32,000 nucleotides of DNA from positions 2,520,001 to 2,552,000 of the forward strand of contig OW818675.1 in NCBI GenBank assembly GCA_942493095.1, in the 5' to 3' direction. Below, piece by piece: positions 1-32,000 of the stretch. This DNA comes from Candidatus Electronema halotolerans. GTDB taxonomy: Bacteria > Desulfobacterota > Desulfobulbia > Desulfobulbales > Desulfobulbaceae. Positions within the stretch are counted from its first letter, which is position 1; every line of letters starts with the position of its first letter. The translations under genes and the position numbers were made by a program. The notes under the pieces are model-generated. The model made no database searches. It saw nothing but the letters and a program-made list of their open reading frames with translations, and was not told where the DNA came from.

Positions 1-791
1 GTGCGCTCCCGTTTGGTGACAAAGTCGGTGTAGGTGCTGCGCAGTTTTGCTCTGAGCCGCTCCTCATCTGTGCCGGTTGGACAGGGCGCGCTGGCCCGAT
101 AGTCCAAGCTGTCCTTGAGCATGGCCGTGATCAGGGCCGCGCTCTGGCGGCGGCGGTTCTCCCAGTCCTGGGCAAAGGCTTGGATGACCCGCTCTATCAG
201 CTCTTCCAAGTCCTGATCAATCGCCTTGAGGCTGTTGAGCAGGGCGATGCGCTGGCTGTAAGTGGCCTTGTTGGCGTTGAAGAGGCGGATTGAGTTGAAA
301 TGCTTGCGGAACTCGTTCTGCCAGTCAGCAAGGAAGCGGCTTTCCTCGTCCTTGCAGTTGATGATCGCCATGCGCGGCCTGCCAGTCAGGCGGAGGATTT
401 CCATCTCCGCCTTGTCCATGTTGCGGAGCGGACGTGAGCCATCGACAACAAAAATGATGCCCGCACCCGCAGCCAAGGGAGTCAGCAGGGCGCAGTCATC
501 GTGCAGGGCCGGGTCATTGCCGTGAATGCGGAGAAACTCAGTCAGCATCTGCTGATCATTGCCCTGCCAGGCCCGCATCCAGGCCAAGGTCTTGCGGGGA
601 TTCTGAAAACCGGGCGTGTCAATGAAGCGGATGACCTCGCGTCCGTCGATCAGCACTGGAAAGCGGCGGCATTCGGTGGTCTCGCCCGGCACCGGACTGA
701 TCCGCACCGAGTCATCCTCGCTCAGGGTGGAAACCACTGAGGACTTGCCCTCGTTCGGGTGGCCGACTATGGCGAATTCAGGAATCATCAT
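1..791 (-). CDS. GTP-binding protein, DUF3482-type (N-terminal GTPase domain; C-terminus lies beyond the window's left edge)
   Basis: My own minus-strand translation from ATG at 791 stays open to position 1: MMIPEFAIVGHPNEGKSSVVSTL...FIDTPGF...IINCKDE. It shows G1 GxxxxGKS, G3 DTPG and a G4-like NCKD. It is absent from the ORF track because no stop lies in the window. The ATG overlaps the upstream gene's TGA (ATGA at 791-788). Confidence 0.8.
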   Translation of the reverse strand, partial: MMIPEFAIVGHPNEGKSSVVSTLSEDDSVRISPVPGETTECRRFPVLIDGREVIRFIDTPGFQNPRKTLAWMRAWQGNDQQMLTEFLRIHGNDPALHDDCALLTPLAAGAGIIFVVDGSRPLRNMDKAEMEILRLTGRPRMAIINCKDEESRFLADWQNEFRKHFNSIRLFNANKATYSQRIALLNSLKAIDQDLEELIERVIQAFAQDWENRRRQSAALITAMLKDSLDYRASAPCPTGTDEERLRAKLRSTYTDFVTKRER

Positions 792-2353
792 GACACCAGC
801 GGGATGACTTGCAGGGCCGGATCGCTGATTGTGGCGACTTTCTGCCGCCAGATGCGCAGATGCTCCGGTCGGGCCGGGGTGAGCATCGTCTCTGCTTCCG
901 GCTTGCCAAGCAGAGCAAGAATGATCAGCGGCTGCGGGCCGAGCGTCTGGCGAAGCAGTCCCAGCCAAGCGAGAAACTCCTGCACTGGCGGCTGCCATGC
1001 TTCTTGGAGGACCAGAACATCTGCGCTGTCCTCTGCCGCCATTGCTGCCTTGAGCGCAGCCAGTTCCTCTTCCTCGCTTTTGTCCAAGGTCCAGAACGGC
1101 AGAGTCCAGCCAAGCTGATGCCCTGTCCGGCGGCGGACCTGCGCGGCCAAGTGCTCCGGCGGGCAGTCGGCAAACAGCTCCTCTGGAATCAGCGCGGCCA
1201 GGGGCTGGGCAGACGTGCTGGCAACAGGTTCTGCCGCGCTCGGCAGCTCTGCCAGCGGAGCTGCTGCCGCTCTGCCCTCTTGGCCACGAGCAGCCGCCGT
1301 AATCAGCGGGGTGCGCATCCGCTGGATGATCTGGCGGAAGCAGCCCTGCTGCAAGTCCAGTCGAGCCAGCTCCTTGCGCTGACTGAAAAGACCGGCGGTC
1401 AGCAGAAGCAGCCGGGGCAGCAGGCCGTAGCAGAGCACGGACAGGCAGAGAAATGGCCACCATGAAACTAAATCGCGGTTGGCCAAGGAGTAGATGCCAT
1501 CCTTGAGAATCAGGCGCGAGCCTTGGATTTGTTCCAAGGACGGCACCCACGCATCCGAGAGCCAAGTCCACGGCAGGCTGATTGTTGTTGCCAAGGCGTG
1601 AACTGCCGCCGCATCAATCTGCAAGGTGCTCTGCCAGCCAAAGGCCAGATCAGAGCCGATCACCTTGAGCAGGGTGGCGGCCAGCACCCCGATATTGAAG
1701 CTGATGCCGAAGAGCTGGGCAAGGAGGAAGAACGGGCGGACAAAGAGCAGGCCGTGCCGCTGCCGCAGATGCTTGAGACTGCCTGCACGGGCGGCCCAGT
1801 GCAGGCGTGTTCCTGCGGACAGCCGTGAGCCTGCCCGCTGCCCGGCAGCCATGCACCGCTCTAACATATAGAAGAAAAGCCGCTCGCTTAGGCGGTAGAG
1901 GAACGAGGATTCAAGCATGCTGCGCCCGCGCTGTTTGCCGCAGAGAACTGAGACGGTCAGGAAAAAAATCAGGGCAAGCTGGAGGAGGACAAAGACGGCA
2001 AAATAGGCCGCCACATTGACCGGCTCTGCCCCGGAATAGGCAAGCAGGGAAAAGGCCAAGCCGCCGCCGCTGCTCAGTCCGGCCAGCATGATGGCCGCAG
2101 CAAAGAGAACGATCAGCTCCTGCCAGAGCGCGCCAGGCAAGGCCGCATCCTGTTCCGTCTGCCTGCGCCTGTTCAGCCAGCCGCGCAGCAGTCCCCCTGC
2201 CTTGTCCTCCTTGACCGCCGCTGGCAGCCCCAGCCAGATTTCGCGGTCGCGGGCCGCCAGTCGGTCAATGTCTTCCCCCTCATCACCAGCAAGGAAGAAT
2301 TCCAGATCAAGCAGCTCGGCTGTGCTCCATTGTTTTCCGGTCATTTTTTGCAT
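788..2353 (-). CDS. DUF2868-like polytopic membrane protein (conserved partner of DUF3482 GTPases)
   Basis: 521-aa ORF with a soluble N-terminus, several hydrophobic segments in the middle and a soluble Ala/Leu-rich C-terminus. It is translationally coupled to the downstream GTPase. The family name comes from recalled architecture and gene pairing, not from a search. Confidence 0.7.
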   Translation of the reverse strand: MQKMTGKQWSTAELLDLEFFLAGDEGEDIDRLAARDREIWLGLPAAVKEDKAGGLLRGWLNRRRQTEQDAALPGALWQELIVLFAAAIMLAGLSSGGGLAFSLLAYSGAEPVNVAAYFAVFVLLQLALIFFLTVSVLCGKQRGRSMLESSFLYRLSERLFFYMLERCMAAGQRAGSRLSAGTRLHWAARAGSLKHLRQRHGLLFVRPFFLLAQLFGISFNIGVLAATLLKVIGSDLAFGWQSTLQIDAAAVHALATTISLPWTWLSDAWVPSLEQIQGSRLILKDGIYSLANRDLVSWWPFLCLSVLCYGLLPRLLLLTAGLFSQRKELARLDLQQGCFRQIIQRMRTPLITAAARGQEGRAAAAPLAELPSAAEPVASTSAQPLAALIPEELFADCPPEHLAAQVRRRTGHQLGWTLPFWTLDKSEEEELAALKAAMAAEDSADVLVLQEAWQPPVQEFLAWLGLLRQTLGPQPLIILALLGKPEAETMLTPARPEHLRIWRQKVATISDPALQVIPLVS

Positions 2354-2372
2354 GTTCGGAACTTGCCCGGCT

Positions 2373-3509
2373 TCAAGATGATGCCGCGCTGCGCAACCTG
2401 ATCAGGGCGATTTCGCTGCGCTGCCAGAGGCGCATTCGCGGCCCCCAGGTGCCGGTGCCCCGGCAGACTATCAGATTCATGCCGTCAACCACATACTGCC
2501 CGCTGACAAAAGGATAGGGGATGCGGGCCAAATAGGTGAAAGGCCATATCTGACCATTGTGAGTGTGGCCGGAGAGCATCAGACTGACTCCGCTGGCAGC
2601 AGCCTGCTCCACCTGCCAAGGCGTGTGGGAAAGAAGTATCGTTGCTGCTCCGGCAGGCCGGTCAGCAAGGGCGCGGCTAAGATATCCCTCTCCCTCTTCT
2701 GTCTCGCCTCGACGATGCGCCAAGGTCAGATCATCAATGCCTGCCAGCAGCAGGTGGTCAGCAAGCAATGTCCCTTGATTGCGCAGCAGCCGGATGCCTG
2801 CATCGGCAAGAATGGCGGCCCCGGCTTCCTGGCGGCCTGAACGCATGAGGTCATGATTGCCCCAGACCGCGAACACGCCAAGCGGGGCGGAGAGCTGCCG
2901 CAGCACAGGAACCAGCGCGGCAGGGTCAGGGGTCTTTTCAAAAATATCACCGACAAGGACGATGCAGTCTGGCTGCAAGGCCTGCACCTGCTGGACACGG
3001 GCCTTGAGCCAGTCCGCATTGATCAGCATTTCACCAAGATGCAGGTCGGAAATCATGGCGATTTTGATGCCGTCCAAGTCCGCAGGCAGCCTGTTGACAG
3101 TGACTTCATACTGCTCAACCACTGGCGGACGCAGTCCTTGGACATGCGCGGTCAGCACCAAAACTGCGCCGCAGGCCAGCGCGATGCTGCGCAGGCGGAA
3201 CACCAGCACTTGGGGCAGAAACAGGCCAAAGCCGCTGATCAGATCAACCGCAAGCAGGGCGGCGGCAAGCAGGAAAAGGCTGCCCATCCACTGCATTCCG
3301 GCAAACTCGAACAGCTCTGCCAGCAGCGTGCCCTCATGTCTGCGGAGCGTCCGGCCCAGCACAAAAATCAGCCAGAGCAGCAGGCCGCTGCCCAGCAGCA
3401 GCTTGCGGCCAAGGCCGCTGCGGCACCACGGCAATGGTGCAAGACGAGTAAAAACATAGACATGCAGGACCGTGATCACACTGGTCAGGATGATGCCGAA
3501 AAATGACAT
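2373..3509 (-). CDS. membrane-anchored metallophosphoesterase (calcineurin-like)
   Basis: 378 aa. Four N-terminal hydrophobic helices are followed by the motifs ISDLHLG, VGDIFE, GNHD and GHTHNG. An AGGAGG Shine-Dalgarno lies upstream of the ATG at 3509. Confidence 0.9.
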   Translation of the reverse strand: MSFFGIILTSVITVLHVYVFTRLAPLPWCRSGLGRKLLLGSGLLLWLIFVLGRTLRRHEGTLLAELFEFAGMQWMGSLFLLAAALLAVDLISGFGLFLPQVLVFRLRSIALACGAVLVLTAHVQGLRPPVVEQYEVTVNRLPADLDGIKIAMISDLHLGEMLINADWLKARVQQVQALQPDCIVLVGDIFEKTPDPAALVPVLRQLSAPLGVFAVWGNHDLMRSGRQEAGAAILADAGIRLLRNQGTLLADHLLLAGIDDLTLAHRRGETEEGEGYLSRALADRPAGAATILLSHTPWQVEQAAASGVSLMLSGHTHNGQIWPFTYLARIPYPFVSGQYVVDGMNLIVCRGTGTWGPRMRLWQRSEIALIRLRSAASS

Positions 3510-3705
3510 GAAAGCCTCCTTTTTTTTGCTTTACCTCCTTTTTACGATATTTTCTCCTGAAAATCAGCCCCGAAAAAGCAGCGGACCGGATTGCCGCGCT
3601 CCAGCGCATCGTGTTGCCGCCAAAGCAATCAAATTTAACTGCCTGACATTTTTTGTTTTTTACAAGGGGTGCGGCCCGCAGGCTGCGGGCGCGGCCTTTG
3701 TTGAG

Positions 3706-3735
3706 TTGAGACTGGGACTAAAAATAGAGTATATT
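3706..3735 (+). promoter_or_regulatory. candidate sigma70-type promoter for the rhodanese gene (TTGAGA-18 nt-TATATT)
   Basis: TTGAGA at 3706-3711 and TATATT at 3730-3735 with an 18-nt spacer, about 70 nt upstream of the ATG at 3804. This is a motif match only. Confidence 0.3.
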
Positions 3736-3803
3736 TTATTGTACCCGACTGCGCGGCCTTCGCCCGCAGTTCAGTCTCAGCACAACAAAAAAAGGAGGAA
3801 ATC

Positions 3804-4202
3804 ATGAAAAACGTTTTATTTGCCTTGGCCATCATCTTGGCCTGCGCCAGTGTTCTGCCAGCTGCGGCGGCCAATGTGCCGCTGATAAGCAAGGAGGAAG
3901 TCAGAGCCAATCTGGGGTCGCCCTCGCTGCTTATTTTAGATCTGCGCACCAGAAAGCAATGGGAGACCAGTCCATACAAGATACCGGGCGCGCACTGGAT
4001 GCCAAAGGACAAGGTCGATCTCTGGGCCAGGAATCTGCCTCTGAACAAAACAATTTTGCTCTATTGCGCCTGCGACGGCATGGGATCAAGCGGCGTGGTG
4101 GCGCAGGAGCTGCTGGCTAAAGGCTTCAGTCACACCTGTGTTCTTGACGGCGGCTGGCATGAATGGCAGGCCAGCGGCTATCCGCTTCAGGAACGCCGCT
4201 GA
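3804..4202 (+). CDS. secreted single-domain rhodanese-like sulfurtransferase
   Basis: 132 aa. Signal peptide MKNVLFALAIILACASVLPAAAA; rhodanese active-site loop YCACDGMGSSG; strong AGGAGG Shine-Dalgarno at 3793-3798. Confidence 0.85.
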   Translation: MKNVLFALAIILACASVLPAAAANVPLISKEEVRANLGSPSLLILDLRTRKQWETSPYKIPGAHWMPKDKVDLWARNLPLNKTILLYCACDGMGSSGVVAQELLAKGFSHTCVLDGGWHEWQASGYPLQERR

Positions 4203-4221
4203 CCTGTTGCGCCTGCTTGCT

Positions 4222-5862
4222 TTATTGCAGCGGCACGGTCTGGTCATCAGCCAGACCGCTGCCTTCCTGCTGATCCGCTTCCCGAAAACAGACGCGCAGC
4301 GTGCTGCCGGAGGCGGCATCAAAACGGCTGTACGGCAGGCGGATGCGAATGCTGCTGTCAGCAAGCGAGACCGCTCCGTCTGCCAGCGGCTCCAAGGACT
4401 GCCTTTGCTGCGGCCTGATGGCATAAAGGCTGGCATACGCCTGTCCTGCTCCGTCAGGCGCGGCAAGCAGCAGATCAAGCTCCAGATCATAGCCTGTTCT
4501 GTCTGCGGCATCAGGCAGCGCAGCCCCGCTGGCCGGATTCATATCCGTGTCAAAGTAGAACGTGATCAGCGAGTCAAAATCTCCCCGGTTTTCCGCAGCA
4601 AAATAGTCAGCCAAGGGCTTGGCTAAGGTCACGGTCAGCTCCAGCTCATTCTCCTGCCCTTGGGCGGAAACTTCCCTGATGTCCAAAAGCGGATTGCGGG
4701 TGTCTCCGGCAGGGTCGCGCCAGATGATGAAGCCATCCACTGCGGGCAGCACCTGCACCTGCGGCGGCATGTCTGATTCTGGCGCAGGCGCTGCCGTTTC
4801 TGGAGGCGGCAGGGGAATATTCAGACCCCGTTGTTCCGCTGCTTGGCGAAGCTGCCGCAGGAATTCCTCCCGGATATGTTGCAATTCGCCTGGCATTTTT
4901 GGCCCAGCGGCCACAAACGCGCCGATCAATCCCAGCAGAGGCAGCATGATGCCGAACAGGGCCATTGGCATCCACAGGCAGCGGCAGGTGCTGTCAGGAT
5001 CAATCCGGCCTGCAGCCTGCTTGAGGTCGCGATATACCACAACGGCATAACAGATAAAAAATAACGAAATAAAAAAGGACAGAACCTGAATGACAATCTG
5101 CTGCCCCGGAAAAGGGACAAAGTGCGGCAGCAGGCCTAACGGCACGTTCAAAGCCATGACTGCCAGCCAAGCCAGCAGCATCTTGAAAAAGGTGTTCCAC
5201 CAGTGACCGCGCACGTACAGGCGGCTGGCCATGAGCGCGTCAAGGCCGGTGCGGTCCTCGTCAATCATGACGTAAAACCAGAAGAACATGGACAGCGACA
5301 GAATCAGGCCGGGCAGGAGAAAAAATATGCTGGCAGTCATCAAGATGCCGACATAGAGACTACTGATCCAAAGCATGGGGAGCAGATATTTCCAACCGGT
5401 GCAGAGAGCTTCAATGATGCCCTGATGCTCATCCACAGCAGCGGCCAAGGCGGCTGTATAGACCCAGCATACCAGCAGGAAGGCCGCCAGCAGCATCACT
5501 GCGCCTGCGCCGAGCAGCGGCAGGGCCAGCGGATGGGTCATCAGCTGCTGGGGATCAGCAATTATCTGCTGCACTTCATTTGTGAAGAACTGCTGCAGCT
5601 GCGGCCAGTTCAAACCCAAGCCGGAGTACGCGCCAAAGCCCAGTCCGGCCAGCACCAGACCTGTGAAAAGATAACCGAGCAGCATCACTCCGGTCAGATG
5701 CAGGATGCGCCGTTTATAGAGACTGAACGCATCAGCGAAAATTTGGCCGACAGAGCTGATCTCGCCTTTCTGCACTTCCGGTTTCGGCTTGGCCGGTCGT
5801 CGCTGCGGCGGAGTTCTCGGAGTCGGGACAGGCGGAACAGGTCGTCGTTTCATCGTAGCCAT
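4222..5862 (-). CDS. hypothetical polytopic membrane protein with a Pro/Arg/Lys-rich N-terminus and a C-terminal soluble beta-rich domain
   Basis: Long ORF 4222-5937. I prefer the start at 5862 (MATMKRRP) or 5853, because a start at 5937 would overlap yggU by 47 nt. There are about 8 hydrophobic segments followed by a soluble tail of about 190 aa. I recognise no family. Confidence 0.7.
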   Translation of the reverse strand: MATMKRRPVPPVPTPRTPPQRRPAKPKPEVQKGEISSVGQIFADAFSLYKRRILHLTGVMLLGYLFTGLVLAGLGFGAYSGLGLNWPQLQQFFTNEVQQIIADPQQLMTHPLALPLLGAGAVMLLAAFLLVCWVYTAALAAAVDEHQGIIEALCTGWKYLLPMLWISSLYVGILMTASIFFLLPGLILSLSMFFWFYVMIDEDRTGLDALMASRLYVRGHWWNTFFKMLLAWLAVMALNVPLGLLPHFVPFPGQQIVIQVLSFFISLFFICYAVVVYRDLKQAAGRIDPDSTCRCLWMPMALFGIMLPLLGLIGAFVAAGPKMPGELQHIREEFLRQLRQAAEQRGLNIPLPPPETAAPAPESDMPPQVQVLPAVDGFIIWRDPAGDTRNPLLDIREVSAQGQENELELTVTLAKPLADYFAAENRGDFDSLITFYFDTDMNPASGAALPDAADRTGYDLELDLLLAAPDGAGQAYASLYAIRPQQRQSLEPLADGAVSLADSSIRIRLPYSRFDAASGSTLRVCFREADQQEGSGLADDQTVPLQ

Positions 5863-5890
5863 AGCAGGAAATTCAGCCGGTTGAGATGCC

Positions 5891-6190
5891 TCAGATCCGC
5901 TCCAGCACCAGCAGGGAGCGGGCTTCGTGTTCGGCAATGCCGGTCAGCAGAAGTGTTTTGGCCCGGCTGCGCAGGCCGCTCCTGATGACAACAGCGGACT
6001 TGGGAAGATGGAGCAGTTGCGCAAGAAAAGCAATGACCGCCTTGTTGGCCTTGCCATCAACTGGCGGCGCGGCCAGCCGCAGCTTGAGCGCGTCGCCGTG
6101 CATTCCAGCCAGCTCGGTGCGGGCGGCACCGGGCTGAACATGGACGGAAAGCAGCAGGCCGCCGTCAGAGCGGGCTTGCAGGCAGGGCAT
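5891..6190 (-). CDS. yggU: DUF167 (YggU) family protein
   Basis: 99 aa with the typical DUF167 sequence ...LSVHVQPGAARTELAG...LKLRLAAPPVDGKANKAVIAFLA.... It lies directly downstream of yggT, as in many bacteria. Confidence 0.85.
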   Translation of the reverse strand: MPCLQARSDGGLLLSVHVQPGAARTELAGMHGDALKLRLAAPPVDGKANKAVIAFLAQLLHLPKSAVVIRSGLRSRAKTLLLTGIAEHEARSLLVLERI

Positions 6191-6191
6191 T

Positions 6192-6488
6192 TCAGTGCAG
6201 ACTTTGGCCGATTTGATTCAAGGTTGGCACCAAAAAGCTCTGGAGAAAGACAATGGCCAGAATTAAAATCATGGGACTCAAATCCAGTCCGCCCATCGGC
6301 GGCAGGCGGCGGCGGATTCTGTCTAAAACCGGATCAGTCACCTGCGTGAGGAAGCGCACCACCGGGTTGTAGGGATCAGCATTGACCCACGAAATGACCG
6401 CCCTGGCAATCACAATCCAGATATAGGCATTAGATACGATATAGATGAGATTTGCAAGGGCGAGAATGAAATTTCCGAGCATGAACAT
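6192..6488 (-). CDS. yggT: YggT family membrane protein
   Basis: 98 aa with two hydrophobic helices and the YggT-like core VISWVNADPYNPVVRFLTQVTDPVLDRIRR. Confidence 0.85.
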   Translation of the reverse strand: MFMLGNFILALANLIYIVSNAYIWIVIARAVISWVNADPYNPVVRFLTQVTDPVLDRIRRRLPPMGGLDLSPMILILAIVFLQSFLVPTLNQIGQSLH

Positions 6489-6553
6489 GGAGAGTGATTC
6501 CGGGTTGGTGCCGCGCTTATGCGCTGTTGTTTTGTCCTTGCCGTGGCGGCAGA

Positions 6554-7069
6554 TCAGCCCTGCCAGCCGTTCAGATGGACCCGTTCCGGCAGAAAGATGT
6601 CCTTGCGGGCAAGGATTTGAGCTGGCGGCCCCATTGGCACAAAGGCAAAGGGGATGACCTGTTCCGGCAAGGCGAACTCCGCCTGAAAAGCGGCAGCTCG
6701 CTCGGCATCAGGATGAATGCCGGTCCAGACCGCGCCCAGCCCTGCGCCATGCGCGGCCAAGAGCAGGTTCTGGGTTGCGGCGGAGCAGTCCTCCACCCAG
6801 AAGCCTTTGTATTTTTCCAGCCGCAGGTCGCCACAGATAAGAATACCAAGAGATGCCTGTTTTGTCATCTGGGCATGAGGATGAATTTGCGGAATGCGGT
6901 CCAGCAGGGCGCGGTCACGGAGCACCACGAACTGCCACGGCTGGGCATTGCCAGCGGACGGCGCGCACATGGCGGCGGAGAGTATTTTCCGCAGCACCTC
7001 CTCGCTGACCTCGCCGCCAGCAAATTGCCTGATGCTTCGCCGGGTGTGAATTGCTTCAAAGATGTCCAT
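6554..7069 (-). CDS. nitroreductase family protein
   Basis: 171 aa. MDIFEAIHTRRSIRQF...APSAGNAQPW is the classic nitroreductase N-terminal signature. Confidence 0.9.
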   Translation of the reverse strand: MDIFEAIHTRRSIRQFAGGEVSEEVLRKILSAAMCAPSAGNAQPWQFVVLRDRALLDRIPQIHPHAQMTKQASLGILICGDLRLEKYKGFWVEDCSAATQNLLLAAHGAGLGAVWTGIHPDAERAAAFQAEFALPEQVIPFAFVPMGPPAQILARKDIFLPERVHLNGWQG

Positions 7070-7135
7070 TTTTATCTCCTTTCTTAGTTAGCACTATCAG
7101 TTACGCCTGTCAATCTACAGTCCGCAGGTCGAGAA

Positions 7136-8056
7136 TCAGGCCGAATTGCTCAGGCCCAGCTCGCGGAGTATCTGCTCGTTCTCGGTCCAGTTCTTCCTGA
7201 CTTTGACAAAGAGCTGGAGCCGCACCGGGCAGCCGAGCAGCTTTTCAATCTCCTTGGTCGCGGCCTTGCGGATTTGGCCGAGCATGACTCCTTTTTTGCC
7301 GATGATGATGCCCTTCTGCGAGTCGCGCTCCACGAGGATGGAAGCATGGATGGTCACGACTCCGGTCTGCTCGTCTTCTTTGAAGGACTCAATCAGCACG
7401 GCAGTGGAATAGGGAATTTCCTGCCGGGTGCGGAGGAAAATTTTCTCCCGGATCAGTTCGGCGGCAATGAAGCGTTCGGTCGCATCTGTGGGAATATCCG
7501 GCGGATAATACTGCGGCCCTTCCGGCAGGCGGCTGACCAATTCCCGCAGCAGAACTTCCGCGCCGTCGCCTTTCAGGGCTGAGACCGGCACCACGGCGGC
7601 AAAGGGATGCAGGCTCTGGAACCAGTCAATCAGGGGCAGCAACTGGTCCCGGCTGATCAGGTCAATCTTATTCAGGGCCAGCACGACCGGGCAAGCAGCC
7701 TGCTCCAGCCAGCCGCAGTAGTCCTGCCGCCGCTTCTCGCGCTTCTGGGCTTCGTCAGTCGCATCGGCAATAAACAGGGCCACGTCCGCTTCCGCCAGAG
7801 CCTCCAAGGCAATCCGCACCATTTCCCGGTTGAGCAGTTCTCTGGGCTGATGCAGGCCGGGTGTGTCCAAGAGAATCATCTGATAATCCGGGCCAGTGAT
7901 GATGCCCTGAATCCGGTTGCGGGTGGTCTGCGGCAGGGGCGTGACAATGGCGATTTTCTGTTCAAGAAAGCGGTTGAGCAGGGTGGATTTGCCCGCATTG
8001 GGCGGGCCAATCACCGCTATCACGCCGGAGCGGTGCGCTGCTTGGCAGGTGTTCAT
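7136..8056 (-). CDS. era: GTPase Era
   Basis: 306 aa with G1 GPPNAGKST, G3 DTPG, G4 NKID and a C-terminal KH domain (VERDSQKGIIIGKKG). The ATGA overlap with the upstream peptidase gene is at 8053-8056. Confidence 0.95.
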   Translation of the reverse strand: MNTCQAAHRSGVIAVIGPPNAGKSTLLNRFLEQKIAIVTPLPQTTRNRIQGIITGPDYQMILLDTPGLHQPRELLNREMVRIALEALAEADVALFIADATDEAQKREKRRQDYCGWLEQAACPVVLALNKIDLISRDQLLPLIDWFQSLHPFAAVVPVSALKGDGAEVLLRELVSRLPEGPQYYPPDIPTDATERFIAAELIREKIFLRTRQEIPYSTAVLIESFKEDEQTGVVTIHASILVERDSQKGIIIGKKGVMLGQIRKAATKEIEKLLGCPVRLQLFVKVRKNWTENEQILRELGLSNSA

Positions 8057-9207
8057 CTGGCACCTGCTGTCAGGGCAAGAATCAGTTCGGTCAGTTTGGT
8101 CATATCAGTAAGGCTGACTTCTTCTGCGGTTGAATGGACATTGGTCATGCCAGTGGCGACAATCGCGGTGGCCAAGCCCTTGCTGTTGAAAATATTGGCA
8201 TCGCTGCCGCCGCCTGCGTCCTCGCAGCGCAGGTACATGCCGATGCTTTGGCCTGCGGCAAGGATGCGGCGGATGACCGCGTCGTCTATGCCCAATTTCA
8301 TGGCCGGGAAATCCAGTTCTGCCTGAAAATCCAAAGCTGGCCGCCCCTGCGCCTGTCCTGATGGATCAGACCAGTTGATGATCACCCTGCGGAAAGCCGC
8401 TTCCACTTCCTGCGTCAAACGGGCCAATTTTTCCGGGTCATGGCTGCGGATTTCCCCTTCAATCAGCACTTCTTCCGGGACGATATTGTTGGCGACACCG
8501 CCACGAATCAGGCCGAAATTGATCGTGGTTTCGTGGTCGATTCTGCCGCAGGGAGCGGCGGTCAAGGCTTGGGCCGCCAAGATGACCGCGTTGATGCCCA
8601 GTTCAGGATGCAGACCGGCATGAGCGGCTGCGCCCTTGACCGTGATGCGGAGGCGGTTGTAGGCAGGCGCGCTAACAATCACTCGGCCAAAACCGCTGGT
8701 GTCCAAGGCATAGCCCATTTTAGCTTCGACGCAGGCCGGGTCAAGGGCCTTGGCACCCAGCAGGCCGATTTCCTCGCAGGTCGTGAAAACAAATTCCAGC
8801 GGCGCATGAGGCAGCCGGTTTTCCTGCATCACCTGCCACGCCTCTATCAGGGCGGCAATGCCTGATTTGTCATCGCTGCCAAGAATGGTTTCTCCGCTGC
8901 TGGTGAAGTGATCGCCTTGCCAAAGCACCTTGATGCCGCGCCCCGGCTCCACTGTGTCCAAGTGGCAGGTGAAGAAAAGCGGCTCCAGCTCGCTGTCTCC
9001 GGCAAAACGGAAGATCAGGTTGCCGCAGTCTGCGCCAGTTTGCTCGGCGGAAGCATCTTCAAAGGGAGTAGCCGCTCCTGCATTGCAGAGCAGTTCCGTA
9101 ACCAGCGCAGCTATCCGCCCTTCCTCTTTGGAGGGGCTGTCTGTCTCGCAGAGCTGAATAAAGGTGCGGGCAAGACGTTCTTGGTTTATCAGGTTGTCGA
9201 AGTTCAT
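8053..9207 (-). CDS. M20/M25/M40 family metallopeptidase (PepT-like)
   Basis: 384 aa with the motifs CHLDTV, GSDDKSGIAALIEA and TCEEIGLLGAK, typical of M20 zinc peptidases. Confidence 0.85.
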   Translation of the reverse strand: MNFDNLINQERLARTFIQLCETDSPSKEEGRIAALVTELLCNAGAATPFEDASAEQTGADCGNLIFRFAGDSELEPLFFTCHLDTVEPGRGIKVLWQGDHFTSSGETILGSDDKSGIAALIEAWQVMQENRLPHAPLEFVFTTCEEIGLLGAKALDPACVEAKMGYALDTSGFGRVIVSAPAYNRLRITVKGAAAHAGLHPELGINAVILAAQALTAAPCGRIDHETTINFGLIRGGVANNIVPEEVLIEGEIRSHDPEKLARLTQEVEAAFRRVIINWSDPSGQAQGRPALDFQAELDFPAMKLGIDDAVIRRILAAGQSIGMYLRCEDAGGGSDANIFNSKGLATAIVATGMTNVHSTAEEVSLTDMTKLTELILALTAGAR

Positions 9208-9249
9208 TTATATATCACTCAACATCTTGTCAGTTAATATCTTAAAAGA

Positions 9250-9972
9250 TCAATTAAAGTGAACCGTCCATATATGCCTTAGATAACAATACGAACGATA
9301 GATAATGGAAATTACTCCACAAATAATAAAAATAACAACAATAACGTCATTGATTGCCTCAATTAAGTTACGGTATTCGTATGGAATATAACATTGAATA
9401 AAAGGCCAAAATAAGGCCACTCCAATATATATCCAAAAAACAGTAACTGCTAATTCATAAATTAAATTAAATTTACACAGAAAATATACAGAAAAATATA
9501 CAGAAAAAATAATTATAGATAAACGTATTAAATACTTCAAATACTCTGAAATTATTTCGTTGATTTTATCAAAAAATAAATTCCATTTTTCCTCCTCTTC
9601 TTCTGCTTGTGAATAGCCGATCCAAACTAATCCGACACAAACAACCATTGATACCAGCAGATAAGTAATGCCAAAATATTTATAAACTGCATATAATCCT
9701 GAGATGATAACAAATCCCCATCGCATCCTTATCAGCAAGCCGACAAGTTTTTGCACCGGCGGTACGCAGCCAGCCTCAAACCGCAGATATGTTCTAAAAA
9801 GCCAGTGGATTACGTTGACAAACTGTGTCCATGCCCATTTTATGGCTGACACAATTGTATTGATAATGGCTGTGATCACAATCTTCAGCCCGGTCAAAAC
9901 TGCTTTGAAGGCAATTCCGATCTTTTTGATCACAATTGTGAGGCCAGTTATTGCTGCGGTGAAAATATTCAT
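9250..9972 (-). CDS. hypothetical polytopic membrane protein (orphan, AT-rich)
   Basis: 240-aa uninterrupted ORF in very AT-rich DNA, where random ORFs would be short. It has multiple hydrophobic helices, an acidic EEEEE linker and an Ile/Tyr/Phe-rich composition. I recognise no family. Confidence 0.65.
   Translation of the reverse strand: MNIFTAAITGLTIVIKKIGIAFKAVLTGLKIVITAIINTIVSAIKWAWTQFVNVIHWLFRTYLRFEAGCVPPVQKLVGLLIRMRWGFVIISGLYAVYKYFGITYLLVSMVVCVGLVWIGYSQAEEEEEKWNLFFDKINEIISEYLKYLIRLSIIIFSVYFSVYFLCKFNLIYELAVTVFWIYIGVALFWPFIQCYIPYEYRNLIEAINDVIVVIFIICGVISIIYRSYCYLRHIWTVHFN
9485..9508. repeat. perfect 12-bp tandem duplication (TATACAGAAAAA x2, with partial third copy ACAGAAAA at 9477-9484)
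   Basis: Read directly from the sequence. It is in frame and encodes the FSVYFSVYF segment of the 240-aa membrane protein. Confidence 0.9.
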
Positions 9973-10077
9973 GAAAACCGCCTTATTTTAAATTTTCAAT
10001 AGTTACGCTTTGTTGACTCTGTCGTGCTGAAAACAAAAATAAGTTGCGCAATATATCATATATGGTATATTTCAGTT

Positions 10078-10428
10078 ATGGATACTGAAGTCATTCTGCT
10101 TGACGGCGTGGAGAATTTCTTGGACACACTGCCTTTGAAATTGCAGGCAAAAGCGTATTGGACCATGACATTGCTCCAGAAAATGGGTTCTAAATTGCAG
10201 CAGCCCTATTGCAAAGCTGTCAAAGGCCGCACAGGTCTTTATGAATTGAGAGTTAAATTCGCTTCAGATATCGTCAGATTGTTTTACTTTGAGTATAATC
10301 AAAAAACATACATTGTCACCTCTGGCTATGTGAAAAAAGAACAGAAGTTGAATAAACGTGAAATTGAAAAAGCCAGCAGGTTGATGTCACAATATATTGA
10401 GGAACATTCTTATGAGCAAACTCAATGA
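10078..10428 (+). CDS. type II toxin, RelE/ParE superfamily (HigB / phage Gp49-like)
   Basis: 116 aa from ATG 10078. The sequence ...GLYELRVKFASDIVRLFYFEYNQKTYIVTSGYVKKEQKLNKREIEKA... is typical of Gp49-like toxins. The toxin-first gene order matches HigBA. Confidence 0.85.
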   Translation: MDTEVILLDGVENFLDTLPLKLQAKAYWTMTLLQKMGSKLQQPYCKAVKGRTGLYELRVKFASDIVRLFYFEYNQKTYIVTSGYVKKEQKLNKREIEKASRLMSQYIEEHSYEQTQ

Positions 10429-10702
10429 TGTGCTTGCCAAAAAAATGCAGCATCCTGAATTCCGCCAAGCCTTTGATGAATTTGAGCAGGAATTTCAAAT
10501 TGCCCAGCAGTTGACCAAATTGCGCAAGCAGAAGGGATATACGCAAAAAGAGCTGGCGGAAAAGGCGCATACATCTCAATCTGCTATTGCTCGCCTTGAG
10601 TCAGGACAACATCAAAATCTGACTCTTGCTTTCCTCCAGCGGGTCAGCCGCGCTTTGGGCTTGATGCCGGAAATTCGCTTCAGAAATCTTTCCCAACCGT
10701 AA
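10412..10702 (+). CDS. XRE-family helix-turn-helix antitoxin (HigA-like)
   Basis: 96 aa from ATG 10412, with GAGGAA 6 nt upstream. HTH core: GYTQKELAEKAHTSQSAIARLESG. It overlaps the toxin stop by 17 nt. Confidence 0.85.
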   Translation: MSKLNDVLAKKMQHPEFRQAFDEFEQEFQIAQQLTKLRKQKGYTQKELAEKAHTSQSAIARLESGQHQNLTLAFLQRVSRALGLMPEIRFRNLSQP

Positions 10703-10743
10703 ATGCTGGCAGTCTTGCGGCAACATGAGGAAGGAGAAGGGTT

Positions 10744-11610
10744 CTACGTCCGCTCAAACTTCTTGCGGAAATAATCATAGGCCGCATTGATTTCCTTCAT
10801 CTTTTCCTCAGCCACCCGCTTGAATTCCGCCCCCAGATGCGCGACCTTGTCCGGGTGATACTGCATGGAAAGCTGTCGATATGCTTTCTTAATTGCAGCA
10901 AAATCATCTCCATCCTCAACGCCCAGCACGGTGTAATACCGCTTTTCTTGATTGACGCTTCCAGCAGGACCGCTTTGCTGATGATACCTGTAGCCGTAGC
11001 GGTATTTGTTCTCAATTGTCTGCCGTTCGTAGGTGCTGATCTGAAGAAAGGCGGCAATGCGGTGGACAAAGGCCAGCTCCTGCTCCAGCACCGATGTTTT
11101 CGTGTAAATGATCTGATAGATTAAATCGAGCAGGATTAGGCTGTAGCCGTCAAAGCTGCGGCGGAATTCGATCAGCAGGCTTTCCAAGTCCTGCTGCCGG
11201 TCTTTGGCCTGCTTGATGAGCTGCTTGACCCAGTACATCTGCTCCTGATTGTAGCGGAGCGTGTTCTGGAAAAAGTTGAGCATGGTCCGCAGCTCGGACT
11301 GGGTGAAATGGCCGTCCGCCTTGGCAATGCAGACCAAGATGTTGACTAAGAGATAGACAAAGCGGTTGTGGCTGGCCGTCTGGGACCGCTCGTAAGCAGC
11401 GGCCCGCTTGCGCATGGAATAGATGAAGCCGAAAAAAGCAGCGGCTCCGAGCAGTGGAACAGTGATCAGCACGAGCAGAAGGAGCGAGACGAAATTGCCC
11501 ACTGCCTGCCAGCCGCCCACGGCCAGCAGGATCAGGACAAAGATGAGCAGGCAGCCGCCGCAGCCTGGCTGGCTGTTGCTGCTGCTGTATTGCCGGGAAT
11601 AGACAGGCAT
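10744..11610 (-). CDS. DjlA-like membrane co-chaperone (TerB-like domain plus C-terminal J domain)
   Basis: 288 aa with N-terminal TM helices, a TerB-like segment ([20 protein letters not shown]) and a J domain ([31 protein letters not shown]). Confidence 0.85.
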
Positions 11611-11622
11611 CAGAAAGGAAAC

Positions 11623-12777
11623 TCAGCTTGCCGGGTTTGCAGTGCCGCCCGCATATCCTTGGCTGAACAGGGCATCAACAAACTCGTCAGGATCAAAGTC
11701 CCGCAGATCGTCGGCCTGCTCGCCAATGCCGATGAAGCGCACTGGAATTTTCAGCTCATGGCAGATGTTGGCGACAATGCCGCCCTTGGCTGTGCCGTCC
11801 AGCTTGGTCAGAGTCAGGCCGGTCACGCCCACGGCCTCATGAAAGAGCTTGGCCTGGGAAACCGCGTTCTGGCCAGTGGTGGCATCCAAGACCAGCATGA
11901 CCTCGTGCGGCGCGGTCGCCATATTTTTGCCGATCACCCGCTTGATCTTTTTCAGCTCCTCCATCAGGTTGACGCTGGTGTGCAGCCGCCCGGCAGTGTC
12001 AATGATGATCACGTCGTATTTTTTAGCCATGCCCTTGACCATGCCGTCAAAAACCACCGACGACGGGTCTGACTTGGGCGGCCCGCAATGCACCTCCACG
12101 CCGACCCGTCCGCCCCAGATTTTGAGCTGGTCAATGGCGGCGGCCCGGAAGGTGTCGCCGGCAATCAGCAGGACAGACTGGCCGGACTTGACAAACTTGG
12201 CTGCAATCTTGCCGATAGAGGTGGTCTTGCCCACCCCGTTGACTCCGACCACCATGATCACGAACGGCCCGGACTCTGGCAGGACCAGCTCCGCCGGTTG
12301 CTCGGAAGCCTTGAGAAAGGCCAATATCTGATCGCGCAGCACCTGTTTCAGGGTCTGCGGATCACTGAGCTGCTTCCGCTTGACCTGCTCCTTGGCCGTG
12401 TCAAGCAGGCGCATGGCCGTGCTCACGCCGAGATCAGCAGTGATCAGCAGCTCTTCCAGCTCGTCGAACAGCTCCTGATCAATCTTTTTCCGGCCCAGCA
12501 GGAGGCGGTCCAGACGATGGACCAGACCGCTCCGGCTCTTGCCCAGCCGCTCTTGCAGCCGCTTGAACATTGAGGGCTTGCGCTGCTCCTGCACAGGCTC
12601 TTCAGGAGGCGGACTGGACTCGGCTTGCTCCTCCGGCAGCACGGGCGGCGGCAACGGAGCAGCAGACTGGTCAGTTTCCTCCACTTCCAGCTCTGCTGCC
12701 GGAGCCTCCACAGGAGCGGCTTCCGCAGACTCCGGTGCTTCTTTGCGGGCAAGTTTCTTTTTAAACCAACCGAGCAT
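11623..12777 (-). CDS. ftsY: signal recognition particle receptor FtsY
   Basis: 384 aa with an acidic Pro/Glu-rich A region followed by the NG domain ([22 protein letters not shown]). Confidence 0.95.
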
Positions 12778-12780
12778 GAA

Positions 12781-15156
12781 TCAGCACCCCGCCTTTGGTT
12801 CCAAGACAAAGTCCAAGGCTTCCTCAATGGTGTGCGGATAGCGGAACACGGCCTCCTTGCGCACTTTTTCCGGCATTTCCAAGACATCGTTCTCGTTCTG
12901 CGGCGGCAGAACCAGCTCTTTGATCCCAGCCCGCAACGCGGCCAGCACCTTTTCATTGATGCCGCCCACTGGCAGCACGTCGCCGCGCAGGGTGATTTCG
13001 CCGGTCATGGCCACGTCCTGACGCAGCGGCCTGCCGCTGATCACCGAGTAAAGGGCACTGACCATTGCCACGCCCGCAGAAGGGCCGTCTTTTGGAGTCG
13101 CGCCTTCCGGGACATGAACATGCAGATCCTGCTGCGAGAAAATGTCCTCATCAATGCCCAAAGACGAGGCGCGGGAGCGGAGATAGGTCAGGGCGGCAGA
13201 GGCCGACTCCTTCATCACGTCGCCGAGCTTGCCGGTCAGACTGAGGCCGCCCTTGCCCTTCATTTTTGAGGTTTCAATGAAGAGAATTTTGCCGCCCACT
13301 GGTGTCCATGCCAAGCCAGTGGCCAAACCCGGCCCCCAGTTGCGGGCTTTGACTTCTGGATAAAAACGGATCACGCCGAGATATTCATGCACCTTTTCCG
13401 GGGTGACCACGACCTTCTCGGTGTTGCCCCGGACAATGCTGGCAGCCACGCCCCGGCAGACCGAAGCCAGCTCCCGCTCCATATTGCGCACCCCAGCCTC
13501 GCGGGTGTAGGAGCGGATCACCTCCAGCAGAGCCTCGTCGCTCATTTCCAGATTGTCCTCAGTCAGGGCATGCTCCTTGAGCTGCTTGGGCAGCAGGTAG
13601 CGGCGGGCAATGTCAACCTTCTCATTCTCGGTGTAGCTCGACAATTCCACCACTTCCATTCGGTCGCGGAGCGGGCCGGGGACGGTGTCGAGCATGTTGG
13701 CGGTGGCAATGAAAAGAATCTTGGAGAGATCAAACTCCATGTCCAAATAATGATCGCGGAAGGTGGAGTTCTGCTCCGGGTCCAGCACTTCGAGCAGGGC
13801 TGAGGCAGGATCGCCCCGGAAGTCGCTGCCTAATTTGTCGATCTCATCCAGCAGGACGACCGGATTTTTTGAATCAACCCGCTTCAGGCTTTGAATGATC
13901 CGGCCCGGCAAGGCGCCGATATAGGTGCGGCGGTGGCCGCGAATCTCAGCCTCGTCGCGCAGGCCGCCAAGGGCGATGCGGATGAACTTGCGGCCCATAG
14001 TTTTGGCAATGGACTGGCCGAGCGAGGTTTTGCCCACGCCGGGCGGGCCAGCAAGACAGAGGATCGGCCCCTGAATGTCGTTCTTGAGTTTGCGCACGGC
14101 CAGAAATTCAAGAATCCGCTTTTTGACCTGCCCAAGGCCGTAGTGCTCGCTGTCCAAGTCCTGCTCGGCCTTGGCCAGATCCAAGCTGTCCTCGGTGTAT
14201 TTGTTCCACGGCAGGTCAAGAATCCAGTCTAAATAGTTGCGGGCCACAGAGTGTTCCGGCGAAGAAGGCGAAATCCGCTCCAAGCGGGCCAGCTCCTTGT
14301 CAACCGCCTTGCGGGCCTCCTCGCTCAGACCAGCCTCGTCGGCCCGCTTGCGCAGCTCGGTCAGTTCGGCTTTTTCGTCTGAATCCTCGCCCAGCTCCTT
14401 GCGGATCGCTTCCAGCTGCTGGCGGAGGAAGAACTGCCGCTGCTTGCCGTCAATCTCCTTTTTGATGTCCGCTTGGAGCTTGTTGCTCATCTCCACAGTT
14501 TCCAGCCGTTTGTTCAGCTCGCGGGCCACCCGGTGCAGGAGCAGGTTGATCTCAATGATTTCGAGAATTTCCTGCTCCTCCTCCACCTTGATGTTGAGCT
14601 GCGAGGTGACGAGATAGGCAACATGATAGGGGTCTGTGACCGCGTCAAGCGTGGCAAGGATTTCCTCCGGCATTTCGGTCAGCTTGGCCAGATTCTTGAA
14701 CTGACTGCGGATGTTGAGGAGCAGGGCCTGATTCTCGCTGCTGTCTTCGTCATAGAACATGGGCAGCCGGGTGATATTGCCCTCAATCCACGGCTCCTCC
14801 TGGGTATATTCGCTCACGGCGATCTTATGCACGCCGCTGATCAGGACATGATAGTAACCCTCGTCAAACTTGGTCACATTATGAATATAGCCGAGCGCGC
14901 CGACCCGGTGCATGTCCTTGCTGGTAAGCTCCTCATTGACTGAGGCCTGCTTCTTATAGCAGAGGACAAGGCCGAGCATCCGGTTGCCGTTCATGGCATG
15001 ATCGACGAGCTGCATGGCAGACTGGCTGCCCATCTGGAGGGGAAAGCCCATGCCGGGAAAAAAGACAAAGCCGTGCAGCGGCATGATCGGCAGGGTGTCA
15101 GGCACAGGCAGGCGGGTCGGGTCAATGACATTCTGCCCTTGAGCTTGTTCTTCCAT
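12781..15156 (-). CDS. lon: ATP-dependent Lon protease
   Basis: LON N-domain ([14 protein letters not shown]), AAA+ Walker [10 protein letters not shown], and protease domain PKDGPSAG with the catalytic Ser. The ORF is open to 15210. I prefer ATG 15156 because GGAG lies 4 nt upstream; 15189 and 15210 are alternatives. Confidence 0.93.
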
Positions 15157-15342
15157 CGTTCTCCGGGAAGGTTGATTTATTTCTTGCATGCTGGCCAAGT
15201 TGGACAGCATTTCTGAAGCACGGTCTCACTATACTGCGTTCTACAGGCGAAAAGCAAGACAAAGGCTGGCAAGGTCGGCAGGGCAGGACGTTTTTTCGCG
15301 ATGCTGGAAGGCAGACCAAACGTGCGGTTAGCAGCCTGTTTC

Positions 15343-15372
15343 TTTCCTGCTTGACAATTTTCCTGCTTGACA
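15343..15372 (+). promoter_or_regulatory. tandem 14-bp direct repeat TTTCCTGCTTGACA x2, each with a consensus TTGACA -35 hexamer; candidate tRNA promoter(s)
   Basis: Copies at 15343-15356 and 15359-15372, offset by 16 bp. CAAAAT lies at 15390-15395, 17 nt after the second TTGACA, and the tRNA starts at 15409. Confidence 0.35.
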
Positions 15373-15408
15373 GAAAGAGCAAAATAGAACAAAATATGGC
15401 CCTGTCAA

Positions 15409-15485
15409 GGCGATGTAGCTCAGTCGGTTAGAGCATACGGCTCATATCCGTAGTGTCCGGGGTTCAAGTCCCTGCATCGCCACCA
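15409..15485 (+). tRNA. tRNA with CAT anticodon (elongator tRNA-Met, or tRNA-Ile2 if C34 is lysidinylated)
   Basis: 77 nt folded by hand. Acceptor GGCGATG/CATCGCC, D arm GCTC..GAGC, anticodon arm TACGG-CTCATAT-CCGTA, T arm CGGGG-TTCAAGT-CCCTG, encoded CCA. G1-C72 pairs and the anticodon stem lacks a GGG/CCC run, so it is not an initiator. Confidence 0.92.
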
Positions 15486-15519
15486 GTCAGCAATGATTCC
15501 CTTGCGGAATCCCAGATAT

Positions 15520-15565
15520 AAAAAAATCCAACCAAGTGCAGGAGCTTGGTTGGATTTTTTCTTTT
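15520..15565. terminator. bidirectional rho-independent terminator between the tRNA and ypfJ
   Basis: A 12-bp perfect stem AATCCAACCAAG/CTTGGTTGGATT (15525-15536 and 15545-15556) with an 8-nt loop, flanked by an A-run on the left and a T-run on the right. Confidence 0.8.
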
Positions 15566-15605
15566 CCGCCGCTGGTTCCCGCCAGCAGCAAAATCGTCAG
15601 TTGGC

Positions 15606-16511
15606 TCAGTTGGCAAAGGTGTTGCAGCTGTCCATGTCGCCGCTCTGCAAGCCGGTCTTGAACCATTGCGCCCTCTGCGCCGCGCTGCCGTGGGTGAAGG
15701 AGTCAGGCACCACATAGCCTTGGGCCTGCTTCTGCAAGGTGTCATCGCCGACCGCGCTGGCCGCAGCCAGCCCTTCCTCAATATCGCCCGCCTCCAGCAG
15801 CTTGCGGCTCCTGTCCGCGTGATGCGCCCAGACTCCGGCAAAACAGTCAGCCTGTAGCTCCTGCCGCACCAGCAGCTTGTTGCTTTCAGTTTTGCTCAAT
15901 TGCTTGCGGGCCGCATGCACTTTGGCGGAAATGCCGAGCAGAGTTTGAACATGATGCCCGACTTCATGGGCAATCACATAAGCCTGGGCAAAATCTCCCG
16001 GCGCGTGGAACCGTTCTTGCAGCTCATCAAAAAAGCTCAGATCAAGATAAACTTTGCGGTCGCCCGGACAGTAAAAAGGGCCGCTGGCTGACTGGGCAAA
16101 GCCGCAGGCCGACTGCACCGCCCCACGGAACAGAACAAGGCGCGGCTCCTCATAGTTTTTGCCCTTCCGCTGCAGCAGCTCATGCCATGTTTCCTCGGTG
16201 TCAGCCAAGACAACTTTGACGAAATCAACCAATTTTTCTTCTTCAGCAGTCTGCTGGACTGGCCCGGCTTTTCTGCTGACCTGGGTTGGCTGCTGCAGGC
16301 CAAGAATGGAAAGAACGCTGCCGAGATTGCCGGTCATCAGGGCAAAGATGCCGACGATCACTGCCGCGACCACCGTGCCTTTGAAGCCGAGCAGCTTCAT
16401 CGCTGCTGGCAGCAGGTTCAGCATGTTGCCGCTGCCGCCAGAGCCGCCGGAAAATTCCGTGCCGCGCTGATCTTCAACATTGTCGCTTTTCCGTCTTCCT
16501 TCCCAATCCAT
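15606..16511 (-). CDS. ypfJ: YpfJ-family neutral zinc metallopeptidase
   Basis: MDWEGRRKSDNVEDQRG N-terminus, a TM segment and the HEVGHH zinc motif. Start at 16511 has a GGAGG Shine-Dalgarno; the ORF is open to 16547. Confidence 0.9.
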   Translation of the reverse strand: MDWEGRRKSDNVEDQRGTEFSGGSGGSGNMLNLLPAAMKLLGFKGTVVAAVIVGIFALMTGNLGSVLSILGLQQPTQVSRKAGPVQQTAEEEKLVDFVKVVLADTEETWHELLQRKGKNYEEPRLVLFRGAVQSACGFAQSASGPFYCPGDRKVYLDLSFFDELQERFHAPGDFAQAYVIAHEVGHHVQTLLGISAKVHAARKQLSKTESNKLLVRQELQADCFAGVWAHHADRSRKLLEAGDIEEGLAAASAVGDDTLQKQAQGYVVPDSFTHGSAAQRAQWFKTGLQSGDMDSCNTFAN

Positions 16512-16577
16512 GAGCAGCCTCCTTTGGTGCTGTTGAGAAACTTTCAATTTATTTTTAAGAAGTTAGCTTGCCAGCAC

Positions 16578-17444
16578 TCAGGAGAGCGCGGCCCAGACCG
16601 CCTCTGGCAATGGCCTGCCGCCGTCGCAGCGGACCCAGTTCAGCTTTCTCCGCAGGATGGCGAAATAGCCTTTGTGCGGCGAACTGATCAGACGCAGCGG
16701 CTTGGCTGCCGCCTCCACGACAAGAAAATCGTCCGCCTGCATCTGCCAGGCAAGCCGTCCGTCAACCATGATTTTTGTTGCAGAAACTGGAGCCATCAGG
16801 CTGGTGACAATCCGGGTGCCGGGCGGGAGCAGCACAGGCCGCGATTCCAGCATGAAGGGGCAGATTGGCGTGACGATCAGGGCGCGGAGCTGGGCATGGG
16901 CAATGGGGCCGCCTGCGGAGAGATTGTAGGCTGTGGAGCCGGTGGGCGTGGAAATGATCAGGCCGTCGGCCTTGTAGGTGGCCGCATACTCCTCGTCAGC
17001 CCAGCAGCTCAGATACAGCAGCGGCTCTGTGCTGCTTTTAAGAATCACCACCTCGTTGAGGACAAAACAGGGCTTGCCTCGTGGTGTGCCGTCTCCGGTC
17101 AACAGTTGCACCTTGAGCATCATCCGTTCCTCAATCGCTGCTTGGCCGTGCAGGATGGCCTCCAAGGCCGGATGCATCTCTTCCGCCGCCACTTCGGTGA
17201 GAAAGCCAAGATGGCCGAGATTGATGCCGACCACGGGAATGCCGTGCTTGGATGCCTGATCCGCAACATGAAGCAGGGTGCCGTCGCCGCCAAGGATGGT
17301 CAGCATGTCCATGTCCGGCTCGATCCGGTCCAGCTCGGCCTGCACCGAACGCTGCGCAAACCAGACCGCCAGTTCTCTGCCGATCTGCTGCACTGCCGGG
17401 CTGTCCTTGCGGATGATGATGCCGACGCGGCGAATCTGCTGCAT
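16578..17444 (-). CDS. nadK: NAD(+) kinase
   Basis: 288 aa with the motifs GGDGTLL, NLGHLGFLT and ISTPTGSTAY. Confidence 0.95.
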   Translation of the reverse strand: MQQIRRVGIIIRKDSPAVQQIGRELAVWFAQRSVQAELDRIEPDMDMLTILGGDGTLLHVADQASKHGIPVVGINLGHLGFLTEVAAEEMHPALEAILHGQAAIEERMMLKVQLLTGDGTPRGKPCFVLNEVVILKSSTEPLLYLSCWADEEYAATYKADGLIISTPTGSTAYNLSAGGPIAHAQLRALIVTPICPFMLESRPVLLPPGTRIVTSLMAPVSATKIMVDGRLAWQMQADDFLVVEAAAKPLRLISSPHKGYFAILRRKLNWVRCDGGRPLPEAVWAALS

Positions 17445-17451
17445 GATTCTT

Positions 17452-18264
17452 TTACTTGCCCAGCTCTTTGGAGCGGTCTGCCGCCGCCTTGACTGCCGCC
17501 ATCACCGTGCCGCGCAGGCCGTCCCGCTCCAGCACCTGCAAGCCTGCGATGGTGGTGCCGCCGGGCGAGGTGACTTTTCCTTTGAGCACTGCTGCTGGCT
17601 CGCCGCTTTCCAGAGCCAATTTTGCCGAGCCATACAGGGTTTGCAGGGCAAGCTGCTCGGCCAAGGGCCGGGGAATGCCTGCGAGCACACCGCCGTCAAT
17701 CATGGCTTCCAAAAAGGTGAAGACATAGCCTGGCCCGGAGCCGCTCAGGCCAGTGACGGCATCGAGCAGGCTTTCCGGCACTTCGACGCAGGTGCCGACC
17801 GCAGAGAATATTTTTCCGCACAGTTCCATGTCCTCATGGCTGGCAAGAGCATTGCCGCTCATGGCTGAGGCCCCGGCCAGGACCAAGGAGGGCGTGTTGG
17901 GCATCACCCGGATGATGCGGCGGTTTGCACCCAAGCCTTGCTCAAGCTGCCCGATGGTCACGCCAGCGGCAATGGAGATGATCAGATGCGCCTCAGTCAT
18001 AAGCGGCTGATAGGCGGCCAGCAGCGCCGCCATGATCTGCGGCTTGACCGCGAGAATGATGATCCGGCTCTGTTCCGCCAGCTGCGCCGCTGATTCTGTT
18101 GTCTGAATGTGATAGGTCTGTTCCAGATATTCCCGGCGCAAGGCCGCAGGTTCGGCAGCCATGATCTGGTCCGCCTCTGTCAGGCCCGCTGCCAGCAGGC
18201 CCTTGATCAGCGCCTCGCCCATCTGGCCGCCGCCGATCATGCCTGTTTTTTGCAACGCTGTCAT
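17452..18264 (-). CDS. proC: pyrroline-5-carboxylate reductase
   Basis: GMIGGGQMGEA dinucleotide fold and the C-terminal motif VTSPGGTTIAGL. Start at 18264 has AGGGA upstream; the ORF is open to 18306. Confidence 0.93.
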   Translation of the reverse strand: MTALQKTGMIGGGQMGEALIKGLLAAGLTEADQIMAAEPAALRREYLEQTYHIQTTESAAQLAEQSRIIILAVKPQIMAALLAAYQPLMTEAHLIISIAAGVTIGQLEQGLGANRRIIRVMPNTPSLVLAGASAMSGNALASHEDMELCGKIFSAVGTCVEVPESLLDAVTGLSGSGPGYVFTFLEAMIDGGVLAGIPRPLAEQLALQTLYGSAKLALESGEPAAVLKGKVTSPGGTTIAGLQVLERDGLRGTVMAAVKAAADRSKELGK

Positions 18265-18306
18265 ATTTTTTCCCTGTATTTTATCAGATTGGGCAGCAGC
18301 ACGCAC

Positions 18307-18337
18307 AAAAAAGGCCGCCCTTGCAGGCGGCCTTTTT
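18307..18337 (-). terminator. rho-independent terminator downstream of dsrC
   Basis: GGCCGCC (18313-18319) pairs with GGCGGCC (18326-18332) around a 6-nt loop. It is flanked by A6 and T5 runs, so it gives a U-run on either strand. Confidence 0.8.
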
Positions 18338-18359
18338 CACACAAGCTGAAAACTGTAAA

Positions 18360-18680
18360 TCAGACGCAGCCAGTGGGTTTGGGCAGACCTGCCATCTTGC
18401 AGGCTCCCTTGCCCGGTCCAGACGGGAACAGCTCATAAATCCGCTTCAGCGGGAAGCCGGTGGTCTTGGACAGAATACGAACCATAGGCGCGATGCCGTT
18501 CTTCTGGTAGTATTCCTTCAGCGCGTCAATGACCTTTTTATGCTCTTCGGTCAGCTCGCCAATGCCTTCGATGCCTTTGACGTAATCAACCCAGTCCTCA
18601 TCCCACGACTCAGAGCCGTTAAGCAGGAAACCGTCCTCGTCAACATCGTAAGTTTTTGAGTTGTGTTCAATAGTTGGCAT
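18360..18680 (-). CDS. dsrC: DsrC (TusE/DsrC/DsvC family sulfur-relay protein with both conserved C-terminal cysteines)
   Basis: 106 aa ending ...GACKMAGLPKPTGCV. The penultimate Cys plus a second Cys 10 residues upstream distinguishes DsrC from TusE-type homologues. Confidence 0.93.
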   Translation of the reverse strand: MPTIEHNSKTYDVDEDGFLLNGSESWDEDWVDYVKGIEGIGELTEEHKKVIDALKEYYQKNGIAPMVRILSKTTGFPLKRIYELFPSGPGKGACKMAGLPKPTGCV

Positions 18681-18758
18681 AGTTACTCTCCTTGTGAAAA
18701 GATAAATGAAAGAAATGAACGCCTGTTCATGGCTGTGCCTGTCAGATGGTGAAAGGAA

Positions 18759-18787
18759 CTCATACTATATGAGGCGTTGTTTGTCAA
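18759..18787 (-). promoter_or_regulatory. candidate sigma70-type promoter for dsrC (TTGACA-17 nt-TATGAG on the minus strand)
   Basis: The minus strand reads TTGACA at 18787-18782 and TATGAG at 18764-18759. This predicts a leader of about 70 nt before the ATG at 18680. Motif match only. Confidence 0.3.
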
Positions 18788-18941
18788 GATTTCTTCGCGT
18801 TTTTTTGCCCAGCGAAAACTCTCTTTTGTCTGCCCGATACGCAATCATTGGCTTTTTGGCTGACAACATGCTATGTTGAGCCGATCACGTCAGCAAAGGA
18901 CTGCTCTTTTTTGGCTGGAATTTTATTGGAGACAAAGCAAC

Positions 18942-20819
18942 ATGTTGAATGTATTACGTAAACAGGCGCAATCGCCGCTGATTCAGGCCATAGTTATGGT
19001 CATTGTCATCGTTTTCGTCTTCTGGGGAGTGGGCACGCATCTGAGTGGCAGACGCAATGCGGTCGCCACAGTCAATGGCACGGAAATATCCTACCAAGAC
19101 TACATGCGCTCCTACGAGCAGGCGGTTGAAGGCCTGCGGCAGCAGTTCGGCGGCAAGCTGCCGCCTGGCTTTGTTGAGCAGCTCGGCATCAAGGATCAAG
19201 TCCTGTACCGAATGATTCAGACCGAGCTGCTCCAGCAGGGCGGCGAACAGGCAGGCATCAGGGTCAGCAATATGCCGGTGCAGAAAAGAATCAGCGAAAT
19301 GAAGGTGTTTCAAGAAAACGGCGCGTTCAATCTGCAACGCTATAAAGACATTCTCGCCCAGAACCGGATGACCCCGGCCTCGTTTGAAAAAGGGCTGCAA
19401 TCAGACTTGCGCACAGAACGGGTGCGGGAGGCGGTCAGCAGCTTTGCCCTGATCCCGGACAATGCCGCCCAACGCTGGCTGGCTTATGAGAACGAGGAGA
19501 TCAAGCTGGCTTATGTCAAGTTCGAGGCTGCTGATTTCACTGACAAGGTGCAGGTCGATGACAAGGAACTGGCTGCCTGGTTTGCAAAGAACAAGAGCAA
19601 GTATCTTTCCGAGCCAAAGGTGCGGCTCAAATATCTCCTCTTTCAGCAGAGCGATGACGAAAAGCAGGTGGAGCTGTCTGATGAGGAGCTGAAAGCCAAG
19701 TACGAGGAGGACAAGGATCGCTACCAACAGCCTGAGCAGCGTCATGCCCGGCATATCCTTTTCCGGGTTGAGCAGGGCGCGTCAGAAGCCGAACGGGTGG
19801 CTGCGAAAAAAAAGGCGGAGGAGGTGCTGGCCTTGGCTCAGGTCAAGGATGCTGATTTCGCCGCCTTGGCCAAACAGTATTCTGATGACACCACCAACAA
19901 GGATCAGGGCGGTGATCTTGGTTTTTTTGCCGCCGGACGGATGGTGCCCGCCTTTGATGCGGCGGTCTTTTCCATGCAGCCGGGCGAAGTCCGGGGGCCA
20001 GTGGAGACCGAGTTCGGTTTTCATCTTGTCAAGCTGGAGGAAATCCGCCCGGAGAGCGTGCGTGGCTTTGACGAGGTCAAGGACAGCATTGCTGCGGAGC
20101 TTAGGCGGCAGAAGGCCAAGAGCCTGACTTTTCAGCGGGCGGCTGCGGCTTATGAAGACATCATCCGGGCTGGCAGTTTGGACAAATATAGCCAGGAGGG
20201 CAAGGAGCAGGTGCGGCAGAGCGACTATTTCTCCCGCAAGGACGTGCCTGAAGGGCTGTCCAAGGATCCAAAATTCCTTGATGCTGCTTTCAAGCTGAAA
20301 AAAGGCGAGCTGTCCTCGGTGATTGAGCTGCGGAACGGCTATGCGGTTCTGTTTGCTGATGACCTGAAGGAGCCGGAGCTGCCGGAGCTGGCCGCAGTCC
20401 ATGACAAGGCGGCAGCGGATTTTGCCAAGGACAAGGCGGCGGAGCTGGCTGCCAAGGCTGCTGCTGATCTTTTGGCGGCGAGCCGGGAGAAAAAGGCCTT
20501 GCAGGCGGCTGAGGGCGCGGCAGTGACAGAAACAGCATTTCTCAAGCGTTCCGCCTCAGCAGGCGAGAATGTGCCGCCGCCGGTGCTTGAGGATGCCTTC
20601 AAGCTGGCGTGGAAAAATGATCTGCCTGCCCAGCCGGTGCAGGCGGACAATGCCTGGTTTGTCTATGAGGTCAAGGAGCGGCTGCCCGGCAGCGGCGAGG
20701 CGGATGAACAGATGAGCCGGCAGCTTTTGGCTGCTGCCCAGCGCGACCTGCTCACAGCCTGGCTGGGCAGCCTGCAGGCCAAGGCCAAGATTCAGATCAA
20801 CCAGACCCTGCTCAAGTAG
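18942..20819 (+). CDS. ppiD: periplasmic chaperone / peptidyl-prolyl isomerase PpiD
   Basis: N-terminal TM anchor (MLNVLRKQAQSPLIQAIVMVIVIVFVFWG), a SurA-N-like region and a parvulin domain (GDLGFF...GPVETEFGFHLVKLEE). Start at 18942 has GGAGA upstream; the ORF is open to 18873. Confidence 0.9.
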   Translation: MLNVLRKQAQSPLIQAIVMVIVIVFVFWGVGTHLSGRRNAVATVNGTEISYQDYMRSYEQAVEGLRQQFGGKLPPGFVEQLGIKDQVLYRMIQTELLQQGGEQAGIRVSNMPVQKRISEMKVFQENGAFNLQRYKDILAQNRMTPASFEKGLQSDLRTERVREAVSSFALIPDNAAQRWLAYENEEIKLAYVKFEAADFTDKVQVDDKELAAWFAKNKSKYLSEPKVRLKYLLFQQSDDEKQVELSDEELKAKYEEDKDRYQQPEQRHARHILFRVEQGASEAERVAAKKKAEEVLALAQVKDADFAALAKQYSDDTTNKDQGGDLGFFAAGRMVPAFDAAVFSMQPGEVRGPVETEFGFHLVKLEEIRPESVRGFDEVKDSIAAELRRQKAKSLTFQRAAAAYEDIIRAGSLDKYSQEGKEQVRQSDYFSRKDVPEGLSKDPKFLDAAFKLKKGELSSVIELRNGYAVLFADDLKEPELPELAAVHDKAAADFAKDKAAELAAKAAADLLAASREKKALQAAEGAAVTETAFLKRSASAGENVPPPVLEDAFKLAWKNDLPAQPVQADNAWFVYEVKERLPGSGEADEQMSRQLLAAAQRDLLTAWLGSLQAKAKIQINQTLLK

Positions 20820-20846
20820 CCGTCCCACCCCTGACAATCTGGCCGG

Positions 20847-20884
20847 ACAGGCGGGGAGGAGAGGCCCCGCCTGTTGCTTTTTTT
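20847..20884 (+). terminator. rho-independent terminator after ppiD
   Basis: ACAGGCGGGG (20847-20856) pairs with CCCCGCCTGT (20865-20874), followed by TGCTTTTTTT. It separates ppiD from the SNF2 gene transcriptionally. Confidence 0.8.
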
Positions 20885-20914
20885 CAATTTCAATCTTTGC
20901 CTGTGCAAAAAGAA

Positions 20915-23900
20915 ATGTCCCAGTCAAAGCAAAAAAACAGTCAGATGACCTTGGTCCGCAGCCTGCCGCCCTTGGAGCAGTTTCTGCTCACTTTCATCTC
21001 CATAGTCTATGAGCCGGTCTCGACCGCCTTTCTCAGCGCCTGTCTGACCGGTGCCGAGCTGCCCGGTCTGCCGCAGAAAATAGGCGGCGACGGGCTGGAG
21101 ACTGCGGTCAGCAGGCTGCGGGAAATCGGTTTGCTCAACGAGTTCAACCAGTGTCCGCCAGACCTTGCTGAACAGCTCACCCGGCAGGCGGCGGCAGAAG
21201 GCCGTTTTACCGAGATAGCGGCCCTGATTGAGCAGAAGGCCCCGGTCTCCTACATGTACGGCAAGTGGTCAACCCGCTGCCGCCGCGCCCTGCGCGAGTT
21301 CCGCATCGGCCTGCACAGCAGCGACTTTGACAAGATTGACGAGGCTGCCGTCTTTCTCAAGGAGCACTGCCGGGAGCGGGAAGGCGCAGACCCGCCTGCG
21401 GTGCAGATTGTGGCCGAGCATTTTGACGCGGACTGGTTCCGGGGCCTGCCCGGCTCGCTCCAGTTTTATCTGCTCAATGAAATATTCCGAAACTGCGGCG
21501 AGCAGGCCGTGGATTATCCCCAGGTTGCCGCCTTTCTGGAGGACGAGGAGAACATGACTCTGTCCGAGGATGAGCGGGTGCCTTTTCGGCGCATGCTGGC
21601 CGGCTACTATCTGCTCCGGGACAACGGCAAGCTGAACCAGCTCTTGGCCGCCCATCCTGATTCCTTCCCCGGCTCCGGCTTTGCCGGCAGCGCAGTCTTT
21701 CTCCAAGGCAAGATCGATGAGGCCTTGCAGCTGTTTGACCAGGACTTGGTCCTGCTCAACAAGTACGCTGGCCCGGAAGGCAGTTTCTTCTTCAACAGCA
21801 ACGGCCTGTTCTGCATCATGGCCCTGCTGGCCCGCCGCCAGCCGGACGACATTGCCGCCGCCCGCCGGGCTGCCGCCTTGGTTCTCAGCCGCTGTCAAGG
21901 CAGCCCGGAGGAGCTGTCCTTCCGTTTTCTGGAAGTGTATGCAGTGGCAGCGGACGGGGTTGTGCCGGATCTGCGCATTCTCACTGAAAGTTTTGAACAG
22001 GAGGAGCGCAGCCTCAACACCCTGACCGCCGCTTTGGCCCTGCACTGGCTGGGCGTGCGGCTGCCGGAAAAACTCCAGGCAGGATTGGAGAATCTTTGCA
22101 AAAAAGCCAAAAAGAACGGCTATTTTTGGCTGGCAATGGAGGCGGCCCAGCTGCTTGCCTCTGGCGACTCCAGCCGCAAGGACATGGTCAATGCCGCCAA
22201 GACCTTGGCCAAGAAGAGCGGCTGCCGCAGCCTTGTCCAGCTCATCGCCCCGGATGACGAGTCATGGGAGCAGAGCTTGGAGGAGCTGATCAGCATCACA
22301 GGCCGGGCGCGGCAGCCGGAAAAGAGAAGCCGTCTGGCTTGGACCGTGGAGTTTGCTGACGGCAGGATGACCCTGGCGGCCAAGGAGCAGAAAAAAAAGG
22401 CGGGCGGCAAATGGACCAAGGGCAAGGGCATTGGCCTCAACCGGCTGATGCCGCCGTCCAATGTTGATTTTCTCAGTCCGCAGGATCTGAAGATTTGCGC
22501 CGCCCTGCGTCAAGTCGGCGATCCCAGCTCCCGCAATGGCGGCTGCGACTTTGACATGAACGAGGCCCTGCCCGCCTTGGTTGGCCATCCTTTGGTCTTT
22601 CTGGAAAAAACCAATGTGCCGGTCGAGATTGTCGCGGGCGAGCCGGAGCTGATGGTCGAGTCGCAAGACGACCACCTCTTCATCCACTTTTTGCAGGAGA
22701 TCGGCGAAGGCCGGGTGACGGTCTGGCAGGAGACCCCGACCCGCTTCCGCATTATGGAAATCAACGAGGAGCACCGACGGGTGGCCGGCATCATCGGGCC
22801 GGGTGGCAAACGCTATCCAGAGGCGGCTGGCAGCCAAGTCTTGAGCGCCATCGGCAACATGGCCTCGTTCATGACCGTGCATTCCTCCATTGACGTGGGC
22901 AGCGCGGATCAGAATGTCAAAACCGTTGAGGCGGACCCGACCATTCACATTCATATTATTCCTTATGGCAGCGGCTTCCGGCTGGAGATGTTTGTCCAGC
23001 CCTTTTCCCGCAAAGGGCCGTATCTCAAGCCAGGCGCAGGTGTGGCCAATCTGATGGCTGAGGTCGGCGGGCGGCGGATGCAGACCCGGCGCAATCTTCG
23101 TCTGGAAGAGGAGAAGGCCCGCGAGATTGAGGAGAGCTGCCCAATTCTCGACCTTGCCACAGACTTGGCCCAGGAAAACGACCGCGAGTGGCATCTGCTC
23201 GACCCGGAAGAATGTCTGCAAGCCCTGCTGGAGCTGGAGGAAATCCGCGACCGGGCCGTGCTCGAATGGCCGGAGGGCGAAAAGCTGGCCGTGCGCAAAC
23301 AGGCAGGGATTGGCCAGCTCAATCTCAACATCCGCACCAGCCAGCAGGACTGGTTCGCCCTGTCCGGCCATTTGCAGATCGATCAGGATGAGATCATTGA
23401 CCTGAAAACTCTGCTGGACAAGGTGCGTGAGGCCCACAGCCGCTTCATTCCGCTTGGCAAGGGCCAGTTTCTTGCCCTGACTCAGGAATTCCGCAACCGC
23501 TTGGAGGAGCTGATCCGCTTCAGCGAAATCGGCGGCAAGAACACAGGCGACGCGAAAGAGGTGCGCATTCATCCGTTGGCTGCCTTGGCTTTGGATGATT
23601 TGACCAAGCAGGCTCAGACCCAGGCGGACGAGGGCTGGCGCAAACAGGTGGCCCGGATTGAGTTTGTTCAAGATTTTGTCCCGGAAGTGCCGTCAACATT
23701 GCAGGCCGAGCTGCGCGACTATCAGGTGGAGGGCTTTGTCTGGATGCTGCGCCTAGCCCATCTGGGCGTGGGCGGCTGCTTGGCTGATGACATGGGCCTT
23801 GGCAAAACCCTCCAGTCCTTAGGCGTGATTCTTAACCGGACCGAGGACGGCCCGACCTTGGTGGTTGCGCCGACCTCGGTCTGCATGAACTGGGAGCAGG

Positions 23901-25081
23901 AGGCGGCCCGCTTCGCTCCCACCCTGATCATCCGCAGCCTCAACAATGCCGAGGAGCGGAAAGCCACGATTGAGAACTTGGGCAGGCGGGATATTCTCAT
24001 CACCAGCTACACGCTGCTTCAGCAGGAAATTGACCTGCTTGACCAAGTCGATTGGCAGACCGTGGTCTTGGACGAGGCCCAGTCCATCAAGAATGCGGCC
24101 ACCAAACGCTCCAAGGCGGCCATGCGCCTGAAGGCCAAGTTCCGACTGATCACGACAGGCACACCAATAGAGAATCATCTCGGCGAGCTGTGGAATCTGT
24201 TCAACTTCATCAATCCCGGCCTGCTCGGCACCTACAAGCAGTTCAACAGCCGTTTCGGCATTCCGATTGAAAAGCACGGCGACCGCACTGCCCGGCGGCA
24301 GCTTAAAAAGCTGGTCCGGCCTTTCATGCTCCGCCGGATCAAGTCGCAGGTCTTGGAGGAGCTGCCGCCGCGCACAGAGATCACTCTGCGGGTGGAGATG
24401 AAGCGTTCGGAAATGCTCTTTTACGAGGCCGTGCGGCGGCAGGCTTTGGAGAACATCGAGGGCAGCGACCCCAAGAGCGGGCGGCATCTACAAATCTTGG
24501 CTGAGATCATGCGCCTGCGCCGGGCCTGCTGCAATCCCAAGCTGATTGACGAAAAGAGCAAGATTCCCTCAAGCAAGCTGGAGGTCTTTGGCGAGGTGAT
24601 TGAGGAGCTGCTGGAGTCGCGGCACAAGGCTTTGATCTTCAGTCAGTTCACCGGCCATTTAGCTTTGATCCGAGAGCACTTGGATGAAAAAGGCATCAGC
24701 TACAAGTATTTGGACGGCACCACTCCGGCCAGGGAGCGCATCCGGCAGGTCGATGAATTTCAGGCTGGTGAGGGCGACCTCTTCCTGATCAGCCTCAAGG
24801 CAGGCGGCTTGGGTCTGAACCTGACTGCGGCAGACTATGTCATCCACATGGATCCGTGGTGGAATCCAGCGGTTGAGGATCAGGCCGCTGACCGTGCCCA
24901 CCGCATTGGCCAGAAACGGCCTGTGACCGTCTATCGTTTGGTCACGGCCAACACGATTGAGGAGAAGATCGTCCGCCTGCATCAGGAAAAGCGCAATCTT
25001 GCCAATTCCTTGCTCGAAGGCACAGATGCGGGCGCACGGATGAGCGCGGACGAGCTGCTTGATCTGATCAGGGGAAGCTGA
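20915..25081 (+). CDS. SNF2-family helicase/ATPase with a long (about 930-aa) uncharacterised N-terminal region
   Basis: C-terminal core motifs: LRDYQVEGFVWM, ADDMGLGKT (motif I), DEAQSIKN (II), TGTPIEN (III), LIFSQFT, and GGLGLNLTAADYVIHMDPWWNPAVEDQAADRAHRIGQ (V/VI). The segment just upstream (DWFALSGHLQIDQDEIIDLKTLL...FIPLGKGQFLAL) resembles the bacterial SNF2-associated domain. Start is ATG 20915 or TTG 20897. Confidence 0.9.
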   Translation: MSQSKQKNSQMTLVRSLPPLEQFLLTFISIVYEPVSTAFLSACLTGAELPGLPQKIGGDGLETAVSRLREIGLLNEFNQCPPDLAEQLTRQAAAEGRFTEIAALIEQKAPVSYMYGKWSTRCRRALREFRIGLHSSDFDKIDEAAVFLKEHCREREGADPPAVQIVAEHFDADWFRGLPGSLQFYLLNEIFRNCGEQAVDYPQVAAFLEDEENMTLSEDERVPFRRMLAGYYLLRDNGKLNQLLAAHPDSFPGSGFAGSAVFLQGKIDEALQLFDQDLVLLNKYAGPEGSFFFNSNGLFCIMALLARRQPDDIAAARRAAALVLSRCQGSPEELSFRFLEVYAVAADGVVPDLRILTESFEQEERSLNTLTAALALHWLGVRLPEKLQAGLENLCKKAKKNGYFWLAMEAAQLLASGDSSRKDMVNAAKTLAKKSGCRSLVQLIAPDDESWEQSLEELISITGRARQPEKRSRLAWTVEFADGRMTLAAKEQKKKAGGKWTKGKGIGLNRLMPPSNVDFLSPQDLKICAALRQVGDPSSRNGGCDFDMNEALPALVGHPLVFLEKTNVPVEIVAGEPELMVESQDDHLFIHFLQEIGEGRVTVWQETPTRFRIMEINEEHRRVAGIIGPGGKRYPEAAGSQVLSAIGNMASFMTVHSSIDVGSADQNVKTVEADPTIHIHIIPYGSGFRLEMFVQPFSRKGPYLKPGAGVANLMAEVGGRRMQTRRNLRLEEEKAREIEESCPILDLATDLAQENDREWHLLDPEECLQALLELEEIRDRAVLEWPEGEKLAVRKQAGIGQLNLNIRTSQQDWFALSGHLQIDQDEIIDLKTLLDKVREAHSRFIPLGKGQFLALTQEFRNRLEELIRFSEIGGKNTGDAKEVRIHPLAALALDDLTKQAQTQADEGWRKQVARIEFVQDFVPEVPSTLQAELRDYQVEGFVWMLRLAHLGVGGCLADDMGLGKTLQSLGVILNRTEDGPTLVVAPTSVCMNWEQEAARFAPTLIIRSLNNAEERKATIENLGRRDILITSYTLLQQEIDLLDQVDWQTVVLDEAQSIKNAATKRSKAAMRLKAKFRLITTGTPIENHLGELWNLFNFINPGLLGTYKQFNSRFGIPIEKHGDRTARRQLKKLVRPFMLRRIKSQVLEELPPRTEITLRVEMKRSEMLFYEAVRRQALENIEGSDPKSGRHLQILAEIMRLRRACCNPKLIDEKSKIPSSKLEVFGEVIEELLESRHKALIFSQFTGHLALIREHLDEKGISYKYLDGTTPARERIRQVDEFQAGEGDLFLISLKAGGLGLNLTAADYVIHMDPWWNPAVEDQAADRAHRIGQKRPVTVYRLVTANTIEEKIVRLHQEKRNLANSLLEGTDAGARMSADELLDLIRGS

Positions 25082-25084
25082 CGG

Positions 25085-25612
25085 ATGCAGCCGGAGCGAA
25101 TTTTCCAGCGGCCTGCGCCGGTCGAGCGGCCAGATGCTGCGGCCCCGCGCTTCCTCCGCATTGGCAAGGCCAGCGTTGGTCTGCTTGGTCTGGACATTGC
25201 CCTCAATGCCGCGTTCCGTCAGCAGCTTCCAGAGCAGGAGGCTGCGGAGCTGCTCTTTGCCCGGATCAAGGAGCAGAACTATATTCCGCCTAGCTGCGAG
25301 GAGCAGTACCGCGAGGCCTTGCTGGCCGCCTATCGCAAGCATTGCGGCCTGAGCGAGGGTGACGAAGAAGGCTTGGTGATTCGCATTTTTGGCAAGGACT
25401 GCGTGAGCTGCAACGGCCTGCAAGCCATGCTCATCGACCTGCTGGACCGGCTCGGCTTGGCTGCGGACGTGGAGCTGATTCACGACCCGGACGAGATTGG
25501 CCGGGCCGGTCTGACCCGCACTCCGGCCCTGATGATCAACAGCAGAGTCAAAAGTGCCGGAATCGTTCCGTCTCCGGCGCAGGTGGAGCAGTGGCTTTTG
25601 GAGGAAGGGTGA
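25085..25612 (+). CDS. thioredoxin-fold CxxC protein (Thioredoxin_3-like C-terminal domain) with an unassigned N-terminal extension of about 95 aa
   Basis: 175 aa. The ATG lies 3 nt after the SNF2 stop. The C-terminal half, IRIFGKDCVSCNGL...TRTPALMINSRVKSAGIVPSPAQVEQWL, matches small redox-active disulfide proteins. I do not recognise the N-terminal half. Confidence 0.75.
   Translation: MQPERIFQRPAPVERPDAAAPRFLRIGKASVGLLGLDIALNAAFRQQLPEQEAAELLFARIKEQNYIPPSCEEQYREALLAAYRKHCGLSEGDEEGLVIRIFGKDCVSCNGLQAMLIDLLDRLGLAADVELIHDPDEIGRAGLTRTPALMINSRVKSAGIVPSPAQVEQWLLEEG
25513..25533. repeat. left copy of the perfect 21-bp direct repeat GACCCGCACTCCGGCCCTGAT
   Basis: Read directly. It lies inside the Trx-like gene (codons for LTRTPALM). 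Identity with the right copy stops at both edges (T vs C before the repeat, G vs A after it). Confidence 0.95.
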
Positions 25613-25626
25613 AGGGTGAATATGAA

Positions 25627-26676
25627 ATGACCCCAGTCAGATACATTGATCTTTTTGCCGGGGTCGGCGGCTTCCGCTACGCTGTGCAGACGGCGGCGGA
25701 AGAAGCGGGCCTTGCAGCCGAATGCGTTTTCAGCAGCGAGATTGACAAGGAATGCCAGCGGGTTTACCAAGAGAATTTTGCTGAGATGTCGCATGGCGAC
25801 ATAACTGCAATTCCGGCAGCATCGATTCCTGAACATGACCTGCTGTTAGCAGGATTTCCCTGCCAGCCATTCAGCATCATCGGCCAGCGAAAGGGATTTC
25901 AAGATGCCAGAGGCACGCTTTTCTTTGAGATCGCAAGAATATTGGAGGCAAAGAAGCCAGCTGCCTTTGTTCTGGAAAATGTCAAGCTGCTGGCCGGACA
26001 CAACAATGGAGAGACCTTAAAGATAATTCTGGATATTTTGCAGGAATTAGGGTATCACAGCGGCTATAAAATTCTAAATGCCTTGAATTTTGGCCTGCCG
26101 CAGAAACGAGAGCGGATTTTTATTGTCGGTTTCCGCGATTCCTGTTCATTTAACTGGCCTGTTGAGAAAATCCCAATGCAGCCACTCAAGGAAATTTTGG
26201 AGAAAAATGTTGCAGCAAGTTATTTTGCCTCTGATCATATCAGGAAAAAGCGACTGAGCCAAAAGCAGCCTTCAATAGAGCCGACCATCTGGCATGAGAA
26301 CAAATCCGGCAACATAAGCGCATATCCATTTTCCTGCGCCTTGCGGGCCGGAGCTTCATATAATTATTTATTAGTCAACGGAGAACGGCGGCTGACAGCG
26401 AGAGAAATGTTTCGTCTGCAAGGATTTCCAGAGGAATTCAAAATTATTTCCAGTTATGCGCAGGCACGAAAGCAGGCAGGAAACAGCTTACCTGTGCCTG
26501 TTGCCAAGGCAGTGATCAGGAATGTGCTTGAGGCTTGCGGGTGGATTACTGAACATGCAAACAGAACTGCTGTCCGCCAGCTTAATTTATTTGCAAGAAG
26601 AAATTACGATGAAATCGCCAAGACTGCGGACGGTGGAAAAATATCACCCGCCCTATCCGCTCAACAAATTTCCTGA
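25627..26676 (+). CDS. DNA (cytosine-5)-methyltransferase, HhaI-like core architecture
   Basis: Motif I DLFAGVGGF, motif IV GFPCQPFS, motif VI ENV, motif VIII QKRERIFIVGF, motif X GNSLPVP. From my memory of M.HhaI, the conserved blocks track it closely while the target-recognition region differs. Confidence 0.93.
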   Translation: MTPVRYIDLFAGVGGFRYAVQTAAEEAGLAAECVFSSEIDKECQRVYQENFAEMSHGDITAIPAASIPEHDLLLAGFPCQPFSIIGQRKGFQDARGTLFFEIARILEAKKPAAFVLENVKLLAGHNNGETLKIILDILQELGYHSGYKILNALNFGLPQKRERIFIVGFRDSCSFNWPVEKIPMQPLKEILEKNVAASYFASDHIRKKRLSQKQPSIEPTIWHENKSGNISAYPFSCALRAGASYNYLLVNGERRLTAREMFRLQGFPEEFKIISSYAQARKQAGNSLPVPVAKAVIRNVLEACGWITEHANRTAVRQLNLFARRNYDEIAKTADGGKISPALSAQQIS

Positions 26677-27343
26677 AAAATTTGCCGTCAATTTAGGTCG
26701 GGAGGTGGTGTATCTGCTTGCCAGCAGAGGAAAAGCCGCTCGCTTGGAAGGACAGGACTGGGAGGAAATTTTTGCCCGGCTGATTGGTGCGGAATGGAAG
26801 CCTTCCAATGTCGGCCTTGACGATATTGTCTTGGAGCAAACCGCTTGGGGAGCCAAAACTATTAAAAATTCCAAGCCTTCCACAGTTGCAAAAGTTCGTT
26901 TGATATCTGGCCGCAATTCTCCTGTTTACTCATTCGGCGATAAAGAAATCAGTGCCTGCGAGCCAAATGAACTGGGCGAAAAAATTCTTGCCATCTGGAA
27001 TGAACGAGTGGCGGGGATTCGCAAGATGTATCGACATGTCCGCACAGTGGTGCTGATCAAGTCCAACGATCTGCTTGAACTTGCTGCCTTTGAGTTTGAC
27101 ACGGTCATGTATCCTGCTGATCAGTATTGGTGGCAATGGAATGAACGCAACAATCTTGAAGGGTATGCCAAGGCTGATAATCAGCATATTTTCACGTGGC
27201 AGCCGCATGGCTCTCAGTTCACCATTATTGAAAATGTCCCTGAAGAACGGCTGGCGGTCAAAATAAAAGCACCGCTGCTGCTTGACCGCGATGAAGTGTT
27301 GCAGTCGATCAAATTTGATCCATCTTGGATAACCATCTTATAG
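26609..27343 (+). CDS. putative type II restriction endonuclease (partner of the m5C methyltransferase)
   Basis: 244-aa ORF overlapping the MTase 3' end by 68 nt, with the same low GC. It has a possible PD-(D/E)xK-like stretch GLDDIVLEQTAWGAKTIK. The assignment rests on position and composition; I do not recognise the family. Confidence 0.55.
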   Translation: MKSPRLRTVEKYHPPYPLNKFPEKFAVNLGREVVYLLASRGKAARLEGQDWEEIFARLIGAEWKPSNVGLDDIVLEQTAWGAKTIKNSKPSTVAKVRLISGRNSPVYSFGDKEISACEPNELGEKILAIWNERVAGIRKMYRHVRTVVLIKSNDLLELAAFEFDTVMYPADQYWWQWNERNNLEGYAKADNQHIFTWQPHGSQFTIIENVPEERLAVKIKAPLLLDRDEVLQSIKFDPSWITIL

Positions 27344-27357
27344 CGGTGGCATGTCAC

Positions 27358-27378
27358 GACCCGCACTCCGGCCCTGAT
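27358..27378. repeat. right copy of the perfect 21-bp direct repeat GACCCGCACTCCGGCCCTGAT
   Basis: Read directly. It lies in the 52-bp spacer between the endonuclease stop (27343) and the DUF362 start (27396). Confidence 0.95.
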
Positions 27379-27395
27379 ATCCTATTCAGATCGTC

Positions 27396-28637
27396 ATGAT
27401 TGAGAAAAAATATCGAGCAGATATTCTGCAAAGCCGCTCGTTCGACGAACTGCGGGAAAAAATAGCCGCCGGGCTGGAAAGATACCGCGACCTGCTGCCT
27501 GCCGACCCCAGGGCCAGCATTCTGCTCAAGCCGAATCTGAACAGCAACATGAACGCTCTGACCGGCAACACCACAGACCTGCGCCTCATCGCCGCTGTGC
27601 TGCTCTTTCTCAAGCAGGCAGGCTATGAGAACATCACCATTGGCGAGGGCACCAACAGCGGCTTTTACCGCAGCGGCATCAGCGTGATCACCCGGCTGCG
27701 GGTCGATACGCTGGCCCGGCACTATGGAGTCAAGTGCATTGACCTCAACTATTCCCAGCCGGTGCCCATTCCTTTTGCTGACGGCGTGCAGGCTGGCATT
27801 GCCAAGGAATGCGCAGAGGCGGATTTCTTCATCAACATGCCCAAGCTGAAAACCCATTTTGAAGCAGGCATGACCGTCTGTCTGAAAAATTTGATCGGCT
27901 GCTTGGTTGGCCAAGAAAACAAGAAAAAGACCCATCTGGCCTTGGCAGACAATATTGTCAGCATCACGGAAAACTGCCGCCCGCATCTGCACATTGTTGA
28001 CGGGCTGATGGCAATGGAAGGTCTGGGGCCGACCAAAGGCACGCCAGTGCGGACAGACACAGTTTTCATTGGCACTGATCCCTATTTTCTCGACCTGCTT
28101 GCGGCCCGCTTCGCCTCCTGCGACATCGACACCATCGGCCCGCTGCAAGCCGCCCGGCGGCGGGGCTTGATCAGCGAAGAACTGCGGCGGCAGGCAGAGG
28201 CATTTCCGCTGCCTGTTTATGAACGGCCTTTTGCCCCGCCCAAGGCCGGGCCGCTCGCCTCTTTCATCCATCACCCCAAACGGCAGAAATACTTTCTCGC
28301 CATCCGCAACACCCGGTTCTTCAATTGGGCTTGCAGCACGGAATTGGTCGGCAAGCTCCTCTTCCTGACTGACCTGCGCCAAGATGTCTTTTTGGATGAG
28401 GAAATGGACTGCGAGGGCCTGAGCGTAGTTGTGGACAAATGCGACCGCTGCGGCAAGTGCGCGGCCTACTGTCCGCTCGGCCTGTCCCTGCCAGAAGATA
28501 TAACCAACAAGGCCTGCATCCGCTGCCTCTACTGCTTCTGCGTCTGTCCGCAGGAGGCAATCCAATTTCACGGCAAACTCGGCTTCATGGCCGAGCAGAT
28601 CAAGCAGTACGACGCGCTGATCCGCAAGTCGGCCTGA
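27396..28637 (+). CDS. DUF362 domain protein fused to a 2x[4Fe-4S] ferredoxin domain
   Basis: 413 aa. N-terminal DUF362-like region (LKPNLNSNMNALTGNTTD..., MPKLKTHFEAGMT). C-terminal CDRCGKCAAYCP and CIRCLYCFCVCP cluster motifs. Confidence 0.85.
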   Translation: MIEKKYRADILQSRSFDELREKIAAGLERYRDLLPADPRASILLKPNLNSNMNALTGNTTDLRLIAAVLLFLKQAGYENITIGEGTNSGFYRSGISVITRLRVDTLARHYGVKCIDLNYSQPVPIPFADGVQAGIAKECAEADFFINMPKLKTHFEAGMTVCLKNLIGCLVGQENKKKTHLALADNIVSITENCRPHLHIVDGLMAMEGLGPTKGTPVRTDTVFIGTDPYFLDLLAARFASCDIDTIGPLQAARRRGLISEELRRQAEAFPLPVYERPFAPPKAGPLASFIHHPKRQKYFLAIRNTRFFNWACSTELVGKLLFLTDLRQDVFLDEEMDCEGLSVVVDKCDRCGKCAAYCPLGLSLPEDITNKACIRCLYCFCVCPQEAIQFHGKLGFMAEQIKQYDALIRKSA

Positions 28638-28896
28638 CTGTTCTCTGTGCGCACTGCGGGCTGTTTCAGCGAGCCTTGTGCATGAACAAGCGACATTTTT
28701 TGGCAGCACCCCGCAGTCTTTCCGAACCCCTTCCAGCATTTTTCTCAACCAGCAATGCCGCCATGTTATGCTGATTCATTCTCATACAGGCACTTGCATT
28801 CCCGTTTGGCATGGCTTACACTTTTTCTTGAAGACTGCCTGCTGAAAATGCGCCTGTCGAAGAGTGGGCATCACTGCTTTTGTCAAAGGAGGAAAA

Positions 28897-29829
28897 ATGT
28901 TCCTGTTCACAAGGCATTTCGTGATCTTCCTATTCTCTTTTTCGCTCTTGTCCCAAGCGGCGGCCAGCATTGGGGCTGCCAAGGAAAAGGTCATCGCTTT
29001 TGCTCAGGACACGATGGCCAATGATTATCGCAAAGAGCAGGTTTACGAGGTGCGTGATGCGCTTGCCGAGCATCCAGAAATCAAATTTGTCTATTCGGAT
29101 GCCAAAGGTCAGACTTCTCTGCTTATTCGTCAAATAGAGAAATTCATTGCCGCAAAGGTGGATATACTTATTGTCGGGACCAATGATCCTGATGCTGTTG
29201 TGCCAGTTGTTGAAAAAGCGCATCAGCTTGGCATTGCAGTCATCATTTTAGACAGAGGCGTTCATGCCAACCAATACACGGTGTTCATCAATTCAGATAA
29301 CATTGAAATTGGGGCAATCGGGGCGGAATATATTGCTGCACAGCTCAATGGCAAAGGCGATGTCCTGCTTTTTGAAGGCCTGCCCAAGGCGGATGTGACC
29401 CAGCTGCGCACCAAGGGCTTTCTTGATGCAATCAGCAAATACAAAGCAATCAAGGTGATCCGGCGGACAGGAAATTATCTGCGCAAGGATGCGATCATTG
29501 AAATGGAGAAACTTATCGCCCAAGGGATTCATCTTGATGCGATTTTCTCAGAAAGTGACAGCATGTTGAGCGGAGTGCGTTCCGCTTTGAAGCGCCACAA
29601 TCTGGATCCGGCAAAAAGTATTATGGTTGGCTGTGATTACACCAGCGAGGCGCAGGAGGCGATCAAAAAAGGTGCTCAGACCGCATCAATTCTTTTTCCT
29701 TTGGGAGGACATAAAACTGCCGAGATTGCCCTCAAGATTCTTCGAGGGGAAGAGGTTCCGAAACATATTATTATTCCTGTCAAACTTGTGACCAAAGAGA
29801 ATGTCAACGAAGTCGCGCCTGTTTTTTAA
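28897..29829 (+). CDS. periplasmic sugar-binding-type (Peripla_BP_4-like) solute-binding protein
   Basis: Start at 28897 has an AGGAGG Shine-Dalgarno, followed by signal peptide MFLFTRHFVIFLFSFSLLSQAAA. It has ribose-binding-protein-like blocks (VDILIVGTNDPDAVVPVVEKA, IAVIILDRG). No ABC permease or ATPase genes are adjacent. Confidence 0.8.
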   Translation: MFLFTRHFVIFLFSFSLLSQAAASIGAAKEKVIAFAQDTMANDYRKEQVYEVRDALAEHPEIKFVYSDAKGQTSLLIRQIEKFIAAKVDILIVGTNDPDAVVPVVEKAHQLGIAVIILDRGVHANQYTVFINSDNIEIGAIGAEYIAAQLNGKGDVLLFEGLPKADVTQLRTKGFLDAISKYKAIKVIRRTGNYLRKDAIIEMEKLIAQGIHLDAIFSESDSMLSGVRSALKRHNLDPAKSIMVGCDYTSEAQEAIKKGAQTASILFPLGGHKTAEIALKILRGEEVPKHIIIPVKLVTKENVNEVAPVF

Positions 29830-29833
29830 CAGG

Positions 29834-32000
29834 ATGAAGAGCCTCAAATTAACAGGCAAGCTTTCGCTGCTCATCATCTTTGGCATTATTGTTTCAACAG
29901 GAGCTTTGGGATTCTATTTTGACTCTTTTCTGAAAACAAACTTTCTTGAAGATGCGACTAAACGAATATTGTATGGTTTTCAGCGGCTTGAATTTGACAC
30001 GGTTGCCATATCTCAGGAATTGCTGGAGGGGATTTCCTTCATCCAAACTGATGAGCATTTTTTAGCTTCCATTGATCTGATCAACAACTATCAGGATAAA
30101 GACAACTACAACGCTGTCCTGCTCGATGAAGAGAAAAAAATTATCAACAGGCAGCTGCTCACCCGGGTTAAACTCTCTTTAAATCACCGCATAGTGCTGT
30201 ATGACAGAGATGAGGAGCTGGTCGCCTTTGTTGAACAGGAGCAAGATGGATATCGTCTTTATTTTGTTTCATACTCAGGTGGGCGGAAAACCTTGTGCAG
30301 CCGCCGTGAAGATCAGAAATTGTATGTCTGTGATCCTTTTCCTGCAACTCTGCCTGTTGATCTTCATCATCACTCCTATTACTCACATGCTTCGGCCAGG
30401 CAGGGCACGCTCACCTATCATATAGACAACGGGCATATCAGAATAAGTTCCCACTTGAGCATCTTTGATGATGCGGATGAGAATATATTGGCGCATATTG
30501 AGATGTCACATATTTTTCATGACGAATATTTCACAAACTTGTCTAAGGATATGGGACTTGTGATCAAAGGAAGCACGGACCGGAAAGACCATGTCAATGT
30601 GAATTTTCTATCGGCGACAACCAGTTTGGAGAATTTTTCCATTGCTGACGGGGAGGCATCCTGTTTCAGCACTGCAAAAATTGACACCTTGGACGGCGCT
30701 TTTTTCTACCATGTCGCGCTCAATAAAGAAAAGCTGCTCGTCTCATTAAAGAAGAACAGAGAACAGCTTTATATTATTGTCAGCATTGTTACTGCTCTGG
30801 TTCTGGTGCTGCTTCACTTTGTCTTTGCTAAAACCCTTGTCAAGCCGCTGGAACTGCTCATGGAGCAAATCCGCAAAATCGAAGCTCAGGATTACACACC
30901 ATCGACCTTGGCGCAAACTGGTGATGAACTGGAAACTATATCAAAAAACATCAACCAGTTGGCCAGCACCATCCAAGACCGCGAAGATGCCCTGCTGGCC
31001 TCGCAGAAAAACTTGGAGTATCTTTCGCATCATGATCCATTGACCGGTCTGCCCAACCGCCGTCTGTTCATGTCGCATTTGCAGCAGGCCCAAGGGCAGG
31101 AAGCCAGACTTGCGGTGCTCTTTCTGGACCTTGATGAATTCAAACAGATCAACGACACCTTGGGTCATGATGTCGGCGACCAGCTTCTTGTGGAAGTATC
31201 TTTGCGGCTGGCTGCGGTGATGCGTTCTTCAGGCATCTTGGCCCGCATCGGCGGGGATGAGTTCAATATTCTGCTGGAGCATGTTGCATCTGCTCATGAG
31301 GTCGAGGCGGCAGCTGAAGCGCTGCTGGCGGTGTTCAGGAAACCTTTTGCCTGCGCCGGACATGAGCTGAACACCAGTGTCAGCATTGGGGCGGCGTTCC
31401 ATCCTGATGACGGTGAAGATGCAGTCACCTTGATCAGACATGCCGACATGGCCATGTATCAGGCCAAGGCTACAGGCGGCAATGGCTGCTGCTTTTTCTC
31501 TGCTGACTTGGCAGCCCGGGTGCAGCAGCGCATCGACCGGATCAACGCCCTGAAAAGGGCACTGCTCCATCTTGATGAATTTCACCTGCTGCATCAGCCG
31601 AAAGTGTCCCTGCTGACCGGCAGGGTGGAAGGAATGGAGGCATTGATACGCTGGCAGAGTGCCAGCTTGGGCTTTATGCGGCCTGATCAGTTCATTCCGC
31701 TGGCGGAAGAGACCGGTTTGATCATTCCCTTGGGTGCATGGGTGGCGGAACAGGCCTTCAGAGATTTTCTGACCTTGCAAAAAGCAGGCTGTCCAATTCG
31801 CAAGGTCAGCATCAACCTTTCAGCTGTTCAACTCCTGAACAGCGATATCGTTGCCATGATTACAAAAGCTGTCAGCAGAACCGGCATCCTGCCGGAGCAG
31901 ATTGAACTGGAGATAACCGAAAGCTGCATTGCCATCAATGAGAAGAAAATTATTCAGACACTCAGGCAGCTCCGCAGCATGAAGATTGAGCTGGCCATAG
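29834..32000 (+). CDS. membrane sensor diguanylate cyclase/phosphodiesterase (extracytoplasmic domain-TM-HAMP-GGDEF-EAL), partial at the window end
   Basis: My own translation from ATG 29834, 4 nt after the PBP stop, stays open to 32000. TM1 LSLLIIFGIIVSTGALGF, then about 285 aa extracytoplasmic, then TM2 IIVSIVTALVLVLLHFVF and a HAMP domain. The GGDEF domain has DPLTGLPNRR and RIGGDEF; the EAL domain has EALIRW and ELEITES. It is absent from the ORF track because it lacks a stop. Confidence 0.9.
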   Translation, partial: MKSLKLTGKLSLLIIFGIIVSTGALGFYFDSFLKTNFLEDATKRILYGFQRLEFDTVAISQELLEGISFIQTDEHFLASIDLINNYQDKDNYNAVLLDEEKKIINRQLLTRVKLSLNHRIVLYDRDEELVAFVEQEQDGYRLYFVSYSGGRKTLCSRREDQKLYVCDPFPATLPVDLHHHSYYSHASARQGTLTYHIDNGHIRISSHLSIFDDADENILAHIEMSHIFHDEYFTNLSKDMGLVIKGSTDRKDHVNVNFLSATTSLENFSIADGEASCFSTAKIDTLDGAFFYHVALNKEKLLVSLKKNREQLYIIVSIVTALVLVLLHFVFAKTLVKPLELLMEQIRKIEAQDYTPSTLAQTGDELETISKNINQLASTIQDREDALLASQKNLEYLSHHDPLTGLPNRRLFMSHLQQAQGQEARLAVLFLDLDEFKQINDTLGHDVGDQLLVEVSLRLAAVMRSSGILARIGGDEFNILLEHVASAHEVEAAAEALLAVFRKPFACAGHELNTSVSIGAAFHPDDGEDAVTLIRHADMAMYQAKATGGNGCCFFSADLAARVQQRIDRINALKRALLHLDEFHLLHQPKVSLLTGRVEGMEALIRWQSASLGFMRPDQFIPLAEETGLIIPLGAWVAEQAFRDFLTLQKAGCPIRKVSINLSAVQLLNSDIVAMITKAVSRTGILPEQIELEITESCIAINEKKIIQTLRQLRSMKIELAI

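What the first reader, a model, noticed from the sequence alone, without database searches (positions are those of the whole stretch)
20915..28637. Co-directional five-gene array (SNF2 helicase, Trx-like, m5C MTase, endonuclease, DUF362-ferredoxin) as a possible composite defence or redox module
Seen in sequence: all five genes are on the plus strand with gaps of 3, 14, -68 and 52 nt. There is no recognisable intrinsic terminator between 20915 and 28637, so they can be read as one transcript.

Established knowledge: SNF2-type helicases combined with DNA methyltransferases occur in multi-gene defence systems. An example is DrmD with DrmMI or DrmMII in DISARM.

Inference, for a functional link: a helicase adjacent to an R-M pair could make an atypical helicase-assisted restriction system.

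Inference, against a functional link: GC composition and the 21-bp repeats indicate the M/R pair is a secondary insertion. The pre-existing operon was probably SNF2, Trx-like and DUF362-FeS, all of which are host-like in composition. I therefore rate the SNF2, Trx and DUF362 trio as the more likely genuine, uncharacterised conserved module. I rate the helicase plus R-M juxtaposition as possibly fortuitous.
Basis: inference. Interest (0 to 1): 0.6.

Follow-up and report, generated by a model that had tools for sequence, protein, structure and literature searches.

The report
Chance gene neighbours around an R-M cassette
The five same-strand genes are real, but they are not one system: a family-wide core SNF2 helicase gene is followed by a variable stretch that holds a relocated thioredoxin-like gene, a self-contained imported restriction-modification pair and an unrelated DUF362 iron-sulfur gene.

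Summary
Five plus-strand genes lie at 20915-28637 with gaps of 3, 14, -68 and 52 nt. There is no strong terminator between them. The M/R pair is low in GC, and an exact 21-nt repeat is present.

- Among 81 loci carrying the Trx-like gene, SNF2 is next to it in only two close relatives. A DUF362 orthologue is never within 10 kb.
- SNF2 is a vertically inherited core gene of Desulfobulbaceae (63-96% identity). It always follows dsrC and ppiD (7 of 7 contexts) and has a different downstream gene in almost every genome.
- DUF362 homologues (60-83% identity) lie in unrelated contexts.

The M/R pair is an autonomous Type II cassette. The same overlapping M-R pair occurs in five unrelated contexts without any helicase, twice followed by vsr. 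The pair was already present in the ancestor shared with the closest relative, which keeps only a 31-codon remnant of the methyltransferase gene.

The 21-nt repeat marks a recent local rearrangement that brought DUF362 next to the endonuclease gene.

Verdict: an ordinary mosaic junction. Two side notes: the endonuclease family is large and unannotated, and Ca. Electronema DNA avoids 6-bp palindromes to an extreme degree.

The parts
18360..18680 (-). dsrC-like gene. It is part of the conserved block dsrC / ppiD / SNF2.
   Evidence: PF04358, E 4e-33. Found upstream of ppiD-SNF2 in L107, L108, L109, L110 and L111.
18873..20819 (+). ppiD-like periplasmic chaperone / PPIase gene. It is the conserved upstream neighbour of SNF2.
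   Evidence: SurA_N_3 plus Rotamase domains. Adjacent to SNF2 in 7 of 7 contexts examined.
20846..20875 (+). Strong intrinsic-terminator-like hairpin with a T-run after ppiD. SNF2 therefore starts its own transcription unit.
   Evidence: 11-bp stem, 8 G-C pairs, tail GCTTTTTTTC.
20915..25081 (+). SNF2-family ATPase of 1388 aa. The motor domain is at aa 926-1385, after a conserved N-terminal region of about 900 aa with unknown function. It is a core, vertically inherited gene of Desulfobulbaceae.
   Evidence: PF00176 plus PF00271. Closest solved structure is the Sulfolobus SNF2/Rad54 core 1z63. Full-length orthologues are 63-96% identical in Electronema, Electrothrix and Desulfobulbus. The N-terminal region has 1943 representative relatives, most about 1380-1400 aa.
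25085..25612 (+). Thioredoxin-like protein of 175 aa. It has a conserved N-terminal domain and a C-terminal MTH895/ArsE-type Trx domain with a CVSC motif. The gene is intact and has been relocated here in one Electronema subclade.
   Evidence: PF13192 and TIGR00412. The alignment with 21 homologues runs to the C-terminus. The fold is closest to MtH895, 1ilo, TM 0.81. The usual neighbours elsewhere are rlmE-yebC-ruvCAB and dus or mscS.
25513..25533 (+). Copy 1 of the exact 21-nt direct repeat. It lies inside the Trx coding sequence and encodes TRTPALM.
25627..26676 (+). C5-cytosine DNA methyltransferase of a Type II R-M cassette. It has foreign composition.
   Evidence: PF00145, E 6e-87, full length. 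PADLOC MTase_II scores 355 bits. The catalytic domain resembles M.HhaI, but the target-recognition region does not align. GC3 is 0.49.
26609..27343 (+). Putative Type II restriction endonuclease of 244 aa. It belongs to a large unannotated family and overlaps the MTase gene by 68 nt.
   Evidence: 4020 homologues, the best 120 at 71-91% identity, all unnamed or 'hypothetical'. The same overlapping M-R pair occurs in L082, L083, L113, L114 and L116, with vsr downstream in two. The AF2 model has pLDDT 82.6; its best PDB matches are the restriction enzymes ThaI and DpnI, but these are weak (E 0.04, TM about 0.4).
27358..27378 (+). Copy 2 of the 21-nt repeat. It lies 14 nt after the REase stop codon and 17 nt before the DUF362 start codon. 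It is the scar of a recent rearrangement.
   Evidence: It is identical to this genome's own Trx segment, whereas the Trx of the closest relative differs at 5 of 21 positions. It is absent upstream of DUF362 homologues elsewhere.
27396..28637 (+). DUF362 protein with a C-terminal 2x[4Fe-4S] ferredoxin domain. Its composition is host-like, and it is not linked to the other genes in any relative.
   Evidence: PF04015, E 8e-42, plus Fer4. Loci L084-L091 (60-83% identity) have no SNF2, Trx, M or R nearby.
28864..29829 (+). Periplasmic sugar-binding-type protein with low GC. It probably forms a unit with the next gene and is not part of the array.
   Evidence: PF13407. GC3 is 0.49.
29801..32000 (+). 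HAMP-GGDEF-EAL membrane sensor gene. It overlaps the end of the binding-protein gene and runs off the window.
   Evidence: Open frame of at least 733 aa. PF00672, PF00990 and PF00563.

Best explanation
The array is a mosaic at the edge of a conserved housekeeping block. It is not a functional five-gene system. It has four parts.

1. dsrC / ppiD / SNF2 is an old, vertically inherited block of Desulfobulbaceae. SNF2 is a core ATPase of unknown cellular role and the last gene of that block.

2. The DNA downstream of SNF2 is variable between genomes. In one Ca. Electronema subclade, the family-wide Trx-like gene moved there from its usual site near rlmE-ruvCAB. It now sits 3 nt after SNF2, so it is probably co-transcribed with SNF2 (inferred).

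3. A two-gene Type II cassette, an m5C methyltransferase plus an overlapping ~245-aa endonuclease, was acquired horizontally just after Trx. The methyltransferase presumably protects host DNA, and the endonuclease presumably cuts unmethylated incoming DNA at the same, still unknown, site. No helicase is needed. Cassette autonomy is shown by context. Enzymatic activity is inferred.

4. A later local rearrangement left a 21-nt copy of the Trx coding sequence after the endonuclease gene and joined the cassette to an unrelated DUF362-ferredoxin gene. My reconstruction is a tandem duplication starting at 25513, followed by a deletion that may also have removed the vsr gene that follows this cassette in some genomes. 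That reconstruction is inference.
For: Trx side:
- Of 81 loci, SNF2 is adjacent only in L002 (with a yiaAB gene in between) and L081.
- No DUF362 orthologue lies within 10 kb. There are only weak paralogue hits in five loci, for example 26% identity in L037.
- The usual neighbours are rlmE (47 loci), yebC, ruvC and ruvA (39-40), dus (32) and mscS (23).

SNF2 side:
- Full-length orthologues are 63-96% identical across Electronema, Electrothrix and Desulfobulbus.
- dsrC and ppiD lie upstream in every context examined.
- The downstream gene differs: Trx, an aminotransferase, an unknown gene plus fabA/lpxA, a minus-strand unknown gene, or hisD-gidB.

DUF362 side: eight metagenome loci at 60-83% identity have none of the other four genes.

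Cassette:
- GC3 is 0.49-0.50, against 0.73-0.76 for the neighbours.
- The same M-R overlap occurs in five unrelated contexts without SNF2, with vsr downstream in two.
- DNA homology to other cassettes starts at the M start codon and ends at the R stop codon.

History:
- The closest relative, L081 (92-94% aa identity), keeps the Trx 3' end, the spacer and the first ~90 nt of the same MTase gene. It then switches to a DUF4062 gene.
- The second 21-mer equals this genome's own Trx sequence exactly. It is the only exact repeat of 18 nt or more in the window.

Defence libraries: every NCBIfam hit for SNF2 is far below its cutoff. DrmD scores 105 against 950, DpdE 41 against 500 and ZorD 239 against 1500.
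Against: - The tight spacing and the lack of a strong internal terminator allow read-through transcription of all five genes. A regulatory link cannot be excluded without RNA data.
- The SNF2-Trx junction, with a gap of 0-3 nt, is kept in three close genomes (window, L081, L107). This could reflect selection rather than recency.
- SNF2 scores high on PADLOC 'DpdE' and 'ZorD' models, up to 612 bits.
- The endonuclease assignment rests on context and a weak fold match. No catalytic motif could be assigned.
- The DUF362 contigs are short (1.4-10 kb), so a link at longer range cannot be seen.
Confidence: 0.8

Rival explanations
1. Composite defence system. The SNF2 helicase works with the M-R pair as a helicase-assisted restriction system resembling DISARM, Dpd or Zorya.
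For: - The genes are co-directional and closely spaced.
- PADLOC DpdE, ZorD and DrmD models hit SNF2 at 612, 399 and 138 bits. A DrmMII model hits the MTase at 238 bits.
Against: - SNF2 orthologues in six other genomes lie in the same ppiD context with no R-M genes nearby.
- The M-R cassette occurs in five other contexts without any helicase.
- The curated NCBIfam models for DrmD, DpdE and ZorD are missed by a wide margin.
- No DrmA/B/C, DpdA/B/C or ZorA/B/C partner is present among the array proteins.
- The MTase fits a plain Type II MTase model better (355 bits) than DrmMII.
- L081 lost the R-M pair but keeps SNF2-Trx.
Confidence: 0.04
2. Conserved SNF2-Trx-DUF362 redox or chromatin module, interrupted by a secondary R-M insertion.
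For: - All three genes have host-like composition, with GC3 of 0.73-0.76.
- The 21-nt repeat flanks the R-M region.
Against: - No DUF362 orthologue lies within 10 kb of Trx in any of 81 loci, or next to SNF2 in any of six other contexts.
- DUF362 homologues sit elsewhere.
- Removing the DNA between the repeats would truncate Trx by 25 conserved residues. The repeat is therefore not a simple target duplication around an insert.
- L081 has Trx, an MTase remnant and DUF4062, not Trx-DUF362.
Confidence: 0.03
3. Lineage-specific functional coupling of SNF2 and the Trx-like protein only. After relocation, Trx became translationally coupled to SNF2 in one Electronema subclade and now modulates it, or is co-regulated with it, for example through redox control. 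This is compatible with the main explanation for the other three genes.
For: - The gap is 3 nt in the window and 0-3 nt in L081 and L107, three genomes at 92-96% identity.
- Trx is also downstream of SNF2 in Electronema sp. PJ, with yiaAB in between.
Against: - The adjacency is absent from the other 78 Trx loci, including other Electronema genomes (L001, L004, L007), and from SNF2 loci L108-L111.
- The genomes that share the adjacency are so close that shared ancestry explains it without selection.
Confidence: 0.12

Closest known systems
Type II restriction-modification systems with a C5-cytosine methyltransferase, arranged M-R-(Vsr). HhaI is the closest solved methyltransferase.
   Same: - The PF00145 MTase is full length. 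Its catalytic domain closely resembles M.HhaI (E 8e-65).
- A small downstream gene overlaps it, and this overlap is kept in every context.
- The cassette is foreign in composition and patchily distributed across phyla.
- vsr follows in some copies.
   Different: - The target-recognition region does not align with M.HhaI, so the recognition site is unknown.
- The endonuclease matches no Pfam, NCBIfam, PADLOC or PDB sequence family.
- vsr is missing in this window.
DISARM (DrmA/B/C with DrmD plus DrmMI, or DrmE plus DrmMII)
   Same: An SNF2-type ATPase and a DNA methyltransferase lie on the same strand.
   Different: - There are no DrmA, DrmB (DUF1998) or DrmC (PLD) genes.
- SNF2 scores 105 bits against a cutoff of 950 on the curated DrmD model.
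- SNF2 is a core gene found without any MTase in relatives.
Bacterial SNF2 proteins with the SNF2_assoc region (PF08455), such as the SCO1167 and pilus-regulating Snf2 families
   Same: - The motor domain is similar, with NCBIfam hits of 454 and 421 bits.
- There is a weak PF08455 hit just before the motor domain.
- It is a long single-chain protein in a housekeeping context.
   Different: - The scores are far below the equivalog cutoffs of 1200 and 1100.
- The ~900-aa N-terminal region forms its own widespread family of ~1390-aa proteins and has no solved relative.
R-M gene mobility with flanking direct repeats ('insertion with long target duplication', described for Helicobacter by Nobusato and Kobayashi; recalled from memory, not checked here)
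   Same: A direct repeat of host sequence brackets the right side of an R-M unit.
   Different: - The repeat is only 21 nt.
- The left copy lies 80 nt inside Trx, so the bracketed DNA includes native Trx sequence.
- The Trx-M junction predates the repeat. The repeat therefore marks a later rearrangement, not the original insertion.

Membership tests
Conserved gene cluster or operon (SNF2-Trx-DUF362) | Orthologues are co-localised in several independent lineages. | tested here: not met
   - Among 81 Trx loci, SNF2 is adjacent in two close relatives and a DUF362 orthologue in none.
- Six SNF2 contexts have no DUF362.
- Eight DUF362 loci have no SNF2 or Trx.
DISARM | Core genes drmA (helicase), drmB (DUF1998) and drmC (PLD) are present. 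| tested here: not met
   The Pfam and PADLOC scans of the five array proteins, and the Pfam scans of the neighbouring ORFs, show none of these.
DISARM | The SNF2 protein meets the DrmD model. | tested here: not met
   NCBIfam DrmD_b scores 104.8 bits against a cutoff of 950. DrmD scores 49.9 against 610.
Dpd (7-deazaguanine DNA modification) system | The helicase meets the DpdE model and lies with dpdA/B/C. | tested here: not met
   - NCBIfam DpdE scores 40.7 bits against a cutoff of 500.
- PADLOC DpdE models score high (612 bits), but no DpdA/B/C-like partner is in the array or among the Pfam-scanned window ORFs.
Zorya type I | The protein meets the ZorD model and lies with zorA/B/C. | tested here: not met
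   NCBIfam ZorD scores 239 bits against a cutoff of 1500. There are no ZorA/B/C hits.
Type II R-M system (m5C) | An intact C5-cytosine methyltransferase is present. | tested here: met
   - PF00145 covers profile positions 2-322 of 324, E 6e-87.
- TIGR00675 scores 301.7 bits against a cutoff of 100.65.
Type II R-M system (m5C) | An adjacent endonuclease gene travels with the methyltransferase as a unit. | tested here: met
   The overlapping M-R pair occurs in L082, L083, L113, L114 and L116, in unrelated flanks. DNA homology is limited to the two genes.
Type II R-M system (m5C) | The endonuclease has a nuclease fold and catalytic motif. | tested here: inconclusive
   - The AF2 model has pLDDT 82.6.
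- Its best PDB matches are ThaI and DpnI, but at E 0.04 and TM 0.27-0.41.
- Residues D71, D72, K83 and K86 are invariant, but no canonical PD-(D/E)XK motif could be assigned.
Type II R-M system (m5C) | Sequence-specific cleavage is blocked by the cognate methylation. | not testable with these tools
   This needs cloning and expression, methylome sequencing and cleavage assays.
MTH895/ArsE thioredoxin-like family | A small Trx fold with a CxxC motif. | tested here: met
   - PF13192 scores 54.6 bits against a cutoff of 24.8.
- The CVSC motif is invariant.
- The fold matches 1ilo with TM 0.81.
- TIGR00412 scores 51.4 bits, below its cutoff of 62. The ~95-aa N-terminal domain is additional to the family.

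The most novel reading that the evidence does not exclude
The ~245-aa protein encoded at 26609-27343 represents a very large, highly conserved and completely unannotated family of Type II restriction endonucleases. The family has at least 4020 clusters at 90% identity, and the best 120 members are 71-91% identical. It always overlaps an HhaI-like m5C methyltransferase gene. Its fold is not clearly related to any solved nuclease, and its recognition site is unknown. Separately, the SNF2-Trx coupling could be a newly evolved partnership in one cable-bacterium subclade.
Probability: 0.35. Interest if true: 0.35.

Novelty: new member of a known kind. Interest (0 to 1): 0.2.

Why it matters
Mostly as a caution. 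Tight co-directional spacing with no terminator does not make a system. A PADLOC 'DpdE/ZorD/DrmD' hit on an SNF2 protein next to a methyltransferase would easily be over-called as a novel helicase-assisted defence system.

The useful positive results are modest:
- A clean example of a mobile M-R cassette, its decay (the L081 remnant) and a rearrangement scar at a synteny breakpoint in a cable-bacterium relative.
- A pointer to a large restriction-endonuclease family that current domain libraries miss.
- A conserved ppiD-SNF2 pairing for a ~1390-aa SNF2 family of unknown function.

Tried and rejected
- Sequence searches of the endonuclease against Pfam, NCBIfam, PADLOC and PDB found nothing. 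The plasmid collection gave no match. The phage collection gave one unannotated contig at 51% identity. Source names are all 'hypothetical'.
- The fold search gave only weak restriction-enzyme matches.
- I tried to read the recognition site from the MTase. The target-recognition region does not align with M.HhaI. Palindrome statistics show many avoided sites, so none can be assigned to this cassette.
- I tested whether the 21-mer is a simple target-site duplication around the R-M insert. It is not. Excising the DNA between the copies would remove the conserved C-terminus of Trx, and the Trx-M junction is shared with L081.
- I looked for the 21-mer upstream of DUF362 homologues. It is absent.
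- An exact-sequence look-up of the window's Trx protein found no contig.
- PADLOC scans of DUF4062 (L081), of the CHAT-like neighbour of DUF362 in L085 (CHAT-like by my reading of its sequence, no domain scan run) and of other unannotated window ORFs gave nothing. I therefore do not call the region a defence island.
- tRNA and Rfam scans found only one tRNA-Met at 15409-15485, unrelated to the array.


Full report
**1. Observation**

The five plus-strand ORFs exist as described.
- SNF2: 20915-25081. The mechanical ORF begins at a TTG at 20897.
- Trx-like: 25085-25612.
- m5C methyltransferase (M): 25627-26676.
- Putative endonuclease (R): 26609-27343.
- DUF362-ferredoxin: 27396-28637.

The gaps are 3, 14, -68 and 52 nt.

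Pfam confirms the following:
- SNF2-rel_dom plus Helicase_C
- Thioredoxin_3
- DNA_methylase, full length
- DUF362 plus 4Fe-4S motifs

The fourth protein matches nothing in Pfam, NCBIfam, PADLOC or PDB sequences.

A strong terminator hairpin with a T-run lies at 20846-20875, between ppiD and SNF2. Inside the array there are only weak consensus matches within coding sequence. The count for the whole scanned stretch (20, against 14.6 +/- 3.6 in shuffles) is not above chance.

The exact 21-nt repeat at 25513-25533 and 27358-27378 is real. It is the only exact repeat of 18 nt or more in the window.

GC3 is 0.49 for M and 0.50 for R. It is 0.76 for SNF2, 0.75 for Trx and 0.73 for DUF362.

**2. Organism and context**

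Homologues of Trx and SNF2 place the window in a relative of the freshwater cable bacteria (Ca. Electronema, Desulfobulbaceae).

The window upstream of the array is housekeeping DNA: era, ftsY, lon, tRNA-Met, a Zn-peptidase gene, nadK, proC, dsrC and ppiD.

Downstream of DUF362 lies a low-GC periplasmic binding-protein gene. It overlaps a HAMP-GGDEF-EAL sensor gene that runs off the window.

**3. Test of the SNF2-Trx-DUF362 module**

*From the Trx side.* A profile of Trx homologues retrieved 80 loci from different Desulfobulbales genomes, with up to 10-kb flanks. One metagenome contig of a very close relative (L081) was added. tblastn with all window proteins gave these results:
- SNF2 lies beside Trx only in L081 and in L002 (Electronema sp. 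PJ, with a yiaAB gene in between).
- No DUF362 orthologue lies within 10 kb in any locus. There are only weak paralogue hits in five loci, such as 26% identity in L037.
- No other window gene is shared.

The usual neighbours of this Trx gene are rlmE, yebC and ruvCAB on the opposite strand upstream (39-47 loci). A dus-like gene (32 loci) or an mscS-like gene (23 loci) lies downstream.

*From the SNF2 side.* Full-length orthologues of about 1385 aa range from 96% down to 63% identity across Electronema, Electrothrix, Desulfobulbus and relatives. This is a vertical pattern.

In every context examined (L002, L107, L108, L109, L110, L111/L112), dsrC and ppiD precede SNF2. The gene after SNF2 differs:
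- Trx in L107
- yiaAB then Trx in L002
- an aminotransferase gene in L108
- an unknown gene plus fabA and lpxA in L109
- a minus-strand unknown gene in L110
- hisD-gidB in L111

The N-terminal 900 aa has 1943 representative relatives, mostly proteins of 1380-1400 aa. This is a widespread family with a uniform architecture.

*From the DUF362 side.* Eight metagenome loci at 60-83% identity show none of the other four genes. One of them has a gene I read as CHAT-like (no domain scan run) upstream instead.

The trio is therefore not a conserved module.

**4. The M-R pair**

Homologues of the 244-aa protein number at least 4020 clusters. The best 120 are 71-91% identical. They come from distant lineages such as Achromatium and various Deltaproteobacteria, and all are unnamed or 'hypothetical'.

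In five independent contexts the gene overlaps the 3' end of a PF00145 methyltransferase gene by about 30-60 nt. These contexts are L082, L083, L113, L114 and L116. The flanks are unrelated and there is no helicase. A vsr gene follows in two of them.

DNA similarity between the window and these cassettes begins at the M start codon and ends at the R stop codon.

The methyltransferase's catalytic domain is closest to M.HhaI (E 8e-65), but the target-recognition region does not align. The recognition site is therefore unknown.

An AlphaFold model of the endonuclease has pLDDT 82.6. Its best PDB matches are the restriction enzymes ThaI and DpnI, but only weakly (E 0.04, TM 0.27-0.41).

I conclude that this is an autonomous Type II R-M cassette. 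Its autonomy is shown by context. Enzymatic activity is inferred.

**5. History of the junctions**

The closest relative, L081, is 92-94% identical in SNF2 and Trx. Its DNA is collinear with the window through the Trx 3' end, the short spacer and the first ~90 nt of the same methyltransferase gene. It then switches to a DUF4062 gene, leaving a 31-codon remnant. The cassette was therefore already next to Trx in the common ancestor and was later lost in L081.

The second 21-mer is identical to this genome's own Trx segment. L081's Trx differs at 5 of the 21 positions. No DUF362 locus elsewhere carries the 21-mer.

Removing the DNA between the copies would delete the conserved C-terminal 25 residues of Trx. 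The repeat is therefore not the footprint of the original insertion.

The simplest account is a tandem duplication starting at 25513, followed by a deletion. The deletion left 21 nt of the second copy and fused the cassette to the DUF362 gene. It possibly also removed vsr. This is my inference. It means the R-DUF362 junction is the youngest junction in the array.

**6. Defence-system membership**

PADLOC models named DpdE, ZorD and DrmD hit SNF2, with scores up to 612 bits. The curated NCBIfam equivalogs are all missed by a wide margin:
- DpdE: 41 bits against a cutoff of 500
- ZorD: 239 against 1500
- DrmD: 105 against 950

None of the partner genes of those systems is present. The methyltransferase fits a plain Type II model (355 bits) better than DrmMII (238 bits). 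The PADLOC hits reflect the shared SNF2 motor domain.

**7. Verdict**

The array is a fortuitous juxtaposition at a synteny breakpoint. Its parts are:
- a core SNF2 gene
- a Trx-like gene relocated in one lineage
- an imported R-M cassette
- a DUF362 gene joined recently

Read-through transcription is possible, and the 0-3-nt SNF2-Trx junction may couple those two genes in this subclade. There is no comparative support for a five-gene or three-gene system.

**8. Side observations**

- The window and other Electronema loci avoid 6-bp palindromes to an extreme degree. In the window, 11 of 27 testable palindromes have an observed/expected ratio below 0.2, against 0 of 1908 non-palindromic hexamers. 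CGGCCG occurs 0 times against 27 expected. Electrothrix and other Desulfobulbaceae loci do not show this.
- DUF362 shares a Pfam clan with the LarA N-terminal domain, according to PMC11770544.

Noticed in passing
Whole window 1-32000; also L001, L002, L007, L107, L109: Extreme avoidance of 6-bp palindromes. In the window, 11 of 27 testable palindromic hexamers have an observed/expected ratio below 0.2: CGGCCG 0 vs 27, GCCGGC 5 vs 31, GAGCTC 0 vs 15.5, TCCGGA 0 vs 15, CCGCGG 0 vs 13, CCCGGG 2 vs 14, GGCGCC 1 vs 11, CCATGG, CGCGCG, GGGCCC and AAGCTT. None of 1908 non-palindromic hexamers falls that low. The median palindrome ratio is 0.43 in the window and 0.20-0.50 in the other five Ca. Electronema-type loci (0.67 in the 90% relative L108). 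It is 0.77-0.92 in Electrothrix and other Desulfobulbaceae loci. This suggests a long history of many 6-cutter R-M systems in this clade.
   Followed up: partly
Window 26609-27343; L082, L083, L113, L114, L116: The putative endonuclease belongs to a very large family of at least 4020 clusters at 90% identity, the best 120 at 71-91% identity. It has no Pfam, NCBIfam, PADLOC or PDB sequence match, and every source calls it 'hypothetical'. It always overlaps an m5C methyltransferase gene and is sometimes followed by vsr.
   Followed up: partly
Window 18360-25081; L002, L107-L112: The arrangement of a divergent dsrC gene, ppiD and a ~1390-aa SNF2 gene is conserved across Desulfobulbaceae, from 63% to 96% SNF2 identity. 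The ~900-aa N-terminal region of the SNF2 protein has 1943 representative relatives of the same length and no solved or annotated relative. Its function is unknown.
   Followed up: partly
L081 2009-3047: In the closest relative, the methyltransferase gene is cut down to a 31-codon remnant and is followed by a DUF4062 gene. This shows gene turnover at the site downstream of Trx. PADLOC does not recognise the DUF4062 protein.
   Followed up: yes
Window 9000-10700: A low-GC island (GC 0.37-0.38, against about 0.60 for the flanks). It holds an unannotated 240-aa ORF (9250-9972, minus strand) and a Gp49/HigB-like toxin gene (10024-10428, plus strand). This is probably an acquired toxin-antitoxin locus.
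   Followed up: no
Window 28864-32000: A low-GC periplasmic binding-protein gene (GC3 0.49) overlaps the start of a HAMP-GGDEF-EAL membrane sensor gene that runs off the window. This is a likely ligand-sensing c-di-GMP signalling pair, unrelated to the array.
   Followed up: partly
Window 25085-25369 (Trx residues 1-95); alignment A1: The Trx-like protein carries a conserved N-terminal domain of about 75 residues: a beta-hairpin plus three helices, with invariant R22, I26, G32, L33, G35, D37 and N65-Y-I-P68. It has no family assignment and is specific to Desulfobulbales homologues.
   Followed up: partly
L114 4121-6738 (Achromatium sp. WMS3): In Achromatium, the same M-R cassette also sits directly downstream of a thioredoxin gene, although of the unrelated PF00085 type. 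This is probably coincidence.
   Followed up: no

Follow-up and report, generated by a model that had tools for sequence, protein, structure and literature searches.

A perfect 21-bp repeat around a mobile methyltransferase–putative endonuclease pair in Candidatus Electronema halotolerans, probably a scar of later rearrangement

In the cable bacterium Candidatus Electronema halotolerans, a perfect 21-bp direct repeat brackets a cytosine-5 DNA methyltransferase gene (M) and the gene of a putative restriction endonuclease (R), and we think it fairly probable that this repeat is a minor mark left by local rearrangement after M-R had arrived and is no footprint of the insertion itself. The whole stretch of DNA analysed, 32,000 nucleotides of contig OW818675.1, is called the window, and positions are counted from its first letter. 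The first-pass annotation of the window had read the repeat as the footprint, or target duplication, of a recombinase-free insertion of a restriction-modification (R-M) unit. The M-R pair does prove to be foreign, mobile and recombinase-free; what fails is the repeat as its footprint, because the repeat does not adjoin the foreign DNA, is most likely younger than the insertion, and has no matching empty site among the relatives' loci.

The repeat and its setting

The features of the locus, in window coordinates, are as follows.

20897..25081, + strand: SNF2-family helicase gene (PF00176, PF00271), a conserved core gene of the left flank
25085..25612, + strand: thioredoxin-like (Trx) gene of the MTH895/ArsE type (PF13192 Thioredoxin_3, E 1e-14; TIGR00412)
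25513-25533, + strand: left 21-mer, the source copy, Trx codons (L)TRTPAL(M)
25613..25626, + strand: 14-bp spacer from Trx stop to M start, left edge of the foreign DNA, with the same junction in loci L017, L016 and L030
25627..26676, + strand: M, cytosine-5 DNA methyltransferase (PF00145, E 6e-87; TIGR00675, E 9e-90)
26609..27343, + strand: R, putative restriction endonuclease of 244 aa, whose gene shares 68 nt with the 3′ end of M
27344..27389, no strand: lineage-specific joint of 46 bp (14 nt + 21-mer + 11 nt)
27358-27378, + strand: right 21-mer, the secondary copy, non-coding and identical to 25513-25533
27396..28637, + strand: DUF362 and 4Fe-4S ferredoxin-domain gene (PF04015, E 8e-42)

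The 21-mer GACCCGCACTCCGGCCCTGAT occurs exactly twice in the window, both times on the + strand, at 25513-25533 and 27358-27378, and a scan of the window allowing up to three mismatches returned no further match. It was matched in none of 100 shuffles (0 matches expected by chance). The edges of the repeat are sharp, with the in-register flanks agreeing at 4/14 positions to the left of the repeat and at 2/11 to its right. A gapped alignment of the flanks of both copies scored no better than shuffles. The left copy is in frame, running from ct|G to AT|g within the Trx gene (25085-25612), and the right copy, identical at 21/21 positions to this locus 1845 bp upstream, falls within the 52 bp (27344-27395) that separate R from the DUF362 ATG at 27396. 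Between the copies are the last 79 bp of Trx, the 14-bp spacer, the C5-methylase gene (25627-26676) and the 244-aa open-reading frame (26609-27343). On all these points the scan, shuffles, flank alignments and coordinates bear out the first-pass annotation, which had described an exact repeat with abrupt ends, one copy inside the Trx codons LTRTPALM and one in the 52-bp spacer, enclosing only 79 bp of Trx, a methylase and a putative endonuclease; the 14-bp spacer is to be added. The same repeat and gene structure was present in three independent Logan assemblies (L001, L002 and L030), indicating that it is no assembly artefact.

In composition the M-R pair is foreign to its host, and it moves horizontally as a unit of two genes. 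The M protein covers positions 2-322 of the 324 in the PF00145 profile and also matches PADLOC MTase_II (E 1e-106); its best solved relative is M.HhaI (E 8e-65), with which the variable target-recognition part aligned poorly, the HhaI sequence used there being approximate. As the earlier annotation had sampled, GC content is below that of the neighbors, at 0.477 for M and 0.476 for R against 0.597 for SNF2, 0.627 for Trx and 0.572 for DUF362, or 48% overall against ~60% in the flanks, and the GC3 values of M and R are 0.49 and 0.50 against 0.73-0.76 for the same three neighbors. The pair, spanning 25627-27343 in an inserted segment of <20 kb, recurs in unrelated contexts, namely L018, L019-L022 and a gut phage contig, and in these copies homology stops at the ends of the open-reading frames. 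Homology with the L019/L020 copy starts at 25641, and that with L018 (84% nt; a locus without a left flank, which may or may not be orthologous to the Trx-linked copy) and with L019-22 (75-78% nt) is lost exactly at the R stop codon. No direct repeats flank the M-R copy in L019/L021. Integrase, transposase and resolvase domains were absent from the large open-reading frames of the 32-kb window, in line with the earlier statement that no recombinase is nearby. No palindrome was conspicuously avoided in a scan of the window, and a literature search on cable bacteria and R-M found nothing relevant.

R is the putative nuclease of the pair. It has 4020 homologues of ~245 aa (4020 clusters at 90% and 364 clusters at 50% identity), and the conservation of their N-terminus places the start of R at the ATG at 26609. 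In every context seen, R lies downstream of an M homologue. No match to R was found in Pfam, NCBIfam, PADLOC, PHROGs or PDB sequences, in two profile searches, or among plasmids; the only phage match was one unannotated contig, and a BFVD search returned uncharacterised phage proteins only. A first AF2 model built from a shallow alignment was poor (pLDDT 64), making its fold search meaningless, and a second reached a pLDDT of 95.5, with weak best PDB folds in DpnI (E 0.035, TM 0.25) and HincII (E 0.26). The near-invariant residues D72 ... (S/G)81-A-K83 could represent a PD-(D/E)XK variant. This very large, unannotated family with no solved relative merits matching against REBASE and biochemical study.

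Age of the insertion and age of the repeat

The Trx-like protein carries a conserved N-terminal extension, and in an alignment of 13 homologues the residues past TPALM are conserved as well, with K156, G159, P162, E168 and W170 invariant. The conserved 3′ end is also present in homologues without M-R, and the whole Trx 3′ end, including the 79 bp after the left copy, is ancestral. Since these 79 bp of conserved Trx come after the left copy, the 21-mer does not flank foreign DNA. Their divergence from the loci L017 and L016 is like that of the rest of Trx, with no break at 25513. An exact look-up of the full-length Trx and SNF2 proteins returned no record.

The left flank is shared with relatives. 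Ca. Electronema sp. PJ and L016/L017 all show synteny at the SNF2 gene, which is 87-88% identical in nucleotides to that of the latter two, and the more distant L026 retains synteny with the left flank at 76% nt, a SurA-like gene included. At about 85-88% nt, L017 and L016 have the same Trx-stop/M-start junction, followed by M or by an 80-bp remnant of it, which is one half of what the earlier annotation had named as speaking against its own reading. Identity between the window and L017/L016 is uniform across SNF2, Trx and M, and at 4-fold sites the window differs from L017 at 126/413 positions in SNF2, 17/60 in Trx and 18/55 in M, each ~0.3. The common junction and the equal neutral divergence in the three genes indicate that M-R arrived before these lineages split.

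The right 21-mer, judged from substitution counts, is most likely younger than the M-R insertion, because it matches its own left copy exactly while the orthologous Trx 21-mers differ at three positions in L017 and five in L016. At a Jukes-Cantor distance of ~0.196 per lineage, the probability of no change at 21 neutral sites is 0.016, or ~0.005 when the synonymous sites of the left copy are counted jointly; this dating assumes that the right copy is neutral and M vertically inherited, and recombinational spread of the Trx-M junction would weaken it. Outgroup polarising of the substitutions in the 21-mer was ambiguous, the third positions being saturated. L030, a second strain from another sample, is 99.2% identical to the window and carries the same joint. 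Between the two, SNPs number 3/1717 bp in M-R against 39/5446 bp elsewhere (Fisher p = 0.01), which hints at recent recombination in the segment. A 14-bp indel polymorphism is present at 25603/25604, just upstream of the Trx-M spacer.

The right joint and the origin of the second copy

The limits of the joint are set by homology on either side. On the left, homology with L018 and L019-22 stops at the R stop codon, and on the right, homology with L029 starts at 27390, 6 nt before the DUF362 ATG. The intervening 46 bp are identical in L030 and matched no other fetched locus, and no pre-event allele of 27344-27389 was found among the relatives' loci. The right-flank block itself is conserved, with DUF362 first, followed by a periplasmic binding protein and a GGDEF/EAL gene. 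L029 has the same three genes (86% nt), with CRISPR-like repeats upstream of DUF362 instead; L016 and L029 may belong to one lineage. The best DUF362 match in species-representative genomes is in Ca. Electronema sp. JC (L003; 83% aa), where neither Trx nor SNF2 lies near DUF362. The DUF362 orthologues of L003 and L029 have other left neighbors, none of them Trx, and the 21-mer is absent upstream of the orthologues. The empty site, Trx with one 21-mer leading into ATCCTATTCAG...DUF362 without M-R, was found in none of the relatives in the searched collections, so the proposal that relatives would have Trx directly followed by DUF362 found no example.

Other genes follow Trx in the distant relatives L023, L025 and L026, and the genes seen after Trx in other relatives include a toxin-antitoxin (TA) pair and DUF4062, among others. 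Because gene content after Trx varies in this way among relatives, the site downstream of SNF2-Trx counts as a hotspot of gene turnover across cable bacteria and related organisms, hosting an R-M unit, DUF4062, a TA pair and possibly a CRISPR array.

In the sequence of events that we favor for this freshwater, Ca. Electronema-like cable bacterium, a small variable islet lies downstream of the core pair SNF2-Trx and, in the lineage of the window, would hold only the M-R unit. This unit, presumably an ordinary Type II R-M system in which M methylates a site and R would cut unmethylated DNA, would already have adjoined Trx in the ancestor of at least three lineages now ~13% apart in DNA. Later, and in the window's lineage only, the right side of the islet would have been remodelled, joining R to the DUF362 block through the novel 46-bp joint and leaving the 21-nt Trx copy in mid-joint as a by-product. 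Two routes may be envisaged for the copy, which we infer arose during this rearrangement. It may be a short patch templated from 1.8 kb upstream, through a template switch, filler synthesis or an ectopic single-strand integration resembling SPDIR. Alternatively, it may mark a tandem-duplication joint (27357|25513) whose second copy was then deleted almost entirely with the rest of the islet. Both are rare or two-step events. More specifically, the right 21-mer may be a short patch copied from within the genome (SPDIR-like or template-switch filler) and fixed in nature when the defence islet of this uncultured bacterium was remodelled, a claim that we hold tentatively and consider rather doubtful. 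If true, a kind of mutation documented until now mostly in laboratory Acinetobacter would have a natural example, next to an R-M unit whose nuclease could have made the break that started the process. Given a pre-event allele, the 46-bp joint would lend itself to the study of templated patches or duplication scars as a clean case from nature.

Two further ideas about the right copy were rejected. The TCAC before it also precedes the second GACCCG at 25484, hinting at a 29-bp slip with p ~0.004-0.05 at best; the 14 nt and 17 nt flanking the right copy resembled Trx no more than shuffles did. A CRISPR-spacer origin was dismissed, as the window holds no repeat-like sequence and the identity extends over 21 nt, not 32 nt.

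Among other explanations, the closest to the earlier insertion reading is that M-R inserted after Trx with duplication of the target from 25513 to ~25620, the right copy then being cut to 21 bp. The direct orientation of the copies, the distance of only 14 nt from the R stop to the right copy, the lack of a mobility gene nearby and the documented R-M insertions that involve no recombinase and duplicate a long target (Furuta et al. 2010, PMC2853133) agree with such an event, which is the earlier suggestion of a remnant of a longer target duplication. We nevertheless find it improbable: the left junction is shared at a neutral divergence of ~0.3 and yet the copies are still identical (P ~0.005-0.016). 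Moreover, R and the copy are 14 unrelated nt apart, although M-R elsewhere ends at the stop codon; the flanks show no relationship in register, 21 bp falls below the 30-bp criterion, no empty site was found, and the second context, L019/L021, has no flanking repeat. A further alternative is a Campbell-type or att-like integration, in which a circular element made of the 21-mer, the Trx 3′ end, M and R recombined at the 21-mer and supplied a replacement Trx 3′ end; two direct repeats that bracket a gene 3′ end plus cargo do resemble target-restoring integrative elements. Under this reading, proposed earlier, the ancestral Trx ended in ..TRTPAL-ISYSDRHD and overlapped the DUF362 start, and the in-silico fusion is arithmetically correct, its reading frame ending with the TGA at 27401-27403. 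That ending would, however, delete the five invariant residues K156, G159, P162, E168 and W170 from a 3′ end conserved family-wide, and the 79 bp diverge like the rest of Trx without a discontinuity at 25513. With no integrase present and DUF362 beside Trx in no relative examined, we regard this reading as very unlikely.

A function for the right copy, either as a protein or RNA binding site common to Trx mRNA or DNA and the DUF362 leader, or as a recombination substrate for looping out the Trx 3′ end with M and R, also strikes us as unlikely. The copy is fixed and unchanged in two strains, although at 0.7% divergence two strains give no power to detect constraint, and its distance of 18-38 nt upstream of the DUF362 start is one at which regulatory sites are met, yet the element is absent upstream of DUF362 orthologues. 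The right copy and joint matched no Rfam family, promoter or terminator, and folding of the copy gave no stable RNA structure (z = +1.4), hairpin or palindrome. RecA-dependent recombination has a minimal length close to 21 bp, but looping out would shorten a conserved gene and would cost the cell M before R, with lethality expected. It is very improbable that the 21-mer belongs to a dispersed REP-like family or is a chance match, a multi-copy alternative already raised by the first-pass annotation and unsupported here. The copy count does cover only 32 kb of this genome; against this stand the two copies found where none is expected, their absence from 13 genome loci of relatives and from relatives' loci fetched later (same-species contigs excepted), and the ordinary conserved coding nature of the left copy. 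A scan of 241 million JGI metagenome records gave only two unrelated high-GC matches, saying little about genome-wide copy number because that set does not contain this species, and viral contigs gave no match.

A scar of local rearrangement thus remains our preferred reading, and its main value is as a caution, since a perfect repeat around a low-GC R-M pair mimics the textbook footprint of a recombinase-free insertion.

Comparison with known systems

Two classes are readily set apart from this locus. Site-specific integrative elements combine att sites with an integrase, unlike the window, where no large open-reading frame encodes a recombinase, and REP-like repeats are many, usually palindromic and intergenic, unlike the 21-mer with its two copies in 32 kb, one of them coding, and its lack of a hairpin. 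The likeness to R-M insertions with long target duplications, which require >30 bp (Furuta et al. 2010, PMC2853133), is closer, in that a recombinase-free R-M pair of <20 kb lies between direct repeats of host sequence. It differs from them in that the repeat is 21 bp long and younger than the insertion, in that 79+14 bp on the left and 14 bp on the right separate repeat from foreign DNA, and in that no empty site was found.

In Acinetobacter, SPDIR is documented to leave patches of 3 to ~100 bp from intragenomic donors, as summarised in a bioRxiv preprint (10.1101/2023.11.22.568220). The right 21-mer is similarly a short, exact, ectopic intragenomic patch with abrupt ends within otherwise unrelated DNA. 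The diagnostic feature of SPDIR is microhomology between donor and pre-event recipient at both crossover points, and the likeness drawn here is from patch identity and ends only. In contrast to SPDIR, which alone does not produce gene-scale change, the patch here lies within a joint where whole genes were rearranged too. R-M multiplication has reportedly been a subject of the Kobayashi laboratory, and tandem duplication or amplification of R-M units followed by collapse is a further comparison. An 'end of unit | start of unit' joint of that kind would put the 21-mer right after R in direct orientation, as seen; just 21 bp of the putative second copy are left, and none of the three assemblies contains an intermediate with two M-R copies.

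As for the unit itself, partner R matches no known restriction-enzyme family and its fold likeness to DpnI and HincII is weak, a difference from characterised Type II m5C R-M systems. It resembles them in that the C5-methylase has a full PF00145 match with M.HhaI as its best solved relative, the GC content is atypical for the host, and the gene of a ~245-aa partner overlaps M at its 3′ end and accompanies it in unrelated genomes and in a phage contig.

The 21-bp repeat and its surroundings

The 21-mer GACCCGCACTCCGGCCCTGAT occurs exactly twice in the window, both times on the plus strand. The left copy lies within a thioredoxin-like gene (Trx), and the right copy lies between the stop codon of a putative restriction endonuclease gene (R) and the ATG of a DUF362 gene. 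No further copy was found in the window at up to 3 mismatches, and there were no matches in 100 dinucleotide-preserving shuffles. The features of the locus are as follows.

20897-25081, plus strand: SNF2 protein, 1394 aa (PADLOC DpdE profiles, E 1e-184; ZorD profiles, E 1e-119)
25085-25612, plus strand: Trx, 175 aa (PF13192, TIGR00412)
25513-25533, plus strand: left 21-mer, in frame within Trx, coding for (L)TRTPAL(M)
25627-26676, plus strand: M, C5 DNA methyltransferase (PF00145, E 6e-87)
26609-27343, plus strand: R, 244-aa ORF from ATG 26609
27358-27378, plus strand: right 21-mer, in the 52-bp spacer from R stop to DUF362 ATG
27396-28637, plus strand: DUF362/ferredoxin gene

Logan assemblies of three separate runs independently recovered this structure. 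The first-pass annotation had taken the repeat for the footprint of a recombinase-free insertion of the M-R pair, and the sequence observations on which it drew were all confirmed in the window. The direct repeat is exact at both positions, and only 79 bp of Trx, a 14-bp spacer, M and then the 244-aa ORF lie between the copies. The GC content of M and R is 0.477 and 0.476 (GC3 0.49 and 0.50), against 0.57-0.63 in SNF2, Trx and DUF362 (GC3 0.73-0.76). The large ORFs of the 32-kb window belong to the usual core set (Era, Lon, FtsY, a SurA-like protein, NAD kinase, ProC and others), and no recombinase domain was present among them. Compared in register, the flanks of the two 21-mers match at 4/14 and 2/11 positions, and gapped alignment of these flanks was no better than shuffles.

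The closest named relatives of the window are freshwater cable bacteria, with the DUF362 protein 83% identical to that of Ca. Electronema sp. JC and the SurA-SNF2 block syntenic with Ca. Electronema sp. PJ at 76% nucleotide identity. Despite its DpdE and ZorD profile matches, SNF2 is a syntenic core gene adjoining the SurA-like gene in strain PJ. The Trx-like family is present in Ca. Electronema, Ca. Electrothrix and other Desulfobulbaceae. A periplasmic-binding-protein gene at 28864-29829 is also low in GC relative to its neighbours (0.47; GC3 0.49), though it holds the same position in L029, the contig with the closest DUF362 orthologue.

Edges and age of the M-R unit

The M-R pair was found with unrelated downstream genes in L018 (84% nucleotide identity), between a GFO_IDH_MocA gene and a DJ-1/PfpI gene in L019-L022 (75-78%), and in the same gene order on a human-gut phage contig (59%/51% amino acid identity). 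In every case the homology begins within the first codons of M and ends at the R stop codon. The proposed mobility of the pair is thus borne out by its unrelated contexts, but a flanking duplication is not a signature of its movement, since in L019 and L021 the flanking direct repeats do not exceed 11 bp and none of them adjoins M-R.

On the left side, an alignment of 13 Trx homologues shows family-wide conservation of the 25 residues that follow TPALM, with K156, G159, P162, E168 and W170 invariant, including in genomes without M-R. The 79 bp after the left copy diverge from relatives as the rest of Trx does, with no break at 25513, indicating that the foreign DNA starts after the Trx stop codon and that 79+14 bp of host sequence separate it from the left 21-mer. 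A foreign origin of the Trx 3' end was ruled out by this conservation. Where Trx ends and M begins, at 25603/25604, the strains are polymorphic for a 14-bp indel, GAAGGGTGAAGAAT, which is a slipped duplicate of GAAGGGTGAAG and is present in L030 (a second strain), found in variant form in L017 and absent from the window; Trx-M spacing is 28 or 14 nt depending on it.

The Trx-stop/M-start junction is common to the window and two metagenomic relatives, L017 (JGI 3300035186), which reads SNF2-Trx-M to the contig end, and L016 (ENA ERZ23499700), which reads SNF2-Trx and the first ~80 bp of M, with a DUF4062 gene in M's place (M is cut at this point within L016 2009-3047). The remnant indicates that the R-M unit was replaced at the same site there. 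Nucleotide identity of these relatives to the window is uniform (SNF2 0.88, Trx 5' part 0.85, M 0.86), as is divergence from L017 at four-fold degenerate sites (126/413, 17/60 and 18/55 in SNF2, Trx and M, about 0.3 each), so M co-diverged with its core neighbours. It follows from these alignments that the M-R unit would have been in place at Trx before the three lineages split. The GC of M is not ameliorated in L017 either (0.46).

The orthologous Trx 21-mers differ from the window's at 3 (L017) and 5 (L016) positions, while the non-coding right copy of the window is identical to its own left copy. At a Jukes-Cantor distance of 0.39 (~0.196 per lineage), a neutral 21-mer dating from the split would stay unchanged with a probability of 0.016, or about 0.005 when the synonymous sites of the left copy are counted jointly with the right copy. 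Outgroup polarising of the differences was ambiguous owing to saturation at third positions. On these figures, which assume a neutral right copy and vertical descent of M, the repeat postdates the arrival of M-R and hence is not its pristine target duplication. The joint in L030, 99.2% identical and from a different sample, is identical to the window's, and the right copy is at least as old as the window/L030 split. Over 24772-32000, the window and L030 differ by 3 SNPs in the 1717 bp of M-R and 39 in 5446 bp of flanks (Fisher p = 0.01), densest in the Trx 5' part (8 in 428 bp); the low M-R count may stem from recent recombination or from a sweep affecting the cassette region.

The right joint and the origin of the repeat

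Trx is followed by M in the window, L030 and L017, by the M remnant and DUF4062 in L016, by a HigB/HTH toxin-antitoxin pair in L025 (3513-4143), by phospholipid-synthesis genes in L023 and by small ORFs and HIT/ComEA-like genes in Ca. Electronema sp. PJ (L026). DUF362 has CRISPR-like repeats as its upstream neighbour in L029; in Ca. Electronema sp. JC an 823-aa ORF takes that place. Judged from gene content, the region downstream of Trx is evidently a turnover hotspot, and in cable bacteria and their relatives the site acts as a small hotspot for variable or defence genes. The empty site anticipated by the first-pass annotation, Trx directly followed by DUF362, did not turn up among the relatives examined, and DUF362 is not demonstrable from these loci as the ancestral neighbour of Trx.

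The DUF362 orthologue in L029 (92% amino acid, 86% nucleotide identity) is followed, as in the window, by a periplasmic binding protein and GGDEF/EAL genes, and homology begins only at 27390, 6 bases before the DUF362 ATG. In L029 1-125 (ENA ERZ27283454), TTTACTGCCGCACAGGCAGCTTAGAAA is present twice in full and once in part, so the left neighbour of DUF362 there resembles the terminus of a CRISPR array; the repeat, which we take to resemble that of type I-F, is absent from the window. The 46-bp joint between R stop and this homology (27344-27389) is made up of 14 nt, the 21-mer and a further 11 nt and, L030 apart, has no match in the other loci examined. The TCAC before the right copy equals that before the second GACCCG in Trx, at 25484, which is no more than suggestive of a right copy derived from Trx 25480-25533 by loss of 29 bp through slippage between the GACCCG repeats.

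The ordinary explanation, and probably the correct one, is that the 21-bp repeat is a secondary scar, not an insertion footprint. In the reading we find most economical and moderately favour, an m5C R-M unit would have been acquired downstream of Trx in an ancestor, the right side of the islet would have kept turning over, and a rearrangement in the window's lineage would have joined R to the DUF362 block through the 46-bp joint, with its 21-nt copy of nearby Trx sequence. The last step could be a templated patch (template switch, filler or SPDIR-like integration of an ectopic single strand) or a tandem duplication with the joint 27357|25513, after which almost the entire second copy was deleted together with the sequence past it; both would fit.

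Were the right copy instead the remnant of a longer target duplication made at M-R insertion, its identity to the left copy would have to have outlasted an old M-R (P 0.016, or about 0.005 jointly) and an empty Trx/DUF362 site might be expected, and we consider this unlikely. Incoming DNA that gave Trx a new 3' end in place of an ancestral ..TPAL-ISYSDRHD* is very improbable, as that fusion loses all five invariant residues, the present 3' end is the family-wide one and no divergence break occurs at 25513. There is only a slight chance that the right copy was kept for a selected function, the joint having no Rfam match, stable fold (z = +1.4) or promoter/terminator consensus. Membership of a dispersed, REP-like family, which would have overturned the earlier reading, is itself highly unlikely: the 21-mer was absent from 13 relatives' genome loci and, same-species contigs apart, from other relatives' loci, and occurred in only 2 unrelated high-GC contigs among 241 million JGI records and in no viral contig. 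For its own genome, the count of two copies refers to the 32-kb window.

The M-R pair compared with known systems

Relatives of R form 4020 clusters at 90% identity and 364 at 50%, nearly all of about 245 aa, from Deltaproteobacteria, Achromatium genomes and a gut phage contig. R had no match in Pfam, NCBIfam, PADLOC, PHROGs or PDB sequences, two profile searches included. Automatic calls on the Logan contigs start R at GTG 26633 (236 aa). Residues P4, L6, R7, K11 and Y12, conserved at the N-terminus of homologues, support a start at ATG 26609 instead, giving a 68-nt overlap with M. An AlphaFold2 model from a diverse alignment (pLDDT 95.5, pTM 0.89) had no significant PDB fold match, the best folds being the restriction enzymes DpnI (E 0.035, TM 0.25) and HincII, both weak, and matched an uncharacterised phage protein in BFVD (E 3e-12). 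D72, K83, R102, N131, R133, E162, Q198 and Q203 are near-invariant, and D72 and (S/G)81-A-K83, which the model puts on neighbouring strands, may be a PD-(D/E)XK variant. This unannotated, very large and highly conserved putative nuclease family is a side interest of the locus.

SPDIR patches span 3 to about 100 bp (bioRxiv 10.1101/2023.11.22.568220). Long-target-duplication insertions, by the criteria of Furuta et al. 2010 (PMC2853133), enclose R and M, are shorter than 20 kb, have a duplication above 30 bp and correspond to a single copy at an empty site. The M-R locus shares only the enclosed genes and the length, as its repeat is 21 bp and no empty site with a single copy was found. Within the Type II m5C R-M class, M is a full-length C5-methylase (best solved relative M.HhaI, E 8e-65) and belongs by membership; its variable region gave no convincing alignment with an approximate HhaI query sequence, so GCGC specificity is not to be assumed. 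For R, a nuclease role is proposed from its conserved linkage to M and the weak fold resemblance, and the pair, in its variable islet, is predicted to function in the way usual for Type II m5C R-M units.
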